The position numbers and the translations under genes were made by a program. Below, one piece after another: positions 1 through 64,000 of a stretch of 64,000 bases of DNA. This stretch comes from Bacteroides sp. (GTDB taxonomy: Bacteria; Bacteroidota; Bacteroidia; Bacteroidales; UBA7960). Below the pieces are notes generated by a model. It searched no databases. It saw nothing but the letters and a program-made list of their open reading frames with translations, and had not been told where the DNA came from. Position 1 is the first letter of the stretch. Each line of letters begins with the position of its first letter. Location of the stretch: contig JAZBOS010000109.1 in the NCBI GenBank assembly GCA_036351255.1, forward strand, positions 64,039-128,038. The letters are read 5' to 3'.

Positions 1-2
1 CA

Positions 3-65
3 CGCATGGCCAATGAACTTAGCGAGGCTCAGCGCCATCATCTGCTGAGTGTGTTTGGGGAATAA
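3..65 (+). CDS. 3' end of an unidentified CDS that enters from upstream of the window (..RMANELSEAQRHHLLSVFGE*)
   Basis: The frame is open from the window edge to TAA at 63-65. It is too short to identify. Confidence 0.3.
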   Translation, partial: RMANELSEAQRHHLLSVFGE

Positions 66-112
66 AAAAACCGGCTTCCCCAATTGACCGTATATGCAGT
101 CGGGAAAGCCGG
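64..112 (-). terminator. Rho-independent terminator downstream of the TM2-domain gene
   Basis: On the minus strand, ccggctttccc..ggggaagccgg forms a stem followed by a T7 run (the plus-strand A run at 64-70). Confidence 0.5.
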
Positions 113-130
113 CCTTGCGTGGCAGATCAA

Positions 131-559
131 TTACCACATAAAGAACTTGGGATTGTCAATGTATTTGCTGATATCGTCCTCGATGACGCCGATTAGCAGG
201 ACAATCCAGTCAACGAAGGCAATGATGCCGCATCCGCCAAGGGTCAGGATATACCCAATGATTACCCCAGTGGTTGTACCCAGGTAAGCGCGGTGAATTC
301 CAAGGGGGCCAAGAAACCATGCCAGGACAAAAGCAACGGCAGGGGTCTTCTCACTCATGTAAAGAGTGCTTCCCTGGTCGCCGCTGACGTTGAGGGGCGA
401 CAGGGTATTCATGTTCAGGTAGTCCACTTGCTCTGCCTGGGCAAACATGTTGTCCACAGCAGCCTGGTCAAGCCGGTACATATTGGCTTCAGCCTGCACC
501 GCAACAATACCTCCCAGGAAAACAACAAGAATGAGGAACAATTTTTTCATACAATTCAA
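131..559 (-). CDS. TM2 domain-containing membrane protein with N-terminal signal peptide
   Basis: The 142-aa product has a signal-like N-terminus (MKKLFLILVVFLGGIVAVQA). Its C-terminal half, AFVLAWFLGPLGIHRAYLG..GCGIIAFVDWIVLL, is typical of TM2 domains. Confidence 0.8.
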   Translation of the reverse strand: MNCMKKLFLILVVFLGGIVAVQAEANMYRLDQAAVDNMFAQAEQVDYLNMNTLSPLNVSGDQGSTLYMSEKTPAVAFVLAWFLGPLGIHRAYLGTTTGVIIGYILTLGGCGIIAFVDWIVLLIGVIEDDISKYIDNPKFFMW

Positions 560-817
560 AATTTGGTGATTGACATGATTGGGTTAATTAAGAAAACAAA
601 TATATGAATTTAAAAATTATTCTTGCAAAAAAGAATGGCGAAAATTAAAAAAAACCCATTAACAAATGATTAGTTCCTGCCATAAAATATTTTTTGCCAG
701 GAATTAATTTCACTAAATTGGATTTGGAATATCGAACCTTTTGGTTATCAGGAAATTTGGAACCACTCCCGGCCGGGTTTCGACCCTTGGCAAGCATGTA
801 TCCGGATCAAAAATAAA

Positions 818-926
818 ACGTAGATAAAACGAATTTTAAACGTAGTTCAGACGTAGTTCAGACGTGCACACACGTCTGAACTACGTGTTAACTACGTGTT
901 AACTACGTGTTAACTACGTCTGAACT
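818..926. repeat. Repeat element A: inverted arrays of 11-bp units around a 16-bp-stem hairpin
   Basis: The left units begin with acg at 818, 829, 840, 851 and 862 (acgtagttcag twice). The segment 851-866 is the exact reverse complement of 871-886, with loop caca. The right units are ctgaactacgt at 876, gttaactacgt three times at 887, 898 and 909, and ctgaact at 920. Confidence 0.85.
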
Positions 927-1080
927 CTGATTCTGACAAGTCCCTTCAGTGGTTTTGAATCTCCTCTTTTTCTTTCTTTTTTCAGTTGAAAAGGTAAGGG
1001 AATGCCATAGCCTCCTTGCTGGCCTTGGCAATAGGAAAGAAGATGCCGGGTATTTTTTTAAAGGAGGGCTTTCGGGTAAT

Positions 1081-1118
1081 AAAAACAAGAGGCCGTTTCT
1101 TGATCGGGAAACGGCCTC
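1081..1118 (-). terminator. Rho-independent terminator of the peroxiredoxin gene
   Basis: The 11-bp stem gaggccgtttc / gaaacggcctc (1089-1099 / 1108-1118) is followed on the minus strand by ttgttttt. Confidence 0.6.
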
Positions 1119-1139
1119 CAATAATAAAATCCTGATGGA

Positions 1140-1829
1140 TTATTTTTCTTTGCGGAAGCAGAGGAACCAGTCGAGGCAATACTTATTCTCATCTTGGCTT
1201 TCCATGCGTTCTTTGGCAGCGCCGCAGGAACCCGGGGTAGGGATGATCACGTCATCACCGGGCTGCCAGTTGGCGGGGGTGGCAATTTGTTCCTTGTCGG
1301 CTTTCTGAAGGGCAATGATCATGCGCTTGATCTCGTCCATGTTGCGGCCCATTGAGAGGGGATAATACAGGATGGCGCGCACCTTGGCTTCGGGGTCCAT
1401 GATAAATACGGCACGGACAGCCTGGGTGGTGCTGGCACTGGGCTGAAGCATGCCAAAAGCCTTGGCCACTTCCATTTTCAGGTCCTCGATGACGGGGAAG
1501 AGGACCTCAACGTTCTTCATGCCTTTGTATTCGATCTTTTCCTTGATGGTGCGCAGCCAGGCAATGTGAGCATAGATGCTGTCGATCGAAAGGCCGATGA
1601 GTTCGGTGTTGAGTTTTTTGAAGTCTTCCTGCATGCTTGCGAAGGTCATGAACTCGGTGGTGCAAACCGGGGTAAAGTCGGCCGGATGGCTGAAAAGAAT
1701 AACCCATTTCCCTTTGTAATCTTGGGGGAAATTAATTTCGCCCTGAGTTGTTTTGGCTTTGAATGAAGGGGCTACTTCGCCAATCAAGGGCATTCTTGTT
1801 ACTTCCTGCATTGGTGTGTTTTGATCCAT
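1140..1829 (-). CDS. Peroxiredoxin (1-Cys / Prx6-like)
   Basis: It has the FSHPADFTPVCTTEF peroxidatic-Cys motif and full-length similarity to AhpC/TSA family 1-Cys Prx. The true start may be an internal Met (MPLIGE.., 1793). Confidence 0.9.
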   Translation of the reverse strand: MDQNTPMQEVTRMPLIGEVAPSFKAKTTQGEINFPQDYKGKWVILFSHPADFTPVCTTEFMTFASMQEDFKKLNTELIGLSIDSIYAHIAWLRTIKEKIEYKGMKNVEVLFPVIEDLKMEVAKAFGMLQPSASTTQAVRAVFIMDPEAKVRAILYYPLSMGRNMDEIKRMIIALQKADKEQIATPANWQPGDDVIIPTPGSCGAAKERMESQDENKYCLDWFLCFRKEK

Positions 1830-1896
1830 TTTAAGAATTTTTAAAGGTTAATATTATTTGTCTGATAAATTCAGACGAGGATTAAATTATTGAAGT

Positions 1897-1904
1897 CAAA
1901 TTTA
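1897..1904 (-). promoter_or_regulatory. Candidate Bacteroidota -7 promoter box (TAAATTTG on minus strand) for the peroxiredoxin gene
   Basis: The plus-strand caaattta matches the TAnnTTTG consensus and lies about 68 nt upstream of the ATG at 1829. Confidence 0.4.
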
Positions 1905-1938
1905 TTTGGTTTATTCTAAATTGTCAAGTTTATTTAGT

Positions 1939-1953
1939 CTTAATTTAATTAAG
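1939..1953. promoter_or_regulatory. Perfect 15-bp 7-1-7 palindrome CTTAATT-T-AATTAAG upstream of the peroxiredoxin promoter
   Basis: I checked the palindrome base by base. It sits about 35-55 bp upstream of the candidate -7 box. Confidence 0.35.
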
Positions 1954-2050
1954 ATAGCGTATATATAACTTTTCTAAACAATGTTTTGTTCATTGCCAGT
2001 AATAAGGTTTGATGCAGGATTCAGGGCATCTGAAGCTTGTGGTTTGGTAA

Positions 2051-2413
2051 TCAGAGGGTGGGGTAAAAGGCATCCTCAATGTGGTGGACCTGGAAATTCT
2101 CGCCTTTGAATAAAACGCTGATGATATCGAAGCGAACTTCGAGATCCAGGTCATTCTTTTCAAGGTATTGGTTGGCAGCAGCGATGAGTAATTTTTGTTT
2201 GCTGCGGCTGACAAATTCTTCGGGTTCGCCAAAAAATGCTGTTTTGCGGGATTTAACTTCCACAATCACCAAAAGGTCATCTTTTCGGGCAATGATGTCG
2301 ATTTCCTTATGCCCTGCCTGCCAATTGGTTTCAAGAACGGCATAGCCTTTCTGCTGGAGGTGCTTGAGGGCGATGGCTTCGCCCTGTTTTCCTGTGAGGT
2401 GTGATTCGGCCAT
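2051..2413 (-). CDS. yraN: YraN-family (UPF0102) endonuclease-like protein
   Basis: MAESHLTGKQGEAIALKHLQQKGY..EIDIIARKDDLLVIVEVKSR is the typical YraN pattern. The start is set at the internal ATG at 2413 because the upstream ORF extension overlaps purS. Confidence 0.8.
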   Translation of the reverse strand: MAESHLTGKQGEAIALKHLQQKGYAVLETNWQAGHKEIDIIARKDDLLVIVEVKSRKTAFFGEPEEFVSRSKQKLLIAAANQYLEKNDLDLEVRFDIISVLFKGENFQVHHIEDAFYPTL

Positions 2414-2444
2414 GGGATAAAAACTTTTGAGCCCCGGGATGCTT

Positions 2445-2699
2445 TTACTCTTGCTCGAACAACTCAAACTCAAAATATTCCATGATGGGATTGGCGAGGA
2501 GTTTTTTGCATGCTGTTTCCACCTTTTGGTGTGCGTCCTGGTGATCAGCAGCCTCCACTTCGAGGGTGATATGCTTACCCATCCTGACATTGTTGATTTC
2601 GGGAAGCCCCAGGTTTTTCATGCTTTTGGTGATGGTTTTTCCCTGGGGGTCGAGCAAGGCTTTCAGGGGCATTACGTTAATTTCGGCGCGGAATATCAT
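2445..2699 (-). CDS. purS: Phosphoribosylformylglycinamidine synthase subunit PurS
   Basis: The 84-aa product MIFRAEINVMPLKALLDPQGKTITKSMKNLGL..VRMGKHITLEV is PurS-like. The start is set at the ATG at 2699. Confidence 0.85.
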   Translation of the reverse strand: MIFRAEINVMPLKALLDPQGKTITKSMKNLGLPEINNVRMGKHITLEVEAADHQDAHQKVETACKKLLANPIMEYFEFELFEQE

Positions 2700-2730
2700 G
2701 TTATTGGTTTTTTGGCGGATTGGGATTATG

Positions 2731-3453
2731 TTATCTTGTTTGGGCTGCAAATAACAGCGACAAAATTAGGTAAAAAATTACTATCAGGGCTACGGCCTGG
2801 AGACCGAAAATCAGCAGAGAGAGCAGTATCAGTCCGATAAAGATATACCTGACGCGGTTCTCCTTCCATTGGAAATTTTTGATTTTTAAGGAGAACATAG
2901 GAATGGGCGATACCATCAGGTATGAAAACAGGGCCAGGAAGATTAGCAGCCAGGGCCAACTCTGGGTTATGGCTTCGACGGTACGTAAGATAATACCCTG
3001 GCGATTGGCAAATGCCAAGACGAAAGGCATTGAAGCGAAAAAAGCGGCATTGGCAGGGGTGGGCAATCCAATGAAGCCACTGGTTTGTCGGGTGTCGATG
3101 TTAAAGATGGCCAGGCGCAGGCCAGCAAAAACGGCTAGAAAAAAGGCGGCAAAAGGCAAAACATTTTGCAGGGCTGGGGGGTTAATAGTTTGAACCGCCT
3201 GTTGGAGGTAATGAAACAAAATGCCTGCAGGAGCCATGCCAAAGCTCACCAAATCGGCCAGGCTGTCGAGTTGCTGCCCCAGTTCAGACCTGGCGTTGAG
3301 AATACGGGCCAGCAGGCCGTCAGCAAAATCGAGCACAGCGCAGATGCCAATCAGGACAGCGGCATAATGTGGTTGGCCCAAAATGGCCAGGACCATGGCT
3401 ACAGCCCCCAAAAACAGGTTCATCAGGGTGACTGCATTTGGAAAATGTTTCAT
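2731..3453 (-). CDS. pssA: CDP-diacylglycerol--serine O-phosphatidyltransferase (CDP-alcohol phosphatidyltransferase family)
   Basis: It has the DFADGLLAR..G..LDSLADLVSFG CDP-alcohol motif and is a multi-TM 240-aa protein. Confidence 0.85.
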   Translation of the reverse strand: MKHFPNAVTLMNLFLGAVAMVLAILGQPHYAAVLIGICAVLDFADGLLARILNARSELGQQLDSLADLVSFGMAPAGILFHYLQQAVQTINPPALQNVLPFAAFFLAVFAGLRLAIFNIDTRQTSGFIGLPTPANAAFFASMPFVLAFANRQGIILRTVEAITQSWPWLLIFLALFSYLMVSPIPMFSLKIKNFQWKENRVRYIFIGLILLSLLIFGLQAVALIVIFYLILSLLFAAQTR

Positions 3454-3498
3454 TTTGTTTATAAGATTAAAAATATTTTTGGTTCAAATTTCGGTTTC

Positions 3499-3747
3499 AT
3501 GGATCAATCAGCATTTGACAAAGCCAGCTTAAAGGAGAAAGTATACATTCTACTGGAGCAGGGTCGTGAGATCTCGTCCAGACAATTCCTTTATTACAAT
3601 ATTAAGTTATATATACTGCACGAATTTTTTGCTGAAATCTGGTATGTCCCATCCTCCAATAAGATCGATAAAGTGGAAACCCTGATTATGGATGAGGTGC
3701 TGCACATTTATCGCAATGATTTCGACATTTCCTCCCTGCTAAAGTAA
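3499..3747 (+). CDS. Hypothetical small protein (82 aa)
   Basis: The ATG at 3499 lies inside the longer ORF 3166-3747, the remainder of which is antisense to pssA. I recognise no family. Confidence 0.45.
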   Translation: MDQSAFDKASLKEKVYILLEQGREISSRQFLYYNIKLYILHEFFAEIWYVPSSNKIDKVETLIMDEVLHIYRNDFDISSLLK

Positions 3748-3864
3748 ACAGTTTTTCGGCCTTTGGCTTGCTTCCCGGCAAACTTTTTTGACACTTTGCC
3801 CTTTTTCTGTTTTCTTTTTTTATACAAGGATCAAAGGAAAGTTTTGTTTTAGTTCTTAAACTGA

Positions 3865-3872
3865 TATTTTTG
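3865..3872 (+). promoter_or_regulatory. Candidate -7 promoter box TATTTTTG for the DPP-IV gene
   Basis: It matches TAnnTTTG and lies 41 nt upstream of the ATG at 3913. Confidence 0.4.
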
Positions 3873-3912
3873 TGGCCACCAAATTCATTAACCAATCCTA
3901 TCTTGATCAGCC

Positions 3913-6111
3913 ATGAAGTATAATCAATTTGCAATGACCCGGCTGCTGGCCACCTTTTATTTTTTCCTTATTCTCGGCATTCTTCAGGCTGCGGAGCCTT
4001 CGATAACATTGGAGCAGATATGGAAGGACCGTTATTTTGCTTCCAAGAGCATTCGCTTGGGACAGTCGATGAATGATGGGCTGCAATATTCCATCGTGGA
4101 GAATCAAACCGATATTAACATCTATTCTTATGAGAGTGGGGAGAAACAGCATACCGCTTTTTCGACTGAAGGTATCCTGACCAATGATCAGGGGAAAGGG
4201 TTACGAATCAGTGAGTATATTTTCAGCCCCGATGAGACGACCCTGTTGATAGGAACCAACCGGGAGGCCATATACCGGCACTCTTACATTGCCGAGTATT
4301 TTGTGTGGGATACGGAATCCGAAACCCTGAAGCCACTCTCAGAGGGCACCCGTCTTAGCTTGCCTGCATTTTCACCTGATGGACGTAAGGTTGCTTTTGT
4401 ACGGGAGAATAATTTGTTTATTAAGGATTTGGACAAGGATGTTGAAACAGCCGTGACCAGCGATGGCTTGCATAACTTTATTATCAATGGGTCTGCGGAC
4501 TGGGTTTATGAGGAAGAGTTCGGTTTGACCAAGGGATTTCATTGGTCGCCTGATGGTCAGAAGCTTGCTTTTTACCGCTTTGATGAAAGCCGGGTGAAAG
4601 AGTTCAATATGATTTTATACGGGAGCCTGTACCCGGAGGATTACCGCTTTAAGTATCCCAAAGCCGGCGAGGAGAATAGCCGGGTTAGCATTCACATATA
4701 TGATGTGACCACTGGCCGGGCCACTAAGGTTGATACAGGCCCTGAAACCGACCAGTATATTCCGCGCATCCAATGGACCAAGAATCCGGAACTGCTTTGT
4801 GTCATGCGCATGAACCGCCATCAGAATCAGTTGGAGTTATTGCTGGCAGATGCCCGAAGCGGTGCCTCGGAAGTTTTGTATGAGGAAAATAACTTGTACT
4901 ATATTGAGGTGACTGATGACCTTACCTTCCTGGAAGATGGTCGTCATTTTATAATCAGCAGCGAGAAGAGCGGATACAACCATTTGTATCTGTATGACCT
5001 CCAGGGACGTGAGGTAAGGGCGCTAACCAATGGAGACTGGGATGTTCAGCGTTTTTTTGGGATTGATGAAGACCAGGGTCTGGTGTTTTTCTCCTCCCAT
5101 GAAAGATCACCCCTTCGGAATCACCTTTACAGCGTGAAACTGAACGGGCGGGGGAAGCAACAACTCACCCAGGGCGAAGGGACCCACAGCCCTTCTTTCA
5201 GTAAAGGGTTCAGGTATTTTATCAACAACTTTTCAAATGCGAATACGCCCCCCGTTTACAGTATTCACTATGCCGACGGGAGCCTGATCAAAGTGTTGGA
5301 GGATAATCGTGAGCTATTGCAGAAAATGAATGAGCATCGTTTTGTGGAAAGGACTTTTTTTAGTTTTGAAACGAGCGAAGGCGTTTCATTGAATGGCTGG
5401 ATGATGCAGCCGGAGGACTTTGACCCCACAAAGGAATACCCGGTCTTTATGTATGCATACGGGGGCCCGGGATCCCAGACGGTTGTTGACCGCTGGGATG
5501 CTTCAAATGGTGCTTGGTACCAGATGCTGACCCAGATGGGGTTTATTATTGTTTCGGTCGACAACCGTGGCACAGGAGCTCGGGGCGAAGCATTCAGGAA
5601 GATGACCTATATGCAACTGGGCAAATACGAAACCATTGACCAGATAGAAGCAGCTAAATACCTGGGAGCTTTGCCTTATGTGGACAAAGATCGCATCAGC
5701 ATTTTTGGCTGGAGCTATGGGGGCTACCTTTCATCGCTATGCCTTGCCAAAGGGGCAGATTATTTTGCAGGGGCCATTGCCGTTGCACCCGTGACCAACT
5801 GGCGCTATTATGATTCAGTATATACCGAGCGTTATATGAGGCTGCCTCAGGAGAACCCGGAAGGATATGATGACAATTCGCCTATTTTCCATGCGGATAA
5901 TATCAAAGGGCATTACCTGTTGGTTCATGGCAGTGCTGACGACAATGTGCATTTTCAGAATACCATGGAGATGGCCAGTGTTTTGGTTGAGGCCAATGTA
6001 CCTTTTGAGCTTGCAGTGTATCCCAATCACAACCATGGCATTGCCGGGGGGAATACCAGGCTGCACTTGTATGAACACATGACGCGCTTTTTAGTCAAAA
6101 ACTTCCTATAA
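3913..6111 (+). CDS. Dipeptidyl-peptidase IV (S9B prolyl oligopeptidase family), secreted
   Basis: The 732-aa product has a signal peptide, a DPPIV N-terminal propeller region, the GWSYGGY nucleophile motif, and C-terminal Asp/His (GSADDNVHF..HNHG). Confidence 0.92.
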   Translation: MKYNQFAMTRLLATFYFFLILGILQAAEPSITLEQIWKDRYFASKSIRLGQSMNDGLQYSIVENQTDINIYSYESGEKQHTAFSTEGILTNDQGKGLRISEYIFSPDETTLLIGTNREAIYRHSYIAEYFVWDTESETLKPLSEGTRLSLPAFSPDGRKVAFVRENNLFIKDLDKDVETAVTSDGLHNFIINGSADWVYEEEFGLTKGFHWSPDGQKLAFYRFDESRVKEFNMILYGSLYPEDYRFKYPKAGEENSRVSIHIYDVTTGRATKVDTGPETDQYIPRIQWTKNPELLCVMRMNRHQNQLELLLADARSGASEVLYEENNLYYIEVTDDLTFLEDGRHFIISSEKSGYNHLYLYDLQGREVRALTNGDWDVQRFFGIDEDQGLVFFSSHERSPLRNHLYSVKLNGRGKQQLTQGEGTHSPSFSKGFRYFINNFSNANTPPVYSIHYADGSLIKVLEDNRELLQKMNEHRFVERTFFSFETSEGVSLNGWMMQPEDFDPTKEYPVFMYAYGGPGSQTVVDRWDASNGAWYQMLTQMGFIIVSVDNRGTGARGEAFRKMTYMQLGKYETIDQIEAAKYLGALPYVDKDRISIFGWSYGGYLSSLCLAKGADYFAGAIAVAPVTNWRYYDSVYTERYMRLPQENPEGYDDNSPIFHADNIKGHYLLVHGSADDNVHFQNTMEMASVLVEANVPFELAVYPNHNHGIAGGNTRLHLYEHMTRFLVKNFL

Positions 6112-6118
6112 AGATAAA

Positions 6119-6139
6119 GGTAGGGGTGAGGGGATTGAG
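6119..6139 (+). repeat. Short heptad run ggtaggg gtgaggg gattgag just after the DPP-IV stop
   Basis: It has three similar 7-nt units and resembles the first units of the larger arrays at 38063 and 25661. It is weak on its own. Confidence 0.35.
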
Positions 6140-6190
6140 AAGAAAAAACAAAATATGATTAAGATATTTTGATAAGTAAAAATTCTTTTT

Positions 6191-6198
6191 TACCTTTG
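6191..6198 (+). promoter_or_regulatory. Candidate -7 promoter box TACCTTTG for rpsU
   Basis: It matches TAnnTTTG. It is followed by GCACTCCCTTTT, which is also found after the rplS box. Confidence 0.45.
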
Positions 6199-6262
6199 CA
6201 CTCCCTTTTGAGGTAGACTTTACAGAAAGAAAAATAACAACGTAATAAAGAAAGAGGTAAGC

Positions 6263-6460
6263 ATGATCATTGTACCTGTAAAAGAAGGCGAAAACATTGA
6301 CCGGGTCTTAAAGAAGCTGAAGCGTAAATTTGAGAAAACTGGCATCCTTAGGGAACTGAGGGAGCGTCAGAAATTTACCAAGCCCTCTGTGAAGAACCGT
6401 GAGCAGCGTTTGAAAGCCATCTATATTCAGAAATTACAGGATCAGAAAGATTCGATGTAG
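6263..6460 (+). CDS. rpsU: 30S ribosomal protein S21
   Basis: MIIVPVKEGENIDRVLKKLKRKFEKTGILRELRERQKFTKPS is canonical bS21. Confidence 0.95.
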   Translation: MIIVPVKEGENIDRVLKKLKRKFEKTGILRELRERQKFTKPSVKNREQRLKAIYIQKLQDQKDSM

Positions 6461-6481
6461 TTTTTCGATTAAGGAAATTTT

Positions 6482-6549
6482 AGAAGAAATTTTTGCTTAT
6501 GCTGCTTTTTTAGCATAACTTTAAGCAAAGATTTCTTCTTTTTTGTTTT
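6482..6549 (+). terminator. Long imperfect hairpin plus T-run after rpsU
   Basis: agaagaaat..atttcttct are the outer arms, ttgctta/taagcaa and tatgct/agcata are inner pairings, and tttttgtttt follows. Confidence 0.5.
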
Positions 6550-6557
6550 GATCGATC

Positions 6558-7448
6558 ATGGCCGTGAGCACTGAAAAATTCCTGCAGTACCTCGAACGTG
6601 AAAAACGTTACTCGGCTCACACTATTGTGTCGTACGGCACCGACCTTCAGCAATTTTCAGATTATTTCAGGGACCAGTATGAGCTGGATTACCTGGAGAA
6701 TGTTAAAGCGCCCATGGTTCGCTCGTGGCTAGCTCAGGCAATGCAACAGGGGATGGCACGCAGCAGCATCAACCGAAAGCTTTCTTCTTTGAAGTCGTTT
6801 TTCAGGTTTGCCTTGAAGCATGGGGTGGTGGAAGAGAATCCCATGGAAAAGCTTGGCAGTGTTAAAAAGAACAAAGTGTTGCCGGTAGTTGTCAAAGAAG
6901 AAGAAATGCATCGTTTGCTCGATTATTCGGCTTTCAGGCCGGGATATGCGGGCATACGTGACCGGTTGATTCTTGAGTTGCTATATACTACGGGGATGCG
7001 TTTATCAGAATTATGCGGATTGCAGCATCGGGATTTTGATGCTGGAAAAAATACCATTAAAGTTTTGGGTAAACGTGCAAAACAACGTATTATTCCCGTT
7101 ATACAAGAAGTGGCAGATCATTATCAGGACTATTGTCTTGAAAAGGAAAAAACGTTTGGGGGTATGGCAGATTCGCATATTTTCCTAACGGATCGAGGGA
7201 AGAAAATATACCCTAAGTATGTTTACAGGCTGGTAAACCGTTATCTTAGCAATGTAACGACACGAAGCCGGAAAAGCCCGCATGTTCTCCGGCACACTTT
7301 TGCCACGCATATGCTTGACCACGGAGCCGACCTGAATGCCATTAAGGAGATTCTGGGGCATGCCAATTTATCGGCTACCCAGGTTTATACGCACAACAGC
7401 ATTGAGAAAATTAAGAATGTTTATAAACAAGCCCATCCAAAGGCGTAA
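6558..7448 (+). CDS. xerC: Tyrosine site-specific recombinase XerC/XerD family
   Basis: The 296-aa product has an N-terminal SAM-like domain and catalytic RHTFATHML..LGHANLSATQVYTH. It sits in the rpsU-xer-hpf context common in Bacteroidota. Confidence 0.85.
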   Translation: MAVSTEKFLQYLEREKRYSAHTIVSYGTDLQQFSDYFRDQYELDYLENVKAPMVRSWLAQAMQQGMARSSINRKLSSLKSFFRFALKHGVVEENPMEKLGSVKKNKVLPVVVKEEEMHRLLDYSAFRPGYAGIRDRLILELLYTTGMRLSELCGLQHRDFDAGKNTIKVLGKRAKQRIIPVIQEVADHYQDYCLEKEKTFGGMADSHIFLTDRGKKIYPKYVYRLVNRYLSNVTTRSRKSPHVLRHTFATHMLDHGADLNAIKEILGHANLSATQVYTHNSIEKIKNVYKQAHPKA

Positions 7449-7465
7449 AAGTGGAGGAACCCTTT

Positions 7466-7765
7466 ATGAAAGTAAACATCAGTTCATTGCATTTTAAGTC
7501 AGATGTAAAATTGGAAGAATTTATCCGGGACAAAACGTCGAAGTTAACCACTCATTTTGACGGGGTTTTAGGTTGCGATGTGACCCTTCGGTTAGACCCC
7601 GCGCAAAACAATGAAAACAAGATTGTAGAAATGAAAGTGATGCTTCCCGGCAATGATCTGTTCTCCAAGAAACAGGCCAAGACATTTGAAGAGGCGACCG
7701 ATAATGCTGTTGATGCGTTAAGGCGGCAACTTCAGCGTCATAAGGGAAAGGTTCGTGGGATTTAA
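7466..7765 (+). CDS. hpf: Ribosome hibernation promoting factor / RaiA family (short form)
   Basis: MKVNISSLHFKSDVKLEEFIRDKTSKL..ATDNAVDALRRQLQRHK is HPF-like. The ATG at 7466 is preferred over the GTG at 7451. Confidence 0.85.
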   Translation: MKVNISSLHFKSDVKLEEFIRDKTSKLTTHFDGVLGCDVTLRLDPAQNNENKIVEMKVMLPGNDLFSKKQAKTFEEATDNAVDALRRQLQRHKGKVRGI

Positions 7766-7833
7766 AATGCTGGATTGGTTTTTTCAAAAAAAAGTTTATT
7801 TCTTTTTGGTAGTTTTTAAATCTTTCGTACATT

Positions 7834-7865
7834 TGCAGACCTTTTTAACAAGGTCTGCATTTTTA
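7834..7865 (+). terminator. Rho-independent terminator after hpf
   Basis: The stem tgcagacc / ggtctgca has a 10-nt loop and is followed by a T-run. Confidence 0.6.
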
Positions 7866-7911
7866 TTGCAGGGCCATGGGAAAATGGGCCAACGAAAGGC
7901 GTAAAATGTTT

Positions 7912-7985
7912 GCCGATGTAGCTCAGTTGGCCAGAGCAGCTGATTTGTAATCAGCTGGTCGGGGGTTCGAATCCCTCCATCGGCT
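7912..7985 (+). tRNA. tRNA-Thr (anticodon UGU)
   Basis: I folded the cloverleaf by hand: acceptor GCCGATG/CATCGGC, D arm GCTC..GAGC, anticodon loop TTTGTAA, T loop TTCGAAT. Confidence 0.9.
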
Positions 7986-8005
7986 CAAAAAAAACACAAT
8001 GTTCT

Positions 8006-8087
8006 GGGGGGATTCCAGAGCGGTCAAATGGGGCAGACTGTAAATCTGTTGGCACAGCCTTCGGAGGTTCGAATCCTCCTCCCCCCA
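8006..8087 (+). tRNA. tRNA-Tyr (anticodon GUA), long variable arm
   Basis: Acceptor GGGGGGA/TCCCCCC, anticodon loop CTGTAAA, T loop TTCGAAT. It is identical to the copy at 50890-50971. Confidence 0.9.
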
Positions 8088-8095
8088 CGGAATAA

Positions 8096-8168
8096 GCGGA
8101 AATAGCTCATCTGGTAGAGCGACAGCCTTCCAAGCTGTAGGTGGCGGGTTCGAGTCCCGTTTTCCGCT
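8096..8168 (+). tRNA. tRNA-Gly (anticodon UCC)
   Basis: Acceptor GCGGAAA/TTTCCGC, anticodon loop CTTCCAA, T loop TTCGAGT. Confidence 0.9.
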
Positions 8169-8189
8169 CGAGGCTAATAAATTGATTTA

Positions 8190-8261
<72 letters not shown>

Positions 8262-8316
8262 CAAACGAAAAAAATGTTGAATCCCTTTTTTTAAAAACTT
8301 AAACACCCAGTTAGAT

Positions 8317-9504
8317 ATGGCAAAAGAAAAATTCCAACGCACAAAACCGCACGTGAACATAGGTACCATTGGTCACGTTGACCATGGCAAGACTACGCTC
8401 ACCGCTGCGATTACCCAGATCCTGGCTTCAAAAGGTCTTTCGGAAATTCGTTCGTTTGACTCGATTGACAACGCCCCTGAAGAAAAAGAAAGAGGTATAA
8501 CTATCAATACAGCGCACGTTGAGTATCAGACCGAGAGCCGTCACTATGCACACGTTGACTGCCCCGGTCACGCTGACTACGTGAAGAACATGGTTACCGG
8601 TGCTGCCCAGATGGACGGTGCTATCCTGGTCGTTGCTGCAACGGATGGTCCTATGCCCCAGACCCGTGAGCACATTCTTTTGGCCCGTCAGGTAGGTGTT
8701 CCCCAGCTTGTGGTTTTCATGAACAAGGTTGACCTTGTTGATGACGAAGAACTCCTGGAGCTGGTTGAGATGGAAATTCGTGATTTGCTTACTTTCTATA
8801 AGTTTGACGGTGACAATATTCCCGTGATCCGTGGTTCTGCTCTTGGCGGTTTGAACAACGAACCCAAATGGGTTGCCAAGGTTGAAGAACTGATGGAAGC
8901 TGTTGATACCTTTATCCCGCTGCCCCTCCGCGCCGTTGATAAGGACTTCCTGATGCCCGTTGAAGACGTGTTCTCGATTACTGGTCGTGGTACTGTTGCA
9001 ACTGGTAGGATTGAAACTGGTGTTATTAACTCCAGTGACCCTGTTGATATTATTGGTATGGGTGCAGAAAAACTCAAGTCGGTTGTTACCGGTGTTGAGA
9101 TGTTCCGCAAGATCCTGGACCGTGGTGAAGCTGGTGACAACGTAGGTCTGCTGCTTCGTGGTATTGACAAGGATGAGATCAGCCGTGGTATGGTTATTTG
9201 CAAGCCCGGTTCAGTGAAGCCGCACAAAAAATTCAAGGCTGAGGTCTATGTACTGAAGAAAGAAGAAGGTGGTCGTCACACTCCATTCCACAATAAGTAC
9301 CGCCCCCAGTTCTTCTTCCGTACTACTGACGTTACCGGAGAAATTTATCTGCCCGAAGGCGTTGAAATGTGTATGCCTGGTGATAACCTCACCATTACGG
9401 TAGAACTGATCAGCGAAGTGGCCATGGACAAAGGTCTGCGTTTTGCAATCCGCGAAGGTGGACGGACTGTTGGTGCCGGTCAGGTAACTGAAATTATTGA
9501 ATAA
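8317..9504 (+). CDS. tuf: Elongation factor Tu
   Basis: The 395-aa product has [18 protein letters not shown] and NKVD GTPase motifs and is full-length EF-Tu. Confidence 0.98.
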
Positions 9505-9559
9505 ACATAATGCCTTGCATAAGGGGAGCAGGTGATTTCATCTGCTCCCTTGTGCACAA

Positions 9560-9632
9560 ACGGGTGTAGCTCAATTGGTAGAGTAGTGGTCTCCAAAACC
9601 ATTGGTTGAGGGTTCGAGTCCTTCCACCCGTG
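9560..9632 (+). tRNA. tRNA-Trp (anticodon CCA)
   Basis: Acceptor ACGGGTG/CACCCGT, anticodon loop CTCCAAA, T loop TTCGAGT. It occupies the usual position between tuf and secE. Confidence 0.9.
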
Positions 9633-9657
9633 CTAAATATTAGAATCGAATAAAAAC

Positions 9658-9852
9658 ATGAAGAAAATCAGAGCCTATTTGCGCGAGACCTACGATGAAC
9701 TCATCCATAAAGTTTCGTGGCCGACTTGGAGTGAACTGCAGAACAGCGCAGTGGTGGTATCTATTGCTTCCCTCATAATCGCAATCGTGGTTTATTTGAT
9801 GGATACCAGCTTTAGCTCCATTCTGAAACAATTCTACCGTCTCTTTTTATAA
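9658..9852 (+). CDS. secE: Preprotein translocase subunit SecE
   Basis: The 64-aa product has a single C-terminal TM helix, the ..ELIHKVSWPTWSEL.. pattern, and the conserved position upstream of nusG. Confidence 0.85.
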   Translation: MKKIRAYLRETYDELIHKVSWPTWSELQNSAVVVSIASLIIAIVVYLMDTSFSSILKQFYRLFL

Positions 9853-9947
9853 TCATTTGGTTGACTGATTTGCCGAAAGTTCTAATATTTTACTGATTTT
9901 CAGCAATTGGCAAAAAAGACGACCAGGATTAAAGTTTTTACGTGAGT

Positions 9948-10490
9948 ATGAGCGACCAGGTGAAAAAATGGTATGTGGTCCGGGCTATTAGTGGTAGCGA
10001 GAAGAAAGTCAAGCAGTATATTGAAAGTGAGATCTCGCGCCTTGGTCTTCAGGATTACGTATCGCAAGTACTAATTCCCCAGGAGAAAGTCTATCAGATC
10101 CGTAAAGGGAAAAAAGTGAGCGCTGAGCGCAACTATTTTCCTGGATACATTCTGATTGAAGCTGCTCTGATGGGGGAGATCCCTCATATTATACGAAACG
10201 TTCCCGGGGTATTGGGATTTTTAGGCTCTGGTTCAGAACCCGCCCCGCTTCGTCCTTCAGAAGTCAATCGCATCTTAGGAAAGGTTGACGAACTTTCTGG
10301 CAAGGAAGAAGAACTGAATGTACCGTTTATTGTGGGAGAAACCGTAAAAGTGACAGACGGACCGTTCAACAGCTTTACCGGAGTGATCGAAGAGATCAAC
10401 GAAGAGAAAAAGAAACTGAAAGTGATGGTGAAAATCTTCGGTCGAAAGACTCCGCTAGAGCTGAGCTTCATGCAAGTTGAGAAAGAGTAG
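9948..10490 (+). CDS. nusG: Transcription termination/antitermination factor NusG
   Basis: It has the NGN domain (KKWYVVRAISGSEKKV) and the KOW region (GETVKVTDGPFNSFTGVIEEI). The ATG at 9948 is preferred over the GTG at 9942. Confidence 0.95.
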   Translation: MSDQVKKWYVVRAISGSEKKVKQYIESEISRLGLQDYVSQVLIPQEKVYQIRKGKKVSAERNYFPGYILIEAALMGEIPHIIRNVPGVLGFLGSGSEPAPLRPSEVNRILGKVDELSGKEEELNVPFIVGETVKVTDGPFNSFTGVIEEINEEKKKLKVMVKIFGRKTPLELSFMQVEKE

Positions 10491-10565
10491 GTGTGTTGTT
10501 ACGCGCATTTACATCAGCATGCATGATGTATTTCGATCCCCTTACTTGTTAAAAAAAATCGAAAA

Positions 10566-11000
10566 ATGGCAAAAGAAGTTAGTGCTTTAATAAAACTGCA
10601 AATCAAAGGCGGTGCTGCGAACCCTTCACCTCCTGTGGGCCCTGCATTGGGTGCCAAGGGGGTGAATATCATGGAGTTCTGTAAGCAGTTCAATGCCCGT
10701 ACGCAGGAAAAAGCAGGGAAAGTGATTCCTGTCATTATCACCGTGTACAAGGACAAGTCCTTTGATTTCATAACTAAGACCCCACCAGTTGCAGTGCAAC
10801 TGCGTGAGGCAGCCAAGATCAAATCGGGTTCAGCCGAGCCCAACAGGACCAAAGTTGCCACAATTACTTGGGAACAGGTACGGGAAATCGCAGAATCAAA
10901 AATGCCCGACTTAAACTGTTTCACCGTTGAGTCAGCCATGGAAATGGTTGCCGGTACGGCAAGGAGCATGGGTATCAGGATCAAGGGCGCAAAAGCCTAA
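10566..11000 (+). CDS. rplK: 50S ribosomal protein L11
   Basis: [34 protein letters not shown] is canonical uL11. Confidence 0.97.
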
Positions 11001-11064
11001 GTGATCGATCTCATCAAGTTTACTTAAGGGTATTCATTAACTTAAAGCTTAACGGAATCTGAAA

Positions 11065-11760
11065 ATGGCTAAATTAACAAAAAACCAAAAAGAAGCTTTA
11101 GCTAAGTTTGATAAGGATGCGGTTTTCTCATTGGCTGATGCGGCTGAAGTCGTAAAAAAGATCACCTACACCAAGTTTGATGCATCAGTGGATCTTGACA
11201 TCAGGCTGGGTGTTGACCCGCGAAAAGCCAACCAGATGGTCAGGGGCGTTGTAACCCTGCCACATGGGACTGGAAAAACCGTCAGGGTACTTGTATTATG
11301 TACCCCCGATAAGGAAGACGAAGCTAAAGAAGCCGGAGCTGATTACGTTGGCCTGGATGAATATGTTGAAAAGATCAAGGGAGGCTGGACCGATGTTGAT
11401 GTGGTGATTACTACCCCCAATGTTATGCCCAAAGTAGGTGCCCTGGGCCGTATCCTCGGACCCCGCGGCCTTATGCCCAACCCCAAAGCCGGTACTGTTA
11501 CCATGGACATTGGCAAAGCCGTCCAGGAGGTGAAAGCCGGTAAGATCGACTTCAAAGTGGATAAGTACGGTATTGTGCATGCCTCCATCGGCAAGGTGTC
11601 GTTCGACACCCCGAAGTTGGTAGATAATGCCAAAGAACTGATCCAGACCATCATCAGGTTAAAACCTGCCGCTGCAAAGGGTACTTACGTGAAGAGCATC
11701 TTCTTGTCAAGTACTATGAGCCCGGGTATTCAGGTTGAGACCAAATCAGTGAACAATTAA
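11065..11760 (+). CDS. rplA: 50S ribosomal protein L1
   Basis: The 231-aa product contains [35 protein letters not shown]. Confidence 0.97.
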
Positions 11761-11798
11761 ACATAGGTGGCACATCACCTTAAAGATACTGACACTTT

Positions 11799-12320
11799 AT
11801 GAAAAGAGAAGACAAATATCAGATTATCGAATCGTTGACCGAGAAGTTAAAAGGTGGCGATATAGTGTATCTGACTGACACTTCTGGCCTGGATGTAGAA
11901 ACCATCAATAAATTGAGGAGGCTTTGTTTCCGTCGTAATGTGGGGCTGCAGGTGGTAAAGAACACCTTGCTCCGCAAAGCCATGGAAGCCAGTGAGAAAA
12001 ACTTCGAAGCGTTGTATGACGTGTTGAAGGGGGCTACCTCAATCATGTTTTCAGATACGGGCAACGTTCCTGCCCGCCTGATCAAAGAGTTTCGCAAGAC
12101 CAGTCCGAAGCCGATCCTAAAGGGTGCCTATGTTCAGGAAGCGATCTTTATTGGGGAAGAGCAGCTGGAAACGCTGGTAAACCTCAAGTCGAAAGAAGAA
12201 CTCATTGGCGACCTTATTGGATTGCTGCAATCTCCTGCCCGGAATGTGATCTCTGCCCTTCAATCGGGTGGATCGACCATTGCCGGTGTATTGAAAACGC
12301 TTTCGGAAAAAGAAAGCTAA
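11799..12320 (+). CDS. rplJ: 50S ribosomal protein L10
   Basis: The 173-aa product has the L10 pattern and the conserved position between rplA and rplL. Confidence 0.95.
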
Positions 12321-12372
12321 GCATTTGAATGAAAAAATCACAAAAGTAAAACCAATTAAAACAAAAATAAAA

Positions 12373-12753
12373 ATGGCAGATTTGAAAGCTTTTGCAGAAC
12401 AATTAGTTAATCTTACGGTAAAAGAGGTTAATGAATTGGCACAGATTTTGAAAGAAGAATACGGCATTGAGCCTGCAGCCGCTGCTCCTGTTGCTGTGGC
12501 AGCCGCAGCTGGTGCTGAGGCAGCCGAAGCTGCAGAAGAACAGACCCAGTTTGACGTGATTCTGAAAGCTGCTGGCCCCTCTAAGCTGGCCGTTGTGAAG
12601 CTTGTGAAAGAACTCACCAGCCTCGGATTGAAAGAAGCTAAAGAACTGGTAGACGGAGCACCTAAAGCGATTAAGGAAGGTGTTGCAAAAGATGAAGCAG
12701 AATCATTGAAAAAGCAACTGGAAGAAGCCGGCGCAGAGGTTGAAGTAAAATAA
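12373..12753 (+). CDS. rplL: 50S ribosomal protein L7/L12
   Basis: [34 protein letters not shown], an Ala-rich hinge, and the C-terminal domain [24 protein letters not shown]. The start is set at the ATG at 12373. Confidence 0.95.
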
Positions 12754-12770
12754 GCTCTCGTAAATATCTG

Positions 12771-12820
12771 AAGATTAGACTTCTGCCGAATCCCCGCGAT
12801 CGATGTAGAAGTCTAATCTT
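12771..12820 (+). terminator. 14-bp-stem hairpin after rplL (terminator/attenuator upstream of rpoB)
   Basis: aagattagacttct (12771-12784) pairs perfectly with agaagtctaatctt (12807-12820). The downstream sequence is T-rich. Confidence 0.5.
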
Positions 12821-12881
12821 TATTGCTGTTTATTTGTTTTTCTTCTTTTAGTTTATTTAGTAACTACAAACACCTCAGACC

Positions 12882-15800
12882 TTGGCAGCAAATATCAAAA
12901 CCGTCGAGAGGGTAAATTTTTCCTCAGTAACCACTCATTTTGATTACCCTGACTTTCTTGAAGTCCAGCTGAAGTCCTTCCAGGACTTTTTCCAGCTTGA
13001 GACGACTCCGGAAAATCGCAAGAATGAGGGCCTTTTTAAAGTGTTTAGTGAGAATTTCCCCATTTCCGACGCCCGAAACAATTTTGTACTTGAATTCTTA
13101 GATTATTTTATTGATCCCCCGAAATATTCCATTCAGGAATGTATCGAACGCGGGCTGACATACAGTGTTCCGCTTAAAGCGAAACTTAAGCTGTATTGTA
13201 CAGACCCCGAACACGAAGACTTTGAAACCATAATCCAGGATGTTTACCTTGGGATGATTCCTTACATGACTCCCCGTGGTACTTTTGTGATCAATGGTGC
13301 TGAGCGTGTAGTGGTGTCACAGTTACACCGCTCTCCCGGGGTGTTTTTTGGAACCAGCCTGCATGCCAATGGTACGCAACTTTACAGTGCCAGGATCATT
13401 CCCTTTAAGGGATCCTGGATTGAGTTTGCGACCGATATTAACAATGTAATGTATGCTTACATTGACAGGAAAAAGAAACTGCCTGTCACCACTTTGCTTA
13501 GGGCCATTGGTTATGAAAGTGATAAGGATATCCTTGAGATCTTTGACCTGGCCGATGAAGTAAAGGTAAGCAAGACCGGCCTGAAGAAATATGTTGGGCG
13601 TAAATTAGCCGCCCGGGTATTGCGTTCATGGGTCGAAGACTTTGTTGACGAAGATACCGGAGAGGTGGTTTCCATTGAGCGAAATGAGGTTATCATTGAC
13701 CGTGAAACCGTCCTCGAGAATGAACATATTGACCTAATTGTAGAATCAGGCGCAAAAACCATTATCCTTCACAAAGAGGATTTGAACCTGAGCGATTATG
13801 CCCTGATTTATAACACCCTCCAAAAAGACACTACCAACTCGGAAAAAGATGCGGTGGAATTTATTTACCGTTTGCTCCGTAATGCTGATCCGCCGGATGA
13901 TGAGACCGCGCGTGGCATGATCGAAAAGCTTTTCTTCTCCGATAAGCGTTATGACTTGGGTGATGTTGGCCGTTACAGGATCAACAAGAAGCTCAATCTT
14001 GAAATCCCCATGGATTTAAGGGTACTTACCAAGGAAGATATTATCTCTATTGTGAAGTACCTCATTGAACTGGTTAATGCCAAGGCAGATGTTGATGACA
14101 TTGACCACTTAAGTAACCGTCGTGTAAGGACTGTTGGTGAGCAGCTATATGCCCAGTTTGGTGTAGGTTTGGCCCGTATGGCCCGCACCATTCGCGAGCG
14201 CATGAACGTTCGCGATAACGAAGTATTTGCTCCAACTGATCTGATCAACGCGAAAACCCTTTCATCGGTTATCAATTCTTTCTTTGGGACGAACCAGCTA
14301 AGCCAGTTTATGGATCAGACCAACCCGCTTGCTGAATTAACGCACAAACGCAGGATGTCAGCACTTGGTCCTGGTGGTTTGTCCAGGGAAAGGGCTGGTT
14401 TTGAAGTGCGCGACGTTCACTTTACGCACTATGGCAGACTTTGTACGATTGAAACCCCCGAAGGCCCAAATATTGGTCTGATTTCTTCGCTTTGTGTTTA
14501 CGCAAAGGTCAATGACTTAGGTTTCATTGAGACTCCCTATTTCGAGGTCAAAGAAGGTAAAGTTGACTTCAAGAGCGAGCCGATGTATCTTTCGGCGGAA
14601 GAGGAGGAGACCAAAATCATTAGCCAGGCAAACGTTTCTCTGAAAAAGGATGGGAAATTCGTCGAAGACCTTGTTAAGGTTCGTTTCCAGGCCGATTATC
14701 CCATTGTAGAGCCCGAAAAGATTGACCTGATGGATGTCGGTCCTAACCAGATTGCTTCCATTGCTGCTTCGCTGATCCCCTTCCTTGAGCACGATGATGC
14801 CAACCGTGCCCTGATGGGTAGTAACATGATGCGCCAGGCTGTACCCTTACTTAATCCGGAATCTCCAATTGTAGGTACTGGTCTGGAAAAAAAGGTGGCA
14901 ACTGACTCCCGCGTGCTGATTAATGCAGAAGGAGAAGGTTTGGTGGAATATGTGGATGCTGATGAGATCATTATTCGCTACTCAAGAAATGATGATGAGA
15001 AGTTGGTGAGTTTTGAAGATGATGTTAGAATCTACAAGCTGACCAAGTTTGCCAAGACCAACCAAAGTACCTGCATTAACCTTCGCCCTATTGTACGAAA
15101 GGGACAAAAAGTGACCAAGGGTCAGCTGCTGTGCGAAGGATATGCTACCAAGGATGGGGAACTTGCTTTAGGCCGCAACCTGAAAGTGGCATTCATGCCC
15201 TGGAAAGGCTATAACTTTGAGGATGCTATTGTTATATCCGAAAAAGTTGTAAAGGAAGATATCTTTACTTCTATTCATATTGAGGAGTTCTCCCTCGACG
15301 TTCGTGACACCAAGCGGGGAGTTGAGGAACTTACTAGTGATATTCCAAACGTCAGTGCAGAAGCCATCAAGGATCTTGATGAAAATGGATTGATCCGTAT
15401 TGGTGCCGAAGTCAACGAAGGCGATATCCTTATCGGGAAAATCACGCCCAAAGGAGAAACAGATCCTACGCCCGAAGAGAAGTTATTGCGGGCTATCTTT
15501 GGTGACAAGGCAGGCGATGTGAAGGATGCTTCACTGAAAGCACCGCCATCAACGAAAGGAGTTGTTGTTGATAAAAAACTCTTCTCCCGTGTTTTCAAGG
15601 ATCGAAAAGCCAAGACAAAGGAAAAGATAATCCTTGAGAAACTGGATGATGAGTTCAATGCCGAAGTTACCGAGCTTAGGGCAAAACTGGTTGATAAACT
15701 TATTGTGCTGGTAAGCGGGAAAACTTCCCAAGGCGTCATGAACAGCCTCAAGGAAGTAGTGGTTGCCAAGGGTACTAAGTTTACACAAAAGATCCTGCAC

Positions 15801-16694
15801 AACCTTGATTATGCAAGCATTAACCCCAATAACTGGACAACCGATCGCGAGAGGAACTTGCTCATTAAGGAATTGCTTCACAACTATTCCATTAAATTCA
15901 AGGATATCCTGGGCGCATATAACCGGAAGAAATTTACCAGTACTGTTGGAGATGAACTTCCAGCAGGGATTGTTCAGCTTGCCAAGATCTATCTGGCGAA
16001 GAAGCGTAAGTTGAAAGTGGGTGACAAGATGGCCGGTCGACACGGAAACAAGGGTATTGTTGCCCGAATTGTCCGTGAAGAAGACATGCCATTCCTGGAA
16101 GACGGAACCCCGGTCGATATTGTTTTGAACCCCTTGGGTGTGCCTTCGCGTATGAACCTGGGCCAGATTTATGAGACCGTGCTGGGTTGGGCAGGTGAAA
16201 AACTGAATATGAAGTTCTCCAGCCCCATTTTCGACGGCGCCACCATTGATGAGATTAACGAGTATATGCGTAAGGCAGGATTACCTGAAAACGGGAAAGT
16301 GTACCTGTATGATGGTGGTACCGGTGAACGATTTGACCAGCCTGCAACAGTAGGTATCATTTATATGTTGAAGCTTGGTCATATGGTTGACGACAAAATG
16401 CATGCCCGTTCTATCGGTCCTTATTCGCTGATCACACAACAACCCCTGGGCGGTAAAGCTCAGTTTGGGGGTCAGCGTTTTGGTGAGATGGAAGTCTGGG
16501 CCCTTGAGGCATTTGGTGCTGCCAATATCCTTCAGGAGATTCTGACCGTGAAATCCGATGATGTAATTGGCCGGGCTAAGGCTTATGAAGCCATAGTAAA
16601 AGGCGAAAATATGCCAACTCCTGGTGTGCCTGAATCATTCAATGTCTTGGTTCACGAACTCAGGGGACTTGGCCTCAATATCCGGTTTGATTAA
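12882..16694 (+). CDS. rpoB: DNA-directed RNA polymerase subunit beta
   Basis: The 1270-aa product is full-length RpoB with an apparent TTG start at 12882. Confidence 0.98.
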
Positions 16695-16701
16695 ACCCAC
16701 G

Positions 16702-16736
16702 ATTCTGCCTGCAGCAAATCTATCTGCAGGCAGAAT
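16702..16736 (+). promoter_or_regulatory. 13-bp perfect hairpin in the rpoB-rpoC spacer
   Basis: attctgcctgcag / ctgcaggcagaat with a 9-nt loop. There is no clear T-run, so it is probably an attenuator or processing structure. Confidence 0.5.
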
Positions 16737-16819
16737 ATTCCATTAGCACGTTGTTTTGGTTGCTAATTGTTGCTAACGACAAAATTGTATATTCAACTTC
16801 TTTAACAATATCAACCTAT

Positions 16820-19800
16820 ATGGCTTTCAGAAAAGAAACCAACGTAAAAAGCAATTTCTCGAAGATCACCATTAGCCTGGCTTCACCTGAGTCGGTTTTG
16901 GAAAGGTCTCACGGGGAAGTGCTGAAGCCGGAAACCATTAACTACCGAACATATAAGCCTGAACGTGACGGGTTATTCTGTGAGAGAATCTTTGGTCCGG
17001 TTAAAGACTGGGAATGTCATTGCGGAAAATACAAACGCATTCGTTATAAGGGAATCGTTTGTGACCGATGCGGTGTTGAAGTTACTGAGAAAAAAGTGCG
17101 CCGTGAAAGAATGGGACACATTAAACTGGTTGTTCCCGTGGCACACATTTGGTTCTTCCGCTCACTTCCCAATAAGATCGGCTACCTGCTTGGATTACCT
17201 TCTAAAAAACTCGACCAGATTATTTATTACGAAAGGTATGTGGTCGTTAATCCCGGTATTAAGGCTGATGAGCTTAGTTTCCTTGATTTTCTTACCGAAG
17301 AGGAATATTTTAATATCCTCGAATCACTTCCGCGTGAGAACCAAATGCTTGAAGACGATGACCCAAACAAGTTTGTTGCCAAGATGGGTGCAGAAGCCCT
17401 CAAGGACATCCTTACCCGTCTGGATTTGGATCAGCTTTCTTACGATCTTCGTCACAAGGCAAACACGGAAACCTCACAGCAGCGTAAGGCTGATGCCCTG
17501 AAGCGACTTCAGGTGGTTGAAGCTTTCCGCGAAGCCCAAAAAACCATTGAAAACAAACCGGAATGGATGATTGTGGACGTTGTTCCCGTTATCCCTCCGG
17601 AACTTCGACCCCTGGTTCCTCTGGATGGCGGTCGTTTTGCCACCAGCGACCTTAACGACCTGTATCGTAGGGTGATCATCCGTAATAATCGTCTTAAACG
17701 CCTGATCGAGATCAAGGCTCCCGACGTGATCCTGCGCAACGAGAAACGTATGCTTCAGGAAGCTGTCGACTCATTGTTTGACAACTCAAGGAAAACCAAT
17801 GCTGTCAAGACGGAGTCAAATCGTCCGCTTAAGTCGCTCAGCGATAGCCTTAAAGGCAAGCAGGGGCGATTCCGCCAAAACCTTTTGGGTAAGCGTGTTG
17901 ACTATTCTGCACGTTCCGTTATCGTGGTTGGCCCTGAACTGAAACTGCACGAATGCGGCCTTCCCAAAGAAATGGCATCTGAACTCTTTAAGCCTTTCAT
18001 CATCCGTAAGATGCTGGAAAGGGGCATTGTAAAGACCGTAAAATCTGCCAAGAAAATTGTTGACCGCAAGGATCCGGTTGTATGGGATATCCTGGAAAAT
18101 GTCTTAAAAGGACACCCGGTATTACTTAACCGTGCACCCACCCTCCACCGCTTGGGGATTCAGGCTTTCCAGCCCAAATTGATTGAAGGTAAGGCTATTC
18201 AGCTGCATCCCCTGGTTTGTACCGCTTTCAACGCTGACTTCGACGGTGACCAGATGGCTGTTCATGTGCCGTTAGGCAACGCGGCCATCCTCGAAGCCCA
18301 AATGCTGATGCTTGCTTCTCACAACATTTTGAATCCGGCTAATGGTGCCCCCATTGCGGTGCCTTCACAGGATATGGTACTTGGTCTTTATTACATGACC
18401 AAGGCGCGCAAGAGCATTGCTGAGCATCCTGTTAAAGGGGAAGGCCTTGTTTTCTATGGACCCGAAGAGGTGATTATCGCCTACAATGAAGGCGCTGCTG
18501 ATTTGCACGCCATTATTAAGGTTCGTGTTCCCGTCCTTGAAGAAGGTCAACTGGTTGAGCGCCTGGTGGAAACCACCGTGGGCCGTGTTCTCTTCAACCA
18601 AGTGATCCCTGAGGAATATGGTTTTATTAACCAACTGCTTACCAAAAAAGCACTCCGTGATATCATCGGGTCAATTATGAAGGTTACAGGAATTTCGCGT
18701 ACTTCTCAATTCCTTGATGATATTAAGGACCTCGGCTTCAATATGGCCTTCAGGGGTGGTCTTTCATTTAACCTTGGGGATATTCTTGTTCCTGGAGAAA
18801 AACAGATCCTTATCGATCAGGCCAATGAGCAGGTAGAAGAGGTTCGTGCTAATTACAGCATGGGCTTTATTACCAACAACGAACGATACAACCAGATCAT
18901 CGACATCTGGACTCATACAAATGCCAAGCTTACCAAGGTTTTGATCGAGAAGACCACTGCCGATAACCAGGGTTTTAATCCTGTTTATATGATGCTTGAC
19001 TCCGGTGCAAGGGGTTCCAAGGAACAGATTCGTCAGCTTTCAGGGATGAGGGGTCTTATGGCCAAACCTCAGAAATCAGGTGCAAAGGGCGGAGAGATCA
19101 TTGAAAACCCCATTCTTTCCAACTTTAAGGAAGGGCTGTCCGTTCTTGAGTACTTTATCTCGACCCACGGTGCCCGTAAAGGTCTTGCTGATACTGCTCT
19201 TAAAACTGCTGATGCTGGTTACCTAACCCGTAGGCTTGTGGATGTTTCCCAGGACGTTATTGTGACCGAACCTGACTGTGGAACCCTCCGTGGGTTAACG
19301 GCTACCGCCCTGAAAAACAATGAAGAAACCGTTGAGCCTCTTTACGACCGTATTCTTGGACGTACAACCCTGCACGATATCTATCATCCCACAACGGGTG
19401 AATTAATCGTAAATGCAGGTGAAGAACTCACCGAAGAAATTGCCCAGGTTATTGAAGACTCACCAATTGAAGCCGTCGAAATCCGTTCCGTGCTCACTTG
19501 TGAGTCAAAACTCGGTGTTTGCGCTAAATGTTATGGCCGTAACCTGGCAACAGGACGTATGGTACAAAAAGGCGAAGCTATCGGTGTAATTGCTGCACAA
19601 TCCATTGGTGAACCCGGTACACAGCTAACCCTGCGTACCTTCCACGTGGGTGGTGTTGCAGGTGGCCTGGCCACCGCCTCCAAGATCAATGCCAAATATG
19701 GCGGGTTATTGGAGATCGATGAACTTCGCAGCGTACCCTTTACCAATATCGAAGGCAAATCCTATCATGTGGTCATTGGACGTTCAGCTGAAATGCGGAT

Positions 19801-21109
19801 TGTTGACAAGAATACCCGTATGGTGTTGACCAGTCAAAACATTCCTTATGGCGCCAACCTGTACTTCCAGGCCGGACAAGAAGTGGAAAGCGGTGACCTG
19901 ATTTGCGAATGGGATCCTTACAACGCTGTGATTATCTCCGATATGGCAGGGAAGGTGGTCTTCAATCAGATGCAGGAAGGGGTTACTTATCGTACCGATT
20001 CTGATGAACAGACCGGGTATTACGAAAAGGTGATCGTTGAAAGCAAAGACCGGACCAAAAACCCCTCCATCAGCATCGTTGACAAGGATGGCGAAATCCT
20101 TCGCAACTATGATATGCCGGTGGGAGCGCACATTGTAATTTCCGAAGATCAGGAGATCGTGTCTGGTAAGATCATTGCCAAGATCCCGAGGGCCGTGGGT
20201 AAATCAGGTGACATCACCGGTGGTTTGCCCAGAATCACCGAATTGTTCGAAGCCCGTAACCCCAGCGATCCTGCTGTGGTGGCTGAGATCGATGGCGTTG
20301 TTTCCTTTGGAAAGAAAATTAAGCGTGGTAACCGCGAGGTGATCATTACCTCAAAGACTGGTGACGAGAAACGTTATCTTGTTCCGCTCTCCAAGCAGAT
20401 TCTTGCCCAGGAGAATGACTTTGTCAAGGCAGGGACCCCCTTATCTGATGGACCGATAACCCCGGCCGACATCCTCGCCATCAAAGGCCCCACCGCAGTT
20501 CAGGAATATATCGTGAACGAGGTGCAGGAAGTTTACCGAATGCAGGGTGTGAAAATCAACGACAAGCACTTTGAAGTGATTGTTCGCCAGATGATGCGTA
20601 AGGTAACCATTGATGATCCGGGCGATACCCGTTTCCTCGAAAATGAAATCGTGAACAAGATTGAGTTCATGGAAGAAAATGACAATATCTTCGGTAAGAA
20701 GGTTGTCGAAGATCCGGGTGACTCTGTGATGAAGCCCGGCCAGATCATTACTGCCAGGAAGTTACGTGATGAAAATTCATTGCTCAAGCGGAAAGACAAA
20801 GCTGTTGTGGTTGCCCGTGATGCAAGGGGGGCCACTGCCCGCCAGCAGTTGCAGGGTATCACCAAGGCTTCACTGCAGACCAAGAGCTTTATCTCTGCCG
20901 CTTCATTCCAGGAAACCACCAAAGTCCTTACAGATGCCGCTGTCAACGCTAAAATAGACGATCTTGCAGGCCTGAAGGAGAATGTGATCGTTGGTCATCT
21001 TATCCCTGCCGGCACTGGCCTCAGGGAGTATGAGAACATCATTGTTGGTTCAATGGAAGAATACAATTTGTTAATGGCCTCCAAGCGAAAAGTTGAAGAG
21101 GTCGAGTAA
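16820..21109 (+). CDS. rpoC: DNA-directed RNA polymerase subunit beta'
   Basis: It has the [12 protein letters not shown] catalytic motif and a zinc-binding CHCGKY..CDRCG. The start is set at the ATG at 16820 ([16 protein letters not shown]). Confidence 0.98.
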
Positions 21110-21143
21110 AACTGATTATTAACCCTAAAAAGAAAGGCAAGTG

Positions 21144-21458
21144 ATGTCTGAACAAAAAAAACCTGAAAACCAGATTAACATTGAATTGGGAGAGGATGTT
21201 GGAGAAGGTGTATATTCTAATCTGGCCGTAATTACCCATTCACACTCTGAGTTTGTGGTCGATTTCGTCAGACTTATGCCTGGTCTGCCCAAAGCCAAAG
21301 TGAAATCAAGGATCATTCTTACACCCCAGCACGCCAAGCGGCTTTTAAAGGCGCTGAAGGAGAATATTGGGAAGTTTGAATCTGTCCATGGACCCATCAA
21401 GGATGTTGATGTGCCTGGATTACCCCTGAACCTGGGCGGGCCAACAGCGCAAGCCTGA
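21144..21458 (+). CDS. DUF3467 domain-containing protein
   Basis: The roughly 104-aa product contains GVYSNLAVITHSHSEFVVDFV..RIILTPQHAKRLLKAL. Members of this family commonly follow rpoC in Bacteroidota. Confidence 0.8.
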   Translation: MSEQKKPENQINIELGEDVGEGVYSNLAVITHSHSEFVVDFVRLMPGLPKAKVKSRIILTPQHAKRLLKALKENIGKFESVHGPIKDVDVPGLPLNLGGPTAQA

Positions 21459-21468
21459 AAATAATAAA

Positions 21469-21507
21469 GAGGCTGTCTCGAAAAAAGGAGACAGCCTCTT
21501 TTTTTTT
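21469..21507 (+). terminator. Rho-independent terminator of the rpoBC/DUF3467 unit
   Basis: The 11-bp stem gaggctgtctc / gagacagcctc is followed by T9. Confidence 0.8.
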
Positions 21508-21629
21508 GCCCAAATTGGCAGAACCCAAAACTCCTTGTTAAATTTTCCTTGTTTTTTCTGCTATCATTTCTGATCTGGCCAAGGACTTGGTTTGGAAACG
21601 AGTCTTTCCATACTCATACCACGCTCGTG

Positions 21630-21682
21630 GTTTATACGGTTTAAACCGTATAAACTCCGTTTTAACTCCGTATTAACCATGA
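21630..21682. repeat. Repeat element B: 26-bp perfect palindrome plus 11-bp tandem units
   Basis: gtttatacggttt|aaaccgtataaac occupies 21630-21655, followed by ataaactccgt / tttaactccgt / attaaccatga in 11-bp register. It matches element C at 39 of 41 positions across cggtttaaaccg..attaac. Confidence 0.8.
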
Positions 21683-21981
21683 CCCTGGTCTGGACCTTTA
21701 AGGGTTCAAACAGGGTATTGGCCTTTGCTGCTTTTTGATTGGTATCAGAGATGATAAATTGTATTTCAGGGGGAAGTTTTGGATTTTTCTTTGGAAGATG
21801 GAATCAAAACCCAGCAGTGACTTTTATCTGAAATTCCTCCCGATGGAGAATGGCGTTTGGTTCCCGGTTGTATTCTTACCAGGTTGATTTTCTGAGTGGT
21901 TTTGAGAAGGAAGTAAGTATTATGAAAAGGGTCCCCCTGGAAAACTAAGGCGAAAGAATCCCGGATGGATTATTTTTTAGA

Positions 21982-22422
21982 TTAAAAGAACCGGAATACT
22001 CTCAGCAAGTCCTCTTCATTCTCTCCAAACCAAAGCAACAGGTATTGCCCGCGAATCTTGGCGTCGTCCTTGATTTGCTGCCAGGTTACCTCTTTCGACT
22101 GGTCTCCGTTTTCCACATTAAAAGTGACTTGCTCCCTGACATAGGACTCCAGCTCAGCGAGCGCTTTTTCGGGATCTTTTCCTTCTTTTATCTTGAATAC
22201 AAAAGCATTTAGGTAGTCGTCATTGTAAACCAGCAAGTCATCTACCCCGATCAGGGTCAGGGCCATTCTCTCCAGTTTGCTGTTGGGTTGCCAATACTCT
22301 CCGGCATAACCATTGGCCATCATTCTTTCCTTCAGGGAATTCAAATTTCCGGGCTCCTGCTGGCAGGATATAATGCTTAGCAATACAATACTGAAAATGA
22401 TAAATCCTCTTAGGCTTTTCAT
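21982..22422 (-). CDS. Hypothetical lipoprotein
   Basis: The start is set at MKSLRGFIIFSIVLLSIISC (lipobox-like LSIISC). I recognise no family. It lies 96 nt downstream of dnaE2 on the same strand. Confidence 0.6.
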   Translation of the reverse strand: MKSLRGFIIFSIVLLSIISCQQEPGNLNSLKERMMANGYAGEYWQPNSKLERMALTLIGVDDLLVYNDDYLNAFVFKIKEGKDPEKALAELESYVREQVTFNVENGDQSKEVTWQQIKDDAKIRGQYLLLWFGENEEDLLRVFRFF

Positions 22423-22518
22423 AATAACTTGTTTTTGCGAAGATAGTATAAAAGAAGATTTTTGGGAACAGGTTTTTGGACTTCCCATATTTTCTTCCTT
22501 CTAACCCTTGATTTTTCT

Positions 22519-25452
22519 TTATCCTCTTGGGTCTGGTTTCATCGGCAGGCGGGCCATTTTCTCTACGGTCAGCGAGGGATAGCCAAACTCTTCGGTGATG
22601 GTGCCCAACAGCAGATAAATGCCGTTTCCCCGGAAGGGCCAGGCTTTTGAGGTCGCAGGGAAATGCACCGTATCGAAGAAGTTGCCCTGCACATCGAGGA
22701 AGCAGCCGAAATGCATCATCTCACGTTTTACGGTGCGCACGTATTTGATGGTGACCAGCCAGCCGACCATACGCACCTTGCGCCCCAGCTGCTGCAGCAT
22801 CTCGTTGGCCATTACCTCGCCACGGAAGTCACTCTTCACCAGGTCGAAGGGGCTCATCGATACGGTGAAACCCAGCAGCTCCATCTCATCGTAGGCATCC
22901 TGAACGGGGTCGGTCTCGGGTGCAGGGAAATGAAAGGCCTTTTCCTGTGCCGTGAAGAGCATCGGACCCGGGGCAGGCTTTTTGCCAGCCAGCAGGTGGG
23001 CTTTCCACATCAGCTGCGCCTTGGCAATGCCCGTGAAACGGAAGGCGTTGACGCGAATCAGCAGGATAAGCTGTTCGAGTCCGCAGCCTGTGCGGCGGGC
23101 AAAGTCCTCCAGCCCCAGGTAGGGCCCGCCTGCATCGCGCTCTGCGCTGATGAGTTGGGCCACCTTATATTCGAGGTTCTGGATGTGTACAAAGCCGATG
23201 TAAATGTCCTTCCCGTAAATAGTGGTGGTGTAGTTGCTGTGGTTCACGCAGGGCAGCTCGATGCTGGCCCCGTTGCGTTTAGCCTCGTTGAAATAGACGG
23301 GGCTCTGGTAGAATCCGCCAAAGTTGTTGATGACGGCGGTCATGAATTCCCTTGGGTAATAGGCTTTCAGGTAAAGGCTTTGATAGCTCTCCACCGCAAA
23401 AGAAGCTGAGTGTGCCTTCGAAAAGGAATAGCCTGCAAAGGACTCGATCTGACGCCACACCTCTTGTGTGAGGCTTTCGGGATAACCCCTGGCACGGCAG
23501 TTCTCGAAAAAACGATCGACGATGCGCTGCATCTCCTTCTTCGAGCGATACTTTCCGCTCATGGCCCGCCGCAACACATCGGCATCCGCCAGGTCAAGTC
23601 CGGCAAAGTGGTGGCAGACCTTGATCACATCCTCCTGGTAAACCATCACCCCGTAGGTTTCCTTCAACTGCTGTTCCATTACGGGATGGAGATACTGAAA
23701 GCCATTGGGGTTATGGAAGCGCTGGATATACTCGCGCATCATCCCTGAGCGGGCCACCCCCGGACGGATGATGGAGCTGGCGGCCACCAGGCTGATGTAG
23801 TTGTCGCAACGCAGCTTCGTGAGCAGGCCACGCATGGCAGGGCTCTCTACATAGAAGCAGCCCGTGGTCTCGCCCGATCGCAACAGGGCCTTGACCTTCT
23901 CATCCTTTTTAAACTGTTCCACCTGGTGCACGTCCACGCTGACGCCGTGGTTCTTTCTAACGATTTGGGCGCATTCGTTGATGTGGCCGATGCCGCGCTG
24001 GCTCAGGATATCGATTTTCTCAAAGGCGAGATCTTCGGCCGTATACATATCCCACTGTACGGTGGGCAAGCCTTTTGGGGGCATATCGAGGGCTGAGTAA
24101 CAGCAGATGGGCTCCTCGGAGATAAGCACCCCCCCAGCGTGTATGCTGCGCATATTGGGAAAGTCGGCCAGCTGTTCGGCCATTTCAAAGATGCGGGCCC
24201 CCACAGCGTCAGGCTCGCTTCGCGCCTCGTGGTTCGACACCAGCACATCGATTTCGGCCTTGGGTAACCCGAGCACCTTGCCTAGTTCACGAATCATGCT
24301 GCGGTCGCGAAAGGTGGTGATGGTGCCCAACAGGGCGGTATGCTCGTGACCATAGCGCTTGAAGATGTAGTCGAGCACCTGGTCGCGTTCCTTCCACGAG
24401 TAGTCAATGTCGAAATCGGGAGGCGAGGAGCGCTTGGGGTTTATGAAACGCTCAAAATAGAGATCGAGTTCTATGGGATCCACATCGGTGATGCGCAGGC
24501 AATAAGCCACAATGCTGTTGGCTCCGCTGCCCCGTCCCACGTGGTAAAAGCCGCGTGACATCGAATAGCGGATGATGTCCCAGGTGATGAGGAAGTAGGA
24601 CGAGAAGCCCAGCTTGTCGATGACCTCCAGTTCGTGCTGTACCCGCCTCAGGGCTTCCTTATTTTTCTTCCCGTAGCGGTATTCCATCCCGTCCATCGCC
24701 AGCTTGGTGAGCAGGGCACGGTCATCGGTTGGGTGGCCGGTGAAGGTCTTCTTGTTTTTGGGTGCCCGGAAGTCAAAGTCCATATGACACTGCCCGAGGA
24801 GCTTCTCGGCATTGATGATGAGTTGCGGGAAGTTTTCAAAGCGCTGGCAAAGTGCCTCAGGGGAGGGGAAGGTCTCTTCCGGATGGCCTATTTGCCGTGG
24901 CTGCAGCAGGCTGATCACCAGGTTGTGATCGATGGCGCGCAGGTGGCGGTGCAACTCATATTCTTTTTCTGAAAGGAATGTAACCGCCTGCAGGGCCACC
25001 AGCTTTTCGGTGTGATGCCGCAGGGAAGAGGTGGAGAGGCGGGTGAGGTCATGCGACCGCAGGCCGATGTACTCGTGTTTGCCCGCAGGCAATGGGGTCT
25101 TTTCCCCGAAAGGGTAAATGACAAAGGTATGTTCGCACACCGGGTAGCGTGAAGGAAAAGCCGAGTGGCTGATGTTGTGGTTGCTGAGGAAGGCGTTGAT
25201 GCGTCGGAAACCTTCGGAATCGCGTGCCAGCACCACATAAAGCAAGTGATCACCCTTGCGGAACTCCATCCCGGCCACTGGCGCAATGCCCTGTTCTTTG
25301 CAGAGCTTCACAAAGTCGGGCATGGCCGTAGCATTGTTGATGTCGGTCAGGGCCATCCGCTCAACACCCATCTTGCCGGCCAGCTCTACCAGTGTTTCCG
25401 GGCTTATGGTGCCATAGCGGAGGCTGTAATATGTGTGGCAGTTGAGGTACAT
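22519..25452 (-). CDS. dnaE2: Error-prone DNA polymerase III alpha-like subunit (DnaE2-type)
   Basis: It has the PHP domain start MYLNCHTYYSLRYGTISPE, a polymerase core and an OB region, and is about 977 aa. It has no tau/beta-binding C-terminal extension and is paired with a Y-family polymerase. The start is set at the ATG at 25452. Confidence 0.88.
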   Translation of the reverse strand: MYLNCHTYYSLRYGTISPETLVELAGKMGVERMALTDINNATAMPDFVKLCKEQGIAPVAGMEFRKGDHLLYVVLARDSEGFRRINAFLSNHNISHSAFPSRYPVCEHTFVIYPFGEKTPLPAGKHEYIGLRSHDLTRLSTSSLRHHTEKLVALQAVTFLSEKEYELHRHLRAIDHNLVISLLQPRQIGHPEETFPSPEALCQRFENFPQLIINAEKLLGQCHMDFDFRAPKNKKTFTGHPTDDRALLTKLAMDGMEYRYGKKNKEALRRVQHELEVIDKLGFSSYFLITWDIIRYSMSRGFYHVGRGSGANSIVAYCLRITDVDPIELDLYFERFINPKRSSPPDFDIDYSWKERDQVLDYIFKRYGHEHTALLGTITTFRDRSMIRELGKVLGLPKAEIDVLVSNHEARSEPDAVGARIFEMAEQLADFPNMRSIHAGGVLISEEPICCYSALDMPPKGLPTVQWDMYTAEDLAFEKIDILSQRGIGHINECAQIVRKNHGVSVDVHQVEQFKKDEKVKALLRSGETTGCFYVESPAMRGLLTKLRCDNYISLVAASSIIRPGVARSGMMREYIQRFHNPNGFQYLHPVMEQQLKETYGVMVYQEDVIKVCHHFAGLDLADADVLRRAMSGKYRSKKEMQRIVDRFFENCRARGYPESLTQEVWRQIESFAGYSFSKAHSASFAVESYQSLYLKAYYPREFMTAVINNFGGFYQSPVYFNEAKRNGASIELPCVNHSNYTTTIYGKDIYIGFVHIQNLEYKVAQLISAERDAGGPYLGLEDFARRTGCGLEQLILLIRVNAFRFTGIAKAQLMWKAHLLAGKKPAPGPMLFTAQEKAFHFPAPETDPVQDAYDEMELLGFTVSMSPFDLVKSDFRGEVMANEMLQQLGRKVRMVGWLVTIKYVRTVKREMMHFGCFLDVQGNFFDTVHFPATSKAWPFRGNGIYLLLGTITEEFGYPSLTVEKMARLPMKPDPRG

Positions 25453-25465
25453 AAACAGATTATGC

Positions 25466-25661
25466 GGATTTTTACGGATTACGCTGATTAAAGTAAAGTG
25501 CCAAGGGCATGGGGCATGGAGCAAAGGGCACCGAGTAAAAGGCGTGGGGCATGGAGTCAAGGGCAAGGGGTAGAGGATATGGTGGATGGTGGCGTACAAT
25601 CAACCTTGAATCTTGAACTTTAAACTTTGAACCTTGAACCCCTAACTCCAAACGTCCTACC
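25466..25661. repeat. Array of 28 in-phase degenerate heptanucleotides filling the dinB-dnaE2 spacer
   Basis: The plus strand reads ..ccaaggg catgggg catggag caaaggg caccgag taaaagg cgtgggg catggag tcaaggg caagggg tagagga tatggtg gatggtg gcgtaca atcaacc ttgaatc ttgaact ttaaact ttgaacc ttgaacc cctaact ccaaacg tcctacc. No indel breaks the phase. Confidence 0.9.
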
Positions 25662-26819
25662 TTATCCAGGAGTCATCGCCACCCCGCGGTGTACAGCTCC
25701 TTCGCCGTGTTTGCGGCGCATGCGGTCGATGGCCTGGTAGAGGCTGATCAGTTCGGGGGTTTCCTCGAACATGTTGAGCTGCTGTACGCCGCGTACCAGG
25801 CGGGTGAACTGCACCCCCACCAGGCGTATGAGCATACGGCGGGTGTAGAGCCTGCGGAACAGCTCCTTGCACACGGGGATGAGGATGTGGTCGAAGGAGG
25901 TGTAGGGCACGGTTTGTTGCAGGGTATGAGTATCGAAGTTGGCGTAGCGTATCTTTACCGTTACGCAGCCGGTGAGCTGCTGTTTCTTGCGTAGCCTGAA
26001 GGCCTGCTGCTCACACATACGCACCAGCAAGTCGTTGATATAGGCAATGTCGATGGTATCCGTTTCAAAGGTGGTCTCGGTGCCGATAGACTTGCGTTCA
26101 CTCCACGACTGTACTGGACTGTTATCGATGCCATTGGCGCGCTGCCAGATTAGCTTGCCGTTCTTGCCCATCATGTTTTCCATCACTTCGGCTGGGATAC
26201 GGCTCAGGGTGCCTATGGTGGCAATGCCCATGGTGCGCAGGGTGTAATAGGTCTTCGAACCGATCATCGGAATCTTGCGGATCGACAGGGGGTCAAGAAA
26301 AGAATGCACCAGGGGCTGCTCCACCTGGATCTGCCCGTTGGGTTTGGCTTCGCCCGTGGCGATCTTCGACACGGTCTTGTTCATCGAAAGGCCCATGGAG
26401 ATTGGCAGGCCCGTTTCTTTGATGATGGTATGCCGCAGTTCTGAAGCCCATTTGTAGCAACCGAAGAAGCGGTCCATGCCCGTGATATCCAGGTAATGCT
26501 CGTCGATGGAGGCCTTCTCGAATACAGGTGCCCGCTCGGCGATGATCTGGGTAATGATGTTCGAGTATTTGCTGTAGCTCTCCAGGTCGCCGCGGATGAA
26601 GATGGCATCGTTGCAAAGGTTGCGGGCCAGCTTCATGGGCATAGCCGAATGCACCCCGAATTGCCGTGCCTCATAGCTGCAGCTTGCCACCACCCCCCGG
26701 TCGCCCATGCCGCCAATGATCACGGGCTTGCCTGTGAGGCTGCTGTTGTGCAGGCGCTCTACCGACACAAAGAAAGTGTCCTGATCGAGATGGGCTATGG
26801 TGCGCGATGTGGTATCCAT
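25662..26819 (-). CDS. dinB: Y-family DNA polymerase (DinB / Pol IV-like, catalytic residues intact)
   Basis: It has HLDQDTFFVSVE (D-x-D-x-F-F) and SIDEHYLDITG (the catalytic D-E pair), which are typical of active DinB and not of ImuB. It is 385 aa. Confidence 0.88.
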   Translation of the reverse strand: MDTTSRTIAHLDQDTFFVSVERLHNSSLTGKPVIIGGMGDRGVVASCSYEARQFGVHSAMPMKLARNLCNDAIFIRGDLESYSKYSNIITQIIAERAPVFEKASIDEHYLDITGMDRFFGCYKWASELRHTIIKETGLPISMGLSMNKTVSKIATGEAKPNGQIQVEQPLVHSFLDPLSIRKIPMIGSKTYYTLRTMGIATIGTLSRIPAEVMENMMGKNGKLIWQRANGIDNSPVQSWSERKSIGTETTFETDTIDIAYINDLLVRMCEQQAFRLRKKQQLTGCVTVKIRYANFDTHTLQQTVPYTSFDHILIPVCKELFRRLYTRRMLIRLVGVQFTRLVRGVQQLNMFEETPELISLYQAIDRMRRKHGEGAVHRGVAMTPG

Positions 26820-26890
26820 AAAAAAATTGTACTAAAATGCTTGCAGTTACAAAAAATGTTTTAACTTTGATTAGTAAATGATCAAAATAC

Positions 26891-26907
26891 TGATTATAAT
26901 ATAATCA
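26891..26907. promoter_or_regulatory. Perfect 17-bp palindrome TGATTATA-A-TATAATCA in the divergent dinB / lexA-like promoter region (candidate operator)
   Basis: I checked the palindrome base by base. It lies centrally in the 241-bp divergent intergenic region. Confidence 0.3.
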
Positions 26908-27060
26908 AATAGCAGGCAAAAAGAAAAGATCTGGCGCTTATTTTTTCAGTGCAGGACTTAAGTCCGGGGGTGATAAACGGTCGTACAGGAACTTTCAGAT
27001 GTGATTGCAACCAAGGATCATTCAGCGGGCGTTGGCCCGGCAATATAAAAACACACAACC

Positions 27061-27906
27061 ATGAGCTTTTTTGGATCAAACATTAAATTATTGCGCAAGC
27101 GCCGGGGCCGTACCCAGGACGATGTGGCCTTTCTGCTTGAGATGAAGCGCCCCACCCTGAGCGGCTATGAGAACGGGGTAGCCCAGCCCGGCCTCGAGGC
27201 CCTGGTGGCCTTCTCGAAGTATTATAATGTGTCCATTGACACCCTGGTAAAAGTGGATCTCTCGCAGTTGAGCGAGAGCCAGCTCTCTCAGCTCGAGCGT
27301 GGTTACGATATCTTTGTTACGGGCAGCAAGCTGCGTGTACTGGCTACCACCATCGATAATCACAACGAAGAGAACATCGAAATGGTGTCGGAGAAGGCCA
27401 AGGCGGGTTATCGCACCGGCTTTGCCGATCCCGAGTTCATCAAGGTGCTGCCCACCTTCCAGATGCCTTTCCTGTCGAAGCAAAAAAAGTATCGCTCCTT
27501 CCAGATCTCGGGCGACAGCATGCTGCCCATCCCCGAAGGGTCGTGGGTCACCTGTGAGTTCGTGCAGAACTGGAACCTTATCCGCGACCGCCACGCCTAT
27601 GTCATCCATACCCTCAACGATGGGGTGGTGTTTAAGGTGGTGGAAAACCTCATTAAAACCGAAGGAAAGTTGCGGCTGCATTCACTGAACCCCATCTATG
27701 AACCCTACGAGGTTCACGTGAACGACATCCGCGAGGTGTGGAAGTTCGTCAACTTCATCAGCAGCCAGATCCCTGAGGCTAACTCGCCCGTTGATCAGCT
27801 TTCCAACCAGTTCTCTCAGTTGAAAAAGGAAGTGGAATCCATCAAGAGCAAGCTGAAAAAACAAAACCCCTCCCAGGGAAAAACGGGCAAGCTTTTTGAC
27901 GATTAA
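27061..27906 (+). CDS. XRE/CI-type HTH + S24 peptidase repressor (LexA-like, non-canonical)
   Basis: The N-terminal HTH is IKLLRKRRGRTQDDVAFLLEMKRPTLSGYENG. There is a possible Ala-Gly cleavage site in EKAKAGYR, the S24 Ser motif ISGDSMLP, and a downstream Lys (VVFKVV). A C-terminal tail of about 50 aa looks coiled-coil-like. Confidence 0.85.
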   Translation: MSFFGSNIKLLRKRRGRTQDDVAFLLEMKRPTLSGYENGVAQPGLEALVAFSKYYNVSIDTLVKVDLSQLSESQLSQLERGYDIFVTGSKLRVLATTIDNHNEENIEMVSEKAKAGYRTGFADPEFIKVLPTFQMPFLSKQKKYRSFQISGDSMLPIPEGSWVTCEFVQNWNLIRDRHAYVIHTLNDGVVFKVVENLIKTEGKLRLHSLNPIYEPYEVHVNDIREVWKFVNFISSQIPEANSPVDQLSNQFSQLKKEVESIKSKLKKQNPSQGKTGKLFDD

Positions 27907-27912
27907 AAGCAG

Positions 27913-27962
27913 GCCGGCCCTCCGCAACTTTCTGTGAAAGCTTCGGAAGGCCGGCTATTTTT
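27913..27962 (+). terminator. Hairpin terminator between the lexA-like gene and the convergent PNP gene
   Basis: gccggccctccg / cggaaggccggc forms a 12-bp stem with one mismatch and is followed by tattttta. Confidence 0.5.
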
Positions 27963-27984
27963 AAGTTCGTTCAGAAAGGCTGTT

Positions 27985-28800
27985 TTACAGGCTTTTTATC
28001 ATTTCGGTGAAGATCAGGGTCATGTTCTGCTCGGCGATCTGTGCAACGTTTTGCACTTCTTCGTGGCTGGTAGGTTTATCGGTATCGGCAGGCTTGGCCA
28101 GGTTGGTGATGATTGAAATGCCAAAGCACTCCATCCCGGCGTGCCGCGCAACGATGACCTCGGGAACAGTTGACATCCCTGTAGAGTCTGCCCCAAGGAG
28201 CCTGAACATGTTGTATTCGGCGGGGGTCTCCAGGGTAGGGCCGGGGCTGCCGATGTAAACGCCCGACTGGAACTTGATCTTGTGATCGCGGGCGATCTTC
28301 TTTGCCCGGGCAATCAGTGCGGGATTATAGGTCTGGCTCATCTCCGGGAAACGGGTACCCAGTTCATCGATGTTCTTCCCGCGAAGGGGATTTTCGGGGA
28401 ACAGATTGATGTGGTCGCGGATGATCATCAGGTCGCCCACCTCAAAGGCCGGGTTTAGCCCTCCGGCAGCATTGGAAAGAAACAGGGTGTTGACGCCCAT
28501 CAGCTTCATTACCCTTACCGGGAAGGTGACCTGTTGCATGGGATATCCTTCATAATAATGAAAGCGCCCCTGCATAGCCATTACGTTCTTGCCTCCCAGG
28601 ACGCCGAAGATCAGCTTGCCATCGTGGCCTTCCACTGTCGAAACAGGAAAGTTTGGAACCTCACTGTAATCGAAGGTGTGCTTCACATCGATGGACTTTA
28701 CCAGGCCACCAAGACCGGAACCCAGAATAATACCTATCTCAGGGCTGAAATTCGTTTGGTCCTTTAAAAATTGCGCTGTCGATTTAATCTTTTCAAACAT
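27985..28800 (-). CDS. Purine nucleoside phosphorylase (trimeric PNP / PunA type)
   Basis: The 271-aa product contains GIILGSGLGGL..MQGRFHYYEGY..LSNAAGGLN..GMSTVPEV. Confidence 0.9.
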   Translation of the reverse strand: MFEKIKSTAQFLKDQTNFSPEIGIILGSGLGGLVKSIDVKHTFDYSEVPNFPVSTVEGHDGKLIFGVLGGKNVMAMQGRFHYYEGYPMQQVTFPVRVMKLMGVNTLFLSNAAGGLNPAFEVGDLMIIRDHINLFPENPLRGKNIDELGTRFPEMSQTYNPALIARAKKIARDHKIKFQSGVYIGSPGPTLETPAEYNMFRLLGADSTGMSTVPEVIVARHAGMECFGISIITNLAKPADTDKPTSHEEVQNVAQIAEQNMTLIFTEMIKSL

Positions 28801-28982
28801 GGGATGGAAAGTTTTGAAGGTTTGCTAAATTAGTAAAAAGATCGCTAAGCAAAAACCATTAAATTTGTTGGATTGTACCCTTGGGTGCTGGCTGAACTTT
28901 CTTCTTGCATTGCTTGTTAATGCAGGTATCAAATCTACGGGACGTAAGTATACAACCGAAATCTTTATCAAAAATTCTGGGA

Positions 28983-30386
28983 ATGGCAACAACCAAAAGT
29001 GATTCAGCAGGCAACAATTCAAACACGAAGGTCCACGCCGATTTTCTTATCATCAACGGCCTCATCGTCACCATGGATGCGAAATACCGCATCCTGGACG
29101 GTGGTGCGCTGGCGGTGAAGGACGGAGAGATTGTAGCCCTGGGAACTACTGCTGAACTTCAAAATACATACGAAGCTACTCAGGTCATCGATGCCACTGG
29201 AAAGCTTGTGATGCCTGGCCTGATCAATACCCACACCCATTCGCCCATGACCATCTTCAGGGGTTATGCAGATGACCTCCACCTGAAGGAATGGCTCTAT
29301 GATCACATCTTTCCCATCGAGGCAGAGTTTGTAAATCCCGAAAATGTGCGTACAGGTACCCGACTGGCCATTGCCGAAATGCTCCTGAGCGGAACGACTA
29401 CTTTCAACGACATGTATTATTACGTGGATGAGATGGCCACCGTTGTTGACCAAGTGGGTATCAGGGCGGTACTTACCGAAAGCCTGATCGATTTTTCAGT
29501 ACCCAACAGCCCTTCGCCCGAACATGCCCTTGCAGTCACTGAAAAGCTTATCAATAAATGGAATGTCCATCCCCTGATCACCATAGGCATTTCTGCGCAT
29601 GCCCCTTATACTACTTCGCCGGAAGTCATTAAGAAAGGTAAGGATCTGTCCGATAAATACCAGCTTCCCTTTAACATTCACATTTCCGAAACCCGTGGTG
29701 AGTTCGACATGATCCAAAAGGAATATGGGATGACTCCGGTACGTTTTCTAGATGAGGCCGGGGTGCTTGGCCCTAATGTTGTGGCTGCCCATTGTGTGCA
29801 CGTTACACCTGAGGACATTGAGATTTTCGCCAAAAGAGGGGTAGGGGTAGCCCATAACCCCCAGTGCAATATGAAGCTCGCAAGCGGTGTGGCCCCTGTG
29901 CCGGAATTTCTGAAAGCCGGGGTGAAGGTTGGCATTGGTACCGACGGGGTGGCCAGCAACAACGACCTAGACCTTTTTGACGAGGTTCGTTCGGCTGCAT
30001 TCATCCATAAGCTCAACAGCAACGACCCTACCGTACTTGATGCCCAAACCGCAATCGGGCTGGCTACAATGGGGGGTGCAAGGGTTCTGGGGATGGAACA
30101 TCTCATTGGTTCACTCGAAACTGGTAAGCGGGCCGATATCATTATCCTCGATATGGACCAGCCACATGCCCACCCGGTTTATAATATTTATTCACTGATT
30201 GTTTATTCCATCAGGGGATCGGATGTGGAGACCGTTCTGGTTGATGGCAAACTCATGGTACACAACCGTAAGCTTGTCACCCTTGATCTTGATCGCTTGT
30301 ACGATAAGGTGGAACAACTGGCCAAACAAATTACTGAGAAAAGCACTACCATGGCTTTGCTCAACAACCGCTTGAGGAAACTTTAA
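28983..30386 (+). CDS. mtaD: Amidohydrolase, 5-methylthioadenosine/S-adenosylhomocysteine deaminase-like
   Basis: It contains PGLINTHTHSPMTIFRGYADDLHLKEWL, HISET and GTDGVASNN, which are metal-dependent deaminase motifs. The start is set at the ATG at 28983. Confidence 0.78.
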   Translation: MATTKSDSAGNNSNTKVHADFLIINGLIVTMDAKYRILDGGALAVKDGEIVALGTTAELQNTYEATQVIDATGKLVMPGLINTHTHSPMTIFRGYADDLHLKEWLYDHIFPIEAEFVNPENVRTGTRLAIAEMLLSGTTTFNDMYYYVDEMATVVDQVGIRAVLTESLIDFSVPNSPSPEHALAVTEKLINKWNVHPLITIGISAHAPYTTSPEVIKKGKDLSDKYQLPFNIHISETRGEFDMIQKEYGMTPVRFLDEAGVLGPNVVAAHCVHVTPEDIEIFAKRGVGVAHNPQCNMKLASGVAPVPEFLKAGVKVGIGTDGVASNNDLDLFDEVRSAAFIHKLNSNDPTVLDAQTAIGLATMGGARVLGMEHLIGSLETGKRADIIILDMDQPHAHPVYNIYSLIVYSIRGSDVETVLVDGKLMVHNRKLVTLDLDRLYDKVEQLAKQITEKSTTMALLNNRLRKL

Positions 30387-30389
30387 ACC

Positions 30390-30968
30390 CTAGCCTTCAA
30401 AAGGGTTTAGCCTTCTGCTCATTGCCCTTTCAATGACCTGGAAAAGGTCCATGGGGGTATACTTCCGCCAGTCCACATCGTTGAAATGCTTTCCGAAGGC
30501 AATGTAATAATCGATGTTGGCATTTTCGAACTCCCTGATCACGAAATCCCTGAAGTTAAGGGCTACAATCCATCCGTCCTCCAGGTCTTCGAACCACTCC
30601 TGGTAATAGAGGTCGTCCGATGAATGAAAGTTCAGCACGTTTTCTCCAATGAGGATGAACTTGTTGATGCCATTATCCACCAGCGGCTCAACGATGTTTC
30701 GCTTCAGGTACATGATGTCATTATACAGGCAATCGTTCCATTCGCCGATCATCTCAATGAAGCAGTAGCCCTCTTCGTAATCGGCATACAAAATTTTGAT
30801 GAAAAGGGTGGCTGATCCGATTTCATCCCACTGAGGATGGATCAGGTAATTATATACAGCGTGGGTGAATTCAATTTCAAAGTTTTCATGTCCGAAGAAT
30901 GGCGAGCGTTCATCTTCAGAGGCGATATACAGGTTACGCCAGGAATAAAAAGGTTCTATATCGTGCAT
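30390..30968 (-). CDS. Hypothetical protein (192 aa, acidic, no family recognised)
   Basis: It is a clean ORF with an ATG start and codon usage like its neighbours. The central segment is loosely STAS-like, which is weak evidence. Confidence 0.6.
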   Translation of the reverse strand: MHDIEPFYSWRNLYIASEDERSPFFGHENFEIEFTHAVYNYLIHPQWDEIGSATLFIKILYADYEEGYCFIEMIGEWNDCLYNDIMYLKRNIVEPLVDNGINKFILIGENVLNFHSSDDLYYQEWFEDLEDGWIVALNFRDFVIREFENANIDYYIAFGKHFNDVDWRKYTPMDLFQVIERAMSRRLNPFEG

Positions 30969-31048
30969 AAAAAATTGACAAATTTCTGTTGGGAAACCTC
31001 ATCTCCTTTATCAAAGTTAAGAAAATTCAAGGCATTTGGAAACGACCC

Positions 31049-31795
31049 TCAAACAGATTTTCTTTCCATGATCAGTTTGGTGGCAATCGACAATCCGATG
31101 ATTTCAGGTGTCTTGCCTGGCAAAGGTATGCCAATGGGAGTATCCACTTTTAAAAAGGCTGTTTCATCATAAAGGCCTTTCTCCACCAGAAAAGCTTTTG
31201 CTTCCGCAATTTTTTGCTTGTTCCCGATCATTCCCAGGTATGCCCATTGCTTGCGGAGCACCTTCCCCAATATTTCATAGTCATATTCGTGGCGGTGGGA
31301 GCAGAGAACCAGGAAATGCCTTTCAGTAGGTTCAAAGTCTTCGAGAAATTCCTTGTGAGATATCCTTTTTGTTATGACGTCTTCAAAGACAGGGTCGTTA
31401 AATATATCATCCCTTTCATCTACTACTATGATGCGAAACTCAAGTTTCTTTGCAAAATAAACCAGAGCCCTGGCTACGTGTCCTGCGCCAAAGATCACCA
31501 ACTCAGCTTCAGGCAGGAAGCTTTCAATGAAAAACCACACTTTGGCACCCGTCTCAGGGTTATGGGTTTCAAGGGTTCCGCTATTTCCTTCTTTAAGAAG
31601 TTTTCTTGCCCTGGCAATGACCTCAGCCTCCACTGGCCCTCCGCCAATGGTACCTTGCAGGCTGCTATCTTCAAATACCAGCATACGGGCGCCAGGGGAA
31701 CGGCCAAACGAACCCTCTACCCGTGTCAGGGTGCAAAGTGAAAATGGCCGCTGTTGTTTCCGCGCATCGACAATTTGCTTGATCCAGTGTTCCAT
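31049..31795 (-). CDS. XdhC/CoxI-family accessory protein (Rossmann-like C domain)
   Basis: The N-terminal XdhC_CoxI-like region is followed by ELVIFGAGHVARALVYFAKKLEFRIIVVDERDD. Its start overlaps the stop of the upstream deaminase by 1 nt (TGATG). Confidence 0.8.
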   Translation of the reverse strand: MEHWIKQIVDARKQQRPFSLCTLTRVEGSFGRSPGARMLVFEDSSLQGTIGGGPVEAEVIARARKLLKEGNSGTLETHNPETGAKVWFFIESFLPEAELVIFGAGHVARALVYFAKKLEFRIIVVDERDDIFNDPVFEDVITKRISHKEFLEDFEPTERHFLVLCSHRHEYDYEILGKVLRKQWAYLGMIGNKQKIAEAKAFLVEKGLYDETAFLKVDTPIGIPLPGKTPEIIGLSIATKLIMERKSV

Positions 31796-32262
31796 CAGTA
31801 TTGTGTTTTATTGTCAAGCCTGGTCCATTGCTCAAAAGGTTCCAGCGCATTTTTTACCTCTACTCGTTTTACCGGGATGGATCGTTGATCAAAGGGGAGG
31901 GCCATTTCTTTATAGATGAAGGAGTCGTCAAAGCCACAACGGGAGGCATCGTCCTTCGTGGCGGCAAAGACGATGCGATCGAGATGCGCCCAGTAAATAG
32001 CCCCCAGGCACATCGGGCAGGGCTCGCAACTGGTGTAAATTACGCAGCCATCCAGCCTGAAATCCCCAATGTTTTTGCACGCATCCCTGATGGCTACCAC
32101 CTCGGCGTGTGCTGTCGGATCTCCGGTATCTAATACCCTGTTAATCCCCTTACCAACGACTTTCCCATTTTTTACGATCAGGGCACCAAAAGGCCCTCCG
32201 CCTTTCCGGGCATTCTCTGCTGCCAGGGAAATGGCTTCCGGTAAAAATTTTTGATCGTCCAT
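31795..32262 (-). CDS. CDA-fold nucleoside/nucleobase deaminase (guanine deaminase GuaD-like or TadA-like)
   Basis: The 155-aa product has the zinc motifs HAEVVAIRDA and CEPCPMC. Confidence 0.8.
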   Translation of the reverse strand: MDDQKFLPEAISLAAENARKGGGPFGALIVKNGKVVGKGINRVLDTGDPTAHAEVVAIRDACKNIGDFRLDGCVIYTSCEPCPMCLGAIYWAHLDRIVFAATKDDASRCGFDDSFIYKEMALPFDQRSIPVKRVEVKNALEPFEQWTRLDNKTQY

Positions 32263-32375
32263 ATGAATTGGGTTCAGTTAAAACAAATCTACAAAATTAT
32301 TTACTCTAAAAGTAACGTAAAACCAGGAGTTCTTAGCCTGTCGGCCCTCTGCTTTTGGTTATCTTTGCTTCCGCT

Positions 32376-33152
32376 ATGCACAAAAGATTCTCTGAGGATA
32401 TTAAAGCACGGCTTGATGCCAAGGCAGCCCAATACAATTGCCCTTCCTTTATTAAAACGGATCCCGTTTCTGTTCCCCATCGTTTCATCCGCAAAGAGGA
32501 TATTGAAATATCAGGGCTCCTGGTAGCCACCCTTGCCTGGGGGCAACGCCCAACCATCATTGCAAGCGGGCTGCGGCTCATGGAGTGGATGGACTGGCAG
32601 CCTGCTGAATTCATTCTTCACTTCTCAGAAAAAGATCTTATGCCTTTTGCCAGATTTGTGCACCGTACCTTCTGCTTTACTGATCTGGAGTTTTTCCTCT
32701 ATTCCCTGAAGAATATTTACCAGGAGCACGGGGGACTGGAGGCCTGTTTCACCAAACCTTACCGGCAAAACGGCCAAATGAAGGATGCCATTACAGGCTT
32801 CAGAAACACTTTTTTCAGCATTCCCTTTCCGCCACGTACCCTTAAGCACGTCAGCAATCCCGATTCAGGGGCCGCAGCGAAACGCCTGAATATGTATTTA
32901 AGGTGGATGGTCAGGCAGGATAATGCAGGGGTGGACTTTGGCCTCTGGAAAGGCATTGACCAGGCCGACCTGTATTGCCCCCTCGACCTGCATTCAGGGC
33001 GTGTAGCACGAAAGCTGGGTTTGCTCAGCCGCAGGCAGAATGACTGGAAAGCCGTGGAAGAGCTGACTGCCAGCCTTCGCCGGCTGAACCCTGCTGATCC
33101 TGTCTCGTATGACTACGCCCTGTTTGGGATGGGCATTTTTGAAAAACTCTAA
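32376..33152 (+). CDS. TIGR02757 / DUF2400 family protein
   Basis: It contains PSFIKTDPVSVPHRF..LATLAWGQRPTII..LYCPLDLHSGRVARKLGLL. The start is set at the ATG at 32376. Confidence 0.72.
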   Translation: MHKRFSEDIKARLDAKAAQYNCPSFIKTDPVSVPHRFIRKEDIEISGLLVATLAWGQRPTIIASGLRLMEWMDWQPAEFILHFSEKDLMPFARFVHRTFCFTDLEFFLYSLKNIYQEHGGLEACFTKPYRQNGQMKDAITGFRNTFFSIPFPPRTLKHVSNPDSGAAAKRLNMYLRWMVRQDNAGVDFGLWKGIDQADLYCPLDLHSGRVARKLGLLSRRQNDWKAVEELTASLRRLNPADPVSYDYALFGMGIFEKL

Positions 33153-33173
33153 GATTCCTGGATATCCCCAATC

Positions 33174-35843
33174 CTATTCCTCTGCCCTGCCGTTAAGGCG
33201 CAGCAGTTTAAAGAATTCTACGATCACAATGGGTGCCAGCGAAAGCGCTCCAACGAGGATCCAGTGAAGCCTGTCCATAGTGGTCAGGCTGAAGGCTTCA
33301 CGGAAAGGAGGTATCAGCAATACCGCCAGTCCCAGTACCAATGAGGCAAAGATAGCTCCGATCAGTGGTTTGTTTTTCAGTGGATTGAAGGTAAAGGACG
33401 AACGGGTAATGGAGTGGAGGTTGCGCACGTGGAACAACTGTGCAAACATCAGGGTGGCAAAAGCCATGGTCTGTCCCAGGGTCTCCCCGCCGTCACGCAA
33501 CCCGATCAAAAAGGCTACCAGGGACAATCCCCCGACCATCACTCCCTGGTACATCACGCGCCAGATCATCCCTTTGGTCATAAAGCCCTTTTGGGTGTTT
33601 CTCGGCTTACGCTTCATAATGTTATTGTCTGCCGGGTCAACGCTCAGTGCCAGTGCAGGCAGGCTGTCGGTTACGAGGTTTACCCACAGGATATGTACCG
33701 GCAGCAAGGGAATTCCCAGGTTCAGGAGGGAGGTGATCAGCAGCAGGAAGATCTCGCCTACGTTGGTAGAAAGCAGGAACTGGATGGCTTTCAGGATGTT
33801 GTCATAAATCCTGCGTCCTTCTTCCACCGCCGTTACAATGGTGGCGAAGTTGTCGTCGGTGAGGACCATATCCGCAGCGCCCTTGGCCACGTCAGTGCCC
33901 ACAATGCCCATGGCGGCCCCAATATCAGCCTGCTTCAGCGCGGGGGCGTCGTTTACTCCGTCGCCCGTCATCGCTACGACCTGACCATGGCTTTGCCAGG
34001 CCTTGACGATGCGTACCTTATGTTCGGGCGCCACACGGGCATAAACACTATATTTTTCAATGTCATTGGCAAAGGTCTCATCGTCCAGCTTCTCGAGTTC
34101 TGAACCGGTAATGGCCAGATCTCCTTCGCGGAATATCCCGATTTCTTTGGCAATGGCCATGGCAGTGATTCTATGGTCGCCGGTGATCATCACCGCCCGG
34201 ATGCCTGCCGTGTTACATTTGGAAACCGCCTCCATGGCTTCGGGGCGGGCCGGATCCATCATCCCGACGAGACCTGAAAAGATCAATTCATTTTCCAGAT
34301 GACCGACCTGTAAGTTTTGAGGCGGCCCGGGCAGATCGCGGTAAGCCATGGCAAGAACCCGCAGGGCAGACCTGGCCATTTTTTCGTTTGCTGCCCTGAT
34401 GTTTTCAAGGTCCTCTTCGGTGAGGTTTCTGACCTTGCCCTCGATGACAATTTGAGAACAAACACTGAGGATTTCGTCCAGACCACCTTTCACATTGATG
34501 CGGGTGGTATTCTCCGCCATCTGGTTCACGGTCGTCATCCGCTTTCTTTCTGAATCAAAAGGGATTTCGGCTATGCGTGGATGCTTGCGTTCCATCTCGT
34601 TTTTATCCATTCCATAGAGCAGGCCGAAGTCGAGCAGGGCCGTCTCTGTTGGGTCGCCCGTAAATTCCGCTACTCCTCCGTGGTTTTTGCTTATCTGGGC
34701 ATCGGCACAGAGCACAGCAATGGACAGCAGGGTGCTTTCCTCTGGATTGAGTTCCTGGGCGTGGTCCACGCGGTTGATGGGTGATTGAATATGGTTTACA
34801 TAGGCTTCCACCACCGTCATTTTATTTTGTGTCAGGGTGCCGGTCTTGTCTGAGCAGATCACCGTGGCGCCGCCCAATGTCTCCACAGCGGGAAGGGTGC
34901 GTATGATGGCATTGCGTTTCACCATCCGTTGCACCCCGATGGCCAGTACCACCGTTGAAACGGCAGGCAAGCCTTCAGGAATGGCGGCTACAGCCAGGCT
35001 CACGGCCACCATGAACATGCTGAGCAAGGGGTTACCGTATAGGAGACCTACTGCAAAGATGACTGCGCAGATGATCAGGGCGGCAATGCCCAGGACCTTG
35101 CCCAGTTGTTCCAGGCGCTTGCTCATAGGGGTCTCGGTATCTGCTGTTTGCTGCAACATGTCGGCGATCTTCCCGACCTGGGTTTGCATTCCTGTCCCGG
35201 TAACAATCCCGCGCCCGCGCCCATAGGTCACCATCCCGCTTGAAAAGGCCATGTTTTTCCGGTCACCCAGCGGAACATCTTCACCCGCAAGGGCTTCGGT
35301 TTGTTTCATTACCGGGACAGACTCCCCGGTAAGGGCCGACTCCTGAACCTTCAGGTTCACCGATTCTATTAGTCTGAGGTCGGCCGGAATCACTGCGCCG
35401 GTTTCCAGTACCACGATATCGCCGGGCACCAGGTCCCGGCTTTCCACCTCGCGGATTATCCCGTCGCGCAGTACCTTGGTCTCGGGGGCCGCCATGTTCT
35501 TCAGGGCTTCCAGCGATGACTCGGCCTTGCCTTCCTGCAAGGCACCCACCAGCGCGTTCAGGATCAGGATGCCCAGAATCACAAAGGTGTCCAGCAAGCC
35601 TTCGTCGTGCAGAATGCCCACCACTCCCGAAATAGCTGCTGCAACCAGAAGGATGATGATCATAAAACTTTTGAACTGCGAAAAGAATACCTGCAGAAAA
35701 GTCTTCTTTTTCTTTGAAGGCAACTGGTTAGGACCATATTCGAGAAGTCTTTTCCTGACTTCCTCAGTCGAAAGGCCTGTGGAAACATTCGTATTGAAAT
35801 GGCTTGCAACCTTAACGAAATCGTGGTTGAAGAAAGTTTTCAT
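33174..35843 (-). CDS. Cation-transporting P-type ATPase, Ca2+-ATPase (type IIA-like)
   Basis: The 889-aa product has CSDKTGTLTQN, TGDGVNDAPAL, IPEGLPAV in M4, and TGES. Confidence 0.92.
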   Translation of the reverse strand: MKTFFNHDFVKVASHFNTNVSTGLSTEEVRKRLLEYGPNQLPSKKKKTFLQVFFSQFKSFMIIILLVAAAISGVVGILHDEGLLDTFVILGILILNALVGALQEGKAESSLEALKNMAAPETKVLRDGIIREVESRDLVPGDIVVLETGAVIPADLRLIESVNLKVQESALTGESVPVMKQTEALAGEDVPLGDRKNMAFSSGMVTYGRGRGIVTGTGMQTQVGKIADMLQQTADTETPMSKRLEQLGKVLGIAALIICAVIFAVGLLYGNPLLSMFMVAVSLAVAAIPEGLPAVSTVVLAIGVQRMVKRNAIIRTLPAVETLGGATVICSDKTGTLTQNKMTVVEAYVNHIQSPINRVDHAQELNPEESTLLSIAVLCADAQISKNHGGVAEFTGDPTETALLDFGLLYGMDKNEMERKHPRIAEIPFDSERKRMTTVNQMAENTTRINVKGGLDEILSVCSQIVIEGKVRNLTEEDLENIRAANEKMARSALRVLAMAYRDLPGPPQNLQVGHLENELIFSGLVGMMDPARPEAMEAVSKCNTAGIRAVMITGDHRITAMAIAKEIGIFREGDLAITGSELEKLDDETFANDIEKYSVYARVAPEHKVRIVKAWQSHGQVVAMTGDGVNDAPALKQADIGAAMGIVGTDVAKGAADMVLTDDNFATIVTAVEEGRRIYDNILKAIQFLLSTNVGEIFLLLITSLLNLGIPLLPVHILWVNLVTDSLPALALSVDPADNNIMKRKPRNTQKGFMTKGMIWRVMYQGVMVGGLSLVAFLIGLRDGGETLGQTMAFATLMFAQLFHVRNLHSITRSSFTFNPLKNKPLIGAIFASLVLGLAVLLIPPFREAFSLTTMDRLHWILVGALSLAPIVIVEFFKLLRLNGRAEE

Positions 35844-35988
35844 TCCGTGGTTGTAATTTTATGAGGATGTGAAAAGGGAAAGGGGGCATTGATTAATACA
35901 GGCAAAGGTAGCCAGAAATTCTCTTAATAAAATCCTTGAGTGTAAACAATGCATGGAATTGTCATAGTCCTGGAGAGAGAAGTCTTCA

Positions 35989-37050
35989 TCAACCTTCGGG
36001 CATCAGCACGAACAAAACCTTTGCCGTAATCCATTTTGAATCCTTGCCCTTTTGCTCAATATTAACAAGCATCCTTCCGTTAAAGGTATTCTCCAGTTTC
36101 CACCTTCCTTTGGGGCTTTGTTTCTTTACCAGGATGTCATGCGCTTCCTCCATCCGGGGGTCGTGATAACCTAATTTGACCAGTATTTCCAGTATCTCCA
36201 GGATATCGGTCTGGTACATCAGCGGGAAGCCGGGCTTCAGCCAGCCTGGCCGAGATACTTTGTCCAGCTCGTGGCTTTTTTTGAAGATATGATGGATGAG
36301 CAGGTATTCGGCCAGGGTTTCGATCTTTTCCTTTACCGCGGGGCTGCGTTTTTCGGGCGCGATCTCTGCCAGGGCTTTAAGTGACTTCACCACCCCCATG
36401 TGACATGAATGCCGCCCATAGCAAGGCTCAAAGCGCTTGTAGGGCCAGTCTTCGGGAAACTCCGAACGGTCGTCATCCGCCCGCTGATACTTGCATATCC
36501 AGTCAATGCCCTTTTGCACCAGTTCGTCCTCAAGCATTCCCAGCCTGATCAGGCTCCACACCATATTGCCCGTCAGGCAGGGGATGACCTCCGATGCACG
36601 TCCTCCCTTGCTTTTTGCGGCCTTATCATAGGCAAATCCAAATCTTTCCTGTTCCTGTGAATTTTCTAGGATAAACTCGCAGGCCTTTCTGACCCGGAGG
36701 TCTTCGGGATTAGCGAACAATTCAGCGAGGATCATGATCTGCCATACCGTCCCGCCATACTTATTGCGATAAAAACGCAGGGGGGCTCCCCAGGACCCGT
36801 CCTCGTTCTGCTTTTCCAGGATTTTCGGTACCACCCCCACCTGCATGATGTCCTTAAGGGTTTGCTGAACCAGGGGGTCATTCTCAGGCTTTTGTAATAG
36901 GCGGGTGAGGGCATAATACCTCACTGAGGGATTTTCCTCCCGAAGCAACCACTCCAAAACCTGTGCTTTCATTGAGTCAGTGACATTTTTAATGGTGGTT
37001 TCCAGTTTTTCCCCGTAAGGAAGGAGAAGGGTTTCTGCGCCAACATTCAA
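35989..37050 (-). CDS. Hypothetical protein, possibly an alpha/alpha-toroid (prenyltransferase/terpene-cyclase-like repeat) fold
   Basis: The 353-aa product has repeated DGSWG-like and aromatic-rich helical segments. The start is TTG at 37050, with an alternative ATG at 36972. The assignment is tentative. Confidence 0.5.
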   Translation of the reverse strand: MNVGAETLLLPYGEKLETTIKNVTDSMKAQVLEWLLREENPSVRYYALTRLLQKPENDPLVQQTLKDIMQVGVVPKILEKQNEDGSWGAPLRFYRNKYGGTVWQIMILAELFANPEDLRVRKACEFILENSQEQERFGFAYDKAAKSKGGRASEVIPCLTGNMVWSLIRLGMLEDELVQKGIDWICKYQRADDDRSEFPEDWPYKRFEPCYGRHSCHMGVVKSLKALAEIAPEKRSPAVKEKIETLAEYLLIHHIFKKSHELDKVSRPGWLKPGFPLMYQTDILEILEILVKLGYHDPRMEEAHDILVKKQSPKGRWKLENTFNGRMLVNIEQKGKDSKWITAKVLFVLMPEG

Positions 37051-37347
37051 ATGTAAGAATTATTTACATTGAATGGAATCATGTATTTACATCCCGGGTT
37101 CCTTGCGAAAACCCGCCAAATACTCTTTTTACAGGTACCAAAGTCCTGCCTTGGTCGTGCCCAGACGAAGCTTACACGAACCGCATTAGAGCTAAACACG
37201 AGGATGGTACGACCGTGGTGATAAATTCGCGTATATAATAATAACGAAAGAATAAAAATTTAAGATAAAAAATATTTTTTATAATCAATGCTTCGTTTCC
37301 GGAGCCTATAATAAGCTGAAACTCCCTTTTGGGCGGCCATTTTTATT

Positions 37348-37355
37348 TAACTTTG
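37348..37355 (+). promoter_or_regulatory. Candidate -7 promoter box TAACTTTG for trmD
   Basis: It matches TAnnTTTG and lies 30 nt upstream of the ATG at 37385. Confidence 0.45.
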
Positions 37356-37384
37356 CGCTTTGAAAATCCTTTAATTCCTGGCTT

Positions 37385-38062
37385 ATGCGGATTGATATCC
37401 TGACCATTTTCCCCGAGATGTTTACGGGCCCCTTTTCCCACTCCATCATCAAAAGGGCGCTTGAGAAGGGCCTGGCCGAGATTCATTTGCACAACCTCCG
37501 CGATTATTCCACTTCCAAACATCGTAACGTGGATGATTACCCCTTTGGGGGCGGGGCGGGCATGGTGATGATGGTGGAGCCCATCGACCGCTGCATCAGC
37601 AAGTTGAAAGCGGAACGGGACTATGAAGAGGTGATCTATCTGAGCCCCGACGGGGAATTGCTGACCCAGCCTGTGGCCAATCGCTTGTCGACAATGGGTA
37701 ACCTGATCCTGCTGTGCGGGCATTATAAAGGAGTTGACGAACGGGTGCGCGAGCATTTCATTACGCGCGAGATTTCGGTAGGCGACTATGTGCTTTCGGG
37801 GGGTGAGCTGGCTGCTGCCATGCTAACCGATGCGGTAGTAAGGCTGATCCCGGGGGTGCTGGGCGATGAGACTTCGGCCTTGTCCGACAGTTTTCAGGAT
37901 GGCTTGCTTTCGCCGCCCGTATATACCCGTCCGGCCGATTACAAGGGCTGGAAAGTGCCCAATGTGTTGCTTTCAGGCCACGACCGGAAGATCCACGAGT
38001 GGCGCCACGAACAGGCGCTTCATAGAACCAGGGACAGGCGGCCTGACTTACTGGGAGAGTAA
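37385..38062 (+). CDS. trmD: tRNA (guanine37-N1)-methyltransferase
   Basis: [43 protein letters not shown] is canonical TrmD. Confidence 0.95.
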
Positions 38063-38391
38063 GGCTGGGTAATTGGGATTTTTGGTTCAAGCTTAGGAGA
38101 AATTCTTAAATCATTATTTGGTAATCCTTGTTCATGATTCAAAAAAACAAAGCCTGAGGACTCCTGATCTCAGAATAAGGAACAAGCCCGCCTGCCTTTG
38201 CGGGCAGGAAATGAAAATTTCAGAAGTACCTGATCCTTGAAATTTGAACATTGAACCAAAAACCCTGAACTTTCTGATCTCAGATCAATGATTAGCGATT
38301 TATGGTTTATGATTTTTGTTAGGAGGGAGGATTTGGATGGATTTTCATAATTAATGAATGGATTTTAAAATATTTGGAGAAAGGGTTTTTT
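38063..38391 (+). repeat. Approximately 45 consecutive degenerate heptanucleotides filling the trmD-rplS spacer
   Basis: Starting at the nucleotide after the trmD stop, it reads ggctggg taattgg gattttt ggttcaa gcttagg .. cattatt tggtaat ccttgtt catgatt .. tgaaatt tgaacat tgaacca aaaaccc tgaactt tctgatc tcagatc aatgatt agcgatt tatggtt tatgatt tttgtta ggaggga ggatttg gatggat. All units are in a single phase. Confidence 0.75.
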
Positions 38392-38409
38392 TAAATGAAA
38401 ATATTTCTC

Positions 38410-38417
38410 TAAATTTG
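38410..38417 (+). promoter_or_regulatory. Candidate -7 promoter box TAAATTTG for rplS
   Basis: It matches TAnnTTTG, lies 47 nt upstream of the ATG at 38464, and is followed by GCACTCCTTTT as at rpsU. Confidence 0.5.
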
Positions 38418-38463
38418 CACTCCTTTTCAGAATACAAGAGAAATTATAAAATATACCGTACCG

Positions 38464-48703: not shown

Positions 48704-49449
48704 AAACCGGAATTATTTTTAAAAAGACCAATCGACCATTGGATATATTTGGCAAGGCTTTTAAGGATTTTCTAGATGGTGACACCAAAGCCCTAATAAA
48801 GGTTTATTTGGATGTTTCGGAGCCGGATGACCTGCCGGTGGCTTATTTTTTCAGGACCTATGAAGATATGCCTGTTTGGGAGCAGATCGCCCTGGATGCC
48901 TGCCGTGGAAAGGTTTTAGATGCCGGGGCTGGAGCAGGGGCGCATGCATTGGCCCTGCAGGAGAGGGGAATGGAAGTGGTGGCCCTTGATATCTCTCCCG
49001 GGGCCGTCGAGATGATGAAGGTCAGGGGCGTCAAAAACGCCCTATGCCAGGACTTCTTCCATTTTAAAGAAAAAGGTTTTGATTCCTTGCTTTTCTTGAT
49101 GAATGGCGCTGGAATGGCGGCCAACCTGGAAGGATTGCAGCGGCTGTTTCGCCACGCTCGTAAGTGGATGAACCCCGGAGGTCAAATCCTTGTAGAATCT
49201 ACTGACCTTATCTATCTTTTTGAAGAGGAAGACGGGGGTTATTGTATCCCTATGGGTGACCACTATTACGGGGAGGTTGTTTACCAGCTGGAATACAAGG
49301 GCAGGAAAGGGAAACCTTTTCCATGGTTGTTTGTTGACCCGGATAACCTGACGCATGCGGCCCAAAAAGAAGGTTTCTCCGTTGAGTTCCTTTTCCTTGG
49401 AGAAGACCGCAATTATTTAGCCAGACTTGTTCTGGAAAATCCGGTGTAA
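48673..49449 (+). CDS. Class I SAM-dependent methyltransferase, substrate unknown
   Basis: It has the SAM-binding motif VLDAGAGAGAHALAL. The start is ambiguous: TTG at 48673 (overlapping queA by 31 nt), TTG at 48739, or ATG at 48868. Confidence 0.7.
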   Translation: MPVLSEKIALETGIIFKKTNRPLDIFGKAFKDFLDGDTKALIKVYLDVSEPDDLPVAYFFRTYEDMPVWEQIALDACRGKVLDAGAGAGAHALALQERGMEVVALDISPGAVEMMKVRGVKNALCQDFFHFKEKGFDSLLFLMNGAGMAANLEGLQRLFRHARKWMNPGGQILVESTDLIYLFEEEDGGYCIPMGDHYYGEVVYQLEYKGRKGKPFPWLFVDPDNLTHAAQKEGFSVEFLFLGEDRNYLARLVLENPV

Positions 49450-49450
49450 G

Positions 49451-50134
49451 ATGGGAAAAGGGTTTCAGCGAAGGATCATTAAGACAGACGATGGCTCACA
49501 CTCCCTTGAGTTGGTGGGCCAAGGCGAACATTATCATTCCACATTTGGTGCGGTGCAGGAAAGCCGGCATGTATTTATTCAGCGCGGCCTGCTTAGCCTC
49601 CCCCATAAGGAAACCCCTATTCATATTCTTGAGGTGGGATTTGGAACGGGCTTGAATGCCCTTCTTACCTTTATTGAATCACAAAACCAGGGTATTCAGG
49701 TTCATTATTTTACACTTGAGCCTTTTCCGCTGGAGAGGGAAGAATACGAAGTGCTGAATTATCCTCAAATCCTTGAACAAGGCAAATATGCTGCCTGTTT
49801 TGAAGCTTTTCATCAATGCGAATGGGATAAGCCGGTAGAGATTGCCAAGGGTTTTTCTTTTCATAAGACCCGGTATGGTCTGAAAGAAGCCAAACTGTCC
49901 TCAGGATTTTTTGACTTGGTTTATTTTGATGCCTTTGGCCCTGACACCCAACCCGAATTATGGGAGCAGGCCTTATTCGAAAAGGTCTTCAACGCCATGC
50001 ACTCGGCTGGGGTGCTTGTCACCTATTGTGCAAAAGGGATGGTTAAAAGAGCCCTCCGGGCTTGCGGCTTTACCATTGAAAGACTTCCAGGACCTCCAGG
50101 GAAAAGGGAGATGACCCGGGCCGTGAAACCTTAG
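49451..50134 (+). CDS. mnmD: tRNA 5-methylaminomethyl-2-thiouridine methyltransferase, MnmD / MnmC methyltransferase-domain (DUF752) type
   Basis: It contains TDDGSHSL..HYHSTFGAVQES.HVF..ILEVGFGTGLN..DLVYFDAFGP..PELW and ends PGPPGKREM. The ATG at 49451 is 1 nt after the upstream stop. Confidence 0.75.
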   Translation: MGKGFQRRIIKTDDGSHSLELVGQGEHYHSTFGAVQESRHVFIQRGLLSLPHKETPIHILEVGFGTGLNALLTFIESQNQGIQVHYFTLEPFPLEREEYEVLNYPQILEQGKYAACFEAFHQCEWDKPVEIAKGFSFHKTRYGLKEAKLSSGFFDLVYFDAFGPDTQPELWEQALFEKVFNAMHSAGVLVTYCAKGMVKRALRACGFTIERLPGPPGKREMTRAVKP

Positions 50135-50268
50135 GTGGAATTTTTCTTAAGGATAAATCAAAAATCCTTGACGGCTTATTGCGGTTAAAAGATTTGTAAT
50201 TCAAATGAATTGAAAAAAGTATTTTTGTTTTATTTATAAGCTTTATACTTTATTCTTAATCCTTAAAT

Positions 50269-50727
50269 ATGTCTTCCTACGGTCATTTTGTTATTCGTGT
50301 TTATGGGCTTGGGATATACGATGATCATCTGCTTGTGGTGGATGAGTTCTGGTTTGATACTTTTATGACCAAATTTCCTGGTGGCGGGCTTGAATATGGG
50401 GAAGGAACCATCGATTGCTTGAAAAGAGAATGCATGGAAGAGTTTGGTCAGGAAGTAAAAGTACTGGAACATTTTTATACCACGGATTTTTTCCAGGAGA
50501 CAAGATTTCTACCTGGCAAGCAATTGATCAGCATTTATTATGTGATGGAAATTAAAAGCCCGCAGAAGATCAAAGTCAGTTCCAAAAAATTTGATTTTGA
50601 GAAAAAGGAAGGCTCCATGTCCTTTCGATGGCTGCCACTAGACCATCTAAGCCCAAACGAGTTAACCCTGCCTATTGATAAACTGGTGACGGAAAAGCTT
50701 TTGATCTGGCAGAAGAAAAAGCAGTAA
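50269..50727 (+). CDS. NUDIX hydrolase
   Basis: It has the Nudix box GGGLEYGEGTIDCLKRECMEEFG. Confidence 0.85.
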   Translation: MSSYGHFVIRVYGLGIYDDHLLVVDEFWFDTFMTKFPGGGLEYGEGTIDCLKRECMEEFGQEVKVLEHFYTTDFFQETRFLPGKQLISIYYVMEIKSPQKIKVSSKKFDFEKKEGSMSFRWLPLDHLSPNELTLPIDKLVTEKLLIWQKKKQ

Positions 50728-50889
50728 AATCTTTTTGTTCTTGATTGGCTGCCCGATACTAAATCGAAAAATAAGAACCAAAAGAAAGGTAAGTTACTGA
50801 ATTAAATCAGTGACTTCGACCCGTCGTTGGGTGGGGAAAGAAACTTCCTTTTTAAATAAGCAAATGAAATAAAGAAAAAACTCTGGAAG

Positions 50890-50971
50890 TGGGGGGAGGA
50901 GGATTCGAACCTCCGAAGGCTGTGCCAACAGATTTACAGTCTGCCCCATTTGACCGCTCTGGAATCCCCCC
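50890..50971 (-). tRNA. tRNA-Tyr (anticodon GUA), second copy
   Basis: Its reverse complement is identical over 82 nt to the tRNA-Tyr at 8006-8087. Confidence 0.9.
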
Positions 50972-50991
50972 AGAAATAAGACTGTAAAAAG

Positions 50992-51066
50992 TGGGACGTA
51001 CTGGAATCGAACCAGTGACCTCATGCCTGTCAAGCATGCGCTCTAAACCAACTGAGCTAACGCCCC
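50992..51066 (-). tRNA. tRNA-Val (anticodon GAC)
   Basis: I folded it by hand: acceptor GGGGCGT/ACGTCCC (one G-U pair), D arm GCTC..GAGC, anticodon stem CATGC/GCATG with loop TTGACAG, T arm ACTGG TTCGATT CCAGT. Confidence 0.85.
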
Positions 51067-51150
51067 GTTTTTTGAATTAGGGAATGCAAAAATAACAAAA
51101 AAACCTAATCAGGTAAAAAAAATGCGTGCTCTTGGTTTATTTTACCCGGG

Positions 51151-52686
51151 TTAAAGGGGGATATTCCCGTGTTTTTTCGCAGGGGCAGTTTCGCGCTTGT
51201 TCTCGCACATTTCGAGGGCCTGGATCAACTTGAGCCTGGTTTGCCTGGGATGGATGATCTCGTCAATATAACCCAGTCCAGCGGCTTTAAACGGGGTGCA
51301 GAAGGCTGATTTATAATCGGCCACTGCCTGGGTCCTCTGGATTTCATCCAGTTTATCCCTGTAAAGAATGCTTGCTGCCCCCTCTGGTCCCATTACCGCG
51401 ATCTCACCGGTTGGATAGCTGTAATTTACATCCCCGCCCAGGTGTTTGCTCGACATGACAATATATGCACCACCATAGGCTTTCCTTGTAATTACGGTAA
51501 TTTTTGGAACCGTGGCTTCGGCATAGGCATAAAGCATTTTCGCTCCGTGTTTTATTATTCCCCCATATTCCTGATCAGTACCGGGTAAAAATCCGGGGAC
51601 GTCCTCGAAGGTGACAATCGGGATATTGAAAGAGTCACAAAACCTTACAAATCGTGCAGCCTTCAAGGAAGCATTGATGTCAATTACTCCGGCAAGCATG
51701 GCAGGCTGATTGGCAACAATTCCAACAGGTTTCCCATTTAGGCGTGCAAAGCCAATGATCATATTCTGGGCAAAGTGTTGCTGCACTTCGAAGAAATTGT
51801 TATCATCAACCACTGTGGTAATGATTTCTTTCATATCGTAAGGCTTGTTGGGATCTTCCGGAACAAGGTTCGTAAGCTTCTCGTCCTGCCTGTGGGAAGA
51901 ATCGGTACAAGGTTTTACGGGTGGGTCCTCCATATTATTGGAAGGAAGAAAACTTAGCAATTCGCGAATCATCATCATGGCCTGCTGATCGTCATCGGCA
52001 GTGAAGTGTGCCACCCCGCTTTTGGCATTATGCGTCATAGCCCCGCCCAGCTCTTCCTTGGTTACCTCTTCGTGGGTAACCGTTTTTATGACATCAGGTC
52101 CGGTAACAAACATATAGCTGGTTTTCCGGGTCATGAAAATGAAGTCTGTTATGGCAGGCGAATACACAGCGCCTCCTGCGCAGGGACCCAGAATGGCAGA
52201 TATTTGGGGAACTACTCCGCTGGCCTGAACATTCCTGTAAAAGATATCACCATAGCCTGCCAGGCTCTCCACACCTTCCTGGATGCGGGCACCCCCACTG
52301 TCGTTCAGGCCAATGATAGGAGCTCCCATTTTCATGGCCAAGTCCATAATCTTCATGACTTTATTGGCGTTGGTTCGGCTAAGGGATCCTCCAAAAACTG
52401 TGAAATCCTGGGCAAACACATAAACCAGCCGCCCATCAATTTTACCGTAACCTGTTACAATGCCATCGCCTTCAATCTTTTGCTTGTCCATCCCAAAGTC
52501 TGTACACCGGTGAACAATAAATTTATCCAGCTCAACAAATGTTTTTGGATCCAACAGATCTTTAATGCGTTCACGCGCGGTTTTGCGCCCCGAAGCGTGA
52601 ATTTTAGCTATGCGTTCTTCCCCGCCACCCAATTCGGCGGCACGGTTCTTCTCTTCAAGTTCCCTGTATTTCTCTTTCAATGACAT
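51151..52686 (-). CDS. Acyl-CoA carboxylase carboxyltransferase subunit (propionyl-CoA carboxylase beta / methylmalonyl-CoA carboxyltransferase family)
   Basis: The 511-aa product shows full-length similarity to the PccB/12S family (GGARIQEG, ..FPGFLPG..). Confidence 0.92.
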
Positions 52687-52700
52687 ATCATGAATCTTTT

Positions 52701-53228
52701 TTATTCAACATCTGTATATTCAATGACCACCAAAGGCTGGCGAGCCTCAACGGTTTGTCCCTCGACAACCTTGATTTCGCTTATCCTTCCGGCTTTCTTC
52801 GCCTTAAATTCACTCTCCATTTTCATGGCTGAGATGATTACAAGGGTTTGACCGGCTTCAACAGCTTCATCTTCCTTGACCAGTAACCTGACCACTTTCC
52901 CGGGAATGGGCGCAGAAACGACACTTTCACCATCATCATCCTGACCTTTCTTTCGACTGGCAAGGTATTTGGCTTCAGCATCAATGATCTCTACTTCAAA
53001 TGAGTTCTTCAGGGTGTTAACAACAAATCTTTTGATCCCGCCATTGGCTGGAATCAATTCAATGTTAAAGGACTTGTTCTGGTATATGACTGAATAACTG
53101 ACATTGCTGATCTTAACAAAATCAAGCTCAAATTCTTTACCGTCAACCGAAACCAGTACTTTGTTATCTTGCCGGCTTAGCAACTCAATGTTGGCTATCC
53201 GGTTATTCAATTTTACCTCGTATGACAT
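52701..53228 (-). CDS. Biotin carboxyl carrier protein (biotin/lipoyl attachment domain)
   Basis: Its C-terminus is ..[18 protein letters not shown].., which contains the AMKM biotinylation motif. Confidence 0.85.
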
Positions 53229-53237
53229 ATCCTTTTC

Positions 53238-54743
53238 CTAGAGTTTAAAAACATTTCTTACCCTGTTGTAGTCTTTCCAGTTGTTCTTCAAGGCCGTCAT
53301 TTCTTTCGGGCTGGCTTTTTCCATCTTATCCAGGTATTCAATCAAAGCGGTAATCATCACGATCTCTTCACAAGAATTTTCACACCGGTCTTCTTTCATG
53401 AGAAATTCAAGGTTTTCCTGGATAAAGTGGGTATTGTAATTTCCCTTTATGAAATCATCAGCAAGAATAATTCGTTCAAGGAATTTTAAGTTGTTTTTCA
53501 CACCAGTCACCTTGAATTCCTTAATGGCCCGTAATGTCCTTTCAAGCGCATCATTCCGGTCGCGACCCCAAACGATTAACTTGGCAATCAGGGGATCATA
53601 ATAAAGGGGGATCTCAAAGCCTTCATAGATATATCCGTCAACCCTCACCCCAACGCCGTAAGGGATGTCAATATGACTCACTTTTCCAGGGGCGGGCATA
53701 AAGTTGTTTTCGGGATCTTCGGCATAAACCCGGCATTCGATGGCGTGTCCGTTCTGACTTAGTTCAGATTGCTTGAAAGCTAAAGGTAACCCATTGGCGA
53801 TATTGATTTGCTCTTTGACCAGGTCAACGCCCACAACCCTTTCAGTGATGGGGTGCTCAACCTGCAGGCGGGTATTCATTTCCAGGAAATAGTAATTGAG
53901 ATCATTGTCCACAATGAACTCAATGGTTCCTGCACCATCGTAATCCACGGCTTTAGCAGCTGCTACTGCGTGCGCTCCCATTTCTATCCTTTTGGCCTCG
54001 GTAAGAATGGGAGAAGGTGTTTCTTCAATGATCTTCTGGTGGCGCCTTTGCACCGAGCATTCTCGTTCAAACAAATGGATTACGTTCCCGTGTTTATCTG
54101 CCAGGATCTGGAACTCAATGTGGTGGGGCGATTCGATGTATTTTTCAATAAAAACGGAATCATCACCAAATGCTGTTCTTGCTTCCGAACGCGCAGACCG
54201 TAGAGCATTCTTGATCTCGCCGGGCTCCTTAACCAGCCGCATGCCCTTTCCACCTCCTCCTGCCGAAGCCTTGATCATCACCGGAAGGCCAATCTCTCCA
54301 ATGATCTTCAGGGCTTCGCTTTCACTGGAGATCTTCCCGGGTGTACCCGGCACAACAGGCACTCCCGCCTCCGTCATGGTCTTGCGGGCGGTGATCTTAT
54401 CTCCCATTTTTGAGATCGCATAGGGCGAAGGGCCAATAAAAATGATCCCTTCCTTCTGACAGCGTTCAGAAAACCCTGCATTCTCCGACAAAAATCCATA
54501 ACCCGGATGTATGGCATCAGCACCGCTGGCTTTAGCGGCTTCAATGATGTTTTTCCGGTTCAGGTATGATTCCAGGGAGGGAGAGGGACCAATATAATAC
54601 GCTTCATCAGCATAAAGCACGTGCATGGCCTTGCGGTCGGCATCCGAATAAACAGCTACCGTTTGAATGCCCATTTCACGGCAGGAGCGGATAATCCGTA
54701 CTGCAATTTCCCCTCGATTCGCCACCAAAACTTTTTTGATCAT
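53238..54743 (-). CDS. accC: Biotin carboxylase subunit of acyl-CoA carboxylase
   Basis: MIKKVLVANRGEIAVRIIR.., ATP-grasp motifs, and 501 aa. Confidence 0.95.
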   Translation of the reverse strand: MIKKVLVANRGEIAVRIIRSCREMGIQTVAVYSDADRKAMHVLYADEAYYIGPSPSLESYLNRKNIIEAAKASGADAIHPGYGFLSENAGFSERCQKEGIIFIGPSPYAISKMGDKITARKTMTEAGVPVVPGTPGKISSESEALKIIGEIGLPVMIKASAGGGGKGMRLVKEPGEIKNALRSARSEARTAFGDDSVFIEKYIESPHHIEFQILADKHGNVIHLFERECSVQRRHQKIIEETPSPILTEAKRIEMGAHAVAAAKAVDYDGAGTIEFIVDNDLNYYFLEMNTRLQVEHPITERVVGVDLVKEQINIANGLPLAFKQSELSQNGHAIECRVYAEDPENNFMPAPGKVSHIDIPYGVGVRVDGYIYEGFEIPLYYDPLIAKLIVWGRDRNDALERTLRAIKEFKVTGVKNNLKFLERIILADDFIKGNYNTHFIQENLEFLMKEDRCENSCEEIVMITALIEYLDKMEKASPKEMTALKNNWKDYNRVRNVFKL

Positions 54744-54779
54744 TCTTGTTAGTATTGGTTCTTAATTTTTTTAGGATGG

Positions 54780-54787
54780 CAAAATTA
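54780..54787 (-). promoter_or_regulatory. Candidate -7 promoter box (TAATTTTG on minus strand) for the carboxylase operon
   Basis: The plus-strand caaaatta matches TAnnTTTG and lies about 37 nt upstream of the ATG at 54743. Confidence 0.4.
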
Positions 54788-55224
54788 CTAAACAATTGTT
54801 TTAAACCAACAAATTTAATTTCTTTTTAAGAAAAATTGGGCGCGATAATCATTACAATCCTTGTTGACATTGGTTTCATCATTCCCTGTCGTGGCTTTTT
54901 AGTTCCAGTCCAGGCAATGTCATAACATAAATATAATATTTATTATGATTGTCTTGGAAATAACCGCTGGTTTTTTCTTCCCCAATAGGATGCCGATTTT
55001 GGTAAAAACTATAGAATAGACGGGTATTCCGGGACGATTTATTAACCAATTTCCTTTAGCTTTACCCGAATGCAATTCCACCCTTTGCTGTTTTGAAAAA
55101 AGCGGTCAAAAGGGGGCAAAGGCTGGTTTGAAAAAAATAGAAATAGTAGAAATTCCTTCCCCTATTAAGGGAAAACGGCAATTTCGGTGAGAAAAAACAA
55201 TAATGCTATCAGGCGCGTGAGCCG

Positions 55225-56727
55225 TTACTGCTCAACATATACATTCCCACTGGAATCCTTAAAGACCCTTTTGGAAGAACTTCCACCAAGAATTCCTAAG
55301 ACGACCAGGAGAATGATGGCGATAACAATCAGATAAGCGGCAATGATCATTGAGGCGAAAGAGGCTATTGCCGATACTACAAGAATCAACAGGAACCTCA
55401 GCAATCCCCATAATGCACCTGCCTTGATAAAGCTTTCCACAGCCGTAATAATAACCCCTAATAGCAAGATAATGAAGGCACTCCAAACGATCCAGGTATG
55501 CAGGGCATGGCCTTTGGGCCAGAACAAAGGGGTGTTGAAGAAAGCTTCTGTGTCATTCTGCCAGAACACCAGCAATGCACCCATGCCGGCACCAATGATC
55601 ATGGCACCCATCGCAGCCCATGGCGTTCCCGGATATTTACTGCGGTCGGCCTGGTAGATCAGGAACTCGTCAATGACCCGGAATTTTTTAATAAAAAGCC
55701 CGGCAAGTACCAGGATGCCCAAAAGAATGACCCAGAAATACCAGGACCTGAAGTTCATGTATTTCTCACCGAATCTTTCCATTGGAGATTGGGTAATGTC
55801 AATTCGGTTCAGATAACGTTCGGGTACAAACCCTGTTTTCCCGGGTTCCGGTTCAAAGCTTACCAGTCTTTCGTTATTTGCCGGGTTGACCATAGCCTCA
55901 GCATGGACAATGGTGTCGTTGCGCGAAAGGCTGCCAATGACTTTTGAGTTTTCATCCATTTTCTCACGGACGGGAAGAGAATTGGACGAGACGATGTAAA
56001 TGTATTCACGCTCGGGCTGCGGTGGTTCCTCGTAAGGGACCTTTGCCCGGAAAAGAGTATTGATTTCATTTTCTGACAGCGCCCTGTCGTAAAGCCTTAC
56101 TTCATCGATGCTCCCCTTATAAAAATGCTTGCTGCGGGGACAGGCTCCGATCAGGAAAAAGTCACTCCCGTGAATGATCTCGGCGGGCGCCGTGCGTTTC
56201 TTTTCATTGGCATAAACGGTGACAGTTTTTTTGTTCTGGTCGTAAACCACCGCTACAAAAGTCCAGTCGGCCCGGTCAATGGTCAGCGACCGGGTTTCGC
56301 CATTCCCGTCGTAAGCAAACAATTCCATATTCCGGTCATCGCTATTATACCTGACCTTCAGTGCCCTGTCAAAACCCCCGTCATCCTGTGAAAAAATGGA
56401 CATGATGGATTGTTTTTTTGGGGGATAATGACCGGTTTTGATCCAGGCCACAAAGGTCATCTCTGGCATTACAACCGGGTTGATGTCAATGGGAATTGTA
56501 ATTTGGTTCTTTTTCCCAACGAATCGAAAGGAGCCCCTGTTTTCTCCGGTAAAAACATCTTGGTCGGGCCAGACCCGTTTTACAATCCCGTGATTTTCAT
56601 TTCCGCTCAGATCGCGAGCGTTGCCTGAAAAGTCGTATTGCCCAATAAGACTTTCGGTTGGTTCTTGTGCGGATAAAAGGGTGAAGAGAAAAATAAAAAC
56701 TGAAAAAACAAATAAAGAATTTTTCAT
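55225..56727 (-). CDS. Signal peptide + LamG/ConA-like lectin domain + SH3b-like segment + C-terminal polytopic membrane domain protein
   Basis: The signal peptide is MKNSLFVFSVFIFLFTLLSAQ. The LamG hallmarks are FSGNARDLSGNENHG..FVAWIK..GSIDEVRLYDRALSENEI. The last ~170 aa contain roughly five hydrophobic helices. Confidence 0.7.
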   Translation of the reverse strand: MKNSLFVFSVFIFLFTLLSAQEPTESLIGQYDFSGNARDLSGNENHGIVKRVWPDQDVFTGENRGSFRFVGKKNQITIPIDINPVVMPEMTFVAWIKTGHYPPKKQSIMSIFSQDDGGFDRALKVRYNSDDRNMELFAYDGNGETRSLTIDRADWTFVAVVYDQNKKTVTVYANEKKRTAPAEIIHGSDFFLIGACPRSKHFYKGSIDEVRLYDRALSENEINTLFRAKVPYEEPPQPEREYIYIVSSNSLPVREKMDENSKVIGSLSRNDTIVHAEAMVNPANNERLVSFEPEPGKTGFVPERYLNRIDITQSPMERFGEKYMNFRSWYFWVILLGILVLAGLFIKKFRVIDEFLIYQADRSKYPGTPWAAMGAMIIGAGMGALLVFWQNDTEAFFNTPLFWPKGHALHTWIVWSAFIILLLGVIITAVESFIKAGALWGLLRFLLILVVSAIASFASMIIAAYLIVIAIILLVVLGILGGSSSKRVFKDSSGNVYVEQ

Positions 56728-56910
56728 TTGAGGAGTATTTTGTTTTACTGGTAGGCGAAAAGGGCAAATTGGTTGAGTAAATTTTAAAGGACAAACCTAA
56801 AAAAAAAATCTCAGGGAAGATGCATAAAATTTAATTATTTGAAAAACCCGGGAAAATTTATTCCCTTTCAGCCAAAGAAATTTGCTCAGCCCCCGAAAGG
56901 GCTTGCAACA

Positions 56911-57384
56911 TTATTCGTTGTGGTATGATTCGTTGCGAAGTATGGTAAACGCCCTGTAAAGCTGTTCTGTAAAGAAAAGGCGGGTCATCTGGTGAGAAAA
57001 AGTCATGGCTGAAAGCGAAAGTTTCATGCTGGCTTTTTGATACACAACATCGTCAAAGCCCCAGGCGCCCCCAATGACAAACAACAGGTTCTTCACAGAA
57101 TGGTTGAGTCGTTGTTGCAGAAATCCGGCAAATTCAACGGAAGAAAAAGTTTTTCCCCTTTCATCGAGCAATACGGAAAAATCAGCCTTTTCGATGTGTG
57201 TTAAAATGATTTCGGCTTCTTTTTGTTTCAGAAGGGCAGGGGGAAGAGCCTGGTGCTTTTTGGGCAGCTGGGTTTCTATAAGCTCAAAACTGGTATAATG
57301 AACCAGCCGTTTTCTGTAGTTTTCAATGCCTTCACGGAGATAAGGCTCATCGGTTTTGCCTATGGCAAGCAAGGTGATCTTCAT
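56911..57384 (-). CDS. rlmH: 23S rRNA (pseudouridine1915-N3)-methyltransferase
   Basis: MKITLLAIGKTDEPYL..YRKRL..LDERGK..SSVEFA..FVIGGAWGF..SLSAMTFSHQM is the SPOUT RlmH pattern. The start is set at the ATG at 57384. Confidence 0.9.
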   Translation of the reverse strand: MKITLLAIGKTDEPYLREGIENYRKRLVHYTSFELIETQLPKKHQALPPALLKQKEAEIILTHIEKADFSVLLDERGKTFSSVEFAGFLQQRLNHSVKNLLFVIGGAWGFDDVVYQKASMKLSLSAMTFSHQMTRLFFTEQLYRAFTILRNESYHNE

Positions 57385-57562
57385 CAGGTGATTTTGCCTC
57401 AAATTTAGGATATTATAGCCATTGTGCCAATGGTTTTTGCCTCAGCATTCATTTTGCATTATCTTTGCAGAGACAATATTGAACCTTTGGAGCAGAATAT
57501 TTTTTATTTTTTCCGGTTTGGTTCAGTTTTTGTTTAAGAATAGCTGTAATTATTTTACTATC

Positions 57563-57970
57563 ATGATCAGAAGGTTAATAACCCGCATTCTCCTGTATGT
57601 TATGTTCGTGCTGCCTGTATTGCCGGCCTTTGGACAGACGGACGCCATGGCCCGTGAGATCTCGCAGGCCATTCGGCAGGGCAATGCCCGCGAAATGTCG
57701 AAATATTTTGGACAAAATGTGGACCTGACCCTGCCGGGCAGTGAGGGTACATTCAGCAAATCGCAGGCAGAAGTAATCCTGAGGAATTTTTTCTCGAAAA
57801 ACGCTCCCAAGGAACTTTCGGTGAATCACCAGGGTAATTCACGCGATGGCTCGGTTTATGTTATCGGCACCCTTCAAACCCGTAACGGGCAAACTTTCAG
57901 GACCTATTTCCTGCTGAAAAAAGTGTCCGACACATTCAGGCTGCATCAGGTTCAGTTTGAACCACAATAA
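57563..57970 (+). CDS. DUF4783 domain-containing secreted protein
   Basis: It has the signal peptide MIRRLITRILLYVMFVLPVLPAFGQ and the body ..SKSQAEVILRNFF..HQGNSRDGSVYVIGTL..FRTYFLL. The start is set at the ATG at 57563. Confidence 0.7.
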   Translation: MIRRLITRILLYVMFVLPVLPAFGQTDAMAREISQAIRQGNAREMSKYFGQNVDLTLPGSEGTFSKSQAEVILRNFFSKNAPKELSVNHQGNSRDGSVYVIGTLQTRNGQTFRTYFLLKKVSDTFRLHQVQFEPQ

Positions 57971-58156
57971 ATATTTCGTTGTGCATCCAGTTAAAATCTT
58001 AAGTAGCTGTCTCAAAAGCAGGAGGCAGCCGCTTTTTTTTGCCTGAGCCGCACTGTCCCCGAACCTCAATCCACCTCTATTTTCAGAGCAATGACCCCGG
58101 GTATGAGCCATCATGCTAAACACGACAGATCCATGCCAGGGACATACCTGGCTCAT

Positions 58157-58221
58157 AGTTAATACGGAGTTTATTCGGTTTAAACCGAATAAACTCCGTA
58201 TTAACTCCGTATTAACTCCGA
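58157..58221. repeat. Repeat element C: 50-bp perfect palindrome plus 11-bp tandem units
   Basis: The segment 58157-58206, agttaatacggagtttattcggttt|aaaccgaataaactccgtattaact, pairs perfectly, which I checked base by base. The 11-bp units ataaactccgt / attaactccgt / attaactccga lie at 58189, 58200 and 58211. Confidence 0.9.
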
Positions 58222-58641
58222 ACATGGTCCGACCCGGTAAGGAGCGTGTCATGATAATATTTTTCCTGTTCTTATTGGCTCAATGGTGGTAAATAAAAGA
58301 TAATGAGTCATTTGCGAGTATGTCTCAGGTTGCTGGGTTTGTGAATAGGAGAGGTTCAACAAAAGTGGGCAATGTCGCTGATCAGGGGGGAGCCCGGGGA
58401 AAAAAGCAGTTTCCAAATTTTGTCGAAGTGGCATGAGAATAAAAAAGGCATAGTATGGAAATTATCAGTAAGGTTGACCTGCGATGGATCCTTGGTTCAT
58501 CTTATTGATTTTGGAAAAATCTGCTGAAAATCTATTCTGTTTTGTTTCCGAAGGGCGATTCTTTTTGACTATATTTATATTTTTGTATCTAAGCATGGAT
58601 AGAAGGGACTAAAATTATTCTCTAATTAAGCCAGGGTTCTG

Positions 58642-60459
58642 ATGTTTTCACTTGAGATGGCAATTGTATTGGTAGTGCTTGTGGGAGCAGTTATACTGTT
58701 TGCCAGCGAGCGTTTCCCCGTTGATGTAGTTGCCATTATTGCCATGTCTGTCCTGGTCTTGTCGGGGGTTATCAGTCCTGAAGAAGGGGTATCTGGTTTC
58801 AGCAATTCAGCTACGATTACGGTTGCAGCGATGTTTATCATCAGTGCGGCATTGTTTAAATCTGGGGCTGTGGTTGGGATCGGCAACAAAATGGCGAAAC
58901 TGTTTCAGTACAATTTCTGGCTGGGTATCCTGCTGCTGATGGTTACCGTGGCAAGTATTTCGGCCTTTATCAATAATACACCAGTGGTGGCCATTTTTAT
59001 TCCTATTCTGGCCGGTGCTGCCGCCACTTCCAATCACAGCCTTGGGAAAATGCTTATGCCCCTGTCCTATGCTTCGATGTTTGGGGGATTATGCACCCTG
59101 GTCGGGACCTCAACCAATATCCTGGTCAGCGGGGTGGCTGCCGATCATGGCCTTGAGCCTTTTGCCATGTTCGAGATGGCTAAGATGGGCCTGGTGCTTA
59201 TGGCTGCGGGGGTGGTGTATATGATGACTGTTGGGATTCGCCTGATTCCTGATCGCGGAAATAGCGAAGGCCTGGTGAAGAAGTTTGGAATGGGCGACTA
59301 TCTTACCGAGATTGTCTTGCTTCATAATGCCCCTTCCGCTGGAAAATCCATTTCAGAATCCCCGTTGGTTAAATCCCTTGAAATAGATATCCTTGAGGTG
59401 AATAAAAACGGCCAGCATTTTATTATGCCAAGCGGTGATATGTTGCTGGAGGAGGGCGATATCCTGAAGGTAAGGTGTGATGTTAGCAAAATTAAAGCCC
59501 TCAAGGAAAGACAAGGCATCGCCCTGAAAAGTGACTTTAAGTTTAGCGAAAAGAAAATGCGAGGGGGGGAAGGCGAAAAAGAAGAGGAGAAGTTAATCCT
59601 TGTGGAAGCTGTTATTGCCCCTAATAGCCATTTTGAAGGAAAGACGGTTAAGGAGCTGGGCTTTCGCCAGCGCTATGGCGCCACAGTGCTGGCCATTCGT
59701 CACCGTGGCGAGATTATGCGTGATAAGGTGGCCACAACGGTCCTACGTTCGGGCGATACCTTGCTGATCGAAGTAGACCACGAAAGACTTCCTAATTTGC
59801 AGCAGTTGCAATTGCGGGGGCGTAATACGTTTTTAATTGTTTCAGAGGTTGGGTTTCCCGAGTTCAGGAAGGATAAGATATACACCGTAATTTTTACCCT
59901 GGCAGCCATCATTGCCCTGGCTTCCTTTAACATTCTTCCCATCATGGTTGCTGCCCTGATTGGCTCCATGTTCCTGGTAGTAACCAATTGCATCAGTATG
60001 GAGGAAGCCTATACGGCCATCGACTGGAAGGTGATTTTCTTGCTGGCTGGGGCCATGAGCCTTGGGGTTGCCCTTGATAACAGCGGGGCGGCAATGCTGA
60101 TCAGTGATTTACTAATTAACCTGGTGGGAGGCTGGGGGCCTACGGCTGTGCTTTCAATTCTTTTCCTCGTCACCACCCTGCTCACTTCGGCTATGAGCAA
60201 TAATGCAAGTGCGGTCTTACTGGCCCCCATTGCTATCGCCACGGCGGTTTCACTAAACGTGGACCCCAGACCCATGCTGATGGCCATTACCTTTGCCGCT
60301 TCCTCAAGCTTTATGACCCCGGTGGGCTACCAAACCAATACGATGATTTATGGCGCCGGAAGATATAAATTCACCGATTTTATCCGGGTTGGAACACCAC
60401 TTAATCTTATCTTCTGGTTTTTGGCCACCTGGTTGATACCGGTTTTTTTCCCATTTTAA
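58642..60459 (+). CDS. SLC13/DASS-family anion:cation symporter with two central TrkA-C (RCK_C) domains
   Basis: The 605-aa product has two multi-TM halves flanking two TrkA-C-like segments (..GKSISESPL..ILEV.. and ..GKTVKELGFRQRYGATVLAIRH..). Confidence 0.88.
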   Translation: MFSLEMAIVLVVLVGAVILFASERFPVDVVAIIAMSVLVLSGVISPEEGVSGFSNSATITVAAMFIISAALFKSGAVVGIGNKMAKLFQYNFWLGILLLMVTVASISAFINNTPVVAIFIPILAGAAATSNHSLGKMLMPLSYASMFGGLCTLVGTSTNILVSGVAADHGLEPFAMFEMAKMGLVLMAAGVVYMMTVGIRLIPDRGNSEGLVKKFGMGDYLTEIVLLHNAPSAGKSISESPLVKSLEIDILEVNKNGQHFIMPSGDMLLEEGDILKVRCDVSKIKALKERQGIALKSDFKFSEKKMRGGEGEKEEEKLILVEAVIAPNSHFEGKTVKELGFRQRYGATVLAIRHRGEIMRDKVATTVLRSGDTLLIEVDHERLPNLQQLQLRGRNTFLIVSEVGFPEFRKDKIYTVIFTLAAIIALASFNILPIMVAALIGSMFLVVTNCISMEEAYTAIDWKVIFLLAGAMSLGVALDNSGAAMLISDLLINLVGGWGPTAVLSILFLVTTLLTSAMSNNASAVLLAPIAIATAVSLNVDPRPMLMAITFAASSSFMTPVGYQTNTMIYGAGRYKFTDFIRVGTPLNLIFWFLATWLIPVFFPF

Positions 60460-60471
60460 ATATTACAGTAA

Positions 60472-61374
60472 ATGGAAAGTATTAAAAGTTTCTTTTTGTC
60501 AGCAAAGGAATTCCTGCAAGAGCCCCTGTTTAGCCTTGGAAAATCAACCTTTACGCTTTCAACAATATTATACCTGATCATCTCCATTTATCTGCTGTTT
60601 TTTCTTACTGCCAAATTGAAGAAACTCCTGGCTGATAAAATCCTGGCCAAGTATAATGTAGATATCGGGATAAGGCAGGCCATCAGCACCATTCTAAGGT
60701 ATGTCATCGTTACCCTGGGTCTTATCATCATCATTCAAACTGCGGGCATTGACATGAGCTTTGTAACGGTCCTTGCCGGAGCTCTTGGGGTAGGTATTGG
60801 TTTTGGCTTGCAGAACATTACCAATAATTTCGTGAGTGGGATTGTGATATTGGTGGAAAGACCTGTTAAAATTGCTGATCGTATTGAAGTCATTACGCAG
60901 TCAGGTGAAAGGATCTCGGGCGATGTAATCGATATATCTGCACGGGCTACCACTATTCTTACCAATGACAACATCGCCATCATTGTTCCCAATTCAAATT
61001 TAATCACTTCGGCTGTCATCAACTGGAGTTATAATGACAAGCGGGTCAGGTTTAATTTCATTGTTCCTGTTCACTATAGTGAAAACCCTGAATTGGTGAA
61101 AAAGGTACTGCTGGAGGTGGCCCGGGAGAATGACGGGATATTGAAGACGCCCATCCCTGACGTGTTGCTGGATGAATTTGGTGACAGTTCAATAAATTAT
61201 ATTTTAAGGGTTTGGACCTCCCGGTATATTCAGAAACCCGGTGTGCTGCGCAGCCAGTTGTATTATGCCATTGTGAAAAAGTTCAGGGAAAACAACATAA
61301 CCATTCCATATCCTCAAATGGATCTGTATCTCAAAGAAGTTCCGGATGGATTCATTAAGGCCCCCAAAGCCTGA
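60472..61374 (+). CDS. Small-conductance mechanosensitive channel (MscS family)
   Basis: It has three N-terminal TM helices, the pore helix ..LAGALGVGIGFGLQNITNNFVSGIVILVERP.., and a beta domain. Confidence 0.88.
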   Translation: MESIKSFFLSAKEFLQEPLFSLGKSTFTLSTILYLIISIYLLFFLTAKLKKLLADKILAKYNVDIGIRQAISTILRYVIVTLGLIIIIQTAGIDMSFVTVLAGALGVGIGFGLQNITNNFVSGIVILVERPVKIADRIEVITQSGERISGDVIDISARATTILTNDNIAIIVPNSNLITSAVINWSYNDKRVRFNFIVPVHYSENPELVKKVLLEVARENDGILKTPIPDVLLDEFGDSSINYILRVWTSRYIQKPGVLRSQLYYAIVKKFRENNITIPYPQMDLYLKEVPDGFIKAPKA

Positions 61375-61465
61375 TGGCGTTTCCCGGGGGAGTAGGTTTA
61401 ATTGCCTTATTTTGAATCAAAATTGAGTGGGTTTTAAAACAAAAAATAATACTGATAATCAATAG

Positions 61466-62968
61466 GTGATACTTTCCATTGAAAATATCCTGCTCATCGG
61501 ATCCGTGCTGATTTTTATCAGCGTGATTGCCAGCAAAACTTCCCTGAAGACCGGGATCCCCATTTTGATTGTATTTCTTGGCGTTGGGATGCTTGCAGGA
61601 TCCGACGGGATTGGGAAGATTCCTTTTGATAACCCTCAGATGGCTCAGTGGCTTGGGACTACGGCCTTGACCATCATCCTGTTTTCCGGGGGCCTTGACA
61701 CGAAAATGGAGAGCGCCAGGAAAATTTTAAGGCAAGGCATATCCTTGAGTGTCCTGGGGGTTTTGATCTCGGCTTTTTCCGTAGGCTTTCTGCTGCACTG
61801 GATCCTTGGTATCAACCTGCTTGAAGGCCTGTTGATCGGGTCGATCATTTCCTCTACGGATGCTGCGGCTGTATTCTCCATTCTCCGTTCACGCAAGACC
61901 GGCCTGAAGGGCAACCTCAGGCCCCTGCTGGAACTGGAGTCAGGAAGCAATGACCCTATGGCCTATTTTCTCACCATAACCTTTGTTTCCCTGATCTTGA
62001 ATCCTGAACAAATTGGGTTTTCACTGCTTCTTGTCTTTTTCCAGCAGATGTTCCTGGGGGCTGTCATTGGTTATTTCCTGGGAAGGGTCATGGAGTTTGT
62101 GACCAACCGGATCAAACTGGATTATGAAGGCTTGTATCCGGTCATGATTCTGGCCATGATGTTCTTTACCTATTCCATTACCGATTTTTTCAATGGCAAC
62201 GGGTTCCTGGCCGTTTACCTTTCAGGGATCATCCTTGGGAACAAGAACTTCATTCACAAGAAATCTGTTCTGAGGTTTTTTGATGGGATAGCCTGGATGA
62301 TGCAGATAACGATGTTTCTTGCGCTGGGCCTTCTTGTGTTTCCTTCCAAGGTATTGCCGGTGATGGGTACTGGCCTGCTAATTGCAGGCATCCTGATCTT
62401 TATTGCCCGCCCGCTGAGTGTCTTTATCAGCCTGGCCTTCTCCAGGATGCCCCTGAGGCAAAGGTTCTTTATCTCCTGGGTGGGACTCAGGGGAGCTGTG
62501 CCCATTGTTTTTGCCACTTTCCCAATGGTGTATGGATTGCAAAACTCCGAACTGATCTTCCACCTGGTCTTTTTTGTTGTAATCACTTCCGTCCTTGTGC
62601 AGGGCACCACCCTTACCCTCTCGGCAAGGCTATTTGGAGTGGAAGACAAGACGGCGAAGCCCAGCGACTATCCCCTGGAAAAAGAACTGATCGACCAGGT
62701 GAAGAAAGACCTGATGGAGGTTAAGATCACCCCAGGGTGCCGTGCCGCCAATAAATCCATCGTACAGCTTAACTTTCCCCGATCCGCTTTGATCGTAATG
62801 ATTAAAAGGGAAGGCCTCTACCTGACCCCGAGGGGGGATACGGTGCTTAAACCCGGCGACAAGCTCTGGGTCATTGCCGAAGACCAGGAAGAAGTCACCA
62901 ATGTAATGAAAAGCATTGGAGTCACCTCTTATCAAAAAAAACAAATTGATTCGGAAGAACAGGATTGA
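61466..62968 (+). CDS. K+/H+ (cation:proton) antiporter, CPA1 NhaP2-like, with C-terminal TrkA-C domain
   Basis: It has a GTG start, about 12 TM helices, the ..ISSTDAAAVFSIL.. motif, and a C-terminal RCK_C region (..GDKLWVIAEDQEE..). Confidence 0.85.
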   Translation: MILSIENILLIGSVLIFISVIASKTSLKTGIPILIVFLGVGMLAGSDGIGKIPFDNPQMAQWLGTTALTIILFSGGLDTKMESARKILRQGISLSVLGVLISAFSVGFLLHWILGINLLEGLLIGSIISSTDAAAVFSILRSRKTGLKGNLRPLLELESGSNDPMAYFLTITFVSLILNPEQIGFSLLLVFFQQMFLGAVIGYFLGRVMEFVTNRIKLDYEGLYPVMILAMMFFTYSITDFFNGNGFLAVYLSGIILGNKNFIHKKSVLRFFDGIAWMMQITMFLALGLLVFPSKVLPVMGTGLLIAGILIFIARPLSVFISLAFSRMPLRQRFFISWVGLRGAVPIVFATFPMVYGLQNSELIFHLVFFVVITSVLVQGTTLTLSARLFGVEDKTAKPSDYPLEKELIDQVKKDLMEVKITPGCRAANKSIVQLNFPRSALIVMIKREGLYLTPRGDTVLKPGDKLWVIAEDQEEVTNVMKSIGVTSYQKKQIDSEEQD

Positions 62969-62990
62969 TTTGATTTACCTGCAATGGCCA

Positions 62991-64000
62991 TCAGCTTTTA
63001 GAGCCGGTCATTTCATCCAGGATAGAGGCAAGGGTTTTGGTCAGGGTTTTCCTTGAGAACTTTTCTGTTCCTGTATTGCCTGAGTCAAGATTCTCTTGCT
63101 TAAAGTCTTCAGCAAACCCCTTTAACAGGACTTTCACCTTTTCCTGATCAGAGAATCCTGTTACTTTGCCGCTTTGGGTTTCCTCAATGATCCTTGCTGT
63201 GTCGCCCTCTTCTGGTCCAATGACAAGGATGGGCCGCTTCAGGGCCAGGTATTCATACAATTTGCCGGGAGTGATGCCCATCACGTTAGGGGTATCGTTC
63301 AAAGGCAGCAAAAGCAAGGCAGACTGCGAAGCCTGGGCAAGGGCCTGGTCGTGGGGAAGGTAATCAACTTTTTCAACAAAGGGGGTAAGGCCATTCTTTT
63401 CCAGGGCCTCCATCACCGAAATGTCGGTTTTCCCGATGAGCCTTATCAACAGGTTTTCTCGGAAAAATTCATTTTCCTTTACCAGTTCTGCCAAGGCATT
63501 CCACAGCTGATGAGGATTACGGTCGGCATTCAGAGAGCCGAGATGGGTGATGCTGAATGTATCGTAGGTAAAATCGGGTAGACCTTCAAAGTCCTCCGGA
63601 TCAAAGCCATTGGTCAACACTTCGATCTCCCGGGGATTAATGCCTTTCAGATCCTTTGCCCAGTTTTTGCTTACAATCAGGACCCGGTCAGCAAGTTTAA
63701 GCACATTTCTCTCCAGTCGTTTGTGCTTCTTGTCAGCCCAGCGGGTCAGCATCAGCTTGTCGTAAAAGTCAATCTGGGTCCAGGGGTCCCGGAAATCAGC
63801 TAGCCAGGGGATGTTCGTCTTTTTCTTGACCCCAAGGGCAATCAGGTGCATGGAATGGGGCGGGCCGGTAGAAACCATTGCATCAACCGGATTCTCTTTC
63901 AGCCATTGGGTCAGAAAGCGAACGGATGGCCGTATCCAAAAGCGGCGTGCATCGGGGATAAACAGGTTACCTCTCAGCCATGTGGCCATGCGCTCAGCCA
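62991..64000 (-). CDS. Glycosyltransferase family 4 (GT-B), 5' end beyond window
   Basis: The C-terminal GT1/GT4 region is ..PGKLYEYLALKRPILVIGPEEGD... The ORF is still open at the window edge, so the Met at 63989 is probably internal. Confidence 0.75.
   Translation of the reverse strand, partial: AERMATWLRGNLFIPDARRFWIRPSVRFLTQWLKENPVDAMVSTGPPHSMHLIALGVKKKTNIPWLADFRDPWTQIDFYDKLMLTRWADKKHKRLERNVLKLADRVLIVSKNWAKDLKGINPREIEVLTNGFDPEDFEGLPDFTYDTFSITHLGSLNADRNPHQLWNALAELVKENEFFRENLLIRLIGKTDISVMEALEKNGLTPFVEKVDYLPHDQALAQASQSALLLLPLNDTPNVMGITPGKLYEYLALKRPILVIGPEEGDTARIIEETQSGKVTGFSDQEKVKVLLKGFAEDFKQENLDSGNTGTEKFSRKTLTKTLASILDEMTGSKS

Follow-up and report, generated by a model that had tools for sequence, protein, structure and literature searches.

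The window analysed here is a stretch of 64,000 nucleotides from a Bacteroidales genome (hereafter G000), a draft MAG of 3.65 Mb in 162 contigs with 3% contamination, for which genes were called with a rough ORF and hexamer caller made for this analysis. No strand is assigned to the features described below unless one is given. Between the genes for a peroxiredoxin (Prx) and a TM2 protein, the window carries a palindromic array, element A, which occupies positions 807–930. As read from the sequence and from a unit-phased print of 24 copies, the array consists of 11 consecutive 11-nt units in a single phase, with TCA (807–809) and TGA (928–930) as its outer ends. The left arm (810–864) is AT-rich and degenerate, reading AAAATAAAACG, TAGATAAAACG, AATTTTAAACG, TAGTTCAGACG and again TAGTTCAGACG, and all five of its units end in ACG. 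The central 11-nt unit, TGCACACACGT (865–875), includes a 4-nt loop, CACA (867–870), a position that reads TGTG, CGTG, TATG or CACA in the remaining A copies. The conserved right arm (876–930) is made up of CTGAACTACGT, three units of GTTAACTACGT and a last unit, CTGAACTCTGA. GTAG is present within every A unit and absent from the units of the related B/C arrays (ACGGAGTT).

A base-by-base check established a perfect inverted-repeat core of 16 nt, a 4-nt loop and 16 nt at 851–886. These readings agree with a preliminary description of this DNA, which had placed ACG starts at 818, 829, 840, 851 and 862, a duplicated left-hand 11-mer (ACGTAGTTCAG, found at 840–850 and 851–861), an exact reverse complementarity between 851–866 (ACGTAGTTCAGACGTG) and 871–886 around the CACA loop, and ACGT ends at 875, 886, 897, 908 and 919, formed by CTGAACTACGT once and GTTAACTACGT three times. 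It had also counted about ten units in mirror arrays. The centred architecture and the inverted arms stand, and the actual extent is slightly larger (11 units, 810–930); a simple mirror, however, does not hold, the left arm being the degenerate AT-rich arm that is found family-wide.

The periodicity of element A is far beyond chance. Tandem Repeats Finder called period-11 arrays at the element, an inverted-repeat search returned arms of 66 nt each (801–866 and 871–936) that are 77% complementary and lie 4 nt apart, and BLAST alignments with further A copies extend over 807–936. The motif AACTNCGTNTT is matched 8 times in the window, where 0.56 matches would be expected, and none of 100 shuffles reached this count. 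Across the whole genome, lag-11 arrays number 54, compared with 4, 19 and 0 at lags 10, 12 and 13, and the unit pair AACTACGTNTNAACTACGT occurs 71 times in G000, its reversed control not once.

A spacer (937–1088) separates the array from a 30-nt hairpin, GAGGCCGTTTC-N8-GAAACGGCCTC (1089–1118, minus strand), which has an 11-bp stem and an 8-nt loop and forms the peroxiredoxin terminator. The preliminary description had placed the array next to this terminator; the terminator role stands, but the hairpin is not an ordinary neighbour, since its class accompanies A copies. The spacer is weakly similar to the right spacers of further copies and probably belongs to a larger cassette of about 385–440 bp.

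The dispersed A family and its hairpins

The preliminary description had proposed a repeat family and a scan of the genome for inverted arrays at 11-bp spacing. Such a pattern scan found further copies: the A family is dispersed, with 24 copies in G000, all 24 of them intergenic and printing in one common 11-nt register, and it extends to five related genomes. All types taken together, G000 holds about a hundred gene-less array copies. The A unit pair was counted 2 to 75 times per genome in G000 and 5 of 40 relatives; the five relatives are four species of the genus of G000 and one member of another genus of the same family. In a collection-wide scan, A-like small palindromic arrays (ACGTAGTTnAnACG) were also found at low copy number in further Bacteroidota MAGs, single matches of this type in unrelated phyla being at chance level.

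Across 56 copies, R1–R3 of the right arm (nTnAACTACGT units) carry 1.35–1.75 bit per position, and the left arm keeps TAnnTnAnACG, with loss of G3/T4 and a mean of 0.9–1.3 bit per position. Complementarity between the arms of these copies drops outward from 0.87 to 0.38. The outer right units are conserved without a complementary partner, which favours sequence recognition over hairpin stability and bears on the possibility that the arrays are RNA-level elements, whose long transcript hairpin would terminate transcription, be cut by RNase III or stabilise the mRNA. Eleven nucleotides correspond to one turn of A-form RNA, and the unit length matches this; the perfect 16-bp core with its extended stem is strong, copies are located close to the 3′ ends of genes, and on the minus strand the degenerate arm reads as U-rich. 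Against such a role, the outer conserved units are unpaired, the A copies of G000 show no orientation bias relative to neighbouring genes (7/7/6/3), which also speaks against an intrinsic terminator, and separate canonical terminators adjoin most copies, here the one at 1089–1118. Moreover, the gene-linked master copies described below lie upstream of a promoter and hence are not transcribed from it. Rfam searches with element A and with full cassettes returned nothing at gathering score, the miRNA-like hairpins obtained reaching at most 24–28 bits against thresholds of 60–95. An RNA-level function is, on this evidence, very unlikely.

Thirteen of the 24 A copies in G000 have a strong intrinsic-terminator hairpin on the side of the degenerate arm, with the stem end 173 ± 7 bp from the centre, and 11 of these 13 hairpins form one class, GAGGCYGYCTC-N8-GAGRCRGCCTC. 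The same spacing (174 ± 10 bp) recurs at eight independent loci of two relatives, G005 and G003. Hairpins of the GAGGCYGYCTC class number 28 in G000, of which 11 lie at 183–235 bp from an A centre and four near B/C arrays. Within the window, hairpins of the same class as that at 1089–1118 are found at 21469–21498 (GAGGCTGTCTC-N8-GAGACAGCCTC), 159 bp from element B, and at 58003–58032 (GTAGCTGTCTC-N8-GAGGCAGCCGC), 164 bp from element C, two arrays of the B/C family. A fixed terminator spacing was not seen in that family, where distances spread broadly over 47–183 bp. Six A copies align from hairpin to hairpin over about 440 bp. Mirror symmetry of the cassette spacers was considered and rejected, as the terminal hairpins alone mirror each other.

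The A copy of the window has orthologs in G005 and in the metagenome contig LSQX01297327. The Prx–TM2 gap measures about 520 bp in G000 and G005, compared with about 100–200 bp in four relatives without the element. In these four, G009 and three metagenome relatives, the whole ~400-bp segment is absent and a different terminator is present, the intergenic DNA being too diverged for exact boundaries. Three sites carry the cassette region in G005 and are empty in G000, where only a short gap lies opposite; at the clearest of them (L033 / C128) this G000 gap is a lone unrelated terminator hairpin.

Filled and empty sites of this kind, a hairpin-bounded cassette of ~440 bp and the lack of a target duplication are typical of elements derived from IS200/IS605. 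Together with a copy number that differs between species of a single genus (0 to about 75), and with the presence of a Y1_Tnp gene in G000, they would fit a selfish non-autonomous mobile element (MITE, REP or REPIN) moved in trans by, for example, a RAYT/IS200-like Y1 enzyme, in which case the adjacency of arrays to DUF6266 genes reported below would be incidental. However, in neither A nor B/C are the longest flanking direct repeats longer than those of shuffled-partner controls. A candidate target-site duplication, the 9-bp repeat ATCTTAAAG at C16:72139, fell within the control range and is not a general feature. Whether or not they have arrays, 34 of 41 relatives possess Y1_Tnp, whereas A arrays are found in 6 of 41, and the only Y1_Tnp match in G000 (C88:4487–4779) is adjoined by a different palindrome, GAGCGGAATTTGCAATTCCGCTC, which precedes it. 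All-against-all BLASTP detected no multi-copy transposase in the G000 assembly, and no pair of arms was found to flank a gene. An autonomous partner with A terminal repeats was found neither in the 162-contig MAG nor at the loci examined, with the proviso that repeated IS elements may be unassembled. A mobile element moved in this way is, in our judgement, improbable, also in view of the orthology and the gene linkage described in the following sections.

The all-against-all BLASTP comparison also surfaced DUF559 genes with a palindrome family of the form CCCCC...GGGGG, unrelated to the arrays.

Sister array types and exchange between loci

Element B (21630–21682) is an array of the B/C family, the sister family of A, which has about 55–60 copies in G000. 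Element C (58157–58221) belongs to the same family as a G000-specific compensated variant, TTATTCGG..CCGAATAA, and has an orthologous B/C copy in G005 (L174). Among the relatives scanned, the exact B/C unit is present only in G000 and in G005, its closest relative. A third type, D (AACCGGTGTTT), has about 14 solo copies in G000.

Kinship between A and B/C, which the preliminary description had proposed, is borne out by several features. Both families share the 11-bp phase and the termini TCA(T/G)AGTT...AACT(A/C)TGA, and their units GTTAACTACGT (A) and ATTAACTCCGT (B/C) are identical at 9 of 11 positions. Hybrids between the two exist, for example at C147, C128, C31 and C94:89022, with half a B/C centre. 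Furthermore, orthologous intergenic sites in sister species hold A in one species and B/C or a third type in another. Such switches of array type were recorded at G005 L036 / G000 C88, L037 / C151:66097 and L034 / C90:12067, at G006 L062, which is A where G000 C38 and G005 L171 are both B/C, and at G005 L038, which is A where G000 C113:20165 is of D type.

Each of the 18 B/C copies examined in G005 has a B/C ortholog in G000. Between these two genomes, identity in the B/C family is 0.82 in array cores against 0.57 in flanks, and in the A family 0.79 against 0.62; the window's own A copy, at 0.61 against 0.64, is not conserved above its flanks. The orthology of 18 of 18 B/C copies despite flanks of only ~57% identity indicates that the arrays are old and maintained. 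A recent burst of B/C copies was rejected on the same grounds, which also weighs against a mobile element as their source.

The doubly changed centre TTATTCGG...CCGAATAA is found at a bit under half of the 55 perfect-centre loci of G000 and at none of the G005 loci. Five of the G000 loci that carry it have G005 orthologs reading TTATACGG, and a version with the change in one arm only is present at a single G000 locus. The occurrence of a compensated variant at many old loci implies sequence exchange between loci (concerted evolution or gene conversion), and such exchange would account also for the hybrids and for the switches of array type. As far as sequence comparison reaches, the spread of array variants between loci is demonstrated by this distribution; the copies may be kept uniform through inter-locus exchange by gene conversion plus selection. 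Signs of classical cut-and-paste transposition were not seen.

Arrays upstream of DUF6266 genes

Comparison of the paralogous flanks of two A copies revealed that the gene downstream of the A copy on contig C68 belongs to DUF6266 (PF19781, E = 1.6e-17). Using tblastn, we found that all four full-length DUF6266 genes of G000 have a palindrome of 11-bp units 80–130 bp 5′ of the ATG, the type of unit differing from gene to gene. The gene at C68:4651–5286 (minus strand) is preceded by an A array (C68:5346–5469, about 60–180 bp upstream), that on C151 by a B/C array, that on C90 by units of the form AACCGGTnTTT (D), and that on C92 by units of ACGGGTTTTAA type, a singleton with no dispersed family. 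Solo families thus exist for three of the four linked types (A, 24 copies; B/C, about 55–60; D, about 14), and several pairs of paralogue and array coexist within the single G000 genome. Since each DUF6266 paralogue has a unit of its own (ACGTAGTTnAn for A, ACGGAGTTnAT for B/C and AACCGGTGTTT for D), elements A and B/C are best read as paralogous site sets. In this respect the earlier proposal of paralogous binding-site arrays stands as regards paralogous array types with a conserved architecture; that a protein binds them is what we infer.

The linkage extends beyond G000. DUF6266 genes of seven further genomes likewise have upstream arrays, each with its own 11-mer. Within the 220 nt upstream of 29 DUF6266 loci from 13 genomes, lag-11 periodicity reaches at least 18/22 at 14 loci and at least 15/22 at 22 loci, whereas only 1% of 2673 control upstream regions reach a score of 18 (Mann–Whitney p = 3e-15 against the DUF6266 loci). 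The canonical DUF6266 clade, comprising the six or seven top Pfam scorers, is without strong upstream arrays. The units vary by gene, as exemplified by CCGTAGTTTAA, CCGTGTTTTAA, GAGCCGGGTTT, CAACCAATGTT, GATGCGAGTTT and GGTAGACAAAA, and amount to more than 15 different 11-mers. Close DUF6266 orthologs share their units, those on C68, G005:C78 and G006:C16 all being of A type. Solo dispersal outside G000 was searched for three array types, and in each case the gene-adjacent unit is dispersed as solo arrays, with 64 matches in G017, 30 in G027 and 176 in G014, every control giving 0.

Of 41 relatives, 14 have PF19781. In the comparison confined to the taxonomic family, DUF6266 occurs in all six genomes with A arrays and in 2 of 19 without them (Fisher p = 1.6e-4, an optimistic value because related genomes are not independent samples). 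Of the two DUF6266 genomes that lack A arrays, G010 has the canonical clade only, and G014 has an array family of its own. A search by co-occurrence for a cognate protein, as the preliminary description had suggested, therefore leads to a linked candidate, DUF6266, with its own array type upstream of each paralogue's promoter. Incidental insertion of a mobile element cannot explain why each DUF6266 paralogue has its own type of unit.

Master arrays sit 5′ of a Bacteroidota −7 box (TAnnTTTG) that lies about 30–50 nt before the ATG, as in TAAATTTG (45 nt). Their position upstream of this box indicates that they act at the DNA level and not as a 5′ UTR. In the A master copy the promoter-proximal arm is the degenerate left arm, which would explain the polarity carried by all solo A copies.

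The DUF6266 family has 812 cluster representatives in a library of 1.8 billion proteins, all of about 210 aa; all source names seen are those of Bacteroidota (Bacteroidales, Lentimicrobium, Mariniphaga), and the proteins are labelled merely 'DUF6266 family protein'. An AlphaFold2 model based on 65 homologues (pLDDT 85) predicts a low-confidence basic N-terminus, a beta-hairpin (19–32), three helices (44–93) and a C-terminal beta-sandwich (117–190). Foldseek paired the C-terminal sandwich with FN3 domains only (E about 4e-3) and the N-terminal half with nothing; folds of nucleases, transposases or classical DNA-binding proteins were absent from its matches. Apart from FN3, PDB, PHROGs, NCBIfam and PADLOC returned no match in sequence and profile searches, and a literature search found no paper on the family or on its link to arrays. 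Domains of the FN3 type are found more typically in surface proteins or in structural proteins of phages. Two points stand against DUF6266 as the binder, namely that its predicted fold is no recognised DNA-binding fold and that a trans-encoded regulator could co-evolve with each paralogue.

Accordingly, the arrays might bind another protein, such as a BldC/MerR-like or ribbon-helix-helix small regulator or a nucleoid protein, DUF6266 being its regulated target. Some support for this idea comes from the known binding of phased direct repeats by BldC, ParR and OmpR-type proteins, and from the lack of a recognised DNA-binding fold in DUF6266. However, no small HTH gene lies next to DUF6266 at C68 or C90, the two loci inspected, and the co-occurrence is with DUF6266 itself. 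In addition, since the unit changes with each DUF6266 paralogue, across more than 15 11-mers, matching unlinked regulators would have to co-diversify. We consider a separate binder unlikely.

Comparison with known systems and proposed role

REPtrons (REP/REPIN with RAYT; PMC3116915, PMC3733652) resemble the present system in that short palindromic units are dispersed in intergenic DNA, in several families per genome and without target-site duplication, and in that one gene adjoins copies of a repeat dispersed elsewhere. In contrast to REPtrons, the linked gene here is DUF6266, with an FN3-like part, a novel N-terminal part and no HUH/Tyr motif, and not a RAYT (Y1 HUH); the array lies solely on the 5′ side of the gene; and RAYT does not co-occur with the arrays, the RAYT of G000 having its own REP. 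A REP/REPIN is, moreover, a single imperfect palindrome of 20–40 bp, tagged at one end with GTAG or CGTC, whereas here 11-bp units form arrays in strict helical phase. The BrickBuilt MITE of Porphyromonas gingivalis (PMC4596501) is likewise a strictly intergenic, lineage-restricted element of Bacteroidales with variable numbers of short tandem units. Its direct repeats are of 23 nt, leader and tail subunits accompany them, and its ends are small inverted repeats; in contrast to the system described here, inverted 11-bp arrays are absent from it, and no protein gene has been reported as linked to it (PMC4596501). Eukaryotic Foldback transposons and the sub-terminal arrays of hAT, CACTA and P elements also combine inverted short-tandem arrays that meet at a centre with variable unit number; the present arrays differ in being bacterial, of about 120 bp, without transposase or target-site duplication, and in that conservation is highest around the centre, from where it falls off along one arm only. 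The literature on bacterial foldback or 11-bp palindromic repeats yielded general REP/REPIN/MITE papers only.

The centromere of plasmid R1, parC, consists of 2 × 5 iterons of 11 bp. Together with phased-iteron operators (omega, BldC, OmpR/PhoB and SARP sites), parC/ParR offers the likeness of an 11-bp unit per helical turn and of about ten units around a centre, and, as in such operators, there is an overlap between the master copy and the linked gene's promoter, which makes autoregulation plausible. The candidate binder, on the other hand, is by prediction neither a ribbon-helix-helix nor a winged-helix protein. Because the element, like R1 parC, groups about ten 11-bp units into two blocks on either side of a centre, it could also be read as a chromosomally captured centromere or iteron origin of plasmid type. 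This is hardly credible: the blocks are inverted and not direct, about 100 solo copies per genome occupy unrelated intergenic sites of the chromosome and are orthologous across species, and among the adjacent genes of the window there is no partition ATPase or other partition gene. In R1, direct iterons flank the promoter of the adjacent parM/parR genes on the plasmid, whereas the neighbours of element A are the peroxiredoxin and TM2 genes.

We favour, with a probability of roughly 0.6, the interpretation that 807–930 is a solo copy of the phased array belonging to the DUF6266 paralogue on C68 and serves as a docking platform for the cognate DUF6266 protein. The 11-bp units would be individual docking sites presented once per helical turn, along which DUF6266 molecules could dock side by side; the basic N-terminal beta-hairpin and helical part and the C-terminal FN3-like domain, which could mediate protein–protein contacts, would be compatible with such an arrangement. 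That DUF6266 is the array binder, and what its binding does, is suggested by linkage, co-occurrence and unit divergence. Because the gene-proximal arm of the master copy extends to the promoter, DUF6266 bound there would autoregulate its gene. At the solo array between the peroxiredoxin and TM2 genes, the bound state might act as a roadblock, an insulator or an architectural site. By extension, the unit types suggest that every DUF6266 paralogue has, genome-wide, a separate set of arrays to which it binds.

A broader proposal, which we advance tentatively and regard as possible rather than probable, is that DUF6266 proteins form a new class of sequence-specific proteins that binds helically phased arrays, with a private 11-mer 'code' for each paralogue, and that maintains cognate arrays throughout the genome and perhaps propagates them. 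Propagation might proceed by templated conversion of existing arrays, or through hairpin-bounded cassettes that replace terminators. If true, this would reveal a transposase-free system of repeat propagation and genome marking in Bacteroidota. The docking interpretation, if right, would provide a first functional hypothesis for DUF6266 and explain the conspicuous 11-bp palindromic repeats of these genomes. Hairpins that lie beside such arrays and are annotated as ordinary terminators may then be parts of a repeated cassette. The more than 15 paralogue-specific 11-mers would constitute natural protein–DNA pairs for studying how specificity diverges after gene duplication, and it would become possible to test directly how dispersed binding sites evolve in concert, with changes of array type at orthologous loci included.

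Arm centres and gene-less copies of the A arrays

Eleven-base-pair units in inverted arms around a single centre make up element A and its other copies in the genome. At this centre (window positions 865–875 and the corresponding sites of other copies), the 4-nt loop takes two complementary forms relative to the fixed polarity of the arms, CACA or TGTG depending on the copy, and the 14 nt of the centre as a rule alternate strictly between purine and pyrimidine (ACGTGTGTGCACGT and similar). Either inversion between the arms or a centre prone to form Z-DNA would fit these features.

At C68, an A array directly precedes a DUF6266 gene. The A copy at C21:96349–96477 (contig C21, outside the window) retains the promoter, 5′ leader and start codon of that locus next to its degenerate arm, but no DUF6266 ORF lies beside it. 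This copy looks like a decayed master copy, that is, an array formerly placed upstream of such a gene.

Other repeat families in the genome

Tandem arrays of 7-bp units were abundant, with units including AACCTTG, AGGTTTC, GGTTCAA and AGGGATT, among others; genome-wide, 110 arrays were counted at lag 7 versus 4–20 at the neighbouring lags 8, 10 and 12. In the window they lie at 25602–25647 and 40740–40773. Contigs frequently terminate in such arrays (e.g. C141, C154 and C114), which often adjoin other repeat families. Three copies of a gene for a small DUF559-like endonuclease domain, all outside the window (C92:5951–6376, C115:130565–131032 and C115:132999–133490), each sit within another palindromic repeat family (CCCCCCAACCCCCTCCAAAGGGGGAG...) and heptamer arrays. 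A RAYT-like Y1_Tnp gene, also outside the window and truncated by the contig end (C88:4487–4779), is preceded by its own repeat, the REP-like palindrome GAGCGGAATTTGCAATTCCGCTC, which recurs at the ends of contigs C25 and C31 and near C21:96300.

Tandem arrays and DUF6266 in other genomes, and mixed arms

In the rumen Bacteroidales MAG RGIG8179, bases 1–260 of locus L083 carry four distinct tandem arrays in a row, (CACAGAT)n, (TAGGAGAAATG)n, (GGGGTATAGGA)n and (GATACGTAGTT)n, three of them built from 11-bp units. At loci L220 and L221 (1346–1845), the product of the gene immediately downstream of a canonical DUF6266 gene is 491 aa long and matches DUF6266 weakly and Flg_new_2 faintly; on the basis of this weak match, the DUF6266 domain also occurs in larger proteins.

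Within the genome holding the window, units of two families were combined within one arm in arrays at C90:12067, C141:739 and C69:468, all outside the window, as where CCGTATTAAC is followed by ACCGGTTAAAC. These mixed-unit arrays may be the product of conversion between loci, or they may serve two paralogues as sites.

What the first reader, a model, noticed from the sequence alone, without database searches (positions are those of the whole stretch)
25466..25661. The entire dinB-dnaE2 spacer consists of 28 in-phase degenerate heptanucleotides
The 196 nt from the base next to the dinB stop codon (25662-25664) to about 14 nt before the dnaE2 ATG parse into 28 consecutive 7-nt units with no phase-breaking indel.
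- One block of about 13 units resembles CATGGGG (catgggg catggag caaaggg cgtgggg catggag tcaaggg caagggg ...).
- One block of about 8 units resembles TTGAACC (ttgaatc ttgaact ttaaact ttgaacc ttgaacc cctaact ccaaacg).
- On the transcribed (minus) strand the array starts right after the stop as ggtagga cgtttgg agttagg ggttcaa ggttcaa agtttaa agttcaa.
Period 7 is not a multiple of three, so this is not eroded coding sequence. It does create a spurious 49-aa Pro/Cys/Thr-rich N-terminal extension on the dnaE2 ORF. The closest analogue I know of is the heptanucleotide STRR repeats of heterocystous cyanobacteria. I am not aware of an equivalent described in Bacteroidota. Because the array sits inside an apparent operon, it could act at the RNA level (protein-binding array, processing or spacing element), or it could simply be a slippage-generated spacer.
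Basis: seen in the sequence. Interest (0 to 1): 0.7.

Follow-up and report, generated by a model that had tools for sequence, protein, structure and literature searches.

The report
Heptanucleotide repeat spacer between dinB and dnaE2
The untranslated gap between two SOS DNA-polymerase genes is mostly two decayed runs of 7-base tandem repeats, belonging to a little-studied class of repeats common between genes in Bacteroidota and also found in viral contigs; their function is still unknown.

Summary
The period-7 signal is real. Lag-7 identity is 0.52 against 0.25 in dinucleotide shuffles (z = 8.5), the strongest in the 64 kb window. Only about 24 of the 28 claimed units are periodic (25494-25661). 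The 41 nt next to the dnaE2 ATG are not periodic.

On the transcribed strand there are two blocks. A G/T-rich block (RGTTYAA, 9 units) follows the dinB stop codon. A C-rich, G-poor block (CYCYWTG, 14 units) follows it.

This is not a one-off. Across 1.3-1.9 Mb from 159 related Bacteroidota loci, periods 7 and 14 dominate all tandem repeats. Lag 7 is the outstanding periodicity of intergenic DNA. The dinB-dnaE2 junction is a hotspot: 14 of 31 spacers are periodic, with at least 15 unrelated unit types, and spacer lengths run from 0 to over 700 nt.

Arrays after stop codons are G>C (33:5). Arrays before start codons are G<C (3:18). GTTCAAR arrays also occur in at least 120 viral contigs.

I found no Rfam match, no significant RNA fold and no G·U bias. 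Heptamer arrays are already published for cyanobacteria, Xanthomonas, Beggiatoaceae and five Bacteroidetes.

Verdict: a new member of a known but functionally unexplained class. It most likely arose by whole-unit slippage and was shaped by its position relative to the flanking genes.

The parts
25662..26819 (-). Upstream gene: Y-family (DinB-type) DNA polymerase, 385 aa, stop TAA at 25662-25664
   Evidence: ORF list. Pfam IMS E=3e-44 and IMS_C E=5e-26.
25599..25661 (-). 5' block: 9 heptads starting at the base after the dinB stop codon. Consensus RGTTYAA, G/T-rich and C-poor (G:C = 20:5). Includes the perfect duplicate GGTTCAA GGTTCAA.
   Evidence: Heptad parse and per-position counts. Lag-7 identity 0.68, z = 6.4. 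TRF period 7, 5.6 copies.
25592..25598 (-). Junction unit TGTACGC between the two blocks. It matches neither block.
   Evidence: 1-2 of 7 positions shared with neighbouring units.
25494..25591 (-). 3' block: 14 heptads. Consensus C-Y-C-Y-W-T-G (CACCATC, CCCCTTG, CTCCATG, CCCCATG ...), C-rich and G-poor (C:G = 44:12). Contains a 5-unit (35-nt) internal duplication.
   Evidence: Lag-7 z = 4.5 and lag-21 z = 4.7. Lag-35 identity 0.67.
25453..25493 (-). Non-periodic leader directly upstream of the dnaE2 ATG. Carries AATCCG at 25475-25480 and 25465-25470 and AATCTG at 25456-25461 (plus-strand coordinates, read on the minus strand). The AATCCG motif is conserved in the closest relatives even though their arrays differ.
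   Evidence: no periodicity. Spacer listings and alignment of L001-L005 and L082.
22519..25452 (-). Downstream gene: dnaE2-like error-prone Pol III alpha, 977 aa, starting at the ATG at 25450-25452. The TTG at 25599 gives a spurious 49-codon extension through the 3' block.
   Evidence: Pfam. tblastn matches start at residue 1 in related loci. Translation of the extension.
40741..40803 (+). Second intercistronic heptad spacer of the same kind in the window. After a TAA stop: GGTCTCA GGTTTCA GGTTTTCA GGTTTCA GGTTCAT, then the A/C-rich ACCACAAACCTCAATGCAAT before the next ATG.
   Evidence: Lag-7 z = 4.6.
38063..38350 (+). Third heptad-rich intergenic region. GGTTCAA-like units follow the stop codon, then a GC hairpin, then CCTTGAA ATTTGAA CATTGAA, then GATNNNN-type heptads. 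All lie upstream of a TAAATTTG box, which matches the Bacteroidetes -7 promoter consensus TAnnTTTG recalled from the literature (not checked against a paper here).
   Evidence: (z = 4.9).

Best explanation
The dinB-dnaE2 gap is a pair of decayed heptanucleotide simple-sequence-repeat arrays.

Origin (mostly shown): the arrays were built and are remodelled by slipped-strand or whole-unit duplication and deletion. Phase is preserved because every gain or loss is a multiple of 7 and later changes are point substitutions.

Class (shown): it belongs to intergenic heptamer arrays that are abundant in many Bacteroidota and also occur in viral contigs. The junction between these two SOS polymerase genes is a recurrent site for such arrays.

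What it is not (shown): it is not needed for the operon, because orthologous gaps range from 0 to over 700 nt. It is not a conserved RNA structure.

Effect (inferred): composition follows a position rule seen across loci, G-rich and C-poor just after a stop codon and C-rich and G-poor ahead of a start codon. The array is therefore filtered by what the flanking gene ends tolerate. The most likely effect is that of a tunable untranslated linker. It uncouples dnaE2 translation from dinB and supplies a long G-poor leader suited to Shine-Dalgarno-independent initiation in this phylum.
For: Periodicity: z = 8.5, the strongest in the window.

Growth by whole units: a perfect adjacent duplicate, and lag-35 identity of 0.67 against 0.54 at lag 7 in the 3' block. 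The 5' block is homologous to that of L002-L004 but differs in unit number and variants, with 8 versus 7-17 GTTYRRR units.

Class membership:
- Period 7 gives 61 arrays and period 14 gives 48, against 1-24 for any other period, in 1.3 Mb.
- Among 579 intergenic regions, 67 have lag-7 z > 3. Other lags apart from the harmonic lag 14 (45) give 2-24, and matched coding controls give 4.
- 3 of 30 intergenic regions in the window itself are periodic.

Hotspot: 14 of 31 dinB-dnaE2 spacers have z7 > 3, against 53 of 548 other intergenic regions (Fisher p = 1e-6). By my reading of the listed spacers they carry at least 15 unrelated unit types.

Dispensability and turnover: spacers of 0-20 nt occur in many relatives, including L084 at 90% protein identity. 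L035 and L108 are 95% identical in DNA but carry unrelated arrays.

Position rule, excluding this spacer and duplicate loci and counting each unit family once: after a stop G>C 33:5 (p = 4e-6); before a start 3:18 (p = 0.0015). Non-array 40-mers give 261:287 and 279:515. The window spacer obeys the rule, with G:C 20:5 then 12:44.

Published precedent: heptamers are the most abundant long SSR class and were attributed to polymerase slippage (Mrazek 2007, as cited in PMC4679880 and PMC4692102). A GGGGATT array lies between pecE and pecF in Nostoc (PMC4692102). In Flexibacter litoralis, TAACTGA is 'forward' upstream of start codons and 'reverse' after a stop codon (PMC4679880).
Against: The functional half of the statement is inference. 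No expression data were available.

Window versus L001: the spacer differs at only 5 of 209 positions with no indel, while 4-fold degenerate sites of both flanking genes differ by 21%. That is too conserved for a freely slipping or neutral array (binomial p about 3e-15 at the synonymous rate, 1e-3 at the whole-cassette rate). It could mean specific sequence constraint. However, two equally conserved ~180-nt patches inside dnaE2 suggest recombination or mosaic assembly instead.

The same unit family (GTTCAAR) recurs in unrelated genomes and in viral contigs with GC from 0.20 to 0.67. An RGTT core is three-fold enriched. Slippage alone does not predict either; both point to a sequence-specific reader or generator.

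The position rule is weaker in viral contigs: 46:29 and 29:45, p = 0.06-0.08.

Gene calls were crude longest-ORF calls.
Confidence: 0.6

Rival explanations
1. Pure mutational by-product. Heptamer slippage fills any unconstrained non-coding DNA, and the array has no effect on expression. The compositional polarity only reflects removal of harmful variants.
For: Arrays occur in co-directional, convergent and divergent gaps. Turnover is rapid and many orthologues have no spacer. There is no RNA family or fold signal and no G·U bias.
Against: Near-identity between the window and L001. Arrays are present in compact phage genomes between structural genes. The same GTTCAAR unit recurs across very different GC backgrounds. 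The G>C rule after stop codons also holds between convergent genes, where no start codon is involved (14:2).
Confidence: 0.25
2. A binding array for a nucleic-acid-binding protein with a 7-nt footprint. On RNA or ssDNA this could be a cold-shock-domain protein or ribosomal protein S1. On duplex DNA it could be a ribbon-helix-helix protein that polymerises along contiguous heptads. One protomer would sit on each unit and read the conserved GTT (or C-N-C) positions.
For: Conservation is position-specific inside units: GTT in 7-8 of 8 units, and C at positions 1 and 3 in 12 of 13. The RGTT core is enriched across lineages, in 52 of 121 arrays against 16.7 expected. GTTCAAR arrays are at least 10 times more frequent than a scrambled unit in viral contigs. 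MacGregor 2015 proposed S1, Csp or CsrA as readers of TAACTGA arrays and notes that CspB binds one protein per heptamer (PMC4679880).
Against: Unit sequences differ widely between and within genomes, with at least 15 types at this junction alone. No shared protein accompanies the arrays in viral loci. No binding data exist.
Confidence: 0.15
3. An intercistronic RNA attenuator. In one version the G/U-rich block pairs with the C-rich block to form a long imperfect hairpin acting in stabilisation, processing or termination, as REP/BIME elements do. In the other version the ~100-nt C-rich, G-poor block is a Rho loading site that limits read-through into dnaE2.
For: Many sister arrays are clear inverted pairs, for example L065:422-502, L062:1260-1548, L070:1657-1743 and L048:9097-9167. 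In the window, 0.48 of the 0.57 pairing probability of the G block goes to the C block. The minimum-free-energy fold contains a ~17-bp stem pairing GGAGUUAGGGG..CAAGG with CCUUGCCCUUGACUCC. The 3' block has C:G = 44:12.
Against: Fold energy is no better than shuffles, z = -0.77. Pairing is no better than with a shuffled C block, 0.41 +/- 0.11. Mismatches in the inverted pairs show no G·U excess on the sense strand, so the complementarity looks DNA-derived. There is no terminator-like site. Rho dependence was not testable.
Confidence: 0.12
4. Coding sequence: a real N-terminal extension of DnaE2 from the TTG at 25599, or a small upstream ORF inside the array.
For: The frame is open for 49 codons.
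Against: Homologues start at the ATG. The spacer is absent, of different length, or made of unrelated units in relatives. An open frame is expected in C-rich, stop-poor sequence.
Confidence: 0.02

Closest known systems
Cyanobacterial STRR heptanucleotide repeats (for example GGGGA(T/C)T = STRR1 in Nostoc/Anabaena; three heptanucleotides in Calothrix PCC 7601)
   Same: Tandem 7-nt units in intergenic DNA, including inside operons: a 26-copy GGGGATT array lies between pecE and pecF (PMC4692102). Function unknown. Length and sequence vary between relatives.
   Different: Different unit sequences, with at least 8 of 21 mismatches to three units of STRR1-3. Different phylum. Here two compositionally opposite, strongly degenerate blocks sit side by side. 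STRR unit sequences other than GGGGA(T/C)T are from my memory of Mazel et al. 1990.
TAACTGA heptamer direct repeats of marine Beggiatoaceae, cyanobacteria and five Bacteroidetes (MacGregor 2015, PMC4679880)
   Same: Intergenic heptamer arrays described in Bacteroidetes. The A/C-rich 'forward' orientation lies just upstream of start codons, with a reverse set right after a stop codon. 'Other heptamer direct repeats' occur in the same intergenic regions. Orthologous regions in close relatives lack them. A true TAACTGA array (CTGATAA x 11) is present in related locus L007:1547-1625.
   Different: The window spacer contains no TAACTGA units. It is far more degenerate, and it lies between a stop and a start codon with two blocks.
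Long simple sequence repeats (LSSR) of prokaryotes, heptanucleotide class (Mrazek et al. 2007, as summarised in PMC4679880 and PMC4692102), and Xanthomonas GGGAATC repeats (PMC4692102)
   Same: Heptamers are the over-represented long SSR class. They are intergenic, occur in direct and inverted arrangements, vary extensively between close relatives, and slippage was proposed as their origin.
   Different: Those surveys score near-perfect repeats. This array is decayed, at roughly 50% lag-7 identity. No G-quadruplex potential is apparent in the window spacer by reading its sequence.
REP/BIME extragenic palindromes of Proteobacteria
   Same: Works-like comparison only. Both are genome-specific dispersed extragenic elements, often inverted pairs that can form hairpins between genes of an operon. 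The same unit is reused at several loci of one genome (L062, L065, L067, L070).
   Different: REPs are fixed ~35-nt palindromes without internal 7-nt periodicity and are linked to RAYT transposases. No such gene was looked for or seen here. The window spacer itself is not a significant palindrome.
Contiguous 7-bp heptad operators bound by the omega (ribbon-helix-helix) repressor of plasmid pSM19035
   Same: Unspaced heptads in direct and inverted orientation in intergenic DNA, read one dimer per heptad. This comes from my own knowledge and was not checked in a paper here.
   Different: Those arrays have 7-10 well-conserved WATCACW units at promoters. Here the units are diverse, no cognate protein is known, and the location is inside a transcription unit.

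Membership tests
Heptanucleotide long simple-sequence repeats (generic class) | Head-to-tail repetition with a 7-nt unit beyond chance | tested here: met
   Lag-7 z = 8.5, with harmonics at lags 14, 21 and 28. TRF period-7 and period-21 rows.
Heptanucleotide long simple-sequence repeats (generic class) | Non-coding (intergenic) location | tested here: met
   Lies between the dinB stop codon and the homology-supported dnaE2 ATG.
Heptanucleotide long simple-sequence repeats (generic class) | Unit-number or sequence variation among relatives (slippage dynamics) | tested here: met
   L002-L004 carry the homologous GTTYRRR block with 7-17 units. Spacer lengths are 168-299 nt in that group and 0 to over 700 nt overall. 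There is no variation against the closest relative L001.
Cyanobacterial STRR1/2/3 | Unit sequence CCCCART / TTKGTCA / CAACAGT (or complements) | tested here: not met
   The best three-unit match in the spacer has 8 of 21 mismatches for each.
Cyanobacterial STRR1/2/3 | Occurrence in heterocystous cyanobacteria | tested here: not met
   The closest genomes are Bacteroidales MAGs.
TAACTGA repeat family (MacGregor 2015) | Direct repeats of TAACTGA | tested here: not met
   8 of 21 mismatches in the spacer and at best 5 of 21 anywhere in the window. The family is present in relative L007.
TAACTGA repeat family (MacGregor 2015) | A/C-rich orientation immediately upstream of start codons | tested here: met
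   This is an analogous rule, not membership. Arrays before start codons are G<C 18:3. The window's 3' block has C:G = 44:12.
Structured cis-regulatory RNA / known sRNA (Rfam) | Match to a curated covariance model | tested here: not met
   No hit at E <= 1 in 24900-26200 on either strand.
Structured cis-regulatory RNA / known sRNA (Rfam) | Folding energy better than composition-matched shuffles, or compensatory changes | tested here: not met
   z = -0.77 (sense) and -0.12 (antisense). Block pairing is no better than with a shuffled partner. No G·U excess. The closest relative has too few substitutions for a covariation test.
REP/BIME-type extragenic palindromes | Imperfect palindrome able to form a stable hairpin | tested here: inconclusive
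   Clear in sister arrays (L065, L062, L070, L048). The window spacer has only composition-level complementarity.
REP/BIME-type extragenic palindromes | Many dispersed copies per genome plus a RAYT transposase | not testable with these tools
   Only 64 kb of the genome is available. Three GGTTCAA-like sites lie in the window. No transposase search was done.
Intrinsic terminator / sigma-70-type promoter | GC-rich hairpin plus T-run, or -35/-10 hexamers, inside the spacer | tested here: not met
   None found within 25453-25661. No TAnnTTTG box in the spacer. Bacteroidetes-type promoters are only crudely covered.
Bacteroidetes SOS operator | GGA-N5-TCC or CTAA-N5-TTAG dyad (PMC8565304) | tested here: not met
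   Absent from the spacer and from 26820-27060.

The most novel reading that the evidence does not exclude
RGTT/AACY-type heptad arrays, of which the GTTCAAR family is the most widespread, could be a cis-acting code shared by Bacteroidota and the viral contigs that carry these arrays, with an orientation rule relative to stop and start codons. A protein with a 7-nt footprint, such as a cold-shock-domain or S1-type OB fold on RNA or an RHH-type protein on DNA, would read them. That would set intercistronic expression ratios in a phylum that lacks Shine-Dalgarno pairing. The dinB-dnaE2 spacer would then be a graded control on mutagenic polymerase output.
Probability: 0.15. Interest if true: 0.8.

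Novelty: new member of a known kind. Interest (0 to 1): 0.5.

Why it matters
Heptanucleotide arrays have been known for decades (as I recall, since 1990 in cyanobacteria) and were recognised in 2007 as the commonest long SSR in bacteria, yet they have no established function.

This case shows three things:
- They are pervasive in uncultured Bacteroidales and Bacteroidota and also occur in viral contigs.
- They repeatedly and independently occupy the junction between two SOS-regulated error-prone polymerase genes.
- They obey a simple, testable orientation rule relative to gene ends.

If the arrays modulate the DnaE2:DinB ratio, they would act as a rapidly evolving control on inducible mutagenesis. 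If they do not, they are still a practical annotation hazard. Here one creates a false 49-aa extension of dnaE2. In rumen relatives the arrays run into the 3' end of dinB and supply its stop codon.

Tried and rejected
- Rfam search at permissive E-value: nothing.
- Single-sequence RNA folding of both strands: not better than shuffles.
- Partition-function test of G-block to C-block pairing against a shuffled C block: not significant.
- Strand-of-selection test (G·U versus A·C mismatches in inverted heptad pairs): no bias.
- Sigma-70-type promoter and intrinsic terminator scan, and a TAnnTTTG search: nothing in the spacer.
- Published Bacteroidetes SOS operators: absent.
- Membership in STRR1-3, TAACTGA or GGGAATC: rejected on sequence.
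- Exact-protein lookup for further assemblies, to look for unit-number polymorphism: the protein is not on record. The metagenome scan added only a copy identical to L001.
- Looking for a protein shared by the viral contigs that carry GTTCAAR arrays: only ordinary, diverse phage structural genes, each in 10 or fewer of 120 loci.
- Purifying selection from the window-L001 comparison: suggestive, but confounded by other near-identical patches inside dnaE2.
- Literature search for GTTCAAGGTTCAA-type arrays: only unrelated primer hits.
- Coding reading of the 21-nt super-period: rejected.
- Replication of the polarity rule in viral contigs: same direction but not significant.

Full report

The finding lies between a Y-family polymerase gene and a dnaE2-like gene, both on the minus strand. 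The first (25662-26819) matches Pfam IMS and IMS_C. The second (22519-25452) matches DNA_pol3_alpha, finger, HHH_6 and PHP. A divergent HTH_3 + Peptidase_S24 gene at 27061-27906 matches the non-canonical LexA type described for Bacteroidetes. In that phylum a DinB plus Pol III alpha operon is the core of the SOS regulon (PMC8565304).

For 25466-25661 the lag-7 identity is 0.519, against 0.254 +/- 0.031 in 2000 dinucleotide-preserving shuffles (z = 8.5). Harmonics at lags 14, 21 and 28 give z = 5.3-6.4. It is the top period-7 site of the whole window.

Read unit by unit on the transcribed strand:
- Nine units follow the stop codon directly (25599-25661). Consensus RGTTYAA, with GTT nearly invariant and G:C = 20:5.
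- One junction unit follows.
- Fourteen units follow (25494-25591). Consensus C-Y-C-Y-W-T-G, with C:G = 44:12.
- The last 41 nt before the ATG (25453-25493) are not periodic. They carry AATCCG/AATCTG three times at 9-10 nt spacing.

The TTG-initiated 49-codon extension of dnaE2 exists. It is spurious, because homologues begin at the ATG.

**2. What do relatives show?**

A protein-guided scan of GTDB genomes gave 80 loci, and a metagenome scan gave 79 more. All are Bacteroidota, at 96% down to about 53% DinB identity.

The orthologous gap is extremely variable. It is 0-20 nt in many lineages, including L084 at 90% identity, and 100-700 nt in others. Of 31 gaps of at least 42 nt in the genome-scan set, 14 have lag-7 z > 3.

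The units are unrelated between lineages. Examples:
- GTTTCAG/GTTTGGA with CTGCCGCTACCTC
- AAACCCA
- CAGTTTA with ACTGCTA
- CCATTAG with AATGGCT
- TTCAAAC, GCCAAAG and ACCTTAA
- ATCAATA/ATTAACA

By my reading of the listed spacers there are at least 15 types in all.

L035 and L108 are 95% identical in DNA. Even so, the whole gap and the last ~20 nt of dinB are replaced by unrelated arrays between conserved flanks.

Within the 90% clade the 5' block is recognisably homologous to the window's: GTTTGGA, GTTAGGG, GTTCAAG and so on. It differs in unit number and variants.

**3. Is it a local oddity or a genomic habit?**

It is a habit. In 1.3 Mb (the window plus 80 loci), TRF finds 61 period-7 and 48 period-14 arrays, against 1-24 for any other period. 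The same holds in 1.87 Mb.

A test independent of TRF covered 579 intergenic regions. Lag 7 is significant (z > 3) in 67 of them. Other lags apart from the harmonic lag 14 (45) give 2-24, and length-matched coding controls give 4.

The window itself has three such regions out of 30: the finding, 38063-38463 and 40741-40803. The dinB-dnaE2 junction is enriched about 4.5-fold over other intergenic DNA (14/31 against 53/548, Fisher p = 1e-6). Related genomes are not independent samples, so the diversity of unit types is the safer argument.

**4. Architecture and polarity.**

Many arrays come as a G/T-rich arm followed by its complement. They often start at a stop codon and end at a start codon, sometimes around a GC hairpin. 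Examples are L065:422-502, L062:1260-1548, L070:1657-1743 and L048:9097-9167. One genome reuses the same unit at several loci.

I excluded this junction and duplicate loci and counted each unit family once. Arrays within 30 nt after a stop codon are then G>C in 33 of 38 cases (p = 4e-6). Arrays before a start codon are G<C in 18 of 21 (p = 0.0015). The rule holds between convergent genes (14:2) and divergent genes (0:9). Non-array sequence at the same positions shows little or no such bias.

For an inverted pair, 'G arm first' is the same on both strands. The rule therefore does not by itself say which strand matters.

An RGTT core is three-fold enriched among arrays.

MacGregor (PMC4679880) reported the same orientation habit for TAACTGA in Flexibacter litoralis. 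L007 carries an 11-copy TAACTGA array.

**5. Tests for an RNA element.**

- No Rfam family matches.
- Fold energies equal those of shuffles, z = -0.77 and -0.12.
- The G block is predicted to pair mainly with the C block, but no more than with a shuffled C block.
- Mismatches in inverted heptad pairs show no G·U over A·C excess on the sense strand.
- No promoter-like, terminator-like or SOS-operator motif lies in the spacer.

A defined RNA structure is therefore not supported. The complementarity of sister arrays looks DNA-derived.

**6. Evidence that cuts the other way.**

Between the window and L001 the spacer differs at 5 of 209 positions with no indel. Four-fold degenerate sites of both flanking genes differ by 21%, and other intergenic regions by 12-40%. 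This argues against a freely slipping, neutral array.

However, two ~180-nt patches inside dnaE2 are equally conserved. Recombination or mosaic assembly is therefore an alternative explanation.

A scrambled unit gives 11. The host contigs range in GC from 0.20 to 0.67. In the contigs I read, the arrays lie in gaps between ORFs, and the commonest neighbouring genes are ordinary phage structural genes. Slippage alone does not predict recurrence of one unit across such backgrounds. The polarity rule is only a trend in this set (46:29 and 29:45), and ORF calling there is least reliable.

**7. Most likely mechanism.**

Shown:
- The gap is two decayed heptanucleotide SSR arrays.
- It grew by whole-unit events: a perfect adjacent duplicate, and a 35-nt duplication with lag-35 identity 0.67.
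- Homologous arrays in relatives differ by unit gain and loss.
- The class is widespread and the junction is a hotspot.
- The array is dispensable for the operon.

Inferred:
- Phase survives because all length changes are multiples of seven.
- Composition is filtered by position relative to gene ends.
- The net effect is a tunable untranslated linker. It uncouples dnaE2 translation from dinB and offers a long G-poor leader for Shine-Dalgarno-independent initiation.

I put 0.6 on this package. Most of the uncertainty is in the functional half. The rivals are pure junk (0.25), a 7-nt-footprint protein-binding array (0.15), a hairpin or Rho attenuator (0.12) and coding sequence (0.02).

**8. Comparison with what is known, and novelty.**

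Heptamers are the commonest long SSR class in bacteria and have been attributed to polymerase slippage (Mrazek 2007, via PMC4679880 and PMC4692102).

Named families:
- Cyanobacterial STRR, including a GGGGATT array inside the pec operon
- Xanthomonas GGGAATC
- TAACTGA in Beggiatoaceae, cyanobacteria and five Bacteroidetes

The window spacer matches none of these units. It meets every feature of the generic class, so it is a new member of a known kind.

What appears not to be in the searchable literature:
- the scale of the phenomenon in Bacteroidales MAGs
- the stop/start polarity across many unit types
- the RGTT core
- the GTTCAAR family also present in viral contigs
- the recurrent occupation of the dinB-dnaE2 junction

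**9. Caveats.**

- Gene models outside the two polymerase genes are longest-ORF heuristics (about 90% coding).
- Related loci are phylogenetically non-independent.
- Most sequences are MAG or metagenome assemblies.
- No expression or binding data were available.
- STRR2 and STRR3 unit sequences and the omega-heptad analogy are from memory.

Noticed in passing
window 806-930, 21620-21680, 58150-58220: Three copies of a different dispersed element. Each has a short perfect palindrome (for example TTAATACGGAGTTTATTCGGTTTAAACCGAATAAACTCCGTATTAA) followed by 11-nt direct repeats (AACTCCGTATT / AACTACGTGTT). TRF reports period 11 at 85-100% matches. The three share architecture and many aligned positions. 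They could be ends or binding sites of a mobile element or a regulator; identity unknown.
   Followed up: partly
window 26891-26907: Perfect 17-bp palindrome TGATTATAATATAATCA (GATTA-N5-TAATC) between dinB and the divergent HTH_3 + S24 LexA-like gene. The two published Bacteroidetes SOS motifs (GGA-N5-TCC, CTAA-N5-TTAG) are absent there. It may be a diverged operator with the same dyad-N5 geometry. The region is well conserved in L001.
   Followed up: partly
window 25456-25480 (minus strand): AATCCG, AATCCG and AATCTG at 9-10 nt spacing directly upstream of the dnaE2 ATG. The AATCCG motif is conserved in L001-L005 and L082 although their heptad arrays differ. Possibly part of the dnaE2 translation-initiation region or a binding site.
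   Followed up: partly
window 22000-28800: The dinB-dnaE2-lexA-like segment has higher GC (0.52-0.56 against 0.42-0.48 in most of the window outside about 22-40 kb). It also diverges far less from L001 (6-10% against 15-30% in neighbouring genes). Near-identical ~180-nt patches lie at 23520-23700 and 24660-24840. This suggests recent exchange, recombination or mosaic assembly of the cassette.
   Followed up: partly
L035:11121-11167, L040:2904-2975, L108 (dinB 3' end), L032/L036/L064:11119-11149: In rumen-type relatives the heptad arrays run into the 3' end of dinB. They encode its last residues and supply the stop codon, so the DinB C-terminal tail varies with the array.
   Followed up: partly
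L042, L114, L047, L038, L150 and L157 versus L110: L042 and L110 are 98% identical overall. L042 has a 568-nt non-periodic dinB-dnaE2 gap (565-718 nt in the others) where L110 has 29 nt of TGGCTAA-type heptads. This looks like an insertion or deletion of about 540 nt of unknown content.
   Followed up: no
L099, L100, L102, L103 (dinB-dnaE2 gap, 153-212 nt): In these lineages the gap is filled by tandem ~30-nt hairpin units (for example CTAACCGGAGGAGGCGAAGCCTCCGA) instead of heptads. They look like REP-type palindromes.
   Followed up: no
viral contigs L160-L279 (for example L180:1095-1237, L169:1302-1472): GTTCAAR/YTTGAAC heptad arrays occur in at least 120 IMG/VR contigs with GC from 0.20 to 0.67, often several per contig. 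In the contigs read they lie in gaps between ORFs, and ordinary phage structural genes are the commonest neighbours. In 1.03 Mb, 359 of 647 tandem arrays have period 7, 14 or 21.
   Followed up: partly
L007:1547-1625: An 11-copy CTGATAA (= TAACTGA) array in a long intergenic region of a Bacteroidales MAG. It extends the published distribution of that family.
   Followed up: no
L067 (Candidatus Pollutiaquabacter aromativorans, complete genome), 7248-19434: Seven heptad-rich intergenic regions lie within 21 kb. Unit families such as GGTAATT/AGTAACT and TCCCTCG recur in several of them, and some regions contain G-run units (GGGGTTTGGGGTTT). This would be a good genome for a whole-genome census.
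   Followed up: no

What the first reader, a model, noticed from the sequence alone, without database searches (positions are those of the whole stretch)
38063..38391. The trmD-rplS spacer (about 330 nt) is a single-phase array of roughly 45 degenerate heptads
A 7-nt register starts at the first base after the trmD stop and holds through successive sub-blocks.
- ggctggg taattgg gattttt ggttcaa gcttagg
- cttaaat cattatt tggtaat ccttgtt catgatt
- tgaaatt tgaacat tgaacca aaaaccc tgaactt
- aatgatt agcgatt tatggtt tatgatt tttgtta
- ggaggga ggatttg gatggat
The unit GGTTCAA is shared with the sense strand of the dinB-dnaE2 array. In most bacteria trmD and rplS are tightly linked, so a 400-nt spacer made of short-period repeats is unusual. 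Two things are embedded in it: a GC hairpin (cctgcc tttgcg ggcagg, about 38190-38207) and two copies of ctgatctcaga (38164-38174 and 38274-38284). The candidate rplS promoter box (38410-38417) lies just beyond the array.
Basis: seen in the sequence. Interest (0 to 1): 0.65.

Follow-up and report, generated by a model that had tools for sequence, protein, structure and literature searches.

The report
Decayed heptad repeats between trmD and rplS
The long gap between the trmD and rplS genes of this uncultured Bacteroidales bacterium is padded with worn-down 7-base tandem repeats from a repeat family scattered through its genome; these are a known, fast-evolving kind of bacterial repeat with no shown function, and only the rplS promoter next to them is conserved.

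Summary
The period-7 signal is real and specific. Lag-7 identity in 38063-38391 is 0.40 (z=5.2 against dinucleotide shuffles), while lags 6 and 8 give z=1.0 and 1.7. The local spectrum at period 7 gives z=8.1. This is the strongest lag-7 stretch in the 64 kb window.

It is not one single-phase array of about 45 units. The signal sits in two patches, 38063-38153 and 38210-38342. Coherence is lost beyond about 5 units, and no consensus unit or register is shared between the patches.

The unit family GGTTCAA/TTGAACC also forms arrays at 25602-25650 and 40741-40775, and in related metagenomic genomes.

In the closest relative (TrmD 92% identical), the flanks and the promoter block 38338-38463 are 94-95% identical. 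The heptad core 38092-38334 cannot be aligned, although a fresher GGTTCAA array starts at the same place.

Related Bacteroidota have a median spacer of about 100 nt. Of 59 spacers, 55 carry a TAnnTTTG promoter box for rplS; here it is at 38410-38417.

Best reading: a decayed, slippage-generated intergenic heptamer repeat tract. It resembles cyanobacterial STRRs, Xanthomonas GGGAATC repeats and Beggiatoaceae/Bacteroidetes TAACTGA repeats. It is a new member of a known kind, of modest interest.

The parts
37385..38062 (+). trmD coding sequence (stop TAA 38060-38062)
   Evidence: ORF; Pfam tRNA_m1G_MT 4.4e-59; 100% identical protein P0001 named TrmD
38063..38153 (+). Heptad patch A: weak G/T-rich heptads. 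The first four units after the stop codon (GGCTGGG TAATTGG GATTTTT GGTTCAA) are orthologous to the start of the array in relative L162.
   Evidence: Lag-7 identity 0.417 (z=3.0) and Welch period 7 z=4.1; alignment to L162
38076..38090 (+). Left arm of a 15-nt inverted repeat (GGATTTTTGGTTCAA), which is two heptads
   Evidence: I1; outer stem of the fold of 38070-38272, z=-2.96,
38154..38209 (+). Non-periodic GC-rich core (57% GC) holding the hairpin GCCCGC/GCGGGC or CCTGCC/GGCAGG at 38186-38208. No U-tract follows on the + strand.
   Evidence: Lag-7 z=1.3; hairpin -12.9 kcal/mol with z=-1.2; not called as a + strand terminator; only copy of CCCGC-N-GCGGG in the window
38149..38174 (+). First copy of a roughly 26-nt direct repeat that contains CTGATCTCAGA (38164-38174)
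   Evidence: Local alignment to 38260-38284 scores 24, p=0.012 against shuffles; D1
38210..38342 (+). Heptad patch B, the strongest period-7 stretch. It holds TTGAAAT TTGAACA TTGAACC (38237-38257), GATTTAT-type units (38297-38315) and GGAGGGA GGATTTG GATGGAT.
   Evidence: Lag-7 identity 0.50 (z=5.2), lag 14 z=4.3 and Welch z=8.6; TRF
38251..38265 (+). Right arm of the inverted repeat (TTGAACCAAAAACCC)
   Evidence: I1
38260..38284 (+). Second copy of the roughly 26-nt direct repeat (CTGATCTCAGA at 38274-38284)
38338..38463 (+). Conserved promoter-proximal block and rplS 5' leader. It has no period-7 signal.
   Evidence: 95.2% identical to L162 over 126 nt without gaps; the 20-nt core 38408-427 is identical in L081 and near-identical in other relatives; no periodicity
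38388..38391 (+). Position equivalent to the Bacteroidota -33 element (TTTT here; consensus TTTG), 18 nt upstream of the -7 box
   Evidence: Alignment anchored on the -7 box; inference from the published Bacteroidetes promoter consensus (own knowledge)
38410..38417 (+). rplS promoter -7 box TAAATTTG, followed by the conserved leader GCACTCCTTTT
   Evidence: TAnnTTTG followed by GCAc(t/c)c..TTTT in 55 of 59 trmD-rplS spacers, 17-66 nt before the ATG in most,
38464..38820 (+). rplS coding sequence
38850..38876 (+). Canonical intrinsic terminator after rplS (7-bp stem plus T9)
25481..25661 (-). Sister heptad tract in the dinB-dnaE2 spacer. On the sense (-) strand, GGTTCAA-type units begin about 20 nt after the dinB stop and are followed by GCCCCAT/GCCCTTG units.
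   Evidence: gene identities
40741..40775 (+). Sister heptad array GGTCTCA GGTTTCA GGTTTTCA GGTTTCA GGTTCAT, starting at the first base after the stop codon of the formiminotransferase-cyclodeaminase gene
   Evidence: gene identity

Best explanation
The trmD-rplS spacer has two parts with different histories.

Part 1, about 38063-38337, is a decayed tract of heptanucleotide tandem repeats. It belongs to a clade-specific dispersed family with unit GGTTCAA and its complement TTGAACC, plus a few other units. The tract was built by repeated local duplication: 7-nt slippage, plus at least one 26-nt direct duplication and one 15-nt inverted duplication. Point mutation then eroded it. It turns over much faster than the surrounding non-coding DNA and has inflated a spacer that is normally about 100 nt to 401 nt. 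It most likely has no sequence-specific function. It is probably transcribed as the trmD 3' untranslated region or as read-through RNA, because no canonical terminator lies in it.

Part 2, 38338-38463, is the conserved functional part. It holds a Bacteroidota-type rplS promoter (-7 box TAAATTTG at 38410-38417) and a 46-nt leader.

Shown: the periodicity, its patchiness, the sharing of the unit family between sites, the lack of conservation of the core, and the conservation of the promoter. Inferred: slippage as the generating process, neutrality, and read-through transcription.
For: - Specific period-7 signal with only short coherence.
- Several unrelated units within one tract, with no shared register.
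- Internal direct and inverted duplications.
- The same unit family occurs at three sites in the window. TTGAAC has 6 of its 34 copies in 1% of the window. The family also occurs in L162, L163 and L086, with 12-14-nt exact matches.
- Comparison of the window with L162 (TrmD 92% amino-acid identity): trmD CDS 87.8% and rplS CDS 93% nucleotide identity; 200 nt upstream of trmD 94%; promoter block 95.2%. The segment 38092-38334 is unalignable and differs in length, 243 nt against 175 nt.
- In both genomes GGTTCAA is the 4th heptad after the stop codon. L162 then has about 6 clean units (GGTTCAA GGTTCAA GGTTCCA GGTTAAA GGTTCCA GGTTTTG) where the window has one. L163 has GGTTTGA GGTTCAA TGTTTAA. 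This is copy-number and sequence turnover at a fixed site.
- Relatives have short spacers, median 100 nt. Other lineages carry unrelated heptads after trmD: L026, L075, L066, L049 and L136.
- Across 1.02 Mb of Bacteroidota loci, lag 7 gives 60 segments. Lags 5, 8, 10, 11 and 13 give 20, 39, 17, 8 and 9. Fifty of 65 lag-7 segments lie in the 13.5% of sequence that is non-coding.
- Published parallels: heptamers are the most abundant long simple sequence repeats in many bacteria, with polymerase slippage proposed as the cause (Mrazek 2007, as summarised in PMC4679880 and PMC4692102). Xanthomonas and Nostoc heptamer repeats are 89-93% intergenic, lie close to the upstream ORF, and are kept at the same sites between relatives with extensive length and sequence variation (PMC4692102).
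- Promoter.
- No + strand terminator in the spacer, but a canonical one after rplS.
Against: - Slippage was not observed directly. No population or strain-level copy-number data were available.
- The same few unit families recur at unlinked sites and in genomes as distant as 74% TrmD identity (L086). Pure local slippage does not explain this. It needs either dispersal or gene conversion, or selection for those sequences.
- At all four independent sites seen in this clade, the G/T-rich orientation (GGTTNNA) is on the sense strand at or within about 20 nt of the upstream stop codon: window 25661 (- strand), 38063 and 40741, and L086 2406. This could hint at an RNA-level role, although 4 of 4 is not significant.
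- A GGTTCAA array has persisted at the trmD 3' end in three genomes.
- The 190-nt domain closed by the inverted repeat folds better than shuffles (z=-2.96).
Confidence: 0.7

Rival explanations
1. The GGUUCAA-type repeats are functional cis-elements in RNA. They would form a G/U-rich platform placed right after stop codons that binds a single-strand RNA-binding protein (for example a cold-shock, S1-like or RRM protein, roughly one protein per 6-7 nt), or that shapes 3'-end stability or processing of the upstream message.
For: - Sense-strand G/T-rich orientation abutting the upstream stop codon at window 40741, 38063 and 25661 (- strand), and at L086 2406.
- Persistence of an array at the trmD 3' end in the window, L162 and L163.
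- The same units are reused at unlinked loci.
- No canonical terminator after trmD.
- CspB binding to heptamer repeats and a post-transcriptional role were proposed for TAACTGA repeats (PMC4679880).
Against: - The first 29 nt after the stop are only about 66% identical between the window and L162, while neighbouring non-coding DNA is 94-95% identical.
- Unit number ranges from about 1 to 6 at the same site.
- The complementary orientation (TTGAACC) occurs in the same spacer (38237-38257).
- Across 36 heptad tracts between co-directional genes in Bacteroidota there is no bias. GC skew is positive in 19 and negative in 15. Seventeen are closer to the stop and 18 closer to the start.
- The dinB-dnaE2 tract does not fold better than shuffles (z=-0.26).
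Confidence: 0.15
2. The 190-nt segment 38076-38265 is a miniature inverted-repeat element or REP/BIME-like mosaic element that inserted into the spacer. The heptads would be part of its terminal repeats.
For: - A 15-nt inverted repeat with one mismatch closes the segment. The fold gives z=-2.96.
- There is an internal GC hairpin.
- L086 has a composite intergenic region with repeated [TTGAAC heptads + CCCGC-N3-GCGGG hairpin] modules.
- Unit families are dispersed between loci.
Against: - No second copy of the segment, or of any part longer than 13 nt, exists in the 64 kb window or in the first 160 related loci searched.
- No target-site duplication flanks the arms.
- The arms are simply two heptad units each.
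- L162 keeps the left arm but has no right arm or hairpin.
- Only one CCCGC-N-GCGGG hairpin exists in the window.
Confidence: 0.08
3. The heptad tract is an upstream regulatory region of the rplS promoter, for example phased protein-binding sites or a curvature or UP-like element.
For: - It lies 70-350 nt upstream of the -7 box.
- A 12-nt direct repeat (TGGATGGATTTT and TGAATGGATTTT), 21 nt apart, sits at 38334-38366. Its second copy and the 3' end of the first lie in the block that aligns with L162.
- Heptad repeats regulate the ctx promoter in Vibrio cholerae (title and abstract of bioRxiv 10.1101/2021.05.14.444153, listed).
Against: - The periodic part (to 38342) is exactly the part that is not conserved. 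The conserved block 38338-38463 has no period-7 signal.
- Relatives run the same promoter with spacers of 50-100 nt in total.
- There is no power at 10-11 nt.
Confidence: 0.05
4. The apparent register is a chance product of AT-rich low-complexity sequence.
For: - The region is 36% GC.
- TRF finds only one short array.
- Global Fourier power at 1/7 is flat.
Against: - Zero of 1000 dinucleotide shuffles reach the lag-7 identity.
- The local spectrum gives z=8.1 at period 7 only.
- It has the highest lag-7 score in 64 kb.
- The most AT-rich neighbouring stretch has no signal.
Confidence: 0.02

Closest known systems
Heptameric intergenic simple sequence repeats of Xanthomonas (GGGAATC) and Nostoc (GGGGAYT), Rehm et al. 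2015, PMC4692102
   Same: - 7-nt unit and a lineage-specific unit sequence dispersed over many loci.
- About 90% intergenic, mostly between co-directional genes and close to the upstream ORF's end.
- Retained at the same sites in related genomes, but with extensive length and sequence variation.
- Function unknown; slippage proposed as the origin.
   Different: - The unit here is GGTTCAA/GGTTTCA. It is not a G-tract unit, so it has no quadruplex potential. Only the companion GGGGCAT-type units at 25500-25590 have G-runs.
- The tract examined is far more degenerate, with no perfect two-unit repeat.
- The host is an uncultured Bacteroidales lineage.
- Only 3 sites could be seen in 64 kb, so genome-wide abundance is not established.
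TAACTGA heptamer direct repeats of marine Beggiatoaceae, Cyanobacteria and five Bacteroidetes (MacGregor 2015, PMC4679880)
   Same: - Intergenic heptamer direct repeats.
- They occur inside ribosomal-protein gene clusters.
[quoted passage not shown]
   Different: - No TAACTGA tandem is present anywhere in the window.
- In the Beggiatoaceae genome described there, the TAACTGA sets sit within a few nt upstream of start codons. Here the tract abuts the upstream stop codon and lies upstream of the rplS promoter.
Cyanobacterial STRR (short tandemly repeated repetitive) heptanucleotide sequences
   Same: A few specific heptamers, tandemly repeated and dispersed in non-coding DNA of a lineage (own knowledge, and as cited in PMC4692102).
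   Different: - The unit sequences differ. STRR1-3 are essentially absent as tandems in the window: at most one 2-mismatch, probably chance, match each for STRR1 and STRR2, and none for STRR3.
- STRR arrays are usually much cleaner.
Long simple sequence repeats (LSSR) of Mrazek, Guo and Shah 2007
   Same: A unit length of 7 is the most abundant class in the 5-11 nt group, and the repeats are non-coding (as summarised in PMC4679880).
   Different: LSSRs are defined on near-perfect repeats longer than chance expectation. This spacer would not be called by such a criterion. Only its sister arrays (40741-40775, 25602-25640) and the L162 ortholog would.
Bacteroidota housekeeping promoter (-33 TTTG / -7 TAnnTTTG)
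   Same: The -7 box TAAATTTG lies 46 nt before the rplS ATG and is conserved in position and sequence across 55 of 59 relatives.
   Different: The -33 position reads TTTT rather than TTTG. The transcription start site is not mapped.

Membership tests
Intergenic heptameric SSR / STRR-like repeat family | Head-to-tail repetition with a 7-nt unit | tested here: met
   The lag-7 signal is specific (z=5.2; Welch z=8.1). It is degenerate: the longest run of lag-7 matches is 6 nt, and TRF finds only 2.7 copies.
Intergenic heptameric SSR / STRR-like repeat family | The same unit sequence recurs as arrays at several unlinked intergenic loci of the genome | tested here: met
   GGTTCAA/TTGAACC/GGTTTCA arrays at 25602-25650, 38084 with 38237-38257, and 40741-40775. 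Only 64 kb of the genome could be examined.
Intergenic heptameric SSR / STRR-like repeat family | Non-coding location | tested here: met
   All three sites lie between confirmed genes. Fifty of 65 lag-7 tracts in Bacteroidota loci are non-coding.
Intergenic heptameric SSR / STRR-like repeat family | [quoted passage not shown] | tested here: met
   The window, L162 and L163 all start with GGTTCAA-type units after the trmD stop but differ in unit number and in everything downstream, while the flanks are 94-95% identical.
Intergenic heptameric SSR / STRR-like repeat family | Copy-number polymorphism within a population (slipped-strand mispairing) | not testable with these tools
   No reads or strain-level assemblies were available. 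The nearest relative has 92% TrmD identity.
Long simple sequence repeat (LSSR) in the sense of Mrazek 2007 | Near-perfect tandem repeat longer than expected by chance | tested here: not met
   No perfect two-unit repeat exists in 38063-38463. It is met only by the sister arrays and by the L162 ortholog.
TAACTGA repeat system (MacGregor 2015) | Direct repeats of the unit TAACTGA | tested here: not met
   No two tandem units with 2 mismatches or fewer in the window.
   Fourier power at 1/7 z=-0.6; chi-square p=0.10 and no shift-0 correlation between patches; no excess identity at multiples of 7 beyond lag 35.
Bacteroidota sigma-A promoter | -7 element TAnnTTTG at a suitable distance from the gene, conserved in orthologous spacers | tested here: met
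   TAAATTTG at 38410-38417; present in 55 of 59 spacers; the 20-nt core is identical in L081.
Bacteroidota sigma-A promoter | -33 element TTTG about 18-20 nt upstream | tested here: inconclusive
   TTTT at 38388-38391, 18 nt upstream, where relatives such as L028 and L081 have TTTG.
Bacteroidota sigma-A promoter | Mapped transcription start | not testable with these tools
   No transcript data.
Intrinsic terminator for trmD | GC-rich hairpin followed by a U-tract on the sense strand | tested here: not met
   The hairpin at 38186-38208 is followed by AAATGAAAATTT. The scan reports it only on the - strand. The hairpin is not conserved in L162 or L163.
MITE | Terminal inverted repeats | tested here: met
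   Arms at 38076-38090 and 38251-38265: 15 nt, 93% complementary.
MITE | Multiple copies and target-site duplication | tested here: not met
   No other copy in the window or the first 160 related loci searched. The flanks TAATTG and TGAACT are not duplicated.
Known structured RNA (Rfam 15, including the L19 leader) | Covariance-model match | tested here: not met
   No credible match in 37900-38600: all seven matches listed at E up to 10 (best E 0.2) score 12.5-19 bits, far below their gathering thresholds of 35-97 bits.

The most novel reading that the evidence does not exclude
GGTTCAA-family heptad arrays are a functional, clade-wide cis-element of an uncultured Bacteroidales lineage. Placed on the sense strand directly after stop codons, they would act at the RNA level, as a multi-site platform for a single-strand RNA-binding protein or as a determinant of 3'-end formation or stability in genes that lack a hairpin terminator. 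Their rapid turnover would then reflect selection on array presence rather than on exact sequence. More broadly, period-7 tracts would be a selected feature of Bacteroidota intergenic DNA and not slippage debris.
Probability: 0.12. Interest if true: 0.6.

Novelty: new member of a known kind. Interest (0 to 1): 0.3.

Why it matters
Intergenic heptamer repeats have been known since the cyanobacterial STRRs, and later in Xanthomonas, Nostoc, Beggiatoaceae and a few Bacteroidetes. Neither their origin (why 7 nt?) nor any function is settled.

This locus adds three things:
- A new unit family (GGTTCAA/GGTTTCA) in an uncultured Bacteroidales lineage.
- A clean natural comparison: conserved flanks around a core that has been completely remodelled between genomes with 92% TrmD identity.
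- Evidence from about 1 Mb of diverse Bacteroidota DNA that 7 is the dominant non-triplet short period in intergenic sequence.

For annotation, the practical lesson is that the long trmD-rplS gap is repeat padding plus an ordinary, conserved rplS promoter. It is not a novel RNA gene or regulatory array. If the sense-strand, stop-codon-adjacent placement held genome-wide, it would give a testable handle on the function of heptamer repeats.

Tried and rejected
- Rfam 15 at E up to 10 over 37900-38600: only sub-threshold noise, and no L19 leader.
- Global single-frequency Fourier test: flat at period 7. I rejected it as the sole test because units change along the tract. I replaced it with lag autocorrelation and a Welch-averaged local spectrum.
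- Terminator reading of the GC hairpin: no U-tract on the + strand, not better than shuffles, and not conserved.
- MITE or REP reading: no other copies, no target duplication, and only one such hairpin in the window.
- Structured-RNA reading: the whole spacer folds at z=-1.5. The 203-nt domain reaches z=-2.96 only through the outer inverted repeat, and its interior is not stable in the centroid. There are no alignable homologs for a covariation test. The dinB-dnaE2 tract gives z=-0.26.
- General strand or position rule for heptad tracts across Bacteroidota: none found.
- Enrichment of heptads specifically after trmD: about 7-8 of 60 tracts, roughly what is expected from the share of intergenic regions (reading).
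- Identity with known heptamer families (TAACTGA, STRR1-3, GGGAATC, GGGGATT): essentially absent as tandems, at most one 2-mismatch, probably chance, match each for three of them.
- Literature search for GGTTCAA or GGTTTCA tandems: nothing relevant.
- Attempts to extend the source contig by exact-protein look-up of RplS and two edge ORFs failed, because those products are not on record.
- The GTDB species set and the JGI metagenome scans gave no relative closer than 79-81% TrmD identity. Closer relatives came only from the protein-cluster search.
Full report
WHAT IS AT THE COORDINATES

- trmD is 37385-38062 and rplS is 38464-38820, both on the + strand. Pfam gives tRNA_m1G_MT 4e-59 and Ribosomal_L19 1.5e-45.
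- The spacer, 38063-38463, is 401 nt.
- rplS is followed by a canonical terminator at 38850-38867 plus T9. No + strand terminator is found in the spacer.
- The source is an uncultured Bacteroidales-type MAG. P0001 is 100% identical and is named 'Bacteroides sp.'.

IS THE PERIOD-7 SIGNAL REAL?

Yes.
The expected value from dinucleotide-preserving shuffles is 0.272 +/- 0.025 (z=5.2, matched by 0 of 1000 shuffles).
- Lag 6 gives z=1.0 and lag 8 gives z=1.7. The harmonics at lags 14 and 21 give z about 2.7.
- A Welch-type spectrum (42-nt windows, period 7 plus harmonics) gives z=8.1. Periods 5, 6, 8 and 9 are all below expectation.
- The 300-nt window 38068-38367 has the highest lag-7 identity in the entire 64 kb: 0.423 against a mean of 0.244, sd 0.030.
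The most AT-rich part of the spacer, 38343-38463 at 24% GC, shows no period-7 signal at all.

IS IT ONE SINGLE-PHASE ARRAY OF ABOUT 45 UNITS?

No.
- The plain Fourier power at 1/7 over the whole interval is flat (z=-0.6).
- The phase-by-base contingency test at period 7 gives p=0.10.
- Identity at multiples of 7 is raised only to lag 35 and is at background from lag 42 onward.
- Position profiles of the sub-blocks do not correlate at zero shift.
- The signal is confined to two patches. Patch A is 38063-38153 (z 3.0 and 4.1). Patch B is 38210-38342 (lag-7 identity 0.50; z 5.2 and 8.6).
- The patches are separated by a 56-nt, 57% GC core that holds the hairpin. They are followed by a non-periodic block.
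- No perfect two-unit repeat survives, and TRF sees only 2.7 copies at 38297-38315.
- The tract is a mosaic of short, eroded runs with different units.

Other duplications helped build the tract.
- A 15-nt inverted repeat, each arm exactly two heptads: 38076-38090 GGATTTTTGGTTCAA and 38251-38265 TTGAACCAAAAACCC.

THE TRACT BELONGS TO A DISPERSED UNIT FAMILY

- Two other intergenic sites in the window carry heptad arrays.
  - The dinB-dnaE2 spacer, 25481-25661, has AACCTTG x5.6 and GGGCATG-type units.
  - The first bases after the formiminotransferase-cyclodeaminase stop codon, 40741-40775, read GGTCTCA GGTTTCA GGTTTTCA GGTTTCA GGTTCAT.
- TTGAAC has 6 of its 34 copies in these three spacers, which make up 1% of the window.
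- GGTTCAA-type double units occur only there.

COMPARISON WITH RELATIVES

- Species-representative genomes and JGI metagenomes gave nothing closer than 79-81% TrmD identity.
- Among 58 loci with trmD directly upstream of rplS, the median spacer is 100 nt and the 10th-90th percentile range is 72-274 nt. Only three spacers are longer than 401 nt, all 861 nt or more. Many relatives do not have the genes adjacent. 'Tightly linked' is therefore not the norm in this phylum, but 401 nt is unusually long.
- The only part of the spacer with homologs is the promoter core 38408-38427.
- TAnnTTTG followed by GCAc(t/c)c..TTTT occurs in 55 of 59 spacers, usually 17-66 nt before the ATG. In the window the box is TAAATTTG at 38410-38417, 46 nt before the ATG. 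TTTT sits where relatives have the -33 TTTG.

The protein-cluster search found closer relatives.
- L162 (TrmD 92%) has a 331-nt spacer.
- Against L162 the nucleotide identities are: trmD CDS 87.8%; rplS CDS 93%; 200 nt upstream of trmD 94%; promoter block 38338-38463 95.2%.
- 38092-38334 cannot be aligned with the 175 nt that occupy the same place in L162.
- Both tracts nevertheless begin the same way, with GGTTCAA as the fourth heptad after the stop codon. L162 continues with a much cleaner array: GGTTCAA GGTTCAA GGTTCCA GGTTAAA GGTTCCA GGTTTTG.
- L163 (TrmD 89%) has GGTTTGA GGTTCAA TGTTTAA and then AAGCCCGCCTTCC, which matches the start of the window's hairpin region.
- L086 (TrmD 74%) carries the same families (GGTTAGA/GGTTGGA, then TTGAAC/TTTAAAC units and small GC hairpins) in a different spacer, upstream of trmD.
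- Exact 12-14-nt matches link the L162, L086 and window arrays.
- So an array at this site is ancestral to the clade. Its content turns over far faster than the adjacent non-coding DNA.

HOW GENERAL IS THIS?

- In 1.02 Mb of Bacteroidota loci, windows with high lag-k identity number 60 for lag 7. Lags 5, 8, 10, 11 and 13 give 20, 39, 17, 8 and 9. Lag 14, the harmonic, gives 51.
- Fifty of 65 lag-7 tracts lie in the 13.5% of sequence that is non-coding.
- Unit sequences differ between lineages, for example AATTCGT, AGTAAGN, CAGTCNN and AAAACTG.
- Other lineages have unrelated heptads right after trmD: L026, L075, L066, L049 and L136.
- Across 36 tracts between co-directional genes there is no strand or position rule.

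WHAT IS KNOWN

- Heptamers are the most abundant long simple sequence repeats in many bacterial genomes, and polymerase slippage has been proposed as the cause (Mrazek 2007, as summarised in PMC4679880 and PMC4692102).
- Xanthomonas GGGAATC and Nostoc GGGGAYT repeats are 89-93% intergenic and lie on average 28 nt from the upstream ORF, mostly between co-directional genes. They are kept at the same sites between related species 'with extensive length and sequence variation' (PMC4692102).
- MacGregor (PMC4679880) describes TAACTGA repeats in Beggiatoaceae, Cyanobacteria and five Bacteroidetes. [quoted passage not shown]
- The present locus behaves the same way with a different unit. TAACTGA, the STRR units and the Xanthomonas and Nostoc units are essentially absent as tandems in the window.
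- No paper mentions GGTTCAA or GGTTTCA tandems.

MOST LIKELY EXPLANATION (confidence about 0.7)

- The spacer is a decayed, slippage-generated heptamer repeat tract from a clade-specific family, joined to an ordinary conserved rplS promoter and leader.
- Shown: periodicity, patchiness, unit sharing, internal duplications, non-conservation of the core, and conservation of the promoter.
- Inferred: slippage as the mechanism, neutrality, and transcription of the tract as the trmD 3' UTR or as read-through RNA (there is no terminator).

RIVALS

- An RNA-level function for sense-strand G/U-rich arrays abutting stop codons (0.15). It is suggested by 4 of 4 clade sites and by persistence at the trmD 3' end. 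Against it are rapid sequence decay, variable copy number, the presence of the complementary orientation, and the absence of a phylum-wide bias.
- A MITE or REP-like element (0.08). It has inverted arms and a fold z of -2.96, but no other copies and no target duplication.
- An upstream regulatory region of rplS (0.05). The periodic part is exactly the non-conserved part.
- A chance low-complexity artefact (0.02). This is refuted.

VERDICT

- This is a new member of a known kind of repeat, of modest interest (0.3).
- The main residual question is whether the sense-strand, stop-adjacent placement of GGTTCAA arrays holds genome-wide.

Noticed in passing
window 813-930; 21636-21680; 58150-58222: A second dispersed repeat family with an 11-nt unit (AACTACGTGTT, AACTCCGTATT, CCGTATTAACT). 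The units are arranged as inverted arrays around a central palindrome, for example CGGTTTAAACCG at about 21637 and 58178. The 21636 and 58150 copies share TAAACTCCGT..TTAACTCCGTATTAAC. It looks like a REP-like palindromic element. It is unrelated to the heptads.
   Followed up: partly
window 25481-25600: The dinB-dnaE2 spacer has heptads with G-runs on the + strand (CAAGGGC ATGGGGC ... GTGGGGC ... AAGGGGT). They resemble the quadruplex-prone heptamer repeats described in Xanthomonas and Nostoc. CAAAGGGCAC is shared with the trmD-rplS spacer of relative L162. Quadruplex potential was not tested.
   Followed up: partly
window 40741-40775: A clean GGTTTCA array (4.7 copies, 89% matches) starts at the very first base after the stop codon of the formiminotransferase-cyclodeaminase gene and ends 28 nt before the next ATG.
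   Followed up: partly
window 38418-38428, and the rplS upstream regions of L003, L081, L075, L119 and others: Directly after the -7 box, the sequence GCACTCC(n)TTTT is conserved across most Bacteroidota rplS promoters. It may be a conserved initial transcribed sequence or L19 leader element. It has no Rfam match.
   Followed up: partly
window 38334-38366: A direct repeat, TGGATGGATTTT and TGAATGGATTTT, spaced 21 nt apart at the upstream edge of the conserved promoter-proximal block. The second copy and the 3' part of the first are kept in L162. It is a possible protein-binding pair upstream of the rplS promoter.
   Followed up: no
L086 2406-2719: A 314-nt spacer upstream of trmD in a relative with 74% TrmD identity. 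It is a composite of GGTTAGA/GGTTGGA heptads, TTGAAC/TTTAAAC heptads, two CCCGC-N3-GCGGG hairpins, and a repeated GCTTCGCTCAACTTTGAACTT module. The organisation is mosaic and BIME-like.
   Followed up: partly
L163 2438-2475: Three tandem 11-nt units (GGAGATGGTAG GGAGATGGTAC GGAGATGGTAA) upstream of trmD in the relative with 89% TrmD identity. They are absent from the corresponding region of the window.
   Followed up: no
window 38164-38290: Four GATC sites lie within 120 nt (38166, 38232, 38276, 38283). Three of them occur as CTGATC, and CTGATC is also about 2-3 times over-represented across the whole window: 45 and 34 copies on the two strands against 15 expected per strand.
   Followed up: no

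What the first reader, a model, noticed from the sequence alone, without database searches (positions are those of the whole stretch)
58157..58221. 50-bp perfect palindrome flanked by 11-bp tandem units (repeat element C)
The segment 58157-58206 is a perfect inverted repeat with no loop (centre ..cggttt|aaaccg..). The right arm continues into 11-bp direct repeats: ataaactccgt, attaactccgt, attaactccga. The palindrome arms are built from the same 11-mers, so the element is effectively two inverted arrays of an 11-bp unit, about one unit per helical turn. It lies in a 670-bp non-coding gap upstream of the SLC13 transporter gene. Perfect loop-less palindromes of this length are rare in bacterial chromosomes, and arrays with helical-turn spacing are typical of cooperative protein-binding sites. 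As I recall, plasmid R1 parC carries clusters of 11-bp iterons bound by ParR. Other possibilities are a REP/MITE-like mobile repeat or a cruciform-forming terminator.
Basis: seen in the sequence. Interest (0 to 1): 0.65.

Follow-up and report, generated by a model that had tools for sequence, protein, structure and literature searches.

The report
Interspersed palindromic repeat of 11-bp units
The 50-bp perfect palindrome is real, and it is one copy of a multi-copy intergenic repeat family in a Bacteroidales lineage, built from two inverted arrays of 11-bp units and closest in kind to REP/MITE selfish repeats rather than to a plasmid centromere.

Summary
Window 58157-58206 is a perfect 25+25 bp loop-less palindrome, the longest in the window. 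Its right arm runs on in 11-bp units to about 58231.

It is not unique. The window holds a second copy of the same family (21630-21678, after rpoC/DUF3467) and a copy of a sister family (813-926, unit AACTACGTnTk). A related Bacteroidales MAG (JAAYLH01) has at least 25 copies. All 40 copies examined are intergenic, in every gene arrangement, with no recurrent neighbouring gene.

The copy at this locus sits at the same spot in JAAYLH01, about 95% identical inside unalignable intergenic DNA. More distant relatives with the same gene order lack it. The rpoC-locus copy shows the same pattern.

I found no Rfam, plasmid or phage match. There is no T-run, and canonical terminators lie upstream of all three window copies.

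Best reading: a non-autonomous REP/MITE-like palindromic repeat whose helically phased units are protein-recognition modules. The binding protein is unknown.

The parC/ParR reading fails its defining features.

In other Bacteroidota, arrays with near-identical units flank a GxxExxY (PD-(D/E)XK) nuclease gene in five of five independent contexts. That is an undescribed lead.

The parts
58139..58156 (.). Left outer flank of element C (GGGACATACCTGGCTCAT). It includes a decayed third left unit.
   Evidence: It aligns with GGACATCCTCCTGGTTGATACGT next to the orthologous copy in L105, while the rest of the intergenic DNA does not align. It also forms part of the imperfect inverted repeat I1.
58157..58181 (.). 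Left arm of the perfect palindrome: two 11-bp units read on the minus strand plus the half-centre (AGTTAATACGG AGTTTATTCGG TTT).
   Evidence: I2 (100% complementary, no loop); (DNA fold -35.5 kcal/mol, z -7.7).
58182..58206 (.). Right arm of the perfect palindrome (AAA CCGAATAAACT CCGTATTAACT).
   Evidence: I2. It carries the change CCGAATAA, matched by TTATTCGG in the left arm. The family consensus is CCGTATAA/TTATACGG.
58207..58231 (+). Extra right-arm units with no partner on the left: CCGTATTAACT, then a degenerate unit CCGAACATGGT, then CCG.
   Evidence: TRF period 11; D1; CCG phase read. The orthologous copy in L105 has a different number of units.
58232..58245 (.). Right outer flank (ACCCGGTAAGGAGC), holding the AACC(A/C)GG-like terminus and the TAAGG motif.
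   Evidence: TAAGG is shared with L105. A Gibbs motif in the right flanks of 40 copies scores 214 and 242, against about 150 and 175 for shuffles.
58006..58039 (+). Canonical terminator-like hairpin plus T-run of the upstream DUF4783 gene. It is separate from the element.
57563..57970 (+). Upstream gene, DUF4783 protein.
   Evidence: Pfam PF16022, E 3e-30.
58642..60459 (+). Downstream gene, CitMHS/SLC13-type transporter with TrkA_C domains. A TAnnTTTG-like promoter stretch (tatatttatatttttgt) lies at about 58570-58590, some 350 bp beyond the element.
   Evidence: Pfam. The promoter stretch is shared with the element-free orthologue L121. That it is a promoter is my inference.
21630..21678 (+). 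Element B, a second copy of the same (CCGT) family: a 13+13 bp perfect palindrome GTTTATACGGTTT|AAACCGTATAAAC, then units AACTCCGTTTT and AACTCCGTATT.
   Evidence: It lies 120 bp after the DUF3467 terminator at 21466-21501. It is present in relatives with 94% protein identity and absent in relatives with 87-88%.
813..926 (+). Element A, the sister (ACGT) family: five inverted plus five direct 11-bp units (AACTACGTGTT / CTGAACTACGT) around the centre GACGTGCACACACGTC.
   Evidence: It lies beyond the peroxiredoxin terminator at 1119-1088.

Best explanation
Element C is one copy of a lineage-specific, multi-copy, strictly intergenic palindromic repeat family. It is a non-autonomous REP/MITE-like element, not a site tied to the neighbouring genes.

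Shown by the data:
1. Each copy consists of two inverted arrays of 2-5 units of 11 bp, with consensus AACT(C|A)CGT.T. About 8 of the 11 positions are conserved in every unit. Because the period is one helical turn, the conserved blocks line up on one face of the DNA.
2. The family entered these intergenic sites after the lineage split from more distant relatives, and was then inherited vertically.
3. The array has stayed about 95% identical while the surrounding intergenic DNA diverged beyond alignment.
4. The number of units changes between orthologous copies.

Inferred:
5. The units are recognition modules for a protein that binds cooperatively along each arm and pairs the two arms. Transposases do this at ends with multiple sub-terminal sites. 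The best worked example is the IS607 family: helically phased 9-bp direct repeats, inverted between the two ends, with no target duplication.
6. That protein, encoded elsewhere in the genome, spread or maintains the copies.
7. Unit-number changes arise by replication slippage.
8. The perfection of the palindrome arises from descent from a palindromic master, plus intra-palindrome template switching or selection.

The element probably has no dedicated role in expressing the transporter gene.
For: Family and copy number:
- Three related elements lie in 64 kb.
- The 16-specified-base pattern AACTNCGTNTTAACTNCGT hit 25 loci of a single MAG (JAAYLH01), 7 of KA13 and 5 of UBA4814, in a scan that was cut at 120 rows. 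My arithmetic gives about 0.001 chance hits per 3-Mb genome.
- Consensus and boundaries are consistent across copies.

Genomic setting:
- All 40 copies are intergenic, in head-head, tail-tail and head-tail arrangements, mostly 60-350 bp from the nearest gene.
- No protein family recurs next to them.

Gain, then vertical inheritance:
- L105 is syntenic with window 51043-58932 at 73-80% nucleotide identity. It carries the element 188 bp after the DUF4783 stop, against 186 bp in the window. The element is about 95% identical, while the flanks cannot be aligned apart from short motifs.
- L121 and six other more distant loci with the same DUF4783-to-SLC13 gene order lack it.
- Element B is present in relatives with 94% DUF3467 protein identity. 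Relatives at 87-88% have only a 42-bp gap there.

Units as recognition modules:
- Per-unit logos show AACT.CGT.T conserved and positions 9 and 11 free.
- In the sister family the right arm keeps AACTACGT in every unit, while the left arm is degenerate and AT-rich. The two arms are therefore not simply each other's complement.

What it is not:
- No Rfam family matches.
- There is no T-run, and separate terminators lie upstream.
- No plasmid or phage match.

Analogy and related arrays:
- The IS607 end architecture is described in PMC6188088.
- Arrays with near-identical units act as the terminal inverted arrays of a gene cassette in other Bacteroidota.
Against: - No transposase, recombinase or other partner protein was found for these two families. 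There is no serine recombinase, no GxxExxY gene and no recurrent neighbour in about 1.4 Mb of fetched loci. Only 8-kb pieces of the relevant genomes could be read.
- No target-site duplication is evident. The TA next to some ends is just part of the next unit.
- No insertion polymorphism between close strains was seen. All presence/absence contrasts are between lineages too diverged to align the empty site.
- Retention at about 95% identity at orthologous sites across genomes whose genes are only about 77-80% identical suggests constraint on individual copies. That is not expected of purely selfish junk and fits a host function equally well.
- The gaps holding B and C are about 470-480 bp longer than the empty sites. 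The extra DNA outside the arrays shows no similarity between loci, and a clean 60-120 bp insertion does not explain it.
Confidence: 0.55

Rival explanations
1. A host-function DNA site. The arrays are cooperative binding sites for a chromosomal protein, such as a nucleoid-associated or chromosome-organising factor or a global regulator. Purifying selection keeps them at fixed intergenic positions. Under this reading the family is domesticated or was never mobile.
For: - The arrays are conserved at about 95% at orthologous sites while the flanks are unalignable.
- The conserved 8-mers are phased by one helical turn.
- Elements sit beyond terminators, in DNA that is probably little transcribed.
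- No transposase was found.
Against: - Neighbouring genes are functionally unrelated and in every orientation.
- Two sub-families with different cores coexist in one genome.
- The family is absent from relatives that keep the same gene order, so any function is recent and dispensable.
- Unit number is not conserved between orthologous copies.
Confidence: 0.17
2. An RNA-level hairpin. When transcribed, the palindrome folds into a long stem that stabilises or terminates the upstream mRNA, or serves as an RNase III substrate or small RNA, as proposed for many REP elements.
For: - The predicted hairpin is strong (-35.5 kcal/mol, z -7.7).
- Two arm changes are matched on both sides, in window C and in L120.
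- The loop sequence of the sister family varies freely.
Against: - All three window copies lie 100-160 bp after a canonical hairpin plus T-run terminator.
- No T-run follows the palindrome.
- Copies also sit between divergent gene starts (7 of 40), and there is no consistent orientation relative to transcription.
- Covariation is not significant: 2 double changes against 15 unpaired cells, and 54 of 500 shuffles reach the observed value.
- Hairpin function does not explain the 11-bp periodicity, nor the non-complementary outer units of the sister family.
- No Rfam match.
Confidence: 0.1
3. A parC-like partition centromere bound by a ParR-type ribbon-helix-helix protein.
For: Only the 11-bp unit length and the tandem arrangement. 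That R1 parC has 11-bp iterons is from my own knowledge and was not tested here.
Against: - The context is chromosomal housekeeping.
- No par genes are adjacent.
- The arrays are inverted rather than direct.
- There are dozens of dispersed copies per genome.
- No plasmid record holds anything similar.
Confidence: 0.02

Closest known systems
REP/BIME elements and their RAYT transposases (REPtrons); GTAG- and CGTC-tagged palindromic repeats (PMC3733652)
   Same: Short palindromic repeats that are strictly extragenic, present in tens to hundreds of copies, specific to a lineage, often lying between convergent or co-directional genes, and found in several sub-families per genome. The concept is a single protein-coding locus flanked by the repeat that serves many gene-less copies. 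The GxxExxY cassettes seen in other Bacteroidota have that layout.
   Different: REPs are single 20-40 bp stem-loops (8-13 bp stem, 4-5 nt loop) with a GTAG or CGTC tag. This element is 50-115 bp, has no per-unit hairpin, and is built from tandem 11-bp units in two inverted arrays. No RAYT was seen, and the rest of the genome could not be searched.
IS607-family transposon ends (IS1535, IS607; PMC6188088)
   Same: Each end carries several short directly repeated motifs spaced by about one helical turn. The motifs are inverted between the two ends. The transposase binds them cooperatively as a filament that pairs the ends. There is no target-site duplication. A MITE made from two such ends would look like this element.
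   Different: No serine transposase was found in any fetched locus. IS607 motifs begin 10-20 bp from termini that end in GG. Here a GG-ending terminus, AACC(A/C)GG, is seen at only about a third of right ends. The resemblance is one of mechanism only, and membership was not shown.
MITEs with internal tandem repeats, such as the minisatellite-containing MITE of Porphyromonas gingivalis (PMC4596501, seen only as a title and abstract)
   Same: Non-autonomous, intergenic, multi-copy elements of Bacteroidota that contain tandem units and vary in unit number.
   Different: In those elements the tandem repeats sit between conventional terminal inverted repeats. Here the tandem units themselves form the inverted arms. 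I found no target duplication and no parent insertion sequence.
R1 parC / ParR type II centromere (from my own knowledge)
   Same: An 11-bp unit, tandem arrays and helical phasing that implies cooperative binding.
   Different: parC has two direct clusters around the par promoter, is a single site on a plasmid, and lies next to parM and parR. None of this holds here.

Membership tests
R1 parC/ParR type II partition site | Arrays of direct repeats in one orientation flanking the par promoter, directly upstream of parM-parR | tested here: not met
   The arrays are inverted around a centre. The neighbours are a DUF4783 gene and an SLC13-type transporter gene, with no RHH or actin-like gene.
R1 parC/ParR type II partition site | A single site on a low-copy plasmid | tested here: not met
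   The window carries tuf, rpoB, rpoC and tRNAs. There are 3 elements in the window and at least 25 in a related MAG. No plasmid matches.
REP/BIME (RAYT-associated) | A short 20-40 bp imperfect stem-loop with a GTAG or CGTC tag at one end | tested here: not met
   The element is a 50-bp perfect palindrome made of 11-bp tandem units, and individual units do not form hairpins. The definition is taken from PMC3733652.
REP/BIME (RAYT-associated) | Many extragenic copies per genome | tested here: met
   40 of 40 copies are intergenic. One MAG has at least 25 copies.
REP/BIME (RAYT-associated) | A RAYT (IS200/IS605-type Y1 transposase) gene flanked by the repeat | not testable with these tools
   Only the 64-kb window and 8-kb pieces of related genomes could be read. 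No protein recurs next to the copies.
MITE | Terminal inverted repeats | tested here: met
   The two arms are inverted arrays of the same unit.
MITE | Target-site duplication | tested here: inconclusive
   No consistent direct duplication flanks the 12 C-family copies. The TA or GA next to the ends belongs to the next unit. The empty sites available are too diverged to align.
MITE | Presence/absence at homologous sites | tested here: met
   Element C is present in the window and L105, and absent from L121, L123, L125, L126, L128, L129 and L130. Element B is present in L252 and L253, and absent from L255, L257, L261 and L262. These contrasts are between lineages, not between strains.
MITE | An autonomous parent element with the same ends and a transposase | tested here: not met
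   None was found for the A or C families in the fetched loci. A whole-genome search was not possible.
IS607-family ends | Several helically phased short direct repeats per end, inverted between the ends, with no target duplication | tested here: met
   The period is 11 bp with 2-5 units per arm, the arms are inverted, and no duplication was seen. The family description is from PMC6188088.
IS607-family ends | A serine-recombinase TnpA gene between the ends or elsewhere in the genome | tested here: inconclusive
Most of each genome was not available.
Intrinsic terminator | A G+C-rich hairpin followed by a T-run at a gene end | tested here: not met
   The palindrome is not listed by the terminator scan. 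Separate terminator-like sites lie at 58006-58039, 21466-21501 and 1119-1088.
GxxExxY (PF13366) cassette with inverted-array arms (seen here in other Bacteroidota, undescribed) | Inverted arrays that flank a gene for a 125-aa PD-(D/E)XK protein | tested here: not met
   The arms of element C abut, with no loop. No GxxExxY gene is in the window or the JAAYLH01 loci. The units match at 10 of 11 positions: AACTCCGTATT against AACTCCGTGTT.

The most novel reading that the evidence does not exclude
The inverted arrays of units of 10-11 bp may be the recognition arms of a Bacteroidota-wide, undescribed class of selfish cassette. Its loaded form carries a small PD-(D/E)XK (GxxExxY) nuclease gene in the loop of the palindrome. 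Its far more numerous empty forms would then be either non-autonomous derivatives or the homing targets of that nuclease. Element C and its two relatives in this window would be empty forms. In effect this would be a REPtron-like system run by a PD-(D/E)XK nuclease instead of a HUH transposase. Helical-phase unit arrays would replace single hairpins.
Probability: 0.2. Interest if true: 0.75.

Novelty: new variant of a known kind. Interest (0 to 1): 0.5.

Why it matters
Interspersed palindromic repeats such as REP, BIME and MITEs are well studied in Proteobacteria. In Bacteroidota they are barely described.

This family has an unusual construction. Its arms are made entirely of tandem units one helical turn long. 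That points to filament-like cooperative protein binding rather than recognition of a single hairpin.

The family also shows that such an element can be held at about 95% identity at an orthologous site across genomes whose genes are only 77-80% identical.

GxxExxY proteins form a very large family. The search returned at least 8000 hits with E below 1e-10, and the literature search found almost nothing about their function. If the link to the GxxExxY cassettes holds, it would give this family a genomic context and a testable DNA substrate.

There is also a practical point. These palindromes break short-read assemblies. Two Logan contigs end exactly at the palindrome centre of element B.

Tried and rejected
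- Rfam, at gathering threshold on the whole window and in E-value mode on two element regions: only tRNAs and sub-threshold miRNA-like hairpin hits.
- Plasmid and phage BLAST of the element: no match.
- IMG/VR pattern scan: 30 hits, none showing the inverted-array architecture and none resembling the A or C elements; groups of them are the same sequence recurring in many viral contigs.
- Exact-protein look-ups for four window proteins, to find strain-level variants: none on record. For DUF3467 the start codon I used gave a protein one residue longer than its homologues, which may explain that miss.
- Search for a partner protein near the copies. All-against-all clustering of neighbouring ORFs found no recurrent family. 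A GxxExxY tblastn and a narrow HMM found none in the A/C loci. A serine-recombinase phmmer search found none.
- AlphaFold2 model of the GxxExxY protein: poor (pLDDT 66). The Foldseek search against PDB gave nothing with E at or below 0.001, and the sequence search of PDB found nothing.
- Covariation in the palindrome: too little variation to decide. RNAalifold on the sister family gave a covariation term of 0.04.
- Insertion into pre-existing palindromes: the flanks beyond the arrays are no more complementary than mismatched controls (8.49 against 8.64).
- A larger (about 470 bp) mobile unit: the extra DNA beside elements A, B and C shares no similarity above shuffled controls.
- Orientation relative to transcription: 12 to 3 in one family and the opposite trend in the other, so there is no consistent bias.
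- The 13-codon ORF after TAAGGAG (58252-58293): a 13-codon ORF also follows in L105, but its sequence is unrelated, so I treat both as chance.
- Neisseria/Eikenella hits to the search pattern: an unrelated hairpin next to the DNA uptake sequence.

Full report
1. THE OBSERVATION

Window 58157-58206 is a perfect inverted repeat of 25+25 nt with nothing between the arms (I2). The centre reads ..CGGTTT|AAACCG... It is the longest loop-less palindrome in the 64-kb window. The next longest has 13-nt arms at 21642, and it belongs to the same family. Thirty first-order Markov simulations of the window never exceeded 10-nt arms.

Tandem Repeats Finder reports 58192-58220 as period 11, 2.6 copies, 100% matches. 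Reading the sequence, the CCG of the unit recurs at 58185, 58196, 58207, 58218 and 58229. The right array therefore has about five units and the left about two.

The gap runs from 57971 to 58641 (671 bp). It lies between a DUF4783 gene and a CitMHS/Na_sulph_symp transporter gene.

2. IT IS A FAMILY, NOT A SINGLE SITE

The window holds two more elements of the same build. Element B (21630-21678) follows rpoC and a DUF3467 gene. It has the same centre and the same unit, AACTCCGT. Element A (813-926) has five inverted and five direct units of AACTACGTnTk.

One pattern fits all three: AACTNCGTNTTAACTNCGT, with 16 specified bases. I scanned 185,579 species-representative genomes with it. The output was cut at 120 stretches. 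Of those, 25 come from one MAG, Bacteroidales bacterium AS15tlH2ME_224 (JAAYLH01). Seven come from KA13 (JAHYJD01) and five from UBA4814 (DHFW01). By my arithmetic, chance gives about 0.001 hits per 3-Mb genome.

In JAAYLH01, 10 copies belong to the CCGT family. Their consensus is tAGTTAATACGGAGTTTATACGGTTT|AAACCGTATAAACTCCGTATTAACTCCGTATTAAC. Another 15 belong to the ACGT family. KA13 and UBA4814 showed the ACGT family only.

3. ANATOMY

In both families about 8 of the 11 positions of every unit are conserved, as AACT(C|A)CGT.T. Positions 9 and 11 vary.

In the CCGT family the inner 23 pairs are 94% complementary over 11 copies. Each arm has 2-3 units, occasionally more, and either arm can be the longer one.

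In the ACGT family the right arm keeps AACTACGT in all 4-5 units. The left arm keeps only ..ACG.. and becomes AT-rich towards the outside. As a result only the inner 20 bp or so can pair, and the 4-6 nt at the centre vary freely.

The outermost right unit often degenerates to AACC(A/C)GG. A purine-rich CCTGAAAGGG/TAAGGAG-like motif follows within 15-35 nt, and both families share this feature (above shuffled controls). An outer CATCCT...AGGATG pair occurs in 5 of 37 copies on each side, against about 1 expected. Beyond that, the flanks of a copy are no more complementary to each other than mismatched controls.

4. GENOMIC SETTING

All 40 copies are intergenic. They occur in every gene arrangement, mostly 60-350 bp from the nearest gene, with no consistent orientation bias. 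No protein family recurs beside them.

The three window copies each lie 100-160 bp beyond a canonical hairpin plus T-run terminator of the upstream gene. Over all copies, 18 of 38 junctions between a gene's 3' end and an element have such a terminator in between. No T-run follows the palindrome itself.

I found no Rfam family and no plasmid or phage match. A scan of viral contigs gave 30 hits, none showing the inverted-array architecture; groups of them are the same sequence recurring in many contigs.

5. HISTORY OF THE COPIES

L105 (JAAYLH010000135) is syntenic with window 51043-58932 at 73-80% nucleotide identity. It carries a CCGT-family element 188 bp after the DUF4783 stop codon, against 186 bp in the window. 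Within the otherwise unalignable intergenic DNA, only the element (about 95% identical) and short flank motifs (GGACAT..CCTGG and TAAGG) align. The two copies differ in unit number, and the third left unit has decayed in the window.

A protein-guided metagenome scan returned seven more distant loci with the same DUF4783-to-SLC13 gene order and no element: L121, L123, L125, L126, L128, L129 and L130. L121 is further from the window than L105 is: 73.7% against 79.7% in DUF4783. A single gain in the common ancestor of the window organism and JAAYLH01 is the simplest account.

Element B repeats the pattern. Contigs L252 and L253 encode a DUF3467 protein 94% identical to the window's. They carry the same left junction, and both contigs end exactly at the palindrome centre. 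Relatives at 87-88% identity, UBA4814 among them, have only 42 bp and one bidirectional terminator between DUF3467 and the convergent gene.

A third case involves the ACGT family. L012 (UBA4814) and L071 (JAAYLH01) are syntenic at 77% identity, and each has an ACGT-family element at the same gene end.

The elements were therefore gained within the lineage, then inherited vertically and kept. One point remains unexplained. The gaps holding B and C are about 470-480 bp longer than the empty ones, yet the extra DNA shows no similarity between loci.

6. WHAT IT MOST LIKELY IS

The element is multi-copy, strictly extragenic, lineage-specific and palindromic. It exists as several sub-families per genome, has no linked gene, and shows lineage-level presence/absence. 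These are the marks of REP/BIME/MITE-type interspersed repeats.

What sets it apart is its construction from tandem units one helical turn long. A hairpin function does not require that periodicity. It also does not explain why the right arm of the ACGT family conserves the same 8-mer in each unit while the left arm does not mirror it.

Arrays of this kind are what multi-site transposon ends look like. The closest worked example is the IS607 family. There, several 9-bp direct repeats in helical phase, inverted between the two ends, nucleate a transposase filament that pairs the ends, and no target duplication is made (PMC6188088).

I therefore read the units as protein-recognition modules of a non-autonomous element. 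This step is inferred. No serine recombinase or other partner was found in the DNA available.

Perfect palindromy in the window copy includes a unique A:T to T:A change present in both arms. Over the family, covariation is not significant: 2 double changes, 15 unpaired cells, and 54 of 500 shuffles reach the observed value. Descent from a palindromic master, plus occasional intra-palindrome template switching (a known mutational route, cited from my own knowledge), is as good an account as selection for pairing.

7. A LEAD FROM RELATED ARRAYS

The same search pattern found a third type in other Bacteroidota. Its units are AACTCCGTGTT or AACTCYGTG, 10-11 bp long, and its ends read TTAACCAC...GTGGTTAA.

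In L102, L026 and L085 the two arms abut, as they do here. In L008 and L094 the two arms enclose about 520 bp that holds a 125-aa gene. That gene matches TIGR04256 (GxxExxY, E 6.8e-43) and PF13366 (PDDEXK_3, E 4.4e-41).

A homology search returned at least 8000 relatives, and the top 120 are 81-100% identical. Three more of them, each in an unrelated genomic context (L201, L211, L212), are flanked by the same inverted arrays. That makes five of five independent contexts.

The literature search found essentially nothing on this family. No solved structure matches by sequence. My structure model was too poor to use.

In L094 one unit of the arm is AACTCCGTATT, identical to the unit of element C. 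This suggests, but does not show, that element C is an empty member of a wider class. Loaded members of that class carry a PD-(D/E)XK nuclease. No GxxExxY gene occurs in the window or in the 25 JAAYLH01 pieces.

8. RIVAL READINGS

A host-function binding array fits the conservation at orthologous sites. It fits poorly with the unrelated neighbouring genes, the variable unit number and the recent gain.

An RNA hairpin is disfavoured by the upstream terminators, by the copies between divergent gene starts, and by the periodicity.

The parC/ParR analogy fails every defining feature that could be tested.

9. VERDICT

The interpretation as helically phased arrays is sound. The centromere analogy is wrong, and the REP/MITE-like alternative is right in kind.

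The element is a new structural variant of a known kind of repeat, with an unidentified protein partner. A side lead, the GxxExxY cassettes, deserves follow-up.

Noticed in passing
L008 6966-7529; L094 1755-2325; L201, L211 and L212 (gene at 1001-1378, arrays within about 200 bp on each side): In other Bacteroidota, inverted arrays of 10-11 bp units (TTAACCACGGAGTT.CAC.. / ..GTG.AACTCCGTGGTTAA) flank a 125-aa GxxExxY / PDDEXK_3 gene. This holds in five unrelated genomic contexts. Gene-less versions with the same ends also exist (L102, L026, L085). A conserved stretch, ctatctttataaggtctcgctaa, precedes the gene.
   Followed up: partly
window 813-926 and 21630-21678: Two further elements of the same build: a sister family with the unit AACTACGTnTk, and a second copy of the CCGT family after rpoC/DUF3467.
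   Followed up: yes
L252 and L253, last bases (1704): Two independent short-read (Logan) contigs from a close relative end exactly at the centre of the element B palindrome (..gtggtttatacggtttaaacc). This looks like an assembly break caused by the palindrome or repeat.
   Followed up: no
window 21459-21981 and 57971-58641, against L255/L257/L261 and L121: The intergenic gaps that hold B and C are about 470-480 bp longer than the element-free gaps of relatives (523 against 42 bp, and 671 against about 200 bp). The extra DNA outside the arrays has no similarity between loci. Its origin is unexplained.
   Followed up: partly
L125, about 1070-1170 (just after the DUF4783 stop): At the orthologous gap, a relative carries about five tandem copies of an 18-bp unit (gttcgagtaagcagttaag) instead of the palindromic element.
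   Followed up: no
L011 4300-4420 and 5320-5570; L076 and L107 left flanks: Other short tandem or inverted repeats sit next to the arrays in these Bacteroidota. Examples are cacagag units of period 10-11, tctctaagtc, ccttcaccc and ccccatgccc(c/t)ctgcc runs.
   Followed up: no
window 25505-25647 and 40740-40773: TRF reports 7-bp and 21-bp tandem repeats (AACCTTG about 5.6 times; AGGTTTC about 4.7 times) elsewhere in the window. They are unrelated to the 11-bp family.
   Followed up: no
flanks of 37 A/C copies: CATCCT within 60 nt to the left and AGGATG within 60 nt to the right each occur in 5 of 37 copies, against about 1 expected, and never on the opposite side. This may be a weak outer inverted motif.
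   Followed up: partly
window 58252-58293: A 13-codon ORF (MIIFFLFLLAQWW) follows the TAAGGAG motif. L105 also has a 13-codon ORF after its TAAGGA, but the peptide is unrelated, so I treat both as chance.
   Followed up: partly
L004, L019, L020, L031, L034, L075 (Neisseria, Eikenella): The search pattern also hits a repeated hairpin, gcttcgcagaAACTTCGTTTTAACTTCGTtgaagctgcg, that lies next to the DNA uptake sequence ttcagacggc. It is unrelated to the Bacteroidales families.
   Followed up: no
L012 4419-4531 and L071 4778-4898: An ACGT-family element lies at the same gene end in UBA4814 and in JAAYLH01. The adjoining 3 kb is 77% identical, and synteny stops at the element.
   Followed up: partly
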